From Chiloscyllium plagiosum (lineage: Eukaryota), in assembly GCF_004010195.1 (NCBI RefSeq), contig NC_057754.1, positions 8,465,023 through 8,529,022 of the forward strand: DNA of 64,000 nt. Reading direction: 5' to 3'. Position 1 is the first letter of the stretch. Each line of letters begins with the position of its first letter. The notes beneath the pieces were generated by a model. That model ran no database searches. It was not told the origin of the DNA and saw nothing but the letters and a program-made list of their open reading frames with translations. Positions 1 to 64,000 of this stretch are shown here, piece after piece. A program made the position numbers and the translations under genes.

Positions 1-214
1 TCAGGTATGATTCCATGAGTATGACTATGTCAGGCTGTTGCTTGACTAGTCTGTGAGACAGCTCTCCCAATTTTGGCACTAGGCCCCCAGATGTTAGTAA
101 GGGGATTTTGCAGGGTTGACAGGGATGTTTCTGCCATTGTCTTTTCTGGTGCCAGGTGGTCTGGTTGGTTTCATTTTTTTTGAGACTTTGTCGTGATTGG
201 TACAACTGCAAGGC

Positions 215-490
215 CAATTCAGAGGGAAATTGAGTCAACCACGTTGCTGCAGATCTGGAGTCACATGTAGGCCAGACTAGGTTCAGGAAAGCAGATATCC
301 TTTCCTGAAGCACATTAGTGAATTAGGGTTTATCTGATACTTGATAATGATTTAATTATCATAAGTAGATTCTTAATTCAAGATTCTTTTTGATTGAATT
401 TTAATTCCACAATCTGCCACGGTGGGATTTGAACCCAGTCCCCAGAGCCGAGTTTCTGAATTAACAGCCTAATGATAATATCTTCCCATC
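215..490 (-). mobile_element. tRNA-derived SINE, family B (partial)
   Basis: Reverse complement matches the full copy at 45813-46147 (B-box-like gggttcaaatccc; ggcctacatgtgactccaga core). Confidence 0.75.
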
Positions 491-499
491 TAGGGTCAC

Positions 500-1260
500 T
501 GTTTTATCTAGAGGACTGGGGTACAAGGATGTAGGAGTTATGCTGCAGTTGTATAAAACTCTGGTTAGACCTCCCTTGGAGTATTGTGAGCAGATATTGT
601 TAGAAAGGATACAAAACAGAGAACTGCAGATACTGGAAATATGAAAAACAGGAATTGCTGGAGAAAAGCAACAGATTTTTTGATTTGAATAAAGATCACT
701 GGACCTGAAATGTTAACTCTGCTTTCTCTCCACAAAGTCTGCCATACCTGCTGAGTTTGTCCAGCAATTTCTGGTTTTGTTTAGGAAGGCTATATTTGCC
801 TTGGAGGGAATAGAACATAGTTTACAAGAATGATAACTGGACTTCAGGGTTTAACTTATGAGGAGAGAGTACACAGATTGGACATGTTTTGTTTCCAGAA
901 TTTGGATGGTTAAAGGGTAGCCTAAGATATTAACATGAAAAGACAGATAAACTATTTCTACTAGTCAGGGATTCGAGTACTGGGGGGGGTCATAGGCTGA
1001 GAATGAGAGTCAGACTGTTCAAGACAGATGTTAGGATGCACTTCTATGTGCAGTATAAAGGATGATCAATGTTTGGAATACTCTTCTACAAATGGCAGTT
1101 GATGCCACTTTGGTTACATTTACATTTGAGATAGATTTTTGTTAAGCAAAGGTATGAAGGGATATGGGCCAAAGGTCACAAATGGAGTTGGCCAGGGTTC
1201 ATCCATGATGTCACTGAATGGCGCAACAGGCTCCAGTGGCTGAATGTCCTACGCCTGTTG
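500..1260 (+). mobile_element. CR1 LINE 3' fragment, interrupted by a Penelope-derived repeat at ~612-782
   Basis: Degenerate 'MLQLYKTLVRPPLEYC...FTRMI' RT C-terminal coding followed by a CR1 3' UTR. Confidence 0.8.
612..782. mobile_element. Old Penelope-derived pLTR fold-back (family 4) with degenerate hammerhead
   Basis: Imperfect inverted arms (ggaattgctggag / ccagcaatttc) around agatcactggacctgaaatgtta. Similar copies lie at ~6330, 17375, 27500 and 38750. Confidence 0.55.
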
Positions 1261-1338
1261 CAATGAAAGTGTGAGGAACAGTGTTTGTACTGAAAAAAAA
1301 ATAAGGCAAGGGAATACACTATAAATAACAGGAAACTA

Positions 1339-1660
1339 AGATTAGATTAGATTACATTACATGATTAGATTAGATTACTTACAGTGTGGAAACAAGCCCT
1401 TCGGCCCAACAAGTCCACACTGACCCGCCGAAGCACAACCCACCCAGACCCATTCCCCTACATTTACCCCTTCACCTAACACTACGGGCAATTTAGCATG
1501 GCCAACTCACCTAACCTGCACACTTTTGGATTGTGGGAGGAAACAGGAGCACCCGGAGGAAACCCACGCAGACATGGGGAGAATGTGCAAACTCCACACA
1601 GAGAGTCGCCTGAGGCGGGAATTGAACCCATATCTCTGGCGCTGAGAGGCAGCAGTGCCA
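1339..1660 (-). mobile_element. V-SINE (HE1-like)
   Basis: Reverse-complement V-domain (tggagtttgcacattctcccc...gggtttcctccgggtgctcc), tRNA-like head, (TAATC)n tail. Confidence 0.9.
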
Positions 1661-1729
1661 CAGAGAAACTTTGAAGAGTTCATCTCAGGATGCCTGATAG
1701 ATAAGCTGTAAGGGGCCATATGAAGAAAT

Positions 1730-3030
1730 TTTAGAACAAAGAACAATCCAGCCCAGGAAGAGATCCTTCAGCCCTCCAAGCCTGTGGTGATATAATCTGC
1801 CAAAACTAACTTCACTTACAGGGTCCGTATCTCTTTATTCCCTTCCTATTCATGTATTCATCCAGGTGCTTCTTGAATGCAGCTATTGTGTGTGCTTCCA
1901 ACACCTCCACTGGCTGCGCCTTCCAGCCACTCACCACCCTTTGTGTGAAAAACATGCCTCACACATCTCTTTTAAACATCACCTCCTGCACCTTGAACAC
2001 GTGTCCCCTTACAATGTACCTCTTCCCCCTGGGAAAAAGCCTCATACTTCCCACTCTCTTAAACTTCATTTGCAATCTTATAAACTTCTATCTGTAGCTC
2101 AACCTCGTGCATTTCAGTGGAAACAAACCCAATCTATCCAACCTTTCTTCATAGCTAAAATCCCCCATACTAGACAGCATCCTCGTAAACCTTTTCTGTA
2201 CCCTCTCAAAAGCATCCACATCCTTCTGGTAGTGTGGTGACCAGAACTGGACGCAATATTCCAAATGTGGCTTAACTGAAGTTCATAAAGTTGGAGCATA
2301 ACTTCCCTATCGTTATACTCAATGCCCCTCCAAATGAAGGCAAGCATGCCATAGGCCATTTTTTATTATCTTACGTACCCGTGCTATCACCTTCAGTGAT
2401 CTGTGGACCTATACACCCAGATGCCTCTGCATATCAATATCTCCAAGGGTTCTGCCATTCACTGTATAATTTCCACCTGTACTTGACCTTCCAAAATACA
2501 TGACTTGTATGGATTAAACCCCATCTGCCATTTTATTGCCCATATCGCTGACTGACCTATGTCCTGCTGCATCCCCTGACAATCGTCCTATCTGCAACTC
2601 CACCAATCTTTGTGTTGTCCACAAACTTACTAATTAGACTGGCCACTTTTTTCTCGAAATTATTTATGTCGACCACAAACAGCAGAGGTCCCAGCATGGG
2701 TCTCTGTGGAACTCCACCAGTCACAATCCTCCATTCTGCAAAATATCCTTCCACCGCTACCGTCTGTCCTCTATGACTCAGCCAGTTCTGTGTCCATCTT
2801 GCCAGCTCACCCATTACCATGTGATTTCACCTTTTGAGGGACCTCGTCAAAGGCTTTACTGAAGCCCATAAGGACATTAATCACTTTTCCCTCATCAGTC
2901 ATCTTCATCACCTCCTCAAATAACTCAATCAAGTGAATGAAGCACAACCACCCCACACAAAACCTTGCCATTTATCACTCATCAGTCCATTTGCTTCGAA
3001 ATGTGTATCAAATTTGTTTTAAATTGTTCT
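1730..3030 (-). mobile_element. CR1 LINE RT fragment
   Basis: ORFs 2557-2820 (GVPQRPMLGPLLF, SKFVDNTKIGG) and 2114-2359 (MLQLY), followed by a 3' UTR. Confidence 0.9.
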
Positions 3031-3079
3031 GAGAGTGTGATTGATGCTGGCACCTGCCATAACTATCCTTGTCCTTTAT

Positions 3080-3745
3080 CAGCTGAGGTTTCAAACAGCA
3101 GGGAGAATCTGCTCAAAGTGTACAAAATACTTGTTAGGCTACAGCTGGAGAATAGCATCTGGTTCCAGTTACCATAGCAAGAATGCTCCAGAAAGAGTAT
3201 GGATGGGATTTATTAGAATTGCTGACAGACTCAGAATTTTAGCTGATGCTGTTTACATTGAAACATATTGAGAGGAGATTCAATTAAGGTGGACAAAATC
3301 ATTAGGAGATTGGAGAATTCCTCCCCATCCATTCCTACCTGAGCAGCGAGGTCAATAACAGGTATGTTTAGATGAGAGTTGAGAAATGCTTTCGTTTGGA
3401 GGACAACGGGGATTTGGAACTTGTGCCTGAAAGGATAGGTGAGGCAGAAACTCTCCTAACATTTGAAACTTCCTGGAGTTATTCTTGATCTCCTGGATTA
3501 CAAATCAGGAGTTGAGAAGTGGGAATAGACTGGAAAAGGGCATGGGGGCATCATTTCTGTGCTGTAAATGTCCTGTTTCCATCACTGAAGATATTGAAAA
3601 GTGCGGTACGGTTTTGGTCCCTCAGGGAACTGAGGGATAGGGGGAACAGGCAGGAAGCAGAAGTTGAGGATGCAGATCAGCAATGATCATGTGGAATGGT
3701 AGAACAAGCTCAAGAGATTGCACAGTTTACTCCCGCTTTTCTCTT
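3080..3745 (+). mobile_element. Degenerate CR1 3' fragments
   Basis: LLKVYKILVRLQLE-like coding and CR1-type 3' UTR. Confidence 0.65.
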
Positions 3746-3886
3746 GCGTTCGACAACACATCATCTGCTTTCAGCAAAACTGATTTATTTGATAGATACA
3801 CAGAACATTAAATCTAGCCCAGTCACAGGAATTCTGAACAACAACAGATACAGGATGTGATCCACAGCAGAATCCAATCCTGACAG

Positions 3887-4513
3887 TCACTTGTGAACGT
3901 GCTGGTGTGTTAGCAAGTGAGCTGATCGAGCGAATCTCTTCCCACACTTGGAGCAGGTGAACGGCCTCTCCCCAGTGTGAACACGTTGGTGTCTCAGCAG
4001 ATTGGATGACTGAGAAAATCCCTTCCCACACACAGAACAGGTGAATATCCTCTCCCCTGTATGAACCCGTTGGTGTGTCACCAGGTTGGATGAAGAAGTG
4101 AATCCCTTCCCACACATGGAGCAGATGTACGGCCTCTCCCCAGTGTGAACTCGCTGGTGTTGAATGAGGTGAGAGGATTGTCTGAATCTCTTCTCACAGC
4201 GAGAGCAAGCAAATGGCCGCTCATCAGTGTGAACCAACTGGTGTTTAATTAAGTCTGGGGAGATTTTAAAGCAATTCCCACACACAGAGCACTTAAAAGG
4301 CCTCTCATCAGTGTGAACCCGGAGGTGTAATTGAAGGCTGGATGATAGAGTGAAGCCCTTCCCACAGTCGGAGCAAGTGAACGGTCTCTCGCCCGTGTGA
4401 CTCCGTCGATGAGCTTCCAGCTGCGATGGGGAACTGAATCCTTTCCCACAGTCCCCACATTTCCACGGTTTCTTTGTGATGCGGGTGTCCTTGTGTCTCT
4501 CCAGGTTGGACGA
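3887..4513 (-). CDS. C2H2 zinc-finger gene A, 7 intact fingers; start codon unresolved (possible young pseudogene)
   Basis: Open frame 4513->3887: [44 protein letters not shown]...HQHVHK*, with 7 CxxC-12-HxxxH units and TGE(R/K)P linkers. An in-frame TGA lies at 4516-4514. Probable acceptor tttatag|G with the exon starting at 4741. Confidence 0.8.
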
Positions 4514-4914
4514 TCAGTTGAAAATCACACAGAATAAGCGCAGATGCTTCCCACTGCGAATGGTGTGCATGGTGTCTTTCCAGTCACACTGGCGTTTGAA
4601 ATCTTTTCCCAGAGATGGAACAAACATTTCTTCCACATTCTTAGGCTGATGATATTCAGACTCTGATGAATCCAGTAACCGTGATATTGATGTGATGTTT
4701 GCTTTGATTTTCCAGTCTACAAATCATTTCCTTCTAATCTCCTATAAACAGAGACGTCAGTATCACTATCAGTCCAGGTCAGCAATTCAGATTAGACCAT
4801 TCAACTTTCGATGGAACATTAGTCCCACTCATTTCCCTGAATATGCAGTCAAATCAAACTAAAAGAATCCAAAATCAGCAAGAAAGCAAACTGAACAAGA
4901 GACAATAAAAGGGA

Positions 4915-5160
4915 ATCATAAGCTATAAAAGCAGAAATAGCATATTTGGTCCCTTGAGTCTGCTGCACCACTCAATGAGCTCATGGCTGATTTGAAAGTC
5001 CTCAACTTTACTGCCATATGCCCATAACCTTAAATTCTCTTTCTGATTAAAAATCGGTCTAGATCAACCTTTAATAATGACCCAGACTCAACAGCTTTTA
5101 AAGAATGCGTGGTAAAGAATTTCACAGATTCACTACTCTCTGAGAGAAGACATTTCTGCC
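4915..5160 (-). mobile_element. CR1 3' end fragment
   Basis: Reverse-complement NSLP..AVE-like coding and CR1 3' UTR. Confidence 0.7.
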
Positions 5161-5374
5161 CACCTTTGAATGTTCCCAATGAAACCAGAATGTCATTTCC
5201 AGTTAGCACAAGGCAGTGGGTATATAGGAACACCATAATTTGAAAGTTCCCATCCAAGCCACACACCAGCCAGACTTGGCAATCTAACCTTACCCCATGC
5301 CGCAAAATACTGGAACTGCCTCCAACACAGCAGGGAAAGTCGTGACCCTGTGGTAATTGTAATTATTTTTTAAA

Positions 5375-5700
5375 AATTCATTCACATGATGAGGGTATCA
5401 TTGGCTAAGCCGGCTTTTATTGTTTATCCCTTAACTGCCCTAAAGACAGTAGAGTTGACCACATTGTTGTGGGCCTGGAGTCATATGTAGGCCAGACCAA
5501 GTAAAGATGGCTCTTTCCTTCTCCAAAAGGACTTTAGTGAACCAGATGGGCTTTTCCTGACAATCGATACACGGTCATTATTAGACTCTTATTCTTTCTT
5601 AACTGAATGGAAATTCCATTATCTGCTGTGGCAGGATTTGAATGTGAGTGCCCAGGACATTCCTGGGTCTCTGGTTTAATAGTCCAGCAATAATATCACC
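5375..5700 (-). mobile_element. tRNA-derived SINE, family B
   Basis: Matches the reverse complement of 45813-46147. Confidence 0.8.
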
Positions 5701-5704
5701 GTCC

Positions 5705-5992
5705 TAATTAACAATCCAGAGTCCCAGGTTGATGGTCGAGGTGTGATGGGTTTGAATTCCCCACAGCAAATGTGAGAATTTGAATTCAGTAAAAAAATCT
5801 TGAATTACGAGGTAGCCTAAGGGCACCAATCTGGTTCGCTTAGGGAAACCTGTTATCCTTACACTGCCTGTGGCCTACGTGTGATTCCAAACCCACTGCA
5901 ATGTGGATGACTCTTAGCTGCACTTTAAAGCAGCCATAGCAAGCTACTCAATGGCAATAACTGCTGGCCCACATGTCATGAATGGAAAACAA
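5705..5992 (+). mobile_element. tRNA-derived SINE, family B (degenerate)
   Basis: B-box-like gggtttgaattcc, ggcctacgtgtgattcca core, cccacatgtcatgaatg tail. Confidence 0.7.
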
Positions 5993-6669
5993 AAAGTGGG
6001 TGCTGCAATAGTTCAATGAAGCATTTAACCACCACCATTCTGAGGAGCAATAAATTCTGGTCCAGCCAGCAACTTTTGCATTCCTGAAAAAAAACTCTGC
6101 AGCCAGAGAAAGCCAGCTATGTGGAATATATCAGTTGCTTCCTCCCCATGACCACCCTGACACGGAAGAGAAGCTGGTAGACTCTTATGGAGAGATTCAG
6201 GCAAGATTTTGCCAATGGAAATAACCAAACCAGCTAGAATCTTACTGAATAGCAGAAATAGCTCACAGCTAAATGGCCCAAACCTGTTGCTTTCTTTTCC
6301 CTGTTGCTTTTTTTTCCCTGTCACTCACTTCAGAAGAAGAGTCACATTGGACTTGAAACATTCACTCTGTTTCTCATGTTGATGAGACCAGAACGACTGA
6401 GTTTCGCCAGCACTTTTTCTTTTTATTACTTCTGCTCTTGCATACAGCCCCCAATCCCAATATGCCCTGTTCATCCTGGTTCTATAACTTGTTCTTTCAA
6501 AAGACCAGGAGAAGATTCCCTGATTCCCCCTCCCCCTCCACACTGTTCAAAAGGGGCCTGGTAGTAAAATGCAACACAAAGTGATAGAGCAGCCCACTCA
6601 AGTAACCATACTGTGCCTACAACCTCTCATACTGAATACATAGATGGTTCATAGACTTCTCTTGAATTC

Positions 6670-7130
6670 AAACACGACCAGCGACTGGGCGTGAGTGAAG
6701 CTATTCAAAAACTCGTTTCCCTGGAATCCCCAGAACCTCCCCAGAGCACTAGGACCCAGTTAAAAAACAGAGTTCTGATGCCCCGCCACAACAGCATGGG
6801 GGGGGGGAGTGCGCATGCGCTCCACGCTGATACAAGATGGCGGCCGCTATAAGAGGAGTGTTACTGGGGTAAAAGCTCGGGAGCTGAAAACGTCGGACCT
6901 GCGAGGCGATATCCGTGGCCTGTGGCTTATATCAAATGTTTATAAACATTTTGGTTCACCCGTCGTCCTCCATCACTCCGCCCGCATTACCGCCTCTTTA
7001 CCGGCTGCAGAGGTGACAAAGGAACTGCTGCCGCTTGGCATCATTCCTATTGCGCATGCTCCTGTGTCGGAGTCTACGCATGCGCGTTGCTGCTATACTG
7101 CAGTGAATGGTGCGACAGGTTAGACCAGGA
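6670..7130. promoter_or_regulatory. CpG-island promoter, probably bidirectional for ZNF genes A and B
   Basis: CpG-rich. NRF1-type (G)CGCATGCGC at ~6811 and ~7077, a variant at ~7050, and YY1-type AAGATGGCGGC at ~6834. It lies between the divergent ZNF exons. Confidence 0.75.
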
Positions 7131-8600
7131 GACGTAACAGGAGAAGTAGGCTCTTCAGCCCATCGAGTCTGATCTGCTATTCAGTGAGGTCAAAACTGAT
7201 CTGGTCATTCTTAGCTCCACTTACTTGTCTGTTCCTCGTAACTCTTGGATTCCCTTTCTAATTAAAAATCAGCTTTGATTATACTTAACGATCCAGCCTC
7301 AACAGCCCTCTTCTGTTAAAGAATTCCATATTCACTACCTTCAGAAAAAGATCCTCCTTAGCTCGGTTTTAAATGGACCATCCCTGCTTTCAGATTATTG
7401 CCTGGTTCTAGACTCTCCCACAATTGGAAATCTCCTTTGCATATCTACCTGTCAAGTCCCTGGAGAATCTTGAATCTTTCAATAAGGTTGCTTTTCGTTC
7501 TAAGTTCAAACGAGTGTAGCCTACTCAACCTCTCCTCATAAAATAGTCCCTTTATAACTGGTAAACCTTCTCTGGCCTGCCTGCAATGTCGGTATATCTT
7601 TCCTTAGATGAGCAGCTCAAAACTGTTCACAGTATTCTATCCCTGGTGTGAGTAGTGCAAAAGTTTTTTTTAGCAGAACTTCTGTACTTTTTTTCACTCC
7701 TGTCCCTTTAAAATTAAAGCCAACATTCCATATGCCTTCCCTATTACCCACTGAAATTGGATGTTAGCTTTTTGTGATTTTTGGATGAGGATTCCCAAAT
7801 TCTCACTATTCTGTTGCTTTCTGCATCTTTCTCCATTTTAAATAATATTCAGCTCCTCTGTTCTTCCTAAGTCCAAAGCCTCTCATTTTCCTACATAATG
7901 TTCTAACCTGTCTATATCCCTCTGCAGACTCTGTGCCATCCTCACCACTTGTCTTCCCACCAATTTTTGAGTCATCTGTAAACTTGGCTCTAGTAATTTA
8001 CTTTTCTCATCCAAATCATTAATATATATTCGAAATGATTGTATCACAGCACTGATCCACTTGGTTACCATCCTGAAAATGCCATCTTATCTGTATTCAA
8101 TTAGTTAGTCAATTCTCTATCCATACTACCTCAAGCATGATGGGCTCTTACCTTATTAAGTAGACTAACATGTGGTACTTTATCAACACCTTCTGAAAAT
8201 CCAAATACACTGCTTCACCTTTATCCTGCTTGTAATCTCCTCAAATAATTCCAGTAAATTTATCAAGCATGTTTCCCTTTCATGAAGTTTGAACACATAA
8301 TGTATTTCTAAATGCTCTACAATGACATCCTTTTATAATGGGCTCCCGACATTATACCAATAACAAACATTAAGCTAATTATTTATCTGTATCTCCATTT
8401 TAAATAAAAGAGTGATGTTGATAGTTTTCCAATCTTTTGGGACCTTTCCAACATCTAAGGATTCTTGGAAGATTACTACCAGTGAATCCACTATCTGTGT
8501 AACTAATTCCTTTCATATTCGAGGATGCATCCCATCAGGTCCAGTGGACATACATCTTTAACATTTGTCCCAGCACTTTTTCACTAGTGATAGTTTTGCT
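7130..8600 (-). mobile_element. Old CR1 LINE fragment
   Basis: Reverse-complement RT motifs (YINDLD, LQRDIDRL) with the 3' UTR at the left end. Confidence 0.8.
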
Positions 8601-8859
8601 GCTAATGAAAATCATAATGAATAGTGATTGCTTTTGCCATATGTAGCTATTGGATTGAAATCCATAAAATTAGGAACAAAAAATGCAAGTGCACGGACTC
8701 TCTAAACCAGTGAACAGGAATTGCTTCATACATGGTCTACATATAATTTATGACCCCCAGCTGACTCTTAATGGCCCTCTTGGCAAGTAGAGATCGGCAA
8801 GGAATGTTAGCCAAACCAGTAAGGCCCACATTCACGTGAATGAATAAGGGAAGAAAAGA

Positions 8860-9075
8860 GGTCTCATACCCTATGACTTGGAACTATATTGCCTTCACTA
8901 TCATTCCCTCACCGTTGTCAGGTCAGACTCCTTTACTAACACCACTCTGAATGTACCTACACAGTACACAGTGCAGTGGTTCAAGGAAGCAAATCCCCAA
9001 TAACTTCAGGAAGGTAATTAGGGATGGGCAATGAATTCTGATCATACCAATGAAGCCTGCATTTGAAGAGAAAGT
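8860..9075 (+). mobile_element. LINE 3' end sharing its tail with SINE family B
   Basis: gcagtggttcaaggaagc...attagggatgggcaat tail. A similar copy lies at 35790-35930. Confidence 0.55.
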
Positions 9076-9575
9076 GAAAACAAATGTTGCTAATCTCCCA
9101 TTGCCCCTGGAAAAGGTGATGTTCATAGAATTGTTGCAGTATGTGTGGTGAAACTCTTTGAACAATGTCCTGACGTAAGGTGTTACAGGACTTGCACACA
9201 TAAAGATGAATTGCTAACAATATGTATTCAAGCCAGTGTAGTTTGGACTTGAAGAATTTGGGAATACTATTATCTCCAAGCAGCTTTGACAAGTTCTGTT
9301 TAAGTTATTGTCATGTTGCCGATGTGAAGTTTGTCTAATCTACTGCATTACATTTGAACCTCTATTGCCTCGCATTCTTGTTTTCGAACCAGACTGAGAG
9401 GCAGTTTCCCTTTGTTGCTAGATAGTAGTGGCGCACTTGGGCTTTATAGCAATCTGACAGTTTTCATGCCTTTCTTTTTCCTAATATTGGATCCACGGAT
9501 TCATTCAATCAATTTCACAATCAATCCTTTGTGTTTTTCATGCTGTGTTTATCCTGTTTTTAATTCATTTTGCAG

Positions 9576-10517
<942 letters not shown>

Positions 10518-11697
10518 CTGCAAGGAGTGCATTCTTTTGTAAGTTGTTGTTAATCATATTCAGGACTAATGTCATTCATTCTGACAACTGGGGTTTGTTT
10601 CTGGTGATGTTACTAATAATACAATAGCTAGAGTAAGCATTGATACTCAGTTCTGCTGCAGTGTCTTGATTTCTGCAATGATAAGAGGAGACTGATAGAT
10701 GTCCCTTGTCAACTGTGCCATTTTTTGAGACTTTCTCACTCAAATTTATTTCCATTTTTGTCTAGTTCTCCTCCCATATTAAACTCCAGGCTTTCATCCA
10801 TCTTGTAAAAACCTGCTGAAGGTTTTACTGGTTACTGCTATCTCCCTCGTGTTCTCTGTTGTCAGTTGGAAGATTTCCAATTATCTCAATTCCATTCTGG
10901 TTCTAGTGTTGTCGTGACAACTGAAGTTTCTACTCCAACACTCTAATCGAGGGCCTGTGTTGACTTTTAGGGAATTTGTCACAAATGAGGACTAGAAGTG
11001 AGGACTGAATTTTGTTTGTTGTTATTAAAGAAAAAACATAGTCTGTAATTTTCTCACTGCCCTCTTGACAAGTGCAATGCATCTCAGCCCTTGACATCAG
11101 AAAGGAGAATTTACTAGTACCCACTGTACAATTGTCTCTTCATTATGGTCACCATCTACACAGCCCTACATTGTCTGCTAGATCTCAAAGACTTTGAGAC
11201 AGAAAGGTGTGTTGGTCGTGTCACCATATGAGGTTGGAGCGTAAGTCAGGTCATCCTCTGAATTGGGAGCACTGGGCCAGGTTACTGTATGAGGGGGCAA
11301 TGGTGGGTCTGGTTATTATGGGGAAGTAGATGTGACTTTTGTCACCATGTCGAAAGAGTGATGAGTATTGTGTGAGTAGTTATTAGCTATTAGAAACTAT
11401 TAACTCTCCTACATTTGTTACTGTAGTGAAAACTCCACCAACACTGGTCTGTTTGAGTTTCCAGCACATTGTGTACTTGAACTTGTATACATTATCCTCT
11501 AACATGCCTGTGATATCCAATAGTCTTACTAACAGCAAGGAGATTGCACGATCACAGAAATCAGTGTTTCTTTTTGTTTTCAGGAATGACATTAACACAA
11601 ATCTTCCTGCCTAACACTGATCTATTTCCCCATCTGTACTCCCAATATCAATGTGATTTATAATATGTAATTAATATATTAATTACATTATAGAGTC

Positions 11698-11937
11698 AGA
11701 TGGGAGTTTGCACATTCTCCCCCGTGTCTGCGTGGGTTTCCTCCGGGTGCTCCGGTTTCCTCCACAGCACACAAAGATGTGCGGGTCAGGTGAATTGGCC
11801 ATAATTGCCCGTAGTGTTAGGTTAAAGGGGTAAATGTAGGGGTATGGGTGGATTGCGCTTCGGCGGGTCGGTGTGGACTTGTTGGGCCGAAGGGCCTGTT
11901 TCCACACTGTGAGTAATCTAATCTAATCTAAAAAAAA
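11698..11937 (+). mobile_element. V-SINE, 5'-truncated
   Basis: V-domain plus taatctaatcta tail. Confidence 0.9.
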
Positions 11938-12324
11938 ACTGCACATACCATAAGAAATTATTCGGGGATCAGTTGTTCCTATATAATCTCTGCTGAATAG
12001 TGACAATATTACCCCTCTTCCTAACCTACCCTTATCCTTCTCTGAGGGCCGAACGACCTCTTCTGTGCTGTATGACTATGATTCTACCAGACAATGGACT
12101 CTCTTTGTTAAAAGGAGGGCGTTCTCCCTTTGCTCAGTTAGTCCTTTACTCAATTAAAATCAGCCCTTCAATTGATTGTGCATTGTTTCATCATGCCTGC
12201 CCCATTTCGGTAACAAGTGAAGTATTTGCTGCACTCCCACAAGGTTCTATCTGTTTAAAGCCACAAACAGAAGGCTCCACTTTTTTCCTGAAGTTTCACA
12301 CCGATCAGCTTTGCAAATGAGACA

Positions 12325-12670
12325 GACTTTCGGCCAATGAGGGAGATGCAGGTTAGCTCCGCCCATTTATTCTCACCGATTGGTTGGATGATGACGCGCT
12401 TTCGCCCTTAGTCCCGCCTTCTCATCCTATTGGTCCGAAGCGGCCGTCAATTGCCTGGGCGCCATTTTGTGTTGAAATGTGACGGTGCAGTTGACTGCAG
12501 GTGGAAGGTGCTCGGATTACCCGGGGGAAGGGAATGGTGCCAGCAGGTGGATTGGGAGGATTCACAAAGGGGCAAAGAAGACCAAATAGGAAGATGTTGG
12601 CTCGGTATTTGAAGTGGTAGCAGCTGCTTAGCAGATAGAGCACTAACGTCTGGCCGCCATATTGAGAGGT
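12325..12670. promoter_or_regulatory. CpG-rich promoter-like island
   Basis: CCAAT/ATTGG at ~12333, 12378 and 12428; GC boxes (ccgccc, cccgcc); TGACGC; YY1-like CGCCATTTT at ~12459 and CCGCCAT at ~12654. Confidence 0.65.
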
Positions 12671-13479
12671 AGCCCAAGGTGACATGGCACTTGCTGGGCT
12701 CAGGGAAATCCGCACAATGCCCTGGCCCTGAGCCCTTCCTACTCCATTCAGTATGATCACCACTGATCCTCTCCCTCAACACTACGTTCACACTTTCTTT
12801 CCATATCTTTTTTATGCGTTTAATAGCTTTAAAAAAAAGTGTCAGTCTCTTTCTTGAATATACTTATTGACCCGGCCTCCACGGCATTCTGTGGTAGAAA
12901 ATTCTACAAGTTCACCATCACCTGAGTGAAGAAGTTCCTAAATTTGGATCATGACCCTTGTATCCAGACTCTTCAACCTGGGAATAAAAGTCCAAAATCG
13001 CTGGGGAAACTCAGCAGGTTGAGTTGAGAGAAAGCAGTGTTAATGTTCTGGCGCCAAGGACTCTTCAAGGAAAACATTCTCTCTGCATCCAGCTCTGTCA
13101 AATCAATTAGATTCCCTCTTATTCTTCTAATATAAAGAGAATTCAGGCCCACTTGGATCAATATCTTCCTACAACAGTCTTGCTATCTCAGGTATCAATC
13201 TAAAGAAGCTTTGCTGTATGGCAAGTACATCTTAAGGATATGAATTTTATTGGACCTAAACAGTTGCCTGTTTCACTGCAGTAAAATATCTTTACATTTG
13301 AACTCACTGATCTGGTGCTGCTATCAATCACTTTGGCCATTGATTGTAGTATATCATGATTTGAAGCTTCCTTGCTCTTATACTTTATACCCTCATTAAT
13401 AAAGCCAAATATGTTTGTTTTTTTTAACTGCTGTCTTCCCTTAGCAAGATTTGTCTGCTTTGGCACATCTTTTGGAGTA

Positions 13480-13653
13480 CGGAGGGACCTCAATTATTCG
13501 AAGGACACAGGAGGAGATTATTTTATTTGGTTAATCCAATTTCGGTTAATCGAATGCTAGATAACATAGTTTTGTCAAGCATCAGAACCTTGCGATCTTG
13601 CTGAATAGTCCAATATTTAGATAATCGAATGCTGGATAATGGAGGTTCCTCTT
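13480..13653. mobile_element. pogo/Tigger-like MITE
   Basis: Imperfect TIRs cggagggacctcaattattc / ggataatggaggttcctctt flanked by TA. Confidence 0.65.
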
Positions 13654-14287
13654 TATTGTATTCATTCTATGACTTCAGCAATTTAATAACTTCATGGATT
13701 TAAAGTATCAGCAGTAACTTTCTGGAATAAACTTTCCCAAGATCAAAAGGGACACAAGGAAACTGTTGAGAAATTAAAAGCAACATGCTAATTAACCACC
13801 CTGGGAAGAAAGAATCAAAGCAAAATAAATAAACTGTTTCCTGGGAGAGAGGAGATCACACTACTCGATAACGCACTGCCTCGTGACACAAGGGCAGTTA
13901 CAATTTCCTGCAGAAGGAATGTCCTGAAGTAAAGGAGTTATTTGCAGGACATGCTGTTTCAAACAGGCAGCTAACACCGAATGTAACAAGGAATAGTGGA
14001 GCGACTTCTGATGAGAAGGCAATTGACAAAACTTCACGTCTCCATAAGTGGGAATGGTGGGAATGGAAGAATCTTTTGAATCATCAATATGTCACACCAC
14101 AAATTTGAAAGAGGAAAAACGTATAAGAATCCATCACCAGAACAATTCAGCAGCAGAGCTTCAAAGAACAACACTGCACAAGGATCAAATTCTGGATACT
14201 TAGAGACAAAACTGGTTGATTGGAATTTTAGTTAAATTCTGTCATTAATTGGGTAATAGCCAAGTTGTGTTGTCAGGATTAACAAAT

Positions 14288-14965
14288 AGATCTTGGAATG
14301 CAGGTACATAGTTCCTTGAAAGTGGAGTCGCAGGTAGATAGGATAGTGAAGAAGGCGTTTAGTATGCTTCCCTTTGTTGGTCACAGCATTGAATATGGGA
14401 GTTGGGATGTCATGTTGCAGCTGTACAGGACATTGCTTAGGCCACTTTTGGAATATTGCATGCAATTCTGGTCTTTTTCCTATCAGAAGGATGATATTAA
14501 ACTTGAAAGGGTTCAGAAAAGATTTACAAGGATGTTGCCAGAGTTGGAGGGCTTGAGCTGTTGGGAGAGGCTGAATAGATCGGGGCTGTTTTCCCTGAAG
14601 CGTCAGAGGCTGAGGGATGACGTTATAGAGGTTTATAAAATCATGAGGGGCATTGATAGGATAGACAAGGTCTTTTCCCTGGGGTGGGGGAGTTCAGAAC
14701 TAGAGGGAACAGATTTAGGGTGAGGGGGGAAAGATTTTAAAAGGAACCTAATGGGCAACCTTTTCATGCAGAGGATGGTGCATGTATGGAATGAACTGCC
14801 AGAGGAAGTGGTGGAGGCTGGTACAATTACAACATTTAAAAGGCATCTGGATGGGTATATGAATAGGAAGGGTTTGGAGGGATATGGGCCAAGTGCTGGC
14901 AAATGGGACAAGATTAATTTAGGATATCTGGTCGGCATGGAAGGGTCTGTTTCTTTGCTGTACAT
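14288..14965 (+). mobile_element. CR1 LINE 3' fragment
   Basis: ORFs 14298-14723 (LYRTLLRPLLEYC, LERVQKRFTRM) and 14751-15020 (WNELPEEVVEA). Confidence 0.95.
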
Positions 14966-15691
14966 GTTTACGCTTCTGTGCCTACTTGAGGGGTCTTATT
15001 TTGGTTGCTATGTGCAATAAAGTTAAACTCATTGTTTCAGAAATTGTATTTTTTTTGTCATGTATGTGCAGCTGTAGGACACAGTGAACAACAACAAGTG
15101 CAGAAATCTTTAATCATATCCCACCACCAAAAAAAAAAGGAACATCCAAGTGGCCAGTGACAAGCAGAGCCCTTCTCAACAAAGGGCAATGCTGAGTGAT
15201 CAAAAGAGGTGGAGGGGAGAGCAGGGACTAAATCAAAATAGGATCGGAGAGGGAAATTAGACCCTCCACAACCCACAGTGCCCACCTCTTCCTGAAAACT
15301 GGAGGGTGTTTGATTCAGTACTTGTTTGTCTGAGATGTCTTAAGTATCTGAATTAAAGGTAGCTTGTAATTTGCGTGCAACATGTCTCTCTATGGTCTTT
15401 CTCCAAAAATGTATCTCCTCACAATTCTCTGCATTGAACTCATCTGCCCGTTCTGTCAACAGCTTAGAGTCCTTTTAAAGTGTTACACTGTCCGCACAGT
15501 TTAAAATGCTTTCAAGTTTTGTAAAAGCTCTATAAAATGTTGTAAACCAGCACTTGTGAATTCAATCCTTATAGAACCTCTGAGGAATTTTATAGTCCCC
15601 TCACCTTAAAAGAAATTAGATGTACTAAAGGAAAGGGGGAAAATTTTAAATGTTTGAATAAATAATGAAAAATTGGTTAATGTCACCTATA

Positions 15692-15770
15692 GGAGAAAGT
15701 GAGGACTGCAGATGCTGGAGATCAGAGTCAAGAGTGTGGTACTGGAAAAGCACAGCAGATCAGGCAGATC
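15692..15770 (-). mobile_element. Neptune-type Penelope pLTR fragment
   Basis: ggagaaagtgaggactgcagatgctggagatcagagtc, as at 48659 and 50368. Confidence 0.8.
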
Positions 15771-15784
15771 CTTGGATGTCATCT

Positions 15785-16000
15785 AAGTGTGGAAGCAGGC
15801 CATTTGGCCCATCAAGTCTACACCAACTCTAAACAGCATCCCATCCAGACCCAGCTCCGCTACACTACAAACATGCATTTCACAAAACTAATTCATCTAG
15901 CCAACACATATCTGGACACTATGGTTAATTTAGCATTGCCAATCCACCTCACCTATACATCTTCTGTGGGAGAAAGCCCATGCACACACAGGAAGAATGG
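15785..16000 (-). mobile_element. V-SINE, degenerate
   Basis: Reverse-complement tail and V-domain remnants. Confidence 0.65.
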
Positions 16001-16379
16001 GTGACTGCTAATTTTAAATCAATGACTGCTAATGTCATCCACAAAAAAAAGCATTCTTGCCACATCCACCTTGTCAAGACCATTCAGCAGCTCAGACACT
16101 CCAATCATGTAACTTTGAAAACTCTAGTGGAAGCAAGCCCAGTCTGTCCACCAATCTTCATAAGAATATTCATTCCAAGTATCAAGCTAGTAAATCTCCT
16201 ATTCTAATGCACTTACATCCTTCCTGGTGCAATGAGGCAACAGTAAATCATTGAGCCACCGTGCTGACCTAGCCACCTCCAGCATGATACCACCACTAAA
16301 TATATCTTCCCCTTTCGTCTCTTTTCAGTATTCTAAAGTAAGTATTTGCTTTGTGACATTCTGGTGCATTCCTCTTACC

Positions 16380-16530
16380 TCCAACAACTCAACCCTCTCA
16401 CACTTTACCATACAGTTGCAGGTGATGGAACACTTGCCTTTTCATTTCCTCACAGTCAAAGGCCCTAAATACTCCTTCCAGGTAAAGGAGTGATACTTCT
16501 TTAATCTAGTCCACTATATCCGCTGCTCAT
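16380..16530 (+). mobile_element. Old Penelope GIY-YIG remnant
   Basis: ..VKGPKYSFQVK..NLVHYIRCS, homologous to the GIY-YIG region at 21870-21950. Confidence 0.55.
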
Positions 16531-16890
16531 AGGAACATAGAAAACAGGAGCAGAAGAAGGCAATTCAGCCCTTTGAGTCTCCTTCATCATTATATATGAT
16601 CACAGCTGATCATTTAATGCTACCTTGAACCTGCCTCTTTCTCCCCATACTTTTACATCCTTTTAGCCCTAAGAACTATATCTAAATGTTTCATGAACAC
16701 ATTCAATGTTTCAGCCTCAACTGCTTTGTGTGGCAGAGAATTCCATAGACTCACCACTGAGTGAAGAGATTCCATCTCATTTTAGTCCTAAGTGGCCTGT
16801 CACTATTCTTAAGCTGTGATGTCTGGTTCTGTTCCCCAGTCATCAGGAACATTCTTTACTGCATCTACCCTCTCAGTCCTGTTAGAATTC
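16530..16890 (-). mobile_element. CR1 3' fragment
   Basis: Reverse-complement LWNSLP..AVEA coding and 3' UTR. Confidence 0.75.
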
Positions 16891-19164
16891 TATGGGTTCA
16901 CAATGTAGTCTTTCTACAATGGGGAGACCATTACCATTTCAACACACTGTCTTGCTGTCATGCTTACATTTCTGAGCAAGGTCTGATGCAGTTTCCAGTG
17001 AAATTCAATGAAAGCTGGAAGAACAGCTTTCCACTTAGTTGTTTTACAGGTTTCTGAACACAATGTTAAGTTCAACAAATTCAGATTTCGAACCTTGACC
17101 TTCATTTTAATATATATGTACACATATATTCCCTCGGTGCCTGCCTCTTATTTTCGTGGTGTTGCATTCACCTAGAACTGACACTGATTCCATAATTAAC
17201 ACCCAATCTTTGTTCTCTCTGCAGCTATTATCATTGTCTTTTGCCTTACATTCCTTGTTACATTTGATCTGTAACCTCCCTCACCTTTGATATCTTTGTT
17301 GACTTTCTCTTCTGTTACACTTGCCTGCCCCCCCCCCCCCCCTAAAACACATCATTTCCCCCTTCTGTTTATTTCTGAAGAGTCATACTGGACTCAAAAC
17401 ATTAACTCTTGTTTCTTTCTCTACAGCTGCTGCTAAGTTTCTCCAGCACTTTAGGAACAATCTTAAAGGAGCAAAGTGTGGATTTCATGTTCCTGTGAAC
17501 AGCTATGGTTATCGTCATCGGCTGAATCCATTGCTTTTCAGTACCATATGTCTTTCGTTTTGCGGCTCTGCTTTCCAAATAAACATTTTTTTAAAAAAAC
17601 AGCCTGTGTTTGCAACAACTAGCTCATTGACCTGGGAGCTGGATGGGCAGAGGGAGCTGGCGACAGGACAGGGACAGAACAGAAAGAGTTGTAACATGGA
17701 AGTGTTTAGAATTTGCCGTATGTCTGTTGCTTTTTGTAAGGAATGTCTGCTGTGCATTGTCTTGAAGGTTTTGGAAATTGGATGTTCCGCATGAGCAGCT
17801 TGTGGGACTCTTTTGCCTTGCCTTCCATTTCATGTTCCAGGTCACAGCAGCTCTGGCCATTTCCTGAAGAAACTTCCGTTTACCTAAATCTGCCTTTTGT
17901 CAGAGAAACTTGTATCTTATCCAGGTCGTTCTGAAGTGAAGAAATGGCACAGAAAATGTGAATCACCCAAGCTACAAGGCTCTCCTGCAGTTTAGATGAG
18001 GCACTTCTAATCCCATGGCACAGGATTGATTCCTGGTCATGGAATTATTGCTCCTGAACTTGCAGAATAAACACAAGTTGTTGCTGATTGACACCAGAAA
18101 AAAACACGTGAATCAGGAAGTGTTCCAAATTCTTGTCAGTGCTGGAAATACTGGTGCATTTAGCCAGAAACAGTTCCAGAGACCAAGTGAAGTAAAAAGG
18201 CAGATAAAAACTCCAAGAAGACTCCTTGTAGATGGTAATGACTGAAAATTCTTGTCTCCATAGACACCTATCACTCCTGATTGATCAGCTATAATTGCTC
18301 TACCTCCCTGTGTTTTTCTTTGCCTGTGTACAGTACAGATGGAGCCCTTTGGCCTATCGAGCCTGCAACAATAAAACCTATTCTAAATCTGCAGTAGTTC
18401 CACTTTGCAGCACTTGGCCCACAGCCTTGAATGTCCTGGTACTTCAGGTGCTCATCCAAGCATGTGTGTGTTTTCCTTTGTGGCTGTTAATGCAATTCAG
18501 TTCTCTATTGTTACAAATTAATGTTTTCACATTAGCTGTGTGGCTTTATCTTAAAATCCAGGAGGAGAAAAATAGCAAATCTAAAATGCACAAAAGGAAT
18601 TTTCATTGGTTTGAGTGGAGACTGTTCCAATATTAAGTAATCATTTGTTATAAAGTGGAGAATGGACTAAATTTTCACCCAGCACCATTTAATAAAAGAA
18701 ACGGAGTTGTTGTGGTCACGTGGTGAAGAGAACGGACATATTGTGAGAATGAATTTATAAGTACAAATAGTCCAAATTGAAATTCCTCTGACATTACAAA
18801 CATTTTGCTACTTTCAAGTCTCAAAAGGAATTTGAAATTAAAAGTTCCATCACAAATGTTACAGGAGCAGATAGATTATAATCCCCAGGAAAGTTTGAAC
18901 AGCCTGAAGCTCTTTTCTCGAGAAAAGAGAAGACTGAGAGGTAACCTGATAGAAATGGAAAGCTTTGACCTTATTTTGTTAGGGATTCAATATAAAATTT
19001 ATCACTCAGCTGGAGATCTGTATATCTTGAATTTAGAGATACAGAAAATACATTATATTGAGATATAGTTTTTCAGATTATTTTGTCATCCATTGAATCA
19101 ATATTTCTCGTCAAATTTTCTGTCATTAAATTGTAATGGTTGACTACACTCAAAGTCAACTAGA

Positions 19165-19310
19165 TGGAAGTGAGGACATCAGATGCTGGAGATTAGAGTC
19201 GAGCGTGTAGTGCTGGAAAGCACAGCAGGTTAGACAGCATCCGAGGAGCAGGAGAATTGACGTTTCGAGCAAAAGCCCTTCCTAATGAAGGGCTTTTGCC
19301 CGAAACATCT
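19165..19310. mobile_element. Neptune-type pLTR with short fold-back
   Basis: gtttcgagcaaaagcccttc / gaagggcttttgcccgaaac inverted pair; the hammerhead core is mutated to CTAATGA. Confidence 0.8.
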
Positions 19311-20847
19311 ACACTACAAAAGTACTTTAAAGTTTATAAGTCTTGCCTAGAGGTGGTGAAAGGCTCTGATTAATTGTTGGTCTTTCTTTCTGCCTGTCAA
19401 TCTGAGTTAAATGATCTCACGGAATGGTGAGGCTATTCAATTTCTTTCTGTGTCTCTTATCAAGTTCTAAGAATCATATCAGACTTGAAATGTGAACTTG
19501 GTTTTTTTCTCCACAGATACTGCCAGGCCTGCTGTGCTTCTATATTTTCCAGTGTTTATAGCATCCTCAGTATTTTGCTATGGACTCTCAACTGATGTAA
19601 AAGTCTGAGATGGAGAGATTTTGTGGAACGTAAATGAATAAAGGGCTGTCACAGGGGTGTTGAAAGTAGAGGTTTGGACCACAAGCTGAAAGTTTGAGGT
19701 CCTGAGCTCAGAGAGTTATGACTACTGTGGAGCTCCAACCAAGCTATTACAGCTTTGTTCCCTTATGAACAGTTCACTGCTTTCACAGCTCCCCAACCCA
19801 CTCTTTAAATTCTACGGTTGTGGTAAATTTCAAACCCTGAAGTAAGTGCACAGTGGAGGAAAAAAAGACAGTTTGGGAAGTGATAGGCGATCAAGATTTG
19901 GTCATCTTCAGTGGGCTTCAGTAACAGAAGAGGTTTTCAGAACCGAATGGCTGATTCCTGCTCCTTTTCCCATGTTCTATTGCAGTGGAAATAGTCGTTA
20001 AATCTAACAAGAAAGGCACTATTGATGTAGGAGTGTGGTGATGCAGTCTAACAGCGCTGAGTTAAGATTCCAATCTCACTGTAGTCTTGGGTGACACTTT
20101 CTTTGATCTTGAAACCTCAGCTGTTACAACTTGAGGACGTTTGCTGTGCATGAATGCTTCTTCTCATGTGAAGTGGATACAGTCCGACTCAATTTGAGAA
20201 TGAAGAAACTCGAGGAATGGAGAGCTGGACCTCACTCTTGAAAACAACATCAACTTTTAAACAAAAACCTCATGTGACATTTGAATCTACAACACTAACT
20301 TTGAGAATTTCAGACTGTACCAAATGAGTTAGCTGGGTACAATTAACCCCATGTCACATCCATATTACTGGGAGACAAATGTCAGTTTTCATTTGGTGCC
20401 TCAGTTTGTTCTGAATTTCACGCTGAAGAAATCCATCAAATAATGGTGCAAGGTTCCAATTCATTCCTCTCAATCACCAATAACATCATTCAATCTTTCA
20501 CTTCTCGAATGCACTCTTTCCAAATATTGCAATCCATTTTTAGCACTTGTTCTGGAATTGAATATTCAATATTAAAATTTAGTGTTAATTAAAATTATTA
20601 TAATATCCTAATCCTTAAGGAGCCCTGCTATTACTTTCAATCACTGAGAGACGGTGAATGAACATGTATCTGCTTCCTATAATTTCTGTTGTAAAGAAAT
20701 GCTAATCTGAAGAGTAACAATCAACTATTTGATGCTCTCGCCTGAAAGTTTGCCACTACTTATTTGAACCAACTGAATTTTAAGAGTTGGTTCAAAAGGT
20801 TCTAAGGACAAAAAGGATTTTAGCCCTTTTATATGAAAAGAAACATT

Positions 20848-21630
20848 CATAGTCATATGGTCATACAGCACAAAAACAAACCCTTCTGTCCAACTGGTCT
20901 ATGCCAAACATAATCCCAAATTAAATTAGCCCCGTCTGCCAGCTCCTGGCCCATATCCCTCTAGAGTTTTCCTATTCATGTTTAAAAGACATTTGGATAA
21001 GTATGTTGTAATTTTACCCACATCCACCATTTCCTTAGGAACTTCAAACCACATGCGAACCACCCTCTGTGTAAAACGTTTGTCCTTCATGTCTTTTTAA
21101 AATGTCTCTCATCTCATCTTAAAATATGACCCCTAGTCTTAAAATCCCCCATCCCAGGGAAAAGACGATTACCATTAACTCTATCTACATCTCTTATTCA
21201 TAGAATCCCTACCATGTGGAAACAGGCCATTTCGCCCAGCAAATCCACACCAACTCTCTGAAGAGCCTCCCATTCAGACTCACCCTATCCCTGTAACCCT
21301 GCATTTCCCATGGCTAATCCACCTAACCTGCAAACCCTGGACATTACAGCAATTTAGCATAGCCAATCTACCTAAACCTGCACATCCTTGGACTGTGGAG
21401 GAAACTGGAGCACCTGGAGGGAACCCATGCAGACTCAGAGAGAACGTGCAAGCTCCACACAGTCGCCTGAGGCTGGAGTTGAACTTGGGTCCCTGGTGCT
21501 GTAAGGTAACCACTGAGCCACCGTGCCACTTTATTTCATTTCATAAACTTCTATAAGTTTATTTTGTAAACTTCTATAAGGTTGCCTCTCAACCTCCTAC
21601 GGCCCAGTAAAACAAAATCCCAGCCTATCT
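20848..21630 (-). mobile_element. CR1 3' fragment interrupted by a V-SINE
   Basis: Reverse-complement CR1 3' UTR and RT C-terminus. Confidence 0.8.
21200..21528 (-). mobile_element. V-SINE
   Basis: Reverse-complement tRNA head (gagccaccgtgcc) and V-domain. Confidence 0.85.
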
Positions 21631-22052
21631 GGGTCAAATGTGTCAACAAGATGAAAAATGGCAGAAGGAATTCAATCTGGATAAATGTGAGCAGGTCAGG
21701 CAGCATGCAAGGAGCAGGAGAATCGACGTTTCAGGCATGAGCCCTTCTTCTCCCTCCGTGACTCCCCTGTCAAGTCCACACCCCCCACCAACCCAACCTC
21801 CACTCCCGGCCCCTTACCCTGCAACCGCAAGAAATGCAAAACTTGCGCCCACACCTCCCCACTTACTTCCCTCCAAGGTGCCAAGGGATCCTTCCATATC
21901 CACCACAAATTCACCTGCACCTCCACACACATCATTTACTGCATCCGCTGCACCCGACGTGGCCTCCTCTATATTGGGGAGACAGGCCGCCTACTTGCGG
22001 AATGTTTCAGAGAACACCTCTGGGACACCCGGACCAACCAACCCAACCACCC

Positions 22053-22616
22053 NNNNNNNNNNNNNNNNNNNNNNNNNNNNNNNNNNNNNNNNNNNNNNNN
22101 NNNNNNNNNNNNNNNNNNNNNNNNNNNNNNNNNNNNNNNNNNNNNNNNNNNNNNNNNNNNNNNNNNNNNNNNNNNNNNNNNNNNNNNNNNNNNNNNNNNN
22201 NNNNNNNNNNNNNNNNNNNNNNNNNNNNNNNNNNNNNNNNNNNNNNNNNNNNNNNNNNNNNNNNNNNNNNNNNNNNNNNNNNNNNNNNNNNNNNNNNNNN
22301 NNNNNNNNNNNNNNNNNNNNNNNNNNNNNNNNNNNNNNNNNNNNNNNNNNNNNNNNNNNNNNNNNNNNNNNNNNNNNNNNNNNNNNNNNNNNNNNNNNNN
22401 NNNNNNNNNNNNNNNNNNNNNNNNNNNNNNNNNNNNNNNNNNNNNNNNNNNNNNNNNNNNNNNNNNNNNNNNNNNNNNNNNNNNNNNNNNNNNNNNNNNN
22501 NNNNNNNNNNNNNNNNNNNNNNNNNNNNNNNNNNNNNNNNNNNNNNNNNNNNNNNNNNNNNNNNNNNNNNNNNNNNNNNNNNNNNNNNNNNNNNNNNNNN
22601 NNNNNNNNNNNNNNNN
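22053..22616. other. Assembly gap (564 N)
   Basis: Run of N. Confidence 1.
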
Positions 22617-22651
22617 TTCCTGAAGAAGGGCTCATGCCCGAAACGTCGATT
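22617..22651 (+). ncRNA. Minimal type I hammerhead ribozyme motif (Neptune pLTR)
   Basis: ttc-CTGAAGA-a-gggc tcat gccc-GAAA-cg-TC-ga: complete core, stem II and palindromic ACGT stem III. Confidence 0.75.
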
Positions 22652-23189
22652 CTCCTGCTCCTTGGATGCTGCCTGACCTGCTGCACTTTTCCAGCAACAC
22701 ATTTTCAGCTCTGATCTCCAGCATCTGCAGTCCCCACTTTCTCCTAAACTGTTCAATTATACATTTTAGGAATTTGTTTTGCAAAAGTATGGTCTGCAAA
22801 AGAAATTGATCTAGCAATGGAATCGTACAGTCACATAGCATATTAGAAGGCCAATAGTGTTGATCTCAGCTTTCTCAAAAGAGAATTCTTCCAAATTTTC
22901 TTTCCTTTTTCCATAACCATGTCAGATTTGTCCTTTCAAGTCTTGTTTCCATTTCTTACTCTGTCTCACGCTCCTCCCTCCATCTCTCATTGTTTCTTTC
23001 CCACTCTCCCCCCTCACTTATCCAGCTACTCATCCTCATTCCTCACTCTCACCGACCCACGCATTCCTCCCCTCTCCCGTACCGTTTTCCCCTACGAATG
23101 ACCCACTCTGCCCTCCTCCCCCACCCCAACTCTCCCCCAATAAACCCGACAAAATAACCCCAGCAACTCCTTAATATTTTCCACACATC

Positions 23190-23650
23190 TGGCCGACTTT
23201 CTCACTTCAGCAGAGCAATGAATAATGTACGATGACAATGGCGAGAATATTACCCAGCGTTCCGAGCGACGGAGACAGTCCCCTATTCGCCCCATTGACA
23301 ATCCCTGCACGTGACGCCGGGGAAAGCCATTGTTCCGCCCGGCTGCACGAAAGGTAACAATCCAGCTGGTGCCCGTGGGGCAGGCGGTAGGACCGACCGG
23401 TGCGTCCGCAGCTTGCACCGGCGACAGCTTTCCCGGTGGGAAGCCTGGAGAAACGGCCGCCACGTTTGTAGGGGGCAATGAGCCTGTTCAATGCTGGTCT
23501 GCAAGGGACAATGTTGCTGCATTGACAGGGAAGGAGGTTTTAATGGGAGGGTGGAGAGATCTGGGGAAGGCAGTAGGGAGGGGACATACACCCAAGGAGA
23601 GGGCCAGACCGGACTGAACCCAACCCAACCCTCGGCGTGAACTGTAGCTT
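23190..23650 (+). promoter_or_regulatory. CpG-island promoter / probable first exon of ZNF gene C
   Basis: CpG-rich, with E-box CACGTGAC at ~23308 and a candidate donor AAG|GTAACA at ~23353. Confidence 0.55.
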
Positions 23651-24039
23651 CTGGAAGGCCCAGATCAAGCTCAGCAGGAGAGGAGAGAGGATTGGGGTGA
23701 ACCTTTACTGAATCTAGGAGCGGAGCTCTCGAGGTGACATCAGGGTTCAAAAAGAACTCAGGGCAAGAAGATTGGTTGCTTTGAAACCAGCTTCAGAGAC
23801 TGAGTGAGTCGTACTGGGAGGGGGATAGAATGTAAAGTGCTTATTTCCGTGGTCCGTAGTTTGTTAGGAAGGGGCGAGAAATCTGATTTGGCAAGTAGCC
23901 GGTCAGGTTGAGTAACTTTTTCTTCGCTTATTCTTTTGAATTGGTGGAATTCAAAATAGCAGGAGAACTCGGCTGTGTTCCTACAATATGTGGGAAATGA
24001 GGGACACTTTGAAAAGTCCATGATGACCCATGTATGTGA

Positions 24040-24126
24040 AAAAGGGCTAATGCCCGAAACGTCGATTCTCCTGTTCCCTAGATGCTGCCTGACCTGCTGC
24101 GCTTCTCCAGCAACACATTTCCATCA
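24040..24126 (+). mobile_element. Neptune pLTR fragment inserted in CR1 ORF1
   Basis: agggctaatgcccgaaacgtcg..., with tatgtgaaaaa duplicated at 24033 and 24127. Confidence 0.8.
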
Positions 24127-24526
24127 TATGTGAAAAATGTATTCACCTGCGGCTGGGGCTGATGATGGACTCACCATGACACTGAGGACATCATGGGTAG
24201 CACGTTTACTGAGCTTGTCACACCACAAGTAAGGTCTACAACAGTAGAAACGTATTGGGTGACCACTAGACAGACAAGAAGGCATGGGCAGGTTGTGCAG
24301 GAGCCGCTATCAACAGATGTACAATGTTGGATAATTTTGAGTAGAATGGCGTCTCGGGAGAAAGCAGCAACAGCCACAGCTGGCTCTACTGCATGGTGGA
24401 AGAGCATTAGTGATAGGGAATTTGATTGAATGGGGAACTGCCTCGCCACCAACTAGACACTTGAATGGTATGTTGCCCCCTCCCTCCCCTGTGCCAGGGT
24501 CAGGGATGTCTCAGAGAATTTGCAGG

Positions 24527-25306
24527 GCTTTGGATGTAGGTTTACTCACTGAGCTTGAAGGTTCATTTCCAGATGTTTCATCACTCTACTAGGTAACATC
24601 TACAGTGGGTCTCAGGCAAAGCAATGCTGAAAATTCCTGCTTCCTATTTATATGTTTAGGTTTCTTTGGGTTGGTGATGTTATTTCCTGTGGTGAAGTCA
24701 CTTCCTGTTCCTTTTCTCAGGGGGTGATAGATGGGGTCTAATTCGACGTGTTTGTTGATAGAGTTCCAGTTGGAATGCCACGCTTCTCATGCGTGTCTTT
24801 ATTTGGCTTGTCCTAGGAGGGATGTGTTGTCCCAGTTGAAGTAGTGTCCTTCCTTTTCTGTATGTAAGGATACTAGTGAGAGAGGGTCATGTCTTTTTGT
24901 GGATAATTGATGTTCATGTATCCTGGTGACTAGTTTTCTGCCTGTTTGTCCAATGTAGTGTTTGTTACAGTCCTTGTACGGTATTTTGTAAATGACATTA
25001 GTTTTGCTTGTTGTCTGCATAGGGTCTTTCAAGTTCATTAGCTGCTGTTTTTGTGTGTTGGTGGGTTTGTGGGCTGAGAAAAGGAACTGGCAGTGACTTC
25101 ACCACAGGAAATAACATCACCACAAGAAATGACATCACCAATCCAAACATAAAATAGGAATTTTCAGCATTGCTTTGCCTGAGGCCCACTGAAGATGTTA
25201 TCTAGTATAGTGACGAAACATCTGGAAATAAACCTTCCAGCTCAGCGAGCAAACCTACATCCAAAACCTCAACCTGGGCCTACAAATCTTCTCAAAACTT
25301 GCTAAG
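24527..25306 (-). mobile_element. Poseidon-type Penelope-like element with GIY-YIG and inverted pLTR
   Basis: ORF 24799-25038 NVIYKIP..CNKHYIGQTGRKL..RIHEH. pLTR ~24530-24720 is inverted against ~25075-25265. TSD ttgcagg at 24520 and 25307. Confidence 0.9.
25186..25225 (+). ncRNA. Minimal hammerhead motif (Poseidon pLTR)
   Basis: cca-CTGAAGA-t-gttatctagtatagtgac-GAAA-ca-TC-tgg; stem I cca/tgg. Confidence 0.6.
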
Positions 25307-26108
25307 TTGCAGGACATTCTGAAGGGGCAGGGTGAACAACCCCCCAGCAGTAGTGGTATATCTTGGTACCAACGATGTGGGTAACAAGAAGAAATGAGGT
25401 CCTGCAACAGAAATTTAGAGTTAGGTAGGAGATTAGAGGATCAATAATAAGATGGTAATTTTTGGATTCCCCCAGTGCTGCATACTACTGAGTATAAGAA
25501 TAGGAACATAGATCAGATGAAAAACTATCCAAAGTTGGCTTGCAACTGGGTGACAAAGGATGTTGGTTGAGAGATGCTTTTATGGTTGAAAGCAGTATAG
25601 CACTGAGAATGATGCTGAGACCCTTGCTGTTTGCTATGTACATTATGACTTGAATGTGAATGTAGAAAGTATAATTGATAAGTTTGCACATGACACAAAA
25701 TGGTGGGTCTTGTTGATAGTGAGGAGGATGCTAAATCTGGTATTGATCAGTTGGTAAATTGAGCAGAACAGTGGCAGGTGAAATTCAATCATGATAAGTA
25801 CAAGGTGATGCATTTGGGAGGCTTAATAAGGGAAAAATATACATAATGAATGGTAGGTTCCTTGGGAGTACTGAGGAGCAAAGGGATCTTGGTGTACCAG
25901 TCCTTAGATCCCTGAAGATGTCAGCACAGGTAGATAGAATGCTGACAAAGGCATACGGGTTGCTTATCTTCTTTAGTGGGATTGTAGAATATAGGAGCAA
26001 GGAGGTCTTGTTACAACTTTATAAAGCATTGATTATGCAACATATGAAACACTGTGTGTAGTTTTAGTTGCCACATGATTGGAAGGATGGGATTGTACTG
26101 GAGAAGGT

Positions 26109-26416
26109 ACGGTGGCACAGTGTTTAGCACTGTTACCTCACAGCGCCAGAGACCCGGGTTCAATTCCCGCCTCAGGCGACTGACTGTGTGGAGTTTGCAC
26201 GTTCTCCCCGTGTCTGCGTGGGTTTCCTCCGGGTGCTCCGGTTTCCTCCCACAGTCCAAAGATGTGCAAGTCAGGTGAATTGGCCATGCTAATTGTCCGT
26301 AGTGTTAGGTAAGGGGTGAATGTAGGGGTATGGGTGGGTTGCGCTTCGGCGGGTCGGAGTGGACTTTTGGGCCGAAGGGCCTGTTTCCACACTGTAATGT
26401 AATCTAATCTAAAAAA
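26109..26416 (+). mobile_element. V-SINE, near full length
   Basis: A box tggcacagtgtt, B box ggttcaattcc, V-domain, taatc tail; inserted into CR1. Confidence 0.95.
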
Positions 26417-27499
26417 GGTGCCCACACTGTAATGTAATCTAATCTAAAAAAGGTGCAGAATCACAGGACGTTGCCTGGGATGAAAGCCTTAGTTATGAGG
26501 AGAGAGAATGGATTGGCTGGGTTTGTTTTCCTTGGAGCAGAGGAGGCTGAGATGGGATCTAATTGGAGTGTACAAAATGACAAGAGGCGTAGACAAAGTA
26601 GATTGTGGGAATGTTTTCCATAAGGCAGTGTTAAGACTAGAGGGCATACGTTTATGGTGAGGAATAAGTGACTTAGAGGAGATCTGAAAAAATACTCTTT
26701 CACCCAGAGGGTGGTCAAAACATGGAACGTGCTTCCTGAGAGGGTGGTGGAGGCAGGTTCTCTAGCAACATTTCAAAAGCATCTGGATAAGCACTTAAAA
26801 TGTCAGAGGATGGTAGACTATGTACCATTTGCATGTAAGTGGAATAATGTGTACTTCAGAATTTGTTGGTCAGCATAAACATGGTGGGCCAAAGGGCCTG
26901 TTTCTAGTATGTATGACTCCAAAATATTTACCCTGGCCTGATGAAATTGGGGTTTATAAACTCCTATTACACTGTGTAGAAAGGCTAGTTTTTCACACAG
27001 TAAACTCAAACAAAGAAATACATGTCTCTTCTGAATTCCAGTCATGGACTGACAATGATGGAATTCATAAATTCCTTTTACATAGTCAGAGATCTGCAGC
27101 ACAGAAAAACAGGTTGTTTGTCCTATAAGAGTCTATGCTGCTCAAAACAGGCACTTAAGTATTCTAATCCCATTTTTCAGAAACTGGTCCCTTAGCCTTG
27201 TATGCTTAACATCTCAAGTGCACATCAAATTATGATTTGACTGGTTGTGAAGGTTTCTGCTTTGATCAACATTTCAGGCACAAAGGTCCAGAATCCCACC
27301 ATCGTCTGAGTGAAATACAATTCCTCATATCCCTTCTTAAATCTCTTGCCTCAGAATTTTAAGTTTATGCTCCTGACGATTGATCCCTCCAAGTGAAGAA
27401 GTTGCTTCCTGTCTACCATGTCTGTACCCCTCATAATCTTACGCAACTCAGTCATGTCCCCCATGCTCCACTGTTCCAAAGAAAACAATACCAGTCTAT

Positions 27500-27715
27500 C
27501 CAAAACAAAAACAGAAATTGCTGGTGAAACTCAGTGTGAAATTTCATGCCTGGTGACTCTTCATTCAAACACCTCAGAGTAGGTTCGGAAAAAGAGTCAC
27601 CACAATCAAAACATTAACTCTGCTTTCTCCCCGCAGATGCTGCTACACCTGCCGAGTTTATTCAGCTTTTTCTGTTTTTGTTTCAGATTTCCAGCATCGC
27701 AGTCCTTTTGTTTCA
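27500..27715. mobile_element. Old Penelope-derived fold-back (family 4)
   Basis: aaaacaaaaacagaaattgctggtgaaactcag versus cgagtttattcagctttttctgtttttgttt inverted arms. Confidence 0.6.
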
Positions 27716-27760
27716 TTCTATGCAATCTCTTTGTAATAAAAACTCTCCTAGTACATAAGT

Positions 27761-28152
27761 TATTATGGCCGTCACGTAGTTAATTTTGTGTTGCAATGTG
27801 TGCTCCAGTAACAGATAATGGTAATGTATTGTGATAGGTTAGTTAAATCATGGGAGATGAGCTAAGGCTGAAGATGTGATGGGTTAAGTGTGGTGGAGGG
27901 AACCAGTGTGGCAGATGATGATTAGTTTAGAAAGATAAAGCAAGCCAGCATGATTGGCTATGCTAATGTTATCCAATAAACGCAGAATCAACAAATTGTA
28001 TAAATTGGAGGAAAACAAAGGAATTGTGGGGAGTCAGGAAAGACATTTTGCTGGCCCTCACAGCTTTGATTTTGCAAGATTAAATTTGAATTTTGCGAAG
28101 GATTTTCTGCGGCTCCTGTAAGTTTTTATAGAGCATTTATTCTTCCACAATA
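27761..28152 (+). mobile_element. Probable solo LTR
   Basis: Interrupts CR1. Imperfect terminal inverted repeat tattatgg...ccacaata; internal ATTGG/CCAAT and TGTATAAA. Confidence 0.45.
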
Positions 28153-28559
28153 CTAGGCAACACCCCATAGATCTTCTCTGCATTCTCTTCAATGCAATCA
28201 CATCCCTATTATAATGTGCATTCCAGAACTGCACGCCATACTTTGACAATGAACAAGATTGTGGAAGGGGAGGATTTGCACACAATAAATTCAAGCCAAG
28301 TGAAATATTGGTTTTCTGAATTCTTATCGTGGACAGACAAGTGATGGCTTTATCCACTTCTATTTTACAGGATATTTGGCAAAGATTTGCAGATGGGAAA
28401 CTCAATCCAGGTATTGCATCGAGATCTGCAGTCTCAGTCGATTTCATCAGTTGTTCATCATTGGGTGTCATTGGCCTTTGAATGTAAGCATTGAATTTTA
28501 GGCAGTTAAGACTTGCATAAAATTCCTTCCTCACATATTTGCATCAGTCTTGCACAATA

Positions 28560-28772
28560 TTCAAATTCAATAAAGAGTCTGGAAATACGGGTCTAATGAT
28601 GACCATGAATCCATCTAGTTCACCAGTTGGAAGGAAATCTGCCATCTTTAGCTGGTCTGGCCTCCACACCCAGAACAATGTGGTTGATTTTCAACTGCCC
28701 GGAGAGCAAATAGGAATGGGCAAAAAATATTGGCATCACCAGAGATGCCCACATCCTGTGAGTGAATAAAAG
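28560..28772 (+). mobile_element. SINE family B, 3' part
   Basis: aaggaaatctgccatc...ggtctggcct...gatgcccacatcc tail. Confidence 0.7.
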
Positions 28773-28790
28773 GAATAGTTTAACTCTTTT

Positions 28791-29115
28791 GGGGCAGCAC
28801 AATGGCTCAGTGGCTAGCACTGCTGCCTCACAGCGCCAAGACCTGGGTTCAATTTCCGCCTCAGGCAACTGTCTGTGTGGAATTTACACATTCCCCCTCG
28901 TGTCTGTGTGGGTTTCCTCCAGGTGCTCTAGCTTCCTCCCACAGTGGTGGATTGGCCAAGCTAAATTTCCCATAGTGCCCAGGGATGTGTAGGTTAGGTG
29001 GATTAGCCATGGGAAATGCAGGGTTACGAGGGGGGGTGATGTCTGGGTGAGATTCTCTTCAGAGAGTCAATGTGGACTTGTTGAGCCAAATGGCCTGTTT
29101 CCACACTGTAAGATT
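28791..29115 (+). mobile_element. V-SINE
   Basis: tRNA head with A and B boxes plus V-domain. Confidence 0.85.
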
Positions 29116-29539
29116 CTCGTTCTGTGTCTGTAGATCATTCAAACACCTGAAGCCTGAATAGAGCCTCAATAGTGGTTGATTACTGTTGAAGCTTAACTAA
29201 ACCTCAGCTCAATTTAAGAGAGGGCCTGATGAAATTGGGAAAATCAGTAAGCTGCACACAGGAAGGAAGGAGAGATCAAATCTGGAGTAGGACACAACCC
29301 AAGTTAGTAAATTGTTCAGGGACTTTGGAGGCAGTATGGGAATTTGGTATAGGGCAGAAAAGGTACTTTTTTGCTTCTATTTTCGACTGGTAGTTTAGTT
29401 TACTCAGGCCCCTCAATTCAAATGTTTATCCTCTTAATAAAAGCCTTCTAAAGAATGACATCACAGGAAGCTTGCAAGTCTATTGGTTGGTAATAGCTGC
29501 TAATTTGACTAGGTTCATTTCAGATTGAAGGTAAATAGG

Positions 29540-30745
29540 AGACATATTTGCAGGTGACACAAAGATTGATGGAGGGATGGGTAACGGAGAGGCTGCAGGA
29601 GGACTTGGACAGGTTAGAAGAGTGGATAAAGAAGTGGTGGATGGAATACAACATGAGAAAGTGAAGTTGTATGTTTTGGGAGGAAGAGTAGAGGCATACA
29701 CTATTTTCAAAATGGGGGAAATGCTTCAGAAATCTGAAGCATGAAGTGGCTTAGGAGTCCTAATGTAGGATTCTCTTACGGTTAACATGCAGTTTCATTT
29801 GGCAGGTAGGAAGGCAAATGTAATAGAATAGAAACAGGCCATTCAGCCCAACAAGTCCACTCTGACCCTCTGAAGAGTAACCCATCCAGACCCATACCCC
29901 TACCCTATATTTACCCCTGATTGATGCACTTAACCTACACATCTCTGAATGCTATGGGCAATTTAACATGCCCAATTGACCTACTCTGGACATCTTTGGA
30001 TTGTGGGATAAAACTGGAGGAACCAGATGAAACCCACGCATTCATGAGGAAAATGTGCAAACTTAGCACATACAGTCACCCGAGGTTGGAATCAAACCAG
30101 TGTCCCTGACGTCATGAGACAGCAGTGTTAACCACTCAGCCACAGTGCCGCACCATTTCAAGATGGCTAAAATACAGGAGTGTAGATGTACTGCTGAGGC
30201 TGTATATGGCTCTGGTTAGGCTGCATTTGAAATATTGTGATCATTTTTAGACCCTGTATCTAAGGAAGGATGTGCTAACATTGGAGCGGGTTCAGAGAAG
30301 GTTTACAAGAATGATCCCAGGGATGAAGGCCTTGTCAGATGAAGAGCGGTTGAGCACTCTGGGCTTGCACTTGATGGAGTTGAGAAGGATGGAAGAGGAG
30401 ATCTCATTGAAACTTACAGAATGTTGTGAGGGTTGGATACTTTGGAAGAGGAAAGAATGTTTCCACCATTATGAGAGACTAGGAACTGCGGGCACAGCCT
30501 CAGAGTGAAGGGCGGAGCCTTTAGAACAGAGGTGACGAGGAATTTCTTCAGCCAGAGGTTGGTGAATTCATTGCCATAGAAGGCTGTGGAGGTCAAGTCA
30601 TTGAGTGCATTTAAGACAGAGCTAGGTAAGTTCTTAATTAGTAAAGGGGTCAAAGCTTGCAAGGAGAATGGGGTTGAGAAATATATCAGCCATGATTGAA
30701 AGGCAGAGCAGGCCCGATGGGCTTTCTGCTCCTATACTTTATGGC
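29540..30745 (+). mobile_element. CR1 3' fragment with nested V-SINE (29824-30152, minus strand)
   Basis: FAGDTKI, LERVQRRFTRMIPG and 3' UTR; a reverse-complement V-SINE lies within. Confidence 0.85.
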
Positions 30746-31997
30746 TTAAAGGGAACCGCTGTTCTTCATCTGTCTTATCTAAACCTAACAGAAACTAAAA
30801 CACCTGACCCAAAGAGATCAACCTCAGTTTCTCCAAACCAACTTTAAAATTTAAAGTTTTTCATTCCTTGAACTATTCTGGTAAATTTCCTCTGCATCCT
30901 CTCATCCTGTGTAATGTGGTGTGATCACACTGCTTTGCGTGGACCCAATTGCTCTGTGTTCATGTGGATAATGTCATCACATCACAACAATTGCACAATC
31001 ATATTACCCCACTCCCTGGCTATTTCTTTCACTGTATGATTTTTCTGATTGTCGTGTTTCTGATAGCCTTTGAGTTGCAGACTCCAGCAGGGATTTTAAA
31101 ATCGAAAACAATGAAAGCGTTTCAGAAGCAAGTCTTTTTAAATTGGTGCAGTCCATAGACCCTGAATGGGCTTAGATCTGCGTTTGGAACTCTGGGACTT
31201 TTTCCCAGGACCAGATCCAAGTGAACAACCCAAGTTTTGCTTTTCATGATGATCTTCGTGATTCTCTCTTGACCAGGAGAGAAAATTGACTCATTGATTG
31301 CTCCAGCTCCTGGCCACAGACTGAGAATCCAATGAACCCAGGCAGAGGAGAGTGAGGAAAGAGAGAAAAAACTGGTGATGGGTTTCAGCCTAGGGAGGGG
31401 AGAAGAGTATAGGGGATGGGATCTCGCAAAGAATTAAAGGCTACGGGGAGAATGCGGGTAAGTGGAATTGAAATGCCCCTCAGCCATGATTGAATGGCAG
31501 AGTGGACTCAATGGGCTGAATGGCCTTACTTCCACTCCTATGTCTTATGGTCTTATTAACAAAGAAGATGTAAAATCTCAAGTTGTGTGTTGTGAATTTC
31601 TATAAGAGACTGGTAACGATGACTTTTGTAATCTCCCTTTACAGGGCATCAAAAAAATGCATTTGCGAATGAGAAACTGAAACCGAGTGCAGTCTGATTG
31701 AATCTAAAAATCCACCAAGACCGGGGTATCATCAAACTTTGCATATGAAAGGAGAATTGTTTGTCCCTTCTCTCTGTGAGGAAAAATTTCAAAACATCGA
31801 TGTGACTGGAAACATAAACATACACGCCTAAATGTGTGTACTCACAGGCTGACTAGAAAGAGCTTTAATCACTTACACAAGTCTGAATTTTTAAAAAATC
31901 TCACTAGTTAAAGCAAGCAGAGGCCATATGCTTGTTCTGTATGTGGACTGAACCTCAACTGATAGTGACTCTCCAGTTGAACAAAGACGCGGACATC

Positions 31998-32672
31998 ATG
32001 GCAAAGCCGTGGGAATGTGCTGATTGTGGTAAAGGATTTGATTATCCATCTCTGCTGGAAAACCATCGGCGTGGTCACACTGGGGAGAAGCCCTTCATCT
32101 GTTCTGTATGTGGGAAGGGATTTACTCAGACAACCAATCTCATGTCACACCAGCGAACCCACACTGAGGAGAGGCCATTCAACTGCACCCACTGTGGAAA
32201 GAGGTTCAAGTCCTCATTTAGCCTCAGTACACACCAGCGAGTTCACACTGGGGAGTGGCCATTCACCTGTGCATGTTGCGGGAAGGGATTCACTAAGTCC
32301 TCCAACCTGATGACTCATCAGCGAATTCACACAACAGAGAAGCCATTCTGCTGTGCCTCCTGTGGGAGGAGTTTCAGGCAGTCTGGCCACCTCATTGTAC
32401 ACCAGCGAGTTCACACCGGGGAGAAACCATTCAGGTGCTCTTCCTGCGGAAAGCATTTTCGGCAGTCAAATGATCTAATTTCACATCAGCGCGTTCACAC
32501 TGGGGAGAGACCGTACAACTGTTCAGTGTGTGGAAAGGGATTCACTACCTCCTCCAATCTGCTGATACACCAACGCACTCACACTGGGGAGAAGCCATTT
32601 ACGTGCTCCACGTGTGGGAAAGGATTCGCTCAGTCACGAGACCTGTTGAGACATCAGCAAGTTCATAAATGA
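31998..32672 (+). CDS. C2H2 zinc-finger gene C, 8 intact fingers
   Basis: atcATGg start (alternative in-frame ATG at 31941). MAKPWECADCGKGFDYPSLLENHRRGH...HQQVHK*. Probable acceptor ctttacag|G at 31644/31645. No KRAB, SCAN or BTB visible. Confidence 0.9.
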   Translation: MAKPWECADCGKGFDYPSLLENHRRGHTGEKPFICSVCGKGFTQTTNLMSHQRTHTEERPFNCTHCGKRFKSSFSLSTHQRVHTGEWPFTCACCGKGFTKSSNLMTHQRIHTTEKPFCCASCGRSFRQSGHLIVHQRVHTGEKPFRCSSCGKHFRQSNDLISHQRVHTGERPYNCSVCGKGFTTSSNLLIHQRTHTGEKPFTCSTCGKGFAQSRDLLRHQQVHK

Positions 32673-32919
32673 GTGCAGTCATTGGATTCTGCTGTCACTG
32701 CAGCTGTTCATCAGATTCAGGACTAAGAGTCTAACAGTATTTTGTTTTGTTTTTCTGCTCATGGTATAACTTGCTGGAGTTTAAAATCCTTGATAAGTTG
32801 CTAATTTTTGGGGATGTGATATCTCTTTTTAAAAGCACCATCTGCGGTCTTTTCCTGAATTCAAGAGTTCCCAGCAGGTTCAATTGCAGTCAAATTATGC
32901 ACTTTTATTCAATTCTCAG

Positions 32920-33390
32920 GTCATAGAGACGTACAGTACGGAAACAGACCCTTCGGTCCAACTCGTCCATGCTGACTAGATATCCAAACCAATCTAGTCC
33001 CACCTGCCAACACCCGGCTCATATCCCTCCAAACCCTTCCTATTCATATACCCATCCAAATGCCTCTTAAATGTTGCAATTGTATCAGCCTCCACCACTT
33101 CCTCTGGCAGCTCATTCCATTCACGTACCACCCTCTGTGTGAAATAATTGCCCCTTAGGTCTCTTTTATATCTTTCCCCTCTCGCCCTAAACCTATACCC
33201 TCTAGTTCTGGACTCCCTGACCCCAGGGAAATGACTTTGCCTATTTATCCTATCCATGCCCCTCATAATTTTGTAAACCTCTCTAAGGTCACCCCTCAGC
33301 CTCCAACGCTCCAGGGAAAACAGCCCCAAGCTATTCAGCCTCTCCCTATAGCTCAAATCCTCCAACCGTAGCAACATCCTTGTAAATCTC
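32920..33390 (-). mobile_element. CR1 3' fragment
   Basis: ORF 32994-33377 LGLFSLERWRLRGDL..WNELPEEVVEA. Confidence 0.95.
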
Positions 33391-33513
33391 AGTGTCGGAA
33401 ATGTTCTGCTGATTAAATCTTCAATGAGAAATTATTGATTAATCTTTGCTGACAGTTCTTACTGACTCAAACAGTCTTCACAGTGGTTGACAGTGAAGTG
33501 CTGAAAAAGTGCT

Positions 33514-33748
33514 GACTGCAGATGCTGGTTATCAGAGTCGAGAGTGTAATGCTGGAAAAGCACAGCAGGTCAGGCAGCATCTGAGGAGCAGGAGAATCGA
33601 CGTTTCGGGCATAAGCCCTCATTCCTGATGTAGGGTTATGCCCAAAACGTTGATTCTCCTGCTCCTCGGATGCTGCCTGACTTGTTGTGCTTTTCCAGCA
33701 TTACACTCTCGACTCTGATAACCAGCATCTGCAGTCCCTACTTCCTCC
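33514..33748. mobile_element. Neptune pLTR fold-back palindrome
   Basis: ~105-bp inverted arms centred near 33622. Confidence 0.9.
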
Positions 33749-34330
33749 TAGTCTGCATAGTGGTACCTCCATTCTGCGATAAAGTTATGAAGTAATATGA
33801 AACAAAATTCATGTCAATGTTTGGGAATCACAGGGGTTCACTTATTCATGACACAGTAGCAGCAACATTTGATAAATACAGAACCCACCGCAAAGACTAG
33901 TCTTAAATCTGCTCAATAAAGATGGCGTTTGTCTTTGGGAGAGAAAGAAGTACAAAACCCAATATTGTCCTGACAGCAACAAGATTGCATCACTTGAAAG
34001 TAGCCACGATAGACTGCAAAAAAGAATGAGACACTGAAAATGAAGCTGGAGCAATCCATGTAATGAAATTCAAATTGCCCGTGCCAATGGAAATTTACAC
34101 ACTCTGTTTGATAAAGTCCACTAAAACCAAAAAAATGACTCCTAAAATTATCAGATGATGATGTACCAGCAGAAGTAAATAGATGATGTGCTGGGATGAA
34201 TATGATGTGAGTTGCACTCACATGAGACAGCCATCTCCCAGTCTCTATTTAATGCTCTCCCACTGCTTCCTGTCATGGTTGCTAAGTGAGGAGGTCTTAT
34301 TGTGGGAGCTTGAAACGCTTTCTTATCTGT

Positions 34331-34782
34331 GTGGTATGGTGGCTCAGTGGTTAGCACTGCTGCCTCACAGCACCAGGGTCCTAGGTTCGCTTCCAGCTTC
34401 GGGTGACTGTCTGTGTGGAGTTTGTACATTCTCCCAGTGTCTGCTCCGGTTTCCTCCCACACTTCAAAGATGTGCAGCTTAGGTAGATTGGCCATGCTAA
34501 ATTGCCCATAGTGCTAGGTGCATTAGTCAGAGGGAAATGGGTCTGGGTGGGAAACTCTTCGGAGGGTCCGTGTGGACTGGTTTATACATTCTCCCAGTGT
34601 CTGCTCCGGTTTCCTCCCACACTTCAAAGATGTGCAGCTTAGGTGGATTGGCCATGCTAAATTGCCCATAGTGCTAGGTGCATTAGTCAGAGGGAAATGG
34701 GTCTGGGTGGGAAACTCTTCGGAGGGTCCGTGTGGACTGGTTGGGCCGAAGGGCCTGTTTCCACACTGTAGGGAATCTAATC
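34331..34782 (+). mobile_element. V-SINE with internal 160-bp tandem duplication
   Basis: Head and V-domain present; 34425-34584 is repeated at 34585-34744. Confidence 0.9.
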
Positions 34783-35265
34783 TGTGGAGAAAAGCGTGTG
34801 TGACGGATTGCATTCAGGCGGAGCCAGTCAAGCACAGGAAGTCCCACTCATTGCCATAGCTCTGTGAGCTTTTCTCCTCAAGTGGAACATCGTGGGCTGA
34901 CCCTTGCTTTGAGAATGATGTCAACTTCGGGTTATGTGTCTCTGCCATAGTCCCTACTCAGCAACTGAAGAGGCCAATTCTTGACGCACAGATCTTTGGG
35001 TGCAGGGAGCTGATGGAGCAGAGTGGGTGGGGCTTGTGAAACAGTATGGGTGAAGCCGTCCTTCTGCCTGATAATGGTAGCTGGGAATCAGAAAGGGTCA
35101 GAATTTGAAGAAAACCATTTTAAGCCTGGAAGAGGCACCAGAGACAGCCTGCCTTGGGTGCAGCGGCTACATCCATGGAGCACATTTCTGAAATCAATCC
35201 ATGCAGGTCGGGACCAAGCTGAGCAGGGGAAGTCTGCAGCCAAACAGGATCATTGATTGTATCGG

Positions 35266-35397
35266 GCGAAAGTGAGATCTGCAGATGCTGGAGAACAGAG
35301 CCTAGATCAGAGTGCTGCTGGAAAAGCACAGCAGGTCAGGCAGCATCCGAGGAGCAGGAAAACAGACGATTTGGGCAAAAGCCCTTCATCATGAATG
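35266..35397 (-). mobile_element. Neptune pLTR fragment
   Basis: gctggaaaagcacagcaggtcaggcagcatccgagg...gcccttcatca. Confidence 0.85.
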
Positions 35398-36559
35398 CTG
35401 ATTGTATCGTGTAACCTTTCACTGATCCCCGCCAGATTGTGGGGAATGACATTGATTCAAGAAAGTGATGATGGAGAAGAGAAACGTGCAAGTGGAATTC
35501 CATCTTCCAAAATGTTTCCATTTTATATCCATCAAGCTCCGCAACAGCCATCCCCAAGCATACCCAACAGAGTTCCCCATTTCCCACTAGCTGAGTCTGC
35601 CTCTTCCTCCACCTACCTCTCTACCATATTGTGCAGGATGCAGCAATGCACAATTCTTCTTCCCTGTCTGGTCAGGATCAAAGACCCCCCTCACAACAAT
35701 CCAGACATTGGAAACTCATCGTTGACATTGGAAACCCATTGTCAACATCGCACCTGTTTTCTCGATGACATCCTCGATGAACTCCCTCCCTAATGACATT
35801 GTGGGTCTACCTAGAGTACAGAGACTGCAGCAGTTCGAGAAGGCAGCTCACAACCACCATCTCAAAGGCATTTTGGGGTGAGCAATAAATGCTAGCCTCA
35901 CCAGCGATACCCACGTCCCACAAGCGAATTACAAACACAACCCGCTAGTGCAGTGAAGCTAGTCACATATGTACCTCATTGGTGCAGTTTCTCACAGGAG
36001 CTGAGCTTGAAAGGTGTGTCACCGGTTTCCAATAATCCCACCCTTAAATCTGGATCCTGGAATTAATATGTCAGGAATGTTGGAATGACAAAGCCTGAAT
36101 CCATCAGGGCAAAACCTGGCATCTAGGAGAACAGTGTTCACCATTTTAAATTCAGGAGTTTGGGGTTGGGGGGGAATAATGTTGACTCTTTAATATTGGG
36201 TTTTGAGGGAGGCAATAATTCTCACATTTATATTAGGGTCTGAGGGGAGAATATTCTGTTTTATACTGAGGAATAATGTTCATTGTTTTATGTTGTGATC
36301 TGGGTGGGGGAATCTGTGACCACACCATGTTTGACAATTTTGAAGAATACTTCATCTGAACTTCTCATGAATGTTTTTTTCCCATTAATATTGTAGCTGA
36401 TGAGTTGGATTGCTGGTGAGTTTTTTTGAAAACAAGTCAGTCTCCCCACAAACCTTGCCCTGTGAAAGCTGTATGCCAACCGAATGCATGGATTGTGCTT
36501 GGAGGACTGCATGGGAGGGTCTGTACCTGAATCTCAAGTCATTTCATCCACAACAGATA

Positions 36560-37280
36560 ATAAAATTGGTTGTGGTGGTACATAGTGAGGAGAATAGCCT
36601 TAGCTTTCAGGAGGGTATAGAAGAGCTGGTCAGATGGCCTGATCAATGGCAAATGGATTTCAATCCATATAAATGTGAAATGATGTATTTGGGCAGGACA
36701 GGTAAGACAAGTGAATACTTTTTGGAAACACTGAAGATCAGAGGGAGCTTGGTCTACATGTCCACCAATTTCTTAAGGCAGTGGGGCAGGTAGATAAAAG
36801 CAGGTATGTCATATGCCTTAACCTTTGATCTTACAGTCCATCCTCAGCTGATATAGTGGTTATGTGGAAACTGTCCAAAACAACGAGAGTACTATGTGCA
36901 GTTCTGGGATCCACATCGTTGGAGGGATGTGATAACACAGGAGAGAGTGCAGAGGAGTTTTGCAAGGACGTTGTCTGGGCTGCAGAGGTTTTAGTTTTGA
37001 AGAGATGTTGGACAGACAGAGTTGTTTTCTTTGGGGTTGAGGGGACTGAGATGGACATGATTGAGATACATAAAGTTATGTGGGGCATTGACAGGGTGAA
37101 ATCTGGAATTCACTGCCTGGAAGGGAGGAAGAGGCAGAAACCCTCATAACATTTAAGAAAGCATACAAGGCTTTGGGCCAAATGCTGACAAATGGGATTA
37201 GAATACACAGGTGGTTGTTTTAGACTGGCACAAACTCAATGGGCTGAAAGACCATTTTGTGTTCTGTAGACCTCTGTCAT
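36560..37280 (+). mobile_element. Old CR1 3' fragment
   Basis: WQMDFNPYKCEMMYLGR in ORF 36410-36793, followed by a 3' UTR. Confidence 0.8.
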
Positions 37281-37879
37281 TCCTTCAGATAATCCCGGCT
37301 TTCAAGAATCATAATGTAGTGAGGAAGGAAAGGCAGTAGATCTTGTGTGGATGGATTATCAGAAGGTGTTTGATAAGGTCTTGGGCAGCTGGCTTATTAA
37401 AACGTTAAATGGAGAGGAGCAGCATGGGTAGGAAATTAGATAAAGGGGAAAAACACAGTAGTTACTGGATATTCTTGAGAGTGGAGGGATGGAGATAGTG
37501 GTGCTCCCCATGGTCAGCACTGGGCCCACTGCCCTTCTCCATAACAAAGTGATCTAGACTTGGGTCTGTGGTACAGGAAGATCCAAACTCCCCAGCTGAC
37601 TTCCAATGGAGAATGTATGGATTTGTGAAAAAGAGTGAATGACTTTAACATTTATTTGTGAGAAAATTAATCTGACATCTACCTGCCCCATTTACTAATT
37701 TGCGTATTAAACATTAAAGTTTGCAAGGTTAGAAGGGATACATTGGTACAATGGGAATTATTTAAATAGTGCAAAAGATTAGAACAGTAAAGAGGTGGAA
37801 AATTCTAACATCAGGTCTTACTGAACAGCAGTTTTGAGAGGTCTCTTCACAGCTTCAACTCCTTTGTAAGGAATATAAA

Positions 37880-38185
37880 CACACAAATAAGAGGAATTGG
37901 TTCATCAGCACTTCCAGCCCATTCAATATGATCATGGCTGATCATCCAACTCCGTAATCTGTTCCTCTATCTCCATACTCATTGGTCCCTTTATTCCTAA
38001 CAACTATTATCTCCTCCTTAAAAACATTTCCTGTTTTGGCCTGAGCCTTTTTCTGTGGCAGAGAATTCCACAGGCTGACGGTTCTCGCGATAAGAAATTG
38101 TCTCAGGCCTAAATGATCTTCCCCCATACCCTTAAACTGTGACCCCTGTTTCTGGACTCCCTGGTCATGGGGAACATGCTGATCA
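37880..38185 (-). mobile_element. CR1 3' fragment
   Basis: VSLWNSLPQK in ORF 37942-38127. Confidence 0.75.
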
Positions 38186-39199
38186 GATTCTCAGTTCTTG
38201 ACAATACTGAGAATCACAGTAATCATGCATGTCCCACATGTCCTCTGACACTTACACAAGGTGAGCAACAGGATAGAGCCTCAGGTGCCCTGAACTTGAT
38301 CTCTGCTGTCTCCAGAGATCCCACCAATCCCCTACAGCAGTATCCAGCTCTGGCCACTGACTCTAGCTTTCTTTTGTTGGAATTTGTCAGGAATTCAGGG
38401 TAGGGATGTTAGAAGTTCTGTAATCAGTGATTTACAAGGACAGTGTTCATCGATCCCTGCAACATTAGTTAAGTAATTCAGAACATTACTGAAGCATTCT
38501 TTCTGGGTTTATTCTGTTATTTCACAATAATGAATACAAGCATCACATTTTAGAATCTGAGCTATTCTATCTCTCAGGAAAACATAAATTCAGATTAGAG
38601 AGACTGGAATTTCATCAACATTTGTGAAGCTAGGTTTCACTGGTCACTGGACTCATATTGTTTTTTTTCTGCAATATATGCTATGTTAAATTACTATAAA
38701 AAACTTTTATATGAACCATTGCAACAGTTAGTCTCTGAGTAAATTTCAGTTCTGAAGTATTGACACTGGACCCGAATGTTAAGTCTGCTTTCTCTCCATA
38801 GATGCTGCCTGACCTGAAATTTATTTTTCAACAATTTCTGGGGGTTTGTTTTTCATTTCCAGCATCCACAGTATTTTTTTTTATTATTTTTATTCTGTTT
38901 CTCACTGTGGTTTGAGTCTATTTATGCGTTATAACAAACTCTGCCTTTTATCCTGATTTGAGTTCCCAAGGAATGGGATGTCTCATCGGTATTGATGCTC
39001 CTGACATCGCCAGATGCTCCCTGGTTGTCCCAAGCAACCCATGTCACTGCATTGGCACCCCTCCCAACATTCTGACCCTAACAGCCCCAGGTCCCCATTC
39101 CAGACATCATTGGACCCAGTTGGCTGCCTCTCCAAACAATGTTAGGCCCAAATACCGTCTGGCCCAGAGCACTCTCCTGACAGCCCCAGACTCACTTCA

Positions 39200-40310
39200 C
39201 AACAAACCTAAGTAAAATAGCATGAACTCGGTGAGACAAGCAACTTTGCAACACAAAAGGATAATACCAGCAATCCTCTCCAAAATGCTGGCACATTGTC
39301 ATAGTCAGAAGTGCAATAAGCATCTCTCCAGCAGAAAATCAAATGTTGTCAGTGGAAATCCAACAATTCTCTCCAAAATGCCAGTTCATCGTTTAAGTCA
39401 GCGTTTCATATCAGTAAAGGCCTTAACCGGGTGAACTAAGTAACTTTGCAGCAGAAAAAGACAGAAGTTCCTTCAATTGTCTCTAAATAATCGGCCCATT
39501 GTCAGAAATGTACTACATGTCAGGGTGGCACAGTGGCTCAGTGATTAACACTGTTGCCTTATAGTGCTGGGGGCCTTGGTTCAATACTACCTTTGGGTGA
39601 CTGTGTAGATTTTGCCTGTTCTCACTGTGTCAGCATGGGGTTCCTCCAGGTGCTCCGATTTCCTCCCACAGTCCAAAGAATATGCAGGTTCGATGGATTC
39701 ACCATGCTAAATTGCCCATAATGTTCAGGGATTTGCAGGCTAGGTGAATTAGCCATTAGGCTTCCACACTGTAGGCATTCGATGTAAGTTAAGTGCATAG
39801 CTTGATAAGATAAGTAATTTTGCAAATACAAGGAATTCAGAACTTCTGACAAAAATCTCCAAAATGCTGGCACATACTGACACTCTTAGAATGATTCTTA
39901 CTGACTTAGTAATAAAAGCAATTTTGCACTTAAAAAAACCATTCCTGCAATCCTTTACAAATTGCTGTCACATTGTTGGAAACAGTAGTTCATGGCGTTA
40001 ACGAGCATAGCTCAGTGGTAAAAGGGACTTCACAGCAGAAAATCCTAAATTCTAGCAATCCTCAAAATACTGGCATCTTCTTAGAATGAGTCATACGCCT
40101 CAAGCGTGATTCCATGAGGCAAGCAACATTGCAGGAGAAGATCAGTAAATAGCAATTCTGTCCAAAATACTGGCAGGTTGTTGCAATCAAAGGTATACGC
40201 CAGTAAAGTGTGCAACTCGATGAGATAAGTAACTTCTCACAAGAAGGTCATAACTTATAACAATCCTCTCCACAATGTGAGCACCTTCTGGCTAGGCTGT
40301 GGATCAAGAG
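39200..40310. repeat. Highly degenerate ~90-100-bp tandem repeat
   Basis: Motif agcaatcctctccaaaatgctggcaca recurs at ~39268, 39362, 39475, 39850, 39947, 40055, 40152 and 40260. Confidence 0.55.
39523..39775 (+). mobile_element. V-SINE
   Basis: tRNA head plus V-domain. Confidence 0.85.
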
Positions 40311-40329
40311 CAAACAAATGTGATTAATT

Positions 40330-40695
40330 CGGAGATGCCGGTGTTGGACTGGGGTGTACAAAGTTAAAAATCACACAACACCAGGTTATAGTCCAACAGG
40401 TTTAACTGGAAGCACGCTAGCTTTCGGAGCGACGCTCCTTCATCAGGTGATTGTGGAGGGCTCGATCGTACCAGAATTTATAGCAAAAATTTGCAGTGTG
40501 ATGTAACTGAAATTATACATTGAAAAATTGATTGTAATGTATAATTTCAGTTACATCACACTGCAAATTTTTGCTATAAATTCTGTGTTACGATCGAGCC
40601 CTCCACAATCACCTGATGAAGGAGCATCGCTCCAAAAGTTAGTGTGCTCCCAATTAAACCTGTTGGACTATAACCTGGTGTTGTGTGATTTTTAA
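40330..40695. mobile_element. Penelope-like pLTR fold-back (family 3) with 14-bp TSD
   Basis: Inverted arms 40364-40521 and 40536-40695 plus a ~34-bp unpaired tail. aaatgtgattaatt occurs at 40316 and 40694. Confidence 0.85.
40414..40449 (-). ncRNA. Minimal hammerhead motif (family 3)
   Basis: Reverse complement reads cac-CTGATGA-a-ggagc gtc gctcc-GAAA-gc-TA-gcg. Confidence 0.7.
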
Positions 40696-40736
40696 ATGTG
40701 ATTAATTTAGTTTGGTGTTTGTCAGCAGAGACACAG

Positions 40737-41735
40737 GGTCATAGAGATGTACAGCACAAAAACAACCCAGTCAACTCAACTCATCCATGCTGACCAGATA
40801 TCGTAACCTAATCTGCTCCCATTTGCCAGCACTTGGCCCATATCCCTTAAACACTTCCTATTCATATATCCATCTGGATGCCTTTTAAAGCTGCAATTGT
40901 ACCAGCCTCCACCCTGGCAGCTCATTCCATATACGCACCACCCTCTGTGTGTTTCCCCCCTCACCCTAAACCTATTCCCTCCAGTTCTGGATTCCTCCAC
41001 TCCAGGGAAAAGACTTTCTCTATTTATCCTATCCATGTCCCTCATAGAGGATTATAAAATCATAAGGTTACCCTTCAGTCTCCGATGCTCCAGGGAAAAC
41101 AGCCCCAGCCTGTTCAGCCTCTCCCTGTAGTCAAATCCTCCAACCCTGGCAACATCCTTGTGAATCTTTTCTGAACCCTTTCACATTTCACAACATCCTT
41201 CCAATTGGAAGGAGACCAGAATTGCACAGAATATTCCAAAAGTGACCTAACTAATGTACTGTACAGCCACAACATGACCTCCCAACTCCTGTACTCAATA
41301 CTCTGACCAATAAAGGAAAGCATACTAAGCGCATTCTTCACTATCCTATCTACCTGTGACTCCACTTTCAAGGAGCTATGAACCTGAACTCCAAGGTCTC
41401 TTTGTTCAGCAAAGACCCAGGACCTGACTGTTAAGGGTATAAGTCCTGCTAAGATTTGTTTTTCCAAAATGCAGCATGCCACATTTATCTAAATTAAACT
41501 CCATCTGCCATTCCTCAGCCCATTGGTCCATTTGATCAAGATCACATTGTAATCTGAGGTAACCTTCTTCGCTGTCCACTACACCTCCAATTTTGGTGTC
41601 ACCTGCAAACTTACTAACTATACCTCCTATGTTCACATCCAAATCATTTATATAAATGACAAAAAGTTGTGGACCCAGCACCGATCCTTGTGGCACTCCA
41701 CTGGTCACAGGCCTCCAGTCTGAAAAACAACCCTC
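40737..41735 (-). mobile_element. CR1 RT/3' fragment
   Basis: ORF 41406-41792 GVPQGSVLGP..YINDLD..KFAGDTKIGG. Confidence 0.95.
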
Positions 41736-41849
41736 AAATGATGGGTTGAAAGTACTGTTTCTATGCTGTGTCACTCTGTGCTTAAAGTGCATAAGTCAGT
41801 GAGATCAGCAATTTTGCAGCAGAAAATCTACGATTGCTTAAAATTGAAC

Positions 41850-43605
41850 GCAGAACTTTTCAGCACAGTACAGGCCTTTCGGCCCTCGATGTTGCGCCGC
41901 CCTGTGGAACCAATCTGAAGCTCATCTAGCCTACACTATCCATTTTCATCCATATGTCTATCCAATGGCATTTAAATGGTCATTGAAGCTGATGAGTCTA
42001 CTACTGTTGCAGGCAGGCTGTTCACAACCCCTATGACTCAGTGAGTAAATAAACAACTTCTGACATCTGTTCTATATCTATCAAGCCTCAATTTAAAGCT
42101 GTGTCCCGTCATGCTAGCCATCACCATCTGAGGAGAAAGGCTCTCACTGTCCACCATATCTAAACCCCAATACGTCTCAATTTATAAACCTCTATAAGAT
42201 CATAAGGTCACTCCTCAGCCTCTGACGCTCCAACTTTCTCGCAACCTTCTCTCTAACAAAAACAGCCTCAGGTCCCTCCACCTTTCCTCAGAAGACCTTC
42301 CCTCCTTCCCTCCATACCAGGCAACATCCTAGTAAATCTCCTCTGAACCCATTCCAAAGCTTCCACGTCCTTCCTACAACGTGGTGACAAGAACTGTACG
42401 CAATACTCCAAGTGAGGCCGCACCAGAGGTTTGTACATCTGCAGCATGATCTCATAGTTCTGAAACTCAATCCCTCTACCAATAAAAGCTAACACACCAT
42501 ATGCCTTCTTAACAACCCTATCAACCTGGGTGGCAACTTTCAGGGATCTATGTACATGGACGCCGAGATCTCTCTGCTCAACTACACTACCAAGAATCTT
42601 ACCATTAGCCCAGTACTCTTTATTCCTGTTGCTCCTTCCAAAATGGACCACTTCACACTTTTCCACATTAAACTCCATTTGCCACCTCTCAGCCCAGCTC
42701 TGCAGCTTATCTATGTCCCTCTGTAACCTGCAACATCATTCTGCACTGTCCACAACTCAATCGACCTTAGAAGGATGGGTTAGTAAATTTGCAGATGATA
42801 TCAAGACCTCATCCAGGTCATTTATAAAAATCACAAACAGCATTGGCCCACAAGTAACTGAACTCCAGGATGAATATTTCCCATCAACCACCACTCTCTG
42901 TCTTCTTTCAGCTAGCCAATTTCTTATCCAAACTACTAATCACCTTCAATCCTATGCCTTCGTATTTTGTGCAATAGTCTACTGTAGGGAACCTTATCAA
43001 ACGCTTTACTGAAATCCATATACACCACATCAACCACTTGACCCTCATCCAACTGTTTAAGAAGGTGATCAAAGAACTCAATAAGGTTTGTGAGGCATGA
43101 CATACTCTTCACAAAACCATGTTGAATATCCCTAATCAACTTATTCCTTTCTAGATGATTATATATCCTGTCTCTTATAGACCAGTGAAACTTACTTCAG
43201 TTGTGCGTAAAGTGTTGGAAAAAGTTATAATTATCGAAGTTGTCTCTACTCCCCTTCTTGAACAAGGGAACATTTGCTATCCTCCAGCCTTCTGGAACTA
43301 TTCCTTTATGTCATGATTGCCTAAAGATCAAAGTCAAAGGCTTTGCAATCTCCTGCCTGGCTTCCCTGAGAATCCTAAGATAAATCCCATCCAGCCCAGG
43401 GGACTTATCTATTCTCACACTTCCCAGAATTGCTGACACCTCCTCCTTGTGAACCTCAATCCCATCTAGTCTAGTCGCCTGTATCTCAGTAGTCTTCTCA
43501 ACAACATTGTCTTTTTCAGTGTGAATACTGGTGAAAAATATTCATTTCATGCTTCCCTATCTCCTCTGACTCCACGAACAACTTCCCACTACTATCATTG
43601 AGTGG
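41850..43605 (-). mobile_element. CR1 RT fragment (second subfamily)
   Basis: ORFs 42936-43139 (QHGF..SCLTNLIEFF..YMDFSKAFDKV) and 42268-42678. Confidence 0.95.
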
Positions 43606-43732
43606 CCCTAAACTTAAGAGGTGTAATTTGTCCTTCTTTTTTGAAGAGAGTTTTTAAGTTAGAGGTCTCGAGCTATCTATTGAAACTCTTTTTAAAAATC
43701 CTCAAAGCTTCACAAGTTGTTTATAAGTCGAA

Positions 43733-44031
43733 ACGGCACGGTGGCTCAATGGTTAGCCCTGCTGCCTCACAGCACCAGAGACCCAGGTTCAATTCCTGCC
43801 TCAGGCAACTGACTGTGTGGAGTTTGCACATTCTCCCTGTGTCTGCATGGATTTCCTCTGGGTGCTCTGGTTTCCTCCCACAGTCCAAAAATGTGTAGGT
43901 TAGGTGAATTGGCCATGCTAAAAATTGCCCGTAGTGTTAGGTTTAGGGCAATGCGTCTGGCTAGGTGGTGGGTCGGTGTGGACTTGTTGGGCCAAAGGGC
44001 CTGTTTCCACACTGTAAGTAATCTAATCTAA
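43733..44031 (+). mobile_element. V-SINE
   Basis: Head, V-domain and taatc tail. Confidence 0.9.
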
Positions 44032-44454
44032 AGTAGCCTGAATGGGTGTGATCAAGTTCCCACCAAACCAGGATTTTTAATTTTAGTTTTCAGTTGCTGG
44101 GGTTCAGCAGGGTTCGGAAGCTGCAGTACATCCCTTCCTCCTACACTTCCTTTGAGGTTTCTCTTGGTGTTTCCTGCTGCTGGAGCTGCATGTGAGACAA
44201 TTTGATTTTCTGAATTTGCCTTTGTCAAGGGCGTGTTTATGATATGTTATAGTGTTGGAACAGTTAATTAGAAATAGTTGCTGTATCAATCATTTTATTA
44301 AGCATTTCGACAGAATTACAGCTAAGCCAATTCTTTATTGTTTTCATTTGTTGTATTTTGCCTTTTCTTTAGTGTATCAATAAAGTGTGTTTTGCTTATA
44401 GCCGGTAGTTTGACCAATCAAATTGCACCAGGACAGCAACATAAGACACTTAAT

Positions 44455-45255
44455 GAATGTAGCTTTGCTCACTGAGCTGGAAGGTTCATTTCCAGATGTT
44501 TCATCACCCTACTAGCTAACATCTTCAGTGACCCTCCAAATGAAGCACTGGTGGTGCAGCCCACTTTCTATTTATATATTTGGGTTTCCTTAGGTTGGTG
44601 ATGTCATTTTATGTAGTGATGTCGTTTCCTGTTCTTTTTCTCAGAAGGTGGTAAATGGGATCCAAGTCAATATGTTTGTTGATCTTCTCAAAACTCGCCA
44701 TATTACACTTAACTGTAAAATGAGCAACATTTAGGGTCTAGAGCTGAAAATATGTTGCTGGAAAAGCGCAGCAGGTCAGGCAGCATCCAAGGAACAGGAG
44801 AATCGACATCACCCTACTAGCTAACATCTTCAGTGACCCTCCAAATGAAGCACTGGTGGTGCAGCCCGCTTTCTATTTATATATTTGGGTTTCCTTAGGT
44901 TGGTGATGTCATTTTATGTAGTGATGTCATTTCCTGTTCTTTTTCTCAGAGGGTGGTAAATGGGATCCAAGTCAATGTGTTTGTTGATCTTCTCAAAACT
45001 CGCCATATTATAGTTAACTGTAAAATGAGCAACATTTAGGGTCTAGAGCTGAAAATGTGTTGCTGGAAAAGCGCAGCAGGTCAGGCAGCATCCAAGGAAC
45101 AGGAGAATCGAAGTTTCGGCCATAAGCCCTTCTTCAGGAATGGCTTATGCCCGAAATGTCGATTCTCCTGTTCCTTGGATGCTGCCTGACCTGCGCTTTT
45201 CCAGCAACACATTTTCAGCTCTGATCTCCAGCATCTGCAGCCCTCACTTTCTCTC
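44455..45255. mobile_element. Poseidon pLTR plus Neptune fold-back pLTR, with 305-bp tandem duplication
   Basis: 44502-44806 is repeated at 44807-45111. The Neptune inverted pair spans ~45046-45255. Confidence 0.85.
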
Positions 45256-45812
45256 AAACATTTAGGATCTAGGCTATCTCCTTAATATATATTGAGGTTG
45301 TTTGCTCTGGTCCCCAAATTGATGAATTAATTCATTTACTTATTCAATGATTCAGTCTTTCCATCCATCCATCCATTCATTCATTCCTCCAGAGCTCACC
45401 TAGAATGAAAACCTCTAACTCCAGGTTGGGTTTAGGATTATTGGACTCAAAGGTGGTGAGTGTTAACTTTTTAAATATATTTCAGGTGTTGAATTCAGTT
45501 AGTTTAGGTGGAGTTTCCTTGGGGGTGGAAGAAGTCACTTTGAGAGTTTAACAGAAAGTGAACCCGGCAAAGCTTTTGGAATTGCGTTATGAACCAAACC
45601 AGAACCCCTCAAAACACATTTGAAGAAGGTAGCCTAGACCCTGACATTTTTTTGTTTCAAATGTAAAAGTGAGGTGCTGTATCATCTGGTTTTGGCACCA
45701 TGATGATGGGTGAGCTCCAGTCACTGCAACTCACTCCAATTATATTGTCTTTGAACATATGTTTAATCTCCTTTTGAACCTGTGCCAACTTTCGAGAGCT
45801 AAGATTCCTACT

Positions 45813-46147
45813 GGGGACGTGATGGCCTAGTGGTATTATCGCTGGACTGTTAATCCAGCGACCCACTTAATGTTCTGGGGGCCTGGGTTCAAATCCCACC
45901 ATGGAAGATGATCAAATTTCAATTCCATAAAAGAACTGGAATTGAAAATCCAATGATGACTGTGAATCAATTGTCAGGGCAAGCTCATTTGGGTCACTAA
46001 TGTCCTTTCTGGATGGAAATTGCCATCCTTACCTGGTCTGGCCTACATGTGACTCCAGACTCACAGCTGTGTGGCTGACTCTTAAATGCCCCATGGGCAA
46101 TAGTTGCTGCTGAGTCAGTGATGCTTTCATCCTGAGAATGAATAAAT
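45813..46147 (+). mobile_element. tRNA-derived SINE family B, near full length
   Basis: A box tggcctagtgg, B box ggttcaaatcc, LINE-like tail catcctgagaatgaataaa. Confidence 0.85.
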
Positions 46148-46329
46148 AGACTTTCCAGTGTTTTCCACACATCTCCTCATGAGATTAATAATTATTTCAG
46201 AGCATTTCGATTTTCTCTGAAATGTAACTCAGCAATTTATCCCAATTTTTGAGAACTTCCTCTTGTCCAATTTAGTATGAGGAATGTCCAATTCAGAATC
46301 ATCTGAACTTGATTCATCACTTGTGTTGT

Positions 46330-47293
46330 AACAAAGTGATGATGCTGTGGCCTTAAGAGGTATATTTTGTACTGGTTTCTGTTGAGAGAGATGCTGAGCA
46401 TGAGGCAATGTAAATATCTTGTAGGGCCTTGGGATTTTCTTTTAAAGTTGGAACAATGGAAGCAGTCTGGATTGGTGTGGCCAGCTGTCACAGACCAAGA
46501 TTTCTGGGTCTTATCTAATTGTTAGATTTGGCAAACGCTGCTGGAGTTTTACAATGGAATAGAATCCCTACAGTGTGGAAACGGGCCCTTTGGTCCAACA
46601 AGTCCACACCAACCCTCCAAAGAGTAACCCACCCGGACCCATTCCCCTACATTTACCACTGACTAATGCACCTAACCTATGCATCCCTGAACACTATGAG
46701 TCATTTAGCATGGCCAATTCATCCTAACCTACACGTCTTTGGAAAGAAACCGGAGCACCCAGAGGAAACCCATGCGGACACAGGGAGAATGTGCAAACTC
46801 CACACAGACAGTTGCCTGAGGTTGGAATTGAACTCAGGTCCCTGGTGCTGTGAGGCAGCAGTGCTAACCACTGAGCTACCATGCGAAGGAATAGAAGCTA
46901 TTTTTCCCTCTCTCTCTCTGTTATAGATGGAACCTGGAGCTTCTCTTCTGACTGCAAGAGTTGCTTGTGAGAAAATCTGATTTTTGAATTTGCCTTTTCA
47001 CCAAAGGGTGTATTTATGGTATGTTACTGTATTGGAACAGTTAGTTAATAATAGTTACCGAATCTACCATTCTGTAAAGTTTTCCAAAAGAGTTTTTATT
47101 CTAAGTTATTCTTTCTTTTGGTATACTTGAACTACAGAGTTTGGATAACTTGTGTTTTGTTTAACATCAAGTAGTTTGAAAAATTGAATTGTATCTGGAA
47201 CACAGCGCTTTACAGTTGCTGTTAAAATAAGACAAAGTTAGGGTCAAGGCTACCTTGTTCAAACATTTCAAGAGGTTCTGTCTGGTCCATAAC
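46330..47293 (+). mobile_element. Solo LTR of the Gmr1-like family, with nested V-SINE (46555-46885, minus strand)
   Basis: Ends ...ggtccataaCA; homologous to 43605-45315 and to the reverse complement of 54733-54895; sits between IN and RT. Confidence 0.7.
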
Positions 47294-48658
47294 ACAAGTA
47301 GCACACTCTCCTTTTGTTTTCCTTCCTATCAAATGCCTTTTGAGCATATTCACATGCCATACTCTGAGATTTCTTTCTGTCTGGAGTTCTTAATAAGTAA
47401 TAAGTCCTTTTGATTTGATAGTCCGTAGTAAATTTTGCTTTTAAAAGTTCACCTTCCATGGGTGGATCACTTTATCTCCATGAGTAAAATTGTGATGTTT
47501 TGATTGACTTTCTGCCTCCTGTTTCATCACATGCTGTGCTATTTTCAAATGCTGTCCAGTCAACTCACCCACTCTATTTAATCTTTCCCTAAAATTAGGC
47601 ACGCAGTCAAAATATGTAGTCACCGATCTCTGACTCACCAATTCCTCCTTAATTAATGTCAGTGGTTCTCTCACCTCATGCACAAAAATTAAATCAAAAT
47701 GGACTGATTTTGGTAGATTCATTAGGTTGCAAATATTTAGTAGCTTCATTAATTGCAAAATGTACAAATTGAATTCCTTTATCCCAAACCTCTGGACAAA
47801 TCTTGATTAAAGATCATGTTGAGACTTATAATGTTATAATGTTTGATGTCGCCATTCTAATGCTTCCTGTAATTCTCGATGGTGTGCAGTGGATTGAATT
47901 TTTTTACTCCCAGGGTATCCACAATTTCCTTGAATAATGTTGATGTAAAATTTGACCCTTGATCTGATCGTATCTCTGTGCATAGTCTGTATCTGATAAA
48001 AAAAATTGAGTAACTCTTCTACAATGCTTTTAGCTGTCACCCTGCTTAGTGAAATGGCCTCTGAAAAGCTATTGGACACATCCATCATGGTCAACGAAAT
48101 CTGAGTCCCACTTTTTTTGGTTTAGGGAGGGGTTCTGTCCAATCAATTAAGACCCTTGTAAAAGGTTCCTCAAATGCTGGAATCAGTATTAAAGGTCTTG
48201 GTTTTATCACCTCCTGGAGTTTTCCAATTACCTGACACGTATTACATGTCTGGCAAAATTCAACCACATCTGCACGCAGCCCAGGTGGTTATAAAAGCTT
48301 TTTGTATTTTGGCCTGAGTTTTTCTTTCTCCCAAATGATCTTCTAATGATCATTCATGTTGTACCCTCAGCATCTCCTTTCTGTAACCCACCGTTAATGT
48401 AACTTGAGGAAATGGAGACCATCACATTTTCTGTTGGATGAGGAATGGGCAGAAGGTCATCATCAAGATTTTGTTTCTCAGATAGTAACATTCTGGGATA
48501 CACTCAAATTCTTCTTCTGTGTATACTATTGATACAGTTGCTGTAGTTTTTCATCTTTCTGTTGTATTCACTGAATGAAAAATATCCTTCACTTTGTCCT
48601 TCGTCTGTTCTTTTTTTCTCTCTCAATCATTTGATCAGACATAGTTATACTTCAACTT

Positions 48659-49068
48659 GGAGAAAGTGAGGACTGCAGATGCTGGAGATCAGAGCTGAAA
48701 ATGTGTTGCTGGAAAAGCGCAGCAGGTCAGGCAGCATCCAAGGAGCAGGAGAATCGACGTTTCGGGCATGAGCCCTTCTTCAGGAATGAGGAAAGTGGGC
48801 CAAGCAGGCTAAGATAAAAGGTAGGGAGGAGGGACTTGGGGGAGGGGCGTTGGGAATGCGATAGGTGGAAGGAGGTTAACGTGAGGGTGATAGGCTGGAG
48901 AGGGGGTGGGGGCGGAGAGGTCGGGAAGAAGATTGCAGGTGAAGAAGGCGGTGCTGAGTCTGAGGCTGAAATGTTCCGCAAGTAGGCGGCCTGTCTCCCC
49001 AATATAGAGGAGGCCACATCAGGTGCAGCGGATGTAGTAAATGATGTGTGTGGAGGTGCAAGTGAATT
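48659..49068 (-). mobile_element. Neptune Penelope fragment (GIY-YIG part plus pLTR)
   Basis: Reverse-complement FTCTSTHIIYYIRCT*CGLLYIGETGRLLAE, with the pLTR to 48659. Confidence 0.9.
48752..48787 (-). ncRNA. Minimal type I hammerhead motif (Neptune pLTR), intact
   Basis: Reverse complement reads attc-CTGAAGA-a-gggc tcat gccc-GAAA-cg-TC-gatt. Confidence 0.75.
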
Positions 49069-49371
49069 CGTATTATTCAACTTCCCTATCAGAGACTACA
49101 TTTATTCTTTGATTTCTCCTTCAACCTGTGGCTTTGCGACCTCGTTACCACACAGTCAGGAAAAACCCCAGCATATACTTCCGATAATACCTCCAGTTGC
49201 CTGAGTCTCCACTGACGTTTCAACCCATCTATGATCCAGCCATATCATTACCAAGGATAAACTGTATTCCTGGAACCGAGAGTTTCTCTATTACTCCTAC
49301 CACCACTTCTTCTGGTGTTACAACTTCTGAATTACCTCTTTTCATCTCTCACTATCAAAGATTGACTTACT

Positions 49372-49700
49372 GTCATAGAGTCATAGAGATGTACAGCATA
49401 GAATCAGACCCCTCGGTCCAACCCTTCCATGCCAACCAGATATCCAAACCCAATCTACACCCACCTGCCAGCACCGGGACCATATCCCTCCAAACCCTTC
49501 CTATTCATATACCCATCCAATTGCCTCTTAAATGTTACAATTGTACCAGCCTCCACCTCTGATAGCTCATTTCATACCCATGTGAAATGCTTGCACCTTA
49601 GGTCTCTTTTATATCTTTCCCCTCTCACCCTAAACCTATGCCCTCTAGTTCTGGACTCCCTGATCCCAGGGAAAAAACTTTGCCTAGTTACCCTATCCAT
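49372..49700 (-). mobile_element. CR1 3' fragment inserted in the Gypsy protease region
   Basis: Reverse-complement CR1 3' UTR with tctatgac tail. Confidence 0.9.
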
Positions 49701-49767
49701 TGTTTAAAATTACAATAGCTTTACCTATTCCTCTGGGCATACATGAATAAATGTTACTCACAAGTAA

Positions 49768-50075
49768 ATTAGATTCCCTACAGTATGGAAACAGGCCCTT
49801 CGGCCCAACAAGTCCACACCAACCCTCCGAAGAGCAACCCACCCAGATCCATTCCCCTGCCCTATATATACCCTTGACTAATGCGCCCAACACCATGGAC
49901 AACTTAGCCTGGCCAATTCACCTGACCAGCACATCTTTGAACTGTGGGAAGAAACCCACGCAGGCACAGGGAAAATGTGCAAAGTCCACACATAGAGTCG
50001 CCTGAGGTGGGTATTGAACCCAGGTGCCTGGCTCTGTGAGGCAGCAGTGCTAACCACTGAGCCATCGTGCCGCCC
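49768..50075 (-). mobile_element. V-SINE
   Basis: Reverse-complement head (gccatcgtgccgccc), V-domain and tail. Confidence 0.9.
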
Positions 50076-50366
50076 CATTCTTTGAAGAGATCTCGCGATT
50101 TCTTCTCCCCCAAACCTGACCGGGTTGTACGTACTTTTGCAGCTTTGTAGTTTTCCCCATCCTTTCCTTTACCACTTCAACAAAGCTCACCGACATTTCC
50201 TGTTCTCCCCCATCCGTCTTCCCAGTGCTTTTTCTAACCCACCAACACTCCAATTTCATGTGGCCTACTTTATTGCTATGGAAACACCCGTGCTTTTTTT
50301 TCACTTCTCTCATGGGTTTCCTTTTTACCCTGCGGTAAACTACCTTTATTGTCTTCGATGAGATCT

Positions 50367-50694
50367 AGGAGAAAGTGAGGACTGCAGATGCTGGAGATCA
50401 GAGTCGAGAGCGCGGTTCAGTCCGCCAGGGATAGAAATTTGGGAAAAGAGAAATCCTCAGATGGTAAGGGAAAAGGAGATCTCATTGAAGTCGAGAGTAT
50501 GGTGCTGGAAAAGCACAGCCGGTCAGGCAGCATCCCAGGAGCAGGAGAATCAACATTTCGGGCTTAAGCCCTTCATCAGGAATCATTCCTGATGATAAAG
50601 CTTCCTGATGAAGGGCTTATGCTCTAAACATCGATTCTCCTGCTCCTCGGATGCTGCCTGACCTGCTGTGCTTTTCCAGCACCATACTCTCGAC
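50367..50694. mobile_element. Neptune pLTR fold-back inserted in gag, 13-bp TSD
   Basis: ttcgatgagatct at 50354 and ttcaatgagatct at 50695; inverted pLTR arms. Confidence 0.85.
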
Positions 50695-51874
50695 TTCAAT
50701 GAGATCTCCTTTTCCCTTACCATCTGAGGATTTCTCTTTTCCCAAATTTCTATCCCTGGTGGACTGAAATTGATGTTGGAAGTAAAACTCCGATCTGTCA
50801 GCCAACTCATAATCATTAACCCTCTCCTAATTTTTCACGATCTGGTTGTCCACATGAGTTCTCACTATTTCAGGGAATCAAGTTTTAACCACCTCCAAAA
50901 TATTCGTCTCTCTGAAAGTGGATCAAATGTATGATGCTCTTAAAGTAATTTTGATAGGTGTATAAGAACATGATTTGATCCTTTCGAACTCAATGTACCT
51001 CCTTTGATTCCTGAAACGTTGTCTATAGATTTCTGGCATTAGTTTATACACACTAGTTCATGTGCACTAGTTCCAATGGCTTGCCTCACCACCTCAAACT
51101 CCCTAGGTATCTCCTCTGACAGTGATGCGAATATCTCACTACCTCGACCTGCCAACTTTGTTTGAATCAATCATATCCGTATAGTCACTGGCCTTTTCAT
51201 TTGAGAAAGTGGCTAAACAAATTAAATATGTTCAAGTGTTGCCTAAGTTTGAGGAGAAGGATGTAGAAGCCTTTTTCATTTAAACAGATCCCCACCGGGC
51301 CTTTGGCTGCAATGGGTTTGCACGTCATCACTATCCTTCTCACTAAGCCCATCTCTACCTCTGCCTCCACCCTTTCACATCGAATTTCCTCTCCAATTGC
51401 TAACTTCTGAAGTTCACCTTCTCTCTCTTTCTCCCTTTCTTCTCTCTTTCTGCTTTCCTTCCGCTTTCAATCATAATTCAAACTGTTTTGTTTTCTTTTT
51501 TCTTCATTTTCCCTCTAATTCAAACTGCTTCATTTGCCATTGCCAGAGATTCCAGTGGCATTGCTGGCAATCATAAACGTCAAAGTATTATAACAAAAAG
51601 GATATGGGAGATATAGAATGTAGGGAAGTAGATGGTGACACCTTGAAAAATTTCCATATTACAGAGGAGTAAGTGCTGGATGTCTTGAAATGCATAAAGG
51701 TGGATAAATCCCACGACCTAGGGTTCAGAAAAGATTTACAAGGATGTTGCCAGGGTTGGAGGATTTGAGCTAAAGGGAGAGGCTGAACAGGCTGGGGCTG
51801 TTTTCCCTGGAGCGTCGGAGGCTGAGGGGTGACCTTATAGAGGTTTACAAAATTATGAGGGGTAAGGATAGGCT

Positions 51875-52603
51875 TGTAATGGAAAATTGACAAAATTAAC
51901 GTTTATTGTGAAATCTGTAAAAGAATACCTTCCTAAGTCAATTTACTGCAGACAGCCTGACTTTGCTGAATCCTGTGAACAGACAGCTTGTCCTTGCAAG
52001 TTTTGCAAACAATCTAATTCAGCAGAGTCAGGGGAAAACACAAGGGCAGGAGCAGTTTTTTCAACAGTAAAGGAATGGGAAAACAACTCCTTATATGGAA
52101 AAGGGCTTGAATTGTTCCCAAGGTGATTGTCCTTGAGGTGAGATAAGGCTTAGCGAAGTATGATATAAAGGAAATGGATGAATGCTCCGGGTGCTCCGGT
52201 TTCCTCCCACAGTCCAAAGATGTGCAGGGCCAGGTGAATTGGCCATACTGAATTGCCCGTAGTGTTAGGTAAGGGGTAAATGTAGGGGTATGGGTGGGCC
52301 GAAGGGCCTGTTTCCACACTGTAATCTAATCTAATCTAATCTAATCTAATCTAATCAACAGTAAAGGAATGGGAAAACAACTCCTTATGTGGAAAAGGGC
52401 TTGAATTGTTCCCAAGGTGATTGTCCTTGAGGTGAGATAAGGCTTAGCGAAGTATGATATAAAGGAAATGGATGAATGATACTCGGGACCCCTTGCGTAA
52501 GACATTTTGTCAAGTGTAGAGGGTCCCTTTCCAAAGGCCTGTAATAAAACTTTTTCTTTGCTCTCGCAAGCATTTGAGTCGAGTCAATTTAATTTCCATG
52601 ACA
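51875..52603 (+). mobile_element. Solo LTR
   Basis: TGTAATGGAAAATT...AATTTCCATGACA termini, 5-bp TSD aggct/aggat, AATAAA at ~52543. Confidence 0.85.
52185..52354 (+). mobile_element. 5'-truncated V-SINE inside the solo LTR
   Basis: V-domain 3' half plus ~7 TAATC units, flanked by a 124-bp direct repeat. Confidence 0.9.
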
Positions 52604-54914
52604 AGGATAAATAGACAAAGTTTTTTTCCCTGGTGTTGGGGAGTCCAGAACTGGACGGCCTAGGTTTAGGGTGAGAGGGGAAAGATATAAAAGAGACCTA
52701 AGGGGCAGCTTTTTCACTCAGAGGGTGGTACGTGTATGGAATGAGCTGCCAGAGGAAGTAGTGGAGGCAGCTACAATTGCAACATTTAAAAGGATGGGTA
52801 CATGAATAGGAAGGGTTTGGAGGGATATGGGCCGGGTGCTGACAGGTGGGACTAGATTGGGTTGGGATATCCGGTTGTCATGGATGGGTTGGACCGAAGG
52901 GTCTGTTTCCATGCTGTACATCTCTATGACCTGATCAGGTGTACCCTAGAACTCTGTGGGAAGCTAGAGAAGTGATTGCTGGGTCTCTTGCTAAAAGATT
53001 CGTATCATTGATGATACCGGAGGTGAGGTGCCGGAAAACTGGAGGTTGGCTAATGTGGTGCCACTGTTTAAAAAGGGTGGTAAGGACAAGCCTGGAAACT
53101 ATGGACCAGTGAGCCTGACGTCAGTGGTGGGCAAGTTGTTGGAAGGAATCCTGAGGGACAGGATGTACATGTATTTGGAAAGGCAAGGACTGATTAGGGA
53201 TAGTCATCATGCTTTTTGTGTGGGAAATCATGTCTCACAAACTTGATTGAGTTTTTTGAAGAAGTAACAAAGACGATTGATGAGGGCAGAGTGATAGATG
53301 TGATCTATATGGACCTCAGTAAGGTATTCGACAAGGTTCCCCATGGGAGACTAGTTAGCAAGGTTAGATCTCATGGAATACAGGGAGAACTAGCCATTTG
53401 GATACAGAACTGGCTCAAAGGTAGAAGACAGAGGGTGGTGGTAGAGGGTTGTTTTTCAGACTGAGGCCTGTGACCAGTGGAGTGCCACAAGGTTCGGTGC
53501 TGGGCCCTCTAATTTTTGTCATTTACATAAATGATTTGGATGCGAGCATAAGAGGTACAGTTAGTAAGTTTGCAGATCACACCAAAATTGGAGATGTAGT
53601 GGACAGCAAAGAGGGTTACCTCAGATTACAACAGGATCTTGACCAGATGGGCCAATGGGCTGAGAAGTGGCAGGTGGAGTTTGATTTAGATAAATGTGGC
53701 ATGCTGCATTTTGGAAAAGTAAATCCCAAGGTAAGGTCCTTGGGAGTGTTGCTGAACAAAGAGACCTTGGAGTGCAGGTTCATAGCTCCTTGAAAGTGGA
53801 GTCGCAGGTAGACAGGATTGTGAAGAAGGCATTTGGTATGCTTTCCTTTACTGGTCAGAGCATTGAGTACAGGAGTTGGGAGGTCATGTTGCAGTTGTAT
53901 AGGACGTTGGTTAGGCCACTGTTGGAATATTGTGTGCAATTCTGGTCTCCTTCCTATCGAAAAGATGTTGTAAAACTTGTAAATCTTATCTGAATCCTTT
54001 CAAGGATGTTGCCAGGGTTGGAGGATTTGAGCTATAGGGAAAGGTTGAACAGGCTGGGGCTGTTTTTCCTGGACCATTGGAGGCTGAGGGGTGACATTAT
54101 AGAGGTTTATAAAATCATGAGGGGTATGGATAGGATAAATAGACAAGGTCTTTTCCCTGAGGTGGGGGAGTCCAGAACTAGAGGGCATAGGTTTAGGGTG
54201 AGAGGGGAAAGATATAAAAGAGACCTAAGGGGCAACTTTTCACTCAGAGGGTGGTACATGTATGGAATGAGCTGCCAGAGGAAGTGGTGGAGGCTGGTAC
54301 AATTAGAACAGCTAAAAGGCATCTGGATGCGTATATGAATAGAAAGAGTTTGGATGGATATGGGCCAGGTGCTGGCAGGTCGGACTAGATTATCTGGTAA
54401 GGATATCTGGTCAGCATGGTTGGGTTGGACCGAAGGGTCTGTTTCCATGCTGTACATCTCTATGACTCTAATTACCATCCCTTTTCGCATTGTCAAAGGC
54501 AACCCCAATTCCAGCTGGTCTATCAATTCTAAAGGCTTGCCTTTCTCACTTCCTGTAAAACTCCCTACGTGACCTCTTCCACCCCGAGGGAATTCATAGT
54601 GACTGAACGAGCTATCACGAGACAAAGCACACCCTGTTTAAACCAACCGAAACACAAGACGTTAACATTACCATTCGCTAGTAATCCTAAACCCAACTTG
54701 GAATTAGAGATCCCAACAAGAGCTTCCAATTTATTATGGACCACACCAGACCCCCTCAAAGTGTATCAAGAAGGTAGCCTCGACTCTACCTTTCCCTTAT
54801 TTCCAAGCTAAAATTGAGGTGCTGTGTTTCAGATGCAATTCAATTGGTCAACTTGTTTGACCTTAAGCAAAACACAATTTATTCAAACACGATTGTTGGA
54901 TTGAGTTAAAATTC

Positions 54915-55610
54915 AAAATGCATTAAGATCGATAAATCCCGGAGGACCTGATGAAGTATATCCGAGGGCTTTGTGGGAGACTGGGGAGGAAATTGCAGTA
55001 TCTATAGAAAAGATCATTAACAGCCATGAGTGATGTGCCCAAAGATTGGAGAGTGGCTAACATTGTGCCACTATTTATGAAAGACCGCAGGGAAATACCT
55101 GGGAGCTACAAAGCTGTGAGGCTAACGTCTGCGGTGTGCACGTTGTGTGAGGGGAATTCTGAGAGATAGGATCTACAAGTATTTGGAAAGGCAAGGATTC
55201 ATTCGGATGGTCAGCTTGGCTTTGTGCTTGGGAAATCGTGTCTCACAAATTTGATTGAGTTTTTTTGAGGCACTGACCAATAAAGTAGGTGAGGCAGTAT
55301 GCTAGACATTGTCTTGATGGATTTTAGCAAGGCTGCCTGCTAAGTCGTTGAGTAAGATTCAATCTCATGGGATCCACAGAGAGCTAGCGAATTGGATACA
55401 AAGTTGGCTTGACTGTCGAAGACAGAGAGTGGTGGCAGAGGATTGTTTTCAAACTGGATGCCCGTGATCAATGGTGTGCCACTGGGCATGGTGCTGGCAC
55501 CACTATTATTCGTCTTGGGTGAGAAGTTTGGAGGTATGGTTAGTACGATTACAGATGGCACCAAGATTAGTGGTGCATTGGACAGTGAAGAATATTATCA
55601 AGGTCTTATT
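54915..55610 (+). mobile_element. Older CR1 RT fragment
   Basis: Degenerate WRVANIVPLF, SCLTNLIEFF and GVPLGMVLAPLLF. Confidence 0.85.
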
Positions 55611-55649
55611 GCATTCCCAGATATTTTGAGTAGGAATTCCTGAATTCAG

Positions 55650-56495
55650 AACATAGAAAATTACAGCACAGTACTGGCCCTTCAGCCCTCGATGTTGTGC
55701 CGACCTGTGAAACCAATCTGAAGCCCATTGAACCTACCCTATTCCATTTTCACCCATATGTCTATTCAATGACCATTTAAATGTCCTTAAAGTTAATGAA
55801 CCTACTACTGTTGCAGGCAGTGTGTTCCACATCCCTAGTGCTCTCTGAGTAAAGAAACTACCTCTGACATCTGTCCTGTATCTATCACCCCTCAATTTAA
55901 AACTATGTCCCCTTATGCTAGTCATCACCATCCAAGGAAAAAGGCTCTCACTGTCCACCCTATCTAACCCTCTGATCATCTTGTATGTTTCTAGAGAGAA
56001 GAAGGTGAAGAGGTGGCTTAATAATGAAAACAGCCTCAAGTCCCTCAGTCTTTCCTCATAAGACCTTCCCTCCAGACCAGGCAACATCCTAGTAAATCTC
56101 CTCTGTACCCTTTCCAATGCTCCACATCCTTCCTATAATTTGTGGCAACCAGAACTGCATGCAATACTCCAAATATAGCCGCACCAGAGTTTTGTACAGC
56201 TGCAGCATGACCTCATGGCTCCAAAACTCAATCCCTCTACCAATAAAAGCTAACACACCATATGCCTTCTTAACACCCTATCAACCTGGGTGGCAACTTT
56301 CAGGGATCTATGTACATGGACACCGAGATCTCTCTGTTCATCTACACAACCAAGAATCTTACCATTCGCCCAGGATTCTTTATTCCTGTTGCTCCTTCCA
56401 AAGTGAATCACCTCACATTTTTCCGCATTAAACTCCATTTGCCACCTCCCAGTCCAGCTCTTCAGCTTATCTATGTCCCTCTGTAACCTGCAACA
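55650..56495 (-). mobile_element. CR1 3' fragment
   Basis: ORFs 55734-56117 and 56250-56438. Confidence 0.9.
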
Positions 56496-57139
56496 AAGGG
56501 GTTTGAGGAGCAGAAGGTTCTATCAGTGGTAGCAAGATGAACAAAATCACAGACGCTTGAAAGCAGAATTAAAATTCTTCAAAGGGTTATGGCAGTGGAG
56601 GAGCGTTCAGAGTTAGAGAGGGTTGATTTGTGAACCAGAATGAAAATTTAAAAAATGATGCATCACTAGAATGAAGTTCAAGCGCCAGAGAGATGTTTGA
56701 CCACTTTATGAATAATTGACGGACTTAACTGACCGCTGTCTTCACCTGCTCCAGATCCATTCTCCCTGTGGATGGGAATGTTCAGTACTCCAGATGCCCT
56801 CAGGTTCCATGGTGCATTGTCCATGGAGTAAACTGCTAACATTTACCTGATCTGACCTGAGTTCAATATTCTGAAGGACCTAGATAAGGTCAGTCTCCAA
56901 ACTCCAGTCAAAATGGGGTCAGTCAACTTGAGACTAGTTTCAGGTGAGAGGGGAGAAAGAAATTCAGATCTCTGATTTTTTTTTTTAAACTTGGAAAAAA
57001 GTGCAAAGCAAAGGAATTGAAACTGGAATGGGTCCTTCAAGACTAGCCAAAAGTGATCTGGATCACATTAGAATAATCGCTTCTGGTAATCTATGATCTG
57101 TTTTAAGCTTCCTTCTCTTCTCTGTAAATACATTAGGAG

Positions 57140-57730
57140 TGTTTCACAGTGGTTTACTAAATTGATTCCTGGAATAAGCAGGGTTTTTTAAAATGAGGGA
57201 TGTATAGACAAACCGGGCTTGTTTCACTGAAAGTTCAAAGAGTGAGGGGAAACTTGATTGAAGTGTATAAGATCCTGAATGGGCTTGATCAGGTGAATGA
57301 GGGAAAGACATTTCCCCTTGTGGGTCAGTCTGGAACTAGGGGGCACATTATTATAATTAGGGCTCACTCTTTTAGAACAAAAATAAGGAAAAATGATGGT
57401 TCTTTTGCAACTGTCTTGGAAGGCAGTGGGATCATTGAATTTTTTTTTAAGATGGAGGTACATAAGTTCTTGTTAGGCACCGGAATCAAATATTATTGGG
57501 GTGGCAGGAAGATGGAATTTGGAACAAACAGATCACCCATTGTCCTCATGAGTGGCCGAGCAGGTTGGAGGGGCTTCTGCACCGACTTCATTCCTCTAAC
57601 AGGGGGCACTTTATCAATACTAATAATATCCTAGGATGTTATGTATTTCGTAAAGAATACAAAAGCAAACAAGTGAGACCACACCTGGTGCATTGCATGC
57701 AATTTTGGTCTCCATTCCTAAAAGAGGATA
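57140..57730 (+). mobile_element. Old CR1 3' fragments
   Basis: RGNLIEVYKILNGLD and VRPHLVHCMQFWSP. Confidence 0.8.
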
Positions 57731-57824
57731 AAGTCAAAAAACACATGACACTGGATTTTAGTCCAAAAGGGTTATTTAAAACCACAAGCCTTTCAAAGCC
57801 GCCCCTCAAATGGTTCTGATGCAG

Positions 57825-58130
57825 TGAGATTCACCCTCAGAATAATGCCAGTGTATTTAGATCCATCTTCTTAATCGTAATCGCTCATGGGAGATTCACG
57901 TGCCCAATGATTCCGGTTTAGTCAGATTCACAAACAGAAGAATTCTGCTTCAGCCAGATTCACACTCAGAATCATTCCACACTGGTCAAATCACACTCAA
58001 AGTATTTCTGGTCCAGTAAGTCTCGCACTCAGAATGAGTCAAGTTTGGTCAGACTTATACTCAGAATGATTCCATTCTAGTCGGATTCACACTCGGGATG
58101 TCCCGGTTTGGTTAGATTCACATTCAGAGG
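57825..58130. repeat. 32-bp satellite, degenerate left block
   Basis: cacactcagaatgattcc.gt.tagtcagatt-like units. Confidence 0.75.
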
Positions 58131-61100
58131 GCATCCAGTCTGGTCACTATTATAAAGCACCCAGTCCGGTCACCATTATAACACATCCAGTCCAGTCACC
58201 ATTATAAAGCATCCAGTCCAGTCATCAATATAATGCATCCAGTCCGGTCACCATTATAACGCATCCAGTCCGGTCACCATTATAACGCATCCAGTCCTGT
58301 CATCAATATAATGCATCCAGTCCAGTCACCATTATAAAGCATTCAGTCCGGTCACCATTATAATGCATCCAGTCCAGTCACCATTATAAAGCATCCAGTC
58401 CGGTCACCATTGTAACGCATCCAGTCCGGTCATCATTTTAATGCATCCAGTCCAGTCACCATTATAAATCATCCAGTTGGTCACCATTATAATGCATCCA
58501 GTCATAAATCATCCAGTTGGTCACCATTATAATGCATCCAGTCTGGCAATTATAAAGCACTCAGTCTGGTCACCATTATAACACATCCAGTCGGTCATCA
58601 ATATAATGCATCCAGTCCAGTCACCATTATAAATCATCCAGTTGGTCACCATTATAATGCATCCAGTCTGGCAATTATAAAGCACTCAGTCTGGTCACCA
58701 TTATAACGCATCCAGTCCAATCATCAATATAATGCATCCAGTCCAGTCACCATTATAACACATCCAGTCGGTCATCAATATAATGCATCCAGTCCAGTCA
58801 CCATTATAACACATCCAGTCGGTCATCAATATAATACATCCAGTCCAGCCACCATTATAACTTATCCAGTCCGGTCACCATTATAACGTATCCAGTCCAG
58901 TCACCATTATAAAATATCCAGTCCAGTCACCATTATAACGCATCCAGTCCGGTCACCATTATGACGCATCCAGTCCAGTCACCATTATAACGCATACAGT
59001 CCGGTCACCATTATAACGTATCCAGTCCAGTCACCATTAAAACGCGTCCAGTCCAGTCACCATTATAATATATCCAGACCAGTCACCATTATAACGCATC
59101 CAGTATGGTCACCATTATAACGCATCCAGTCCAGTCACAATTATAACGTATCCAGTCCAATCATCAATATAATGCATCCAGTCCAGTCACCATTATAAAG
59201 CATCCAGTCCAGTTATCATTATAACATATCCAGTCCAGTCGCCATTATAACACATCCAGTCCAGTCACCATTATAACACATCCAGTCCAGTCACCATTAT
59301 AACGCATCCAGTCCGGTCACCATTAAAACATATCCAGTCTGGTCACCATTAAAACGTATCCAGTCCGGTCATCAATATAATGTATCAAGTCCGGTCACCA
59401 TTAAACACATCCAGTCCAGTCACCATTATAACGCATCCAGTCCAGTCACCATTATAATGTATCCAGTCCGGTCATCAACATAATGCATCCAGTCCGGTCA
59501 TCAACACGGGTCACCATTATAATGCACACAGTCTGGTAACCATTATAAGAGATCCAGTCTGTTCACCATTATAATGCATCCAGTTCAGTCACCATTGTAA
59601 AGCATCCAGTCTGGTCACAATTATAACGCATCCAGTCCAGTCACCATTATAAAGCATCAAGTCGGGTCACCATTATATTGCACACAGTCTGGTAACCATT
59701 ATAACAGATCCAGTCTGGTCACCATTATAACGCATCCAGTCTGGTCACCATTGTAAAGCATCCAGTCCGGTCATCAACATAATGCATCCAGCCCGGTCAT
59801 CAACACGGGTCACCATTATAATGCACACAGTCTGGTAACCATTATAAGAGATCCAGTCTGTTCACCATTATAACGCATCCAGTCCAGTCACCATTATAAC
59901 GCATCCAGTCCGGCCACCATTATAACGCATCCAGTCCAGTCACCGTTATAAAGCATCAAGTCGGGTCACCATTATATTGCACACAGTCTGGTAACCATTA
60001 TAACAGATCCAGTCTGGTCACCATTATAACGCATCCAGTCTGGTCACCATTGTAAAGCATCCAGTCCGGTCACAATTATAAAGCATCCAGTCCGGTCACC
60101 ATTATAAAGCAACCAGTCCGGTCACCATTATAACGCATCCAGTCTGGCAATTATAAAGCACCCAGTCCAGTCACCATTATAACGTATTCAGTCCAGTCAC
60201 CATTATAACATATCCAGTCCAATCATCAATATAATGCATCCAGTCCAGTCACCATTATAAAGCATCCAGTCCAGTTATCATTATAACATATCCAGTCCAG
60301 TCGCCATTATAACACATCCAGTCCGGTCACCATTATAACACATCCAGTCCAGTCGCCATTATAACACATCCAGTACGGTCACCATTATAACACATCCAGT
60401 CCAGTCACCATTGTAACGCATCCAGTACGGTCACCATTATAACACATCCAGTCCAGTCGCCATTATAACACATACAGTCAGTCATCAATATAACGCATCC
60501 AGTCCGGTCACCATTATAACATATCCAGTCCAGTCACCGTTATAAAGCATCAAGTCGGGTCACCATTATATTGCACACAGTCTGGTAACCATTATAACAG
60601 ATCCAGTCTGGTCACCATTATAACGCATCCAGTCTGGTCACCATTGTAACACATCCAGTCCAATCACCATTATAATGCATCCAGTCCGGTCACCATTATA
60701 ACACAGTCCGGTCACCATTATAACGCATCCAGTCCAGTCACCATTATAACACATCCAGTCCAGTCACCATTATAATGTATCCAGTCCGGTCATCAATATA
60801 ATGCATCCAGTCCAGTCACCATTATAACGCATCCAGTCCAGTCACCATTAGAACGCATCCAGTCCAGTCACCATTATAACGCATCCAGTCCAGTCACCAT
60901 TATAATGTATCCAGTCCGGTCATCAACATAATGCATTCAGTCCAGTCACCATTATAAAGCATCCAGTCCGGTCACCATTATAATGCACACAGTCTGGTAA
61001 CCATTATAACAGATCCAGTCTGGTCACCATTATAACGCATCCAGTCCAGTCACCATTAAAACGTATCTAGTCCAGTCACCATTAAAACGTATCTAGTCCA

Positions 61101-61950
61101 GTCACCATTATAACGCATCCAGTCCAGTCACCATTATAACACATCCAGTCCAGTCACCATTATAACGTATCCAGTCCAGTCACCATTATAACATATCCAG
61201 TCCAGTTATCATTATAACGTATCCAGTCCAGTCACCATTATAACATATCCAGTCCAGTCACCATTATAACGTATCCAGTCCAGTCACCATTATAACACAT
61301 TCAGTCTAGTCACCGTTATAAAGCATCAAGTCGGGTCACCATTATAAGCACACAGTCTGGTAACCATTATAACAGATCCAGTCTGGTCACCATTATAACG
61401 CATCCAGTCCAGTCACCATTGTAAAGCATCCAGTCCGGTCACAATTATAACGCATCCAGTCCGGTCACCATTATAATGTATCCAGTCCGGTCACCATTAT
61501 AATGCATCCAGTCCAGTCACCATTATAACGTATCCAGTCCAGTCACCATTATAACGCATCCAGTCCGGTCACCATTAAAACGTATCCAGTCCGGTCGTCA
61601 ATATAATGCATCCAGTCCAGTCACCATTATAACGCATCCAGTCCAGTCACCATTATAACACATCCAGTCCAGTCACCATTATAACGCATCCAGTCCAGTC
61701 ACCATTATCATGGATCCAGTCCAGTCACCATTATAACGCATCCAGTCTGGTCATAATTATAATACATCCAGTCTGGTAATTAAAGATCATCCAGTCCAGT
61801 CACCATTATAACGCATCCAGTCTGGTAATTATAAATCATCCAGTCCGGTCAAAATTATAACGCATCCAGTCTGGTCACCATTATAAAGCATCCAGTCTTT
61901 TCACTATTATAACGCATCCAGTCTGGTCACTATTATAACGATTCCAGTCC
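58131..61950. repeat. 26-bp tandem array (~145 units)
   Basis: Consensus GCATCCAGTCC(A/G)GTCACCATTATAAC. Confidence 0.98.
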
Positions 61951-63364
61951 AGTAAGATTCAAACTCAGAACAATTCCAGTCAATTCAGATTAATACTCAA
62001 AATGTTTCCAATCTGATCAGATCCAAATTCTTAATAATTCTGGTCCTGTCAAAATCACACTCAGTATAATTCCAGCCTAGTCAGACACATGCTCAGTATG
62101 ATTCCTGTCTGGACAGATACATACTCAGAATGAATACATTCTAGTCAGACAGACGCTCAAAATGATTCCAGGCTAGTCAGATACACACTCAGTATGATTC
62201 CGGTCTAGTCGGATAATTACTAGGTACAGTTTCGGCCCAGTCAGATACACATTCTGCATGATTCCATTCAAGTCAGACAGACTTCATTCCAATCTAGTCA
62301 GATACACATTCAGTATGATTCTGGTCTAGTCAGATGCAGACTTGTAGTTGGAGCTCGGCCTAGTCAGATACATGCTCAGTACGATTCCTGCCAAGTCAGA
62401 TACACACTAAGTATGATTCCGGCCTAGACACATACACACTCAGTGTGATGCCGTTCTAAACAGACACACACTCAGAACGATTTCAGCCTAGTCAGACACA
62501 AACTCAGTCTGAATCCATTCCAGTCAGACACATGCTCAAAATGATTCCAGTCTAGTCAGATACGTACTTAGTATGATTCTGGTCTAGTCAGATACACACT
62601 CAGTATGATTCCAGTCAAGTCAGATACACACGCAGTCTGAAACCTCTAGTCAGACAGACGCTCAAAATGATTCCAGTCTAGTCAGATACACATGAAGAAT
62701 GATTCAGGTCGAGTCAGGTGCACACTCAGAATGATTTCGGTCTAGTCAGATACACAATTTTACATGGAGTTCAACCTCATCAGATATACACTCAGAAGGA
62801 TTACGGCCTCGTCACATACACAATCAGTCTGAATCCATTCTAGTCAGGCAGACGCTCAAAATGATTTCGGTATAGTCAGATACACACTCAGTATGATTCC
62901 AGCCTAGACACATACGCACTCAGTATAATTCCGGTCCAGACAGACACACACTCCGTACGATTTCGGCCTAGTCAGATACACACTCAGTATGAATCCATTC
63001 CAGTCAACGTCATACTCAGCATGATTCTGGCCTAGTCAGATGCACACTCAGTATGATTTCAACCTAATCAGAAACACACTCATTATGGTTCCGGCCTAGT
63101 CAGATCCACACTTAGTATGGTTCTGGTCTATTCAGATACACACTCAGAATGATTCCGGTCTAGTCAGTTATACACTCAGTATGATTCCAGTCTAGTCAGA
63201 TAGACACTCTCAGTATGAGTTCGAGATAGTCAGATATATGCTCAGTATGATTCCATCCTAGTCCGATACGCACTCAGTATGATTTCAGCCTAGACACATA
63301 CACACTCAGAATGATTCCAGCCCAGTCAGATACACACTCAGTATGAAATCATTCTAGTCAGACA
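61951..63364. repeat. 32-bp tandem array (~44 units)
   Basis: Consensus CACACTCAGTATGATTCC(A/G)GTCTAGTCAGATA. Confidence 0.95.
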
Positions 63365-64000
63365 TGTGGGATATAGATGAATTAATGTTATTTCTGCAAC
63401 TATAAATTCTGATACAGAACAAGAATGAGGAAATATATATATATCCAGCTAAAAAAATGATATGTTAGCATGAGACATGATTATAGAACAATGGTAGATG
63501 TATAGGCAAACAGGAAAAAAACTATAAATTCTGATACAGAACAAGAATGAGGAAATATATATATCCAGCTAAAAAAATGATATGTTAGCATGAGACATGA
63601 TTATAGAACAATGGTAGATGTATAGGCAAACAGGAAAAACATCTGTTTCCCACTTGTACAGAGACACAGGAACAAACCCCAATTAAAAGGGCTTAGTGAT
63701 AAGATGCTGAGGGGCAGCGCAGATGGAGGGAGTAGATAATGGTTAGCAAAGGATGGGATGACGTCAAACAACCTTATGGGGGGCCAGAGATAGGCATTTG
63801 TCACGGACAAGACTGGATAAACAGAAGTTGTGGGATCGGTCTTAAGGAAATGAATGACGTAAGCGGAGGATGGGGGCAAACAATGAAATAAGAAAAAATA
63901 TGGGGATTCAAACTGTATAAATTTCGAGAGTTTGTTGGATTTGATGTGCATTTGTCATTGTCTTACCTGGTATTAGACATTGCGCCCACTTGCAAGTGTA
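63365..64000 (+). mobile_element. Possible LTR (U3-like) with 122-bp tandem duplication, running off the window
   Basis: Starts with TG abruptly after the satellite. 63398-63519 is repeated at 63520-63639. TGACGTCA at ~63760 and TGTATAAA at ~63914. Confidence 0.4.

Follow-up and report, generated by a model that had tools for sequence, protein, structure and literature searches.

A probable Gmr1-like Ty3/Gypsy fossil with a SCAN-like capsid region lies beside zinc-finger genes in a shark genome

The active ancestor of Gmr1-clade elements encoded a single polyprotein, encapsidated its RNA, carried out tRNA-primed reverse transcription and integrated. Goodwin and Poulter 2002 is reportedly the source for the Gmr1-like clade, and Emerson and Thomas 2011 is said to be that for the amniote SCAN domain.

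The Gmr1-like clade is defined by its domain order, with protease, integrase and reverse transcriptase following each other (PR-IN-RT; PMC3587641, 10.1101/2025.03.03.638093). Fish and turtles are reported to hold many such elements (10.1101/2025.03.03.638093); the clade also occurs in frogs and crustaceans (PMC4131045, PMC3587641), and more than 50% of frog Gmr elements bear a SCAN match (PMC4131045). The amniote SCAN domain (PF02023), found in SCAN(-KRAB)-zinc-finger proteins, and the Gmr1 capsid C-terminal region have a common ancestry, a Gmr1 capsid having once been the source of this human protein domain (PMC4592553, PMC8321522). According to the accessible text of 10.1101/2025.03.03.638093, the published capture involved a Gmr1 element upstream of zinc fingers, and a survey of 68 genomes gave a single amniote SCAN acquisition; figure 1B and the supplements of that source may include cartilaginous fish. 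The accessible part of Wells et al. 2023 (PMC10547256) mentions neither sharks nor SCAN. None of the papers listed by our literature search, which covered few subscription journals and no repeat databases, dealt specifically with shark Gmr1 elements.

Here we describe the span 45587..54895 of the window (the whole 64-kb stretch of shark DNA analysed). Judged from its sequence, it is very probably an ancient, inactive Gmr1-like Ty3/Gypsy LTR retrotransposon and an incidental neighbour of zinc-finger genes. It shares with the Gmr1-like clade the PR-IN-RT order, a SCAN-like capsid C-terminus, a zinc knuckle, LTRs and an integrase that groups with IN-first elements. Unlike the live members of the clade, the copy is dead: most of the RT and all of the RNase H are gone, the frames are broken, and nested inserts occupy 5656 of its 9309 nt (about 60%). 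Its minus-strand pieces (LTR, gag, zinc knuckle, protease, integrase and RT start) are collinear with an intact Gmr1-type polyprotein. The coding pieces are as follows.

51051..51502, minus strand: gag coiled region plus the N-terminal portion of the capsid (within-window E 1.1e-4)
50818..51036, minus strand: capsid C-terminal (SCAN-like) region, where Gmr1 gag profiles find their best window match (E 1.1e-4, against 5.8 for the next)
50230..50319, minus strand: gag zinc-knuckle remnant (tblastn E 0.26; profile E 0.045, best in the window)
49116..49333, minus strand: protease C-terminal half with ILGND (E 1.6e-8)
47307..48529, minus strand: integrase region, frameshifted, with H2C2 zinc domain, catalytic core and C-terminal part
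46140..46326, minus strand: probable IN-RT linker, placed by position only (weak profile score, 24/900 shuffles as good)
45684..45803, minus strand: first ~40 codons of RT (E 3.8e-13, 0/900 shuffles)

The reference was P0001, an intact polyprotein of 1515 aa in which Pfam domains run in the order SCAN (205-292), Integrase_H2C2 (644-700), rve (723-816), p58_C (961-994), RVT_1 (1142-1298) and RNase H (1363-1494). Mapping the window with it by tblastn placed gag at 51448-50836, the knuckle at 50319-50230, the protease at 49333-49116, the integrase region at 48529-47307 and the RT start at 45833-45684; six further relatives gave the same collinearity. The four motifs on which the initial annotation had built its reading were recovered on the minus strand in the order it gave (gag motif 51036-51007, ILGND 49258, SDQGSNF 47967, RT motif 45716), and the Gmr1-type order was borne out, with the integrase (48529-47307) preceding the RT start (45803-45684) on the same strand. 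The protease runs straight into the integrase at Gmr1 spacing. Its catalytic N-terminal motif was undetectable, and its N-terminal half scored at shuffle level (247/900 as good). No match to the remainder of RT or to RNase H was found in the window. Pfam profiles were weak on pieces so decayed: Integrase_H2C2 matched at E 0.00094 and, among the domains proposed for searching, rve was recovered at E 0.029, whereas neither SCAN nor RVT_1 matched on the element's strand. A word-index search with the integrase frame returned one match among 82 candidates. No tRNA genes or Rfam families were found within the 64-kb window.

We weighed whether integrase and RT come from unrelated insertions, the Gmr1 order being a nesting accident in a canonical Gypsy element. 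Inserts do lie between the two domains, and among 57 relatives RT comes first in three. The three hold ranks 122, 126 and 148 of 150; the integrase precedes RT or RH in the other 54, and precedes RT in 44 of the 47 integrase relatives having both domains. Against this reading, the direct passage from protease to integrase is spaced as in Gmr1, the relatives matched by the RT start are the same, and the integrase itself clusters with IN-first elements. In a quick IQ-TREE analysis (55 rows, 120 columns), the window integrase fell in a 50-row group (SH-aLRT 95) containing zero RT-first rows; two rows labelled IN-first (P0265 and P0204) lay outside this group, one of them adjoining an RT-first row. 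An origin from unrelated insertions is largely refuted and highly improbable. As the tree contains no named Gmr1 reference, it is domain order and SCAN content that place the element in the clade.

The top matches among 1.84 billion representatives were Gmr1-type polyproteins of sea urchins (XP_054753966.1 and XP_054757359.1 from Lytechinus pictus, XP_071502498.1 from Diadema antillarum), at 45-46% over the query. They form one group with the window element (SH-aLRT 98) and differ from it in host phylum. Organism names were available for 12 of 30 relatives looked up: seven echinoderms, four decapods, one arachnid and no vertebrates, a distribution to be read with the clustering in mind, as each representative stands for one 50% cluster and vertebrate members may be hidden behind echinoderm ones. 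Horizontal transfer out of an echinoderm-type subclade was considered as the family's route into sharks; it seems improbable and we do not claim it.

The SCAN-like character of the gag was assessed at 51036-50818. Scored with a profile built on the C-terminal (Pfam SCAN) part of the Gmr1 capsid, this segment reached 18-21 bits, a value attained by 0/1000 shuffles, which upholds the proposal that it is the capsid C-terminus and a homologue of the SCAN progenitor. The segment had no match to Pfam SCAN (PF02023), and against a profile of 32 host SCAN domains it reached 1.3 bits, which is chance level (28/1000 shuffles as good); a PDB sequence search with the frame found no match. It is also broken, with three stops in 73 codons, a short gap and a garbled middle; the longest open stretch of gag (89 codons) lies upstream of this frame. 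PF02023 was carried by all 120 gag relatives among the matches listed (the best 120 of 2557), and a SCAN-like capsid is normal for the Gmr1 clade. Of the three outcomes by which the initial annotation would have been contradicted (an RT fragment from a separate insertion, RT-RH-IN order in full-length family members, a gag segment lacking any SCAN or capsid profile match), none was observed.

The ends of the element and a second copy of its family were delimited as follows.

54734..54895, minus strand: 3' part of the 5' LTR, matching both the inner LTR and what is left of the 3' LTR at 74-75%
54710..54728, minus strand: degenerate PBS-like site directly after the LTR end (12/18 ungapped matches to the tRNA-Pro motif)
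54470..54709, minus strand: leader and probable gag start, identical in 126/163 columns to the corresponding part of the second copy
46327..47293, plus strand: same-family LTR, reversed, between IN and RT (nhmmer E 1.4e-19 to the 5' LTR)
45587..45682, minus strand: LTR 3' end, joined straight to the RT start
44030..45586, plus strand: second, divergent family copy with LTR (222/318 columns), nested repeats, leader (126/163) and gag start

Flanking direct LTRs are present, both truncated: the remnants 54734-54825 and 45587-45680 are direct repeats with 89 of 118 ungapped columns identical (~75%). The 5' part of the 5' LTR was not found in the window, where other repeats begin at 54945, and the regions holding the polypurine tract and the 5' boundary are missing from the element. 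The primer-binding site proposed earlier is plausible by its position directly after the LTR end, but its score of 12/18 against the tRNA-Pro primer motif is reached by seven sites in the window and is not significant without that position. The protein-level match of the probable gag start was weak (7/900 shuffles as good). The second copy ends abruptly where the main element ends. The initial annotation had mentioned neither this copy nor the reversed LTR, and likewise neither the loss of most of the RT and all of the RNase H nor the element's orientation opposite to the nearest array.

These structures bear on whether the span is a composite of at least two copies of one Gmr1-like family, with, for example, the RT start and 3' LTR contributed by a neighbour through deletion or recombination; such a composite would still be Gmr1-type and dead. 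Between IN and RT lie the reversed LTR and a further repeat held within it (46547-46884), and the linker match there is weak. Similarity among the three LTR remnants is nearly even (74-75%); the 3' piece therefore does not have to be the main element's own LTR. The target duplication of the element is unreadable because the front of the 5' LTR is missing; around the inner LTR, reading of the flanks gave no clean duplication. On the other hand, the coding pieces are all collinear, non-redundant and on one strand, and once inserts are excluded the distance from the IN end to the RT start leaves space for about one linker (P0001 residues 1009-1099). We regard a composite as unlikely, and favour a single decayed Gmr1-like element, interrupted by the following inserts.

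51600..54470: nested inserts, for the most part plus-strand LINE pieces (RVT_1, plus strand, ~53216-53748), multi-copy in the window; presumably CR1
50365..50768, no strand assigned: palindromic nested repeat with inverted arms 50416-50587 and 50597-50768, which we take to be Penelope-type
49374..50079, no strand assigned: two nested inserts (49765-50079 and 49374-49700), multi-copy in the window, presumably a SINE and a LINE tail
48652..49100, no strand assigned: nested repeat pieces (repeats 48652-48791 and 48966-49071)

Short stretches inverted in place were observed in gag (51165-51283; z 8.2, 6.7 and 4.3) and in the integrase region (48398-48466). A possible flip within the SCAN-like region is no more than suggestive (one profile, 2/1500 null frames; the other profile, nothing) and was absent from a separate analysis of in-place inversions. 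At the flip edges, inverted repeats measure 4-6 nt and do not exceed those at random sites in length; they therefore do not demonstrate a repeat-driven mechanism. Such flipped stretches could gain importance if they were unusually frequent in shark DNA.

A single element of this kind probably inserted antisense within an older copy of its own family and then decayed neutrally. The loss of most of the RT, of the RNase H and of the 3' LTR's front portion would go back to one deletion. The element would later have gained the same-family LTR and several other repeats, and small in-place inversions probably arose within it. We infer that it has no coding function today and that its proximity to zinc fingers is incidental.

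The window holds three C2H2 arrays.

31908..32672, plus strand: nearest array, eight fingers in a 254-codon open frame, pointing to the element's 3' end
9655..10560, plus strand: array whose frame is broken internally by a stop after 247 codons
3887..4513, minus strand: array of seven fingers; alone among the three it shares the element's strand, and 46 kb separate it from the SCAN-like segment

These arrays had been described as effector-less, and we concur: SCAN, KRAB and BTB gave no match in any of the 137 open frames of at least 38 codons. The top three zinc-finger proteins of 120 matches listed came from Heterodontus and Mustelus (62-65%), which supports the shark host proposed by the initial annotation, and an Atlas look-up with the nearest array returned generic C2H2 clusters only. 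A search of sequencing runs listed no RNA run matching the stretch, a result that says nothing about expression; DNA runs from two organisms had words in common with it and are given no evidential weight here. The distance of about 13 kb given by the initial annotation holds for the element's 3' end (12,915 nt from the nearest array) but not for the SCAN-like segment, which lies 18,146 nt downstream of that array and antisense to it, in contrast to the published capture with its Gmr1 element upstream of the fingers (10.1101/2025.03.03.638093).

Could the SCAN-like segment nevertheless serve, or have served, as an exon spliced to a neighbouring C2H2 gene, a shark parallel to the amniote capture? 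Its homology to the SCAN progenitor would suit this role, as would the lack of an annotated effector domain in the three arrays and likewise in 5/5 shark zinc-finger proteins among the matches listed. However, the segment has its three stops in 73 codons and lacks host-SCAN character; it lies on the wrong strand and side relative to the two nearer arrays, which both stand, in opposite orientation, between it and the distant third. It gives no C2H2 array an intact reading frame placed ahead of the fingers and running in their direction. At least two C2H2 fingers occurred in 0/271 gag and integrase relatives (for gag, the best 120 of 2557), and the SCAN-bearing zinc-finger proteins (32 of 120 matches listed) were amniote in 32/32 cases, in line with the single acquisition in the 68-genome survey. 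Such an exon is extremely improbable, and the earlier suggestion that the locus holds raw material for a SCAN-ZNF fusion is unsupported. Unlike the amniote SCAN domain, the segment sits within a retroelement gag, broken and unjoined to zinc fingers. Situated beyond the 3' end of its nearest zinc-finger neighbour and pointing in the opposite direction, the element is thus ordinary fossil DNA and no incipient fusion.

We conclude that this Gmr1-like copy is an additional fossil of a known clade without structural novelty. As it stands, its import is small: it adds one shark fossil to that clade. The locus itself is not a SCAN-like donation event. That a less decayed copy of the family elsewhere in the shark lineage gave its capsid C-terminal region to an effector-less C2H2 gene, in a second SCAN-like birth outside amniotes, is very unlikely. 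A shark gag-ZNF fusion, if found, would matter because SCAN capture is held to be a single event; such a donation, if true, would be an independent origin of SCAN-like zinc-finger proteins outside amniotes.

The minus strand of 45587–54895 carries all four motifs of the initial annotation (the gag motif, ILGND of the protease, SDQGSNF of the integrase and the RT motif) in the order claimed; a long retroelement open frame is absent from the element span. Pfam recovered Integrase_H2C2 (E = 0.00094) and rve (E = 0.029) on the element, but neither SCAN nor, on its strand, RVT_1, the RVT_1 matches being confined to the plus strand within nested LINE pieces. Searching with the element's best integrase frame, we found P0001, an intact relative polyprotein (1515 residues; Pfam order SCAN, H2C2, rve, p58_C, RVT_1, RNase H), to which the matched pieces of the window are collinear:

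51448–50836, minus strand, gag
50319–50230, minus strand, zinc knuckle
49333–49116, minus strand, C-terminal half of the protease (relative-profile E = 1.6e-8)
48529–47307, minus strand, integrase region (C-terminal part, relative-profile E = 1e-10)
45833–45684, minus strand, RT start (relative-profile E = 3.8e-13)

Six relatives closer than P0001 gave the identical layout. With domain profiles built from 17 long relatives, signal was weak or absent for the gag start, the protease catalytic motif and the IN–RT linker, and no trace was found of the remainder of RT and of RNase H. The RT start is directly adjoined by the 3′ LTR remnant, a junction that we read as a single large deletion.

The proposed assignment to the Gmr1 clade is supported by the domain order, integrase upstream of RT being the hallmark described for Gmr1-like elements (PMC3587641; 10.1101/2025.03.03.638093), and by the relatives and the integrase tree. 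A full HMMER scan returned 1058 integrase matches at E ≤ 0.001. Among the best 150 of these, integrase came first in 44 of the 47 relatives with both IN and RT (54/57 when RH and P0001 were also counted); the three that depart from this order stand at ranks 122, 126 and 148 of the matches listed. A quick IQ-TREE run comprised 54 of 151 relatives, three of them RT-less top matches and the others chosen for a long integrase match together with RT or RH; a named Gmr1 reference was not among its rows. The 50-row group that held the window integrase contained no RT-first row (SH-aLRT 95); nested therein, the integrase belonged to a 5-row group (SH-aLRT 98), and the three named proteins of that smaller group come from sea urchins. 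Two rows labelled IN-first lay outside the 50-row group.

The nearest named relatives of integrase 47881–48288 are sea-urchin elements, and no vertebrate is represented among the 12 relatives that bear an organism name (among the matches listed); this closeness hints at a possible transfer, but the comparison library is clustered at 50%, which can hide vertebrate members. Elsewhere, 16040–16440 (plus strand) gave very weak matches to the element's relatives, integrase C-terminus then RT (E = 0.27–6), which may mark a third Gypsy remnant in a much more advanced state of decay.

A Pfam SCAN match is reported for over 50% of frog Gmr elements (PMC4131045), and PF02023 was present in 120/120 gag relatives of P0001 (best 120 of 2557). 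A gag-relative profile of this region matched the window best at 51036–50818 (E = 1.1e-4; next, 5.8), directly behind the capsid N-terminal match. This segment scored 18–21 bits on two retroelement profiles (equalled by 0/1000 shuffles), while a profile built from 32 host SCAN domains gave it 1.3 bits (28/1000), and its frame has 3 stops in 73 codons. Judged by the retroelement match, the weak host-SCAN score and the stops, it is the decayed capsid C-terminus expected for the Gmr1-like clade.

Could such a segment be raw material for a SCAN–ZNF fusion, as had been suggested? Three C2H2 arrays lie in the window:

3887–4513, minus strand
9655–10560, plus strand, with an internal stop
31908–32672, plus strand, nearest to the element

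SCAN, KRAB and BTB were matched by none of 137 open frames of at least 38 codons in 4400–9800 and 22700–32000; exons that are smaller or farther away, or effector domains of unnamed kinds, may still occur. Among 120 listed zinc-finger proteins, ordered by finger number and not a census, the three most similar were from sharks (62–65%), in agreement with the shark host proposed; neither SCAN nor KRAB occurred in the five shark proteins listed, and all 32 SCAN-bearing proteins were amniote. Published accounts report a single capture, in which a KRAB zinc-finger gene had the Gmr1-like element on its upstream side (10.1101/2025.03.03.638093; PMC4592553; PMC8321522). The geometry here is wrong for capture because the element is 3′ of and antisense to the nearest array, 18,146 nt from the SCAN-like segment, and the sole same-strand array is 46,305 nt off, past two opposite-strand arrays. 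Two or more C2H2 fingers were found in 0/271 relatives of gag or integrase among the matches listed. With the stops, the wrong strand and side, and no host-SCAN match above chance, the fusion proposal is unsupported.

The two arrays within 3887–10560 point away from each other, and a CpG-rich stretch between them, near 6500–7000, suggests a shared two-way promoter. Another, near 23000–23500, may be the promoter of array 31908–32672.

The LTR remnants, 54734–54825 and 45587–45680, are direct repeats identical at 89/118 columns. Two further pieces of the family were found:

46327–47293, opposite orientation to the element, LTR between IN and RT, 74% alike to both remnants, no clean target duplication
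44030–45586, plus strand, second, divergent copy (LTR, leader, gag start) beyond the 3′ remnant

The second copy ends, cut, at the junction with the main element and is probably its insertion site. Nested inserts, which we take to include CR1, SINE and Penelope pieces, fill about 5656 of the 9309 nt, with boundaries drawn by eye. A PBS-like site at the expected place matches 12/18 positions of what we assume to be the tRNA-Pro primer motif, which alone is not significant.

The second copy's LTR region holds a recent 305-nt tandem duplication (44502–45111, 98% identical), and 52061–52184 and 52355–52478 form a near-perfect 124-nt duplicate pair. Long tandem arrays of 26-nt and 32-nt units occupy 57900–64000. 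An assembly gap (22053–22616, 564 N) lies inside a repeat with a frame that resembles a GIY-YIG endonuclease piece.

Short template-switch inversions are a mutation class described in PMC5453318 and PMC8755829. Among 689 profile windows, set against 4134 null windows of which 17 gave a z of at least 3, four runs, plus two marginal ones, fitted better when taken from the opposite strand, each at the position expected for it:

51224–51283, z 8.2
51188–51229, z 6.7
51165–51203, z 4.3
48398–48466, z 7.9

Those within 51165–51283 are three adjacent blocks, each inverted in place. The flipped coding stretches are about 40–70 nt each, with edge repeats no longer than expected by chance. Such flips are not limited to the Gypsy fossil, because 150 alignments of repeat copies (40.8 kb) revealed three more of 18–29 nt, against copies in 53154–54469:

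about 14502, reversed match 27/29
about 41157, reversed match 24/27
about 42779, reversed match 17/18

The replication cycle of Gmr1-like elements runs from RNA packaged into capsids, through reverse transcription primed by a tRNA, to integration. Domain order, homology, breakage and nesting can be read directly from this element. It would have inserted into an older copy of its own family and then decayed neutrally over a long time, losing sequence by deletion, taking up secondary insertions and gathering point changes and small inversions. Great age is indicated by the 25% divergence of the LTR remnants, over 118 columns of uncertain pairing, and the element most likely has no present function.
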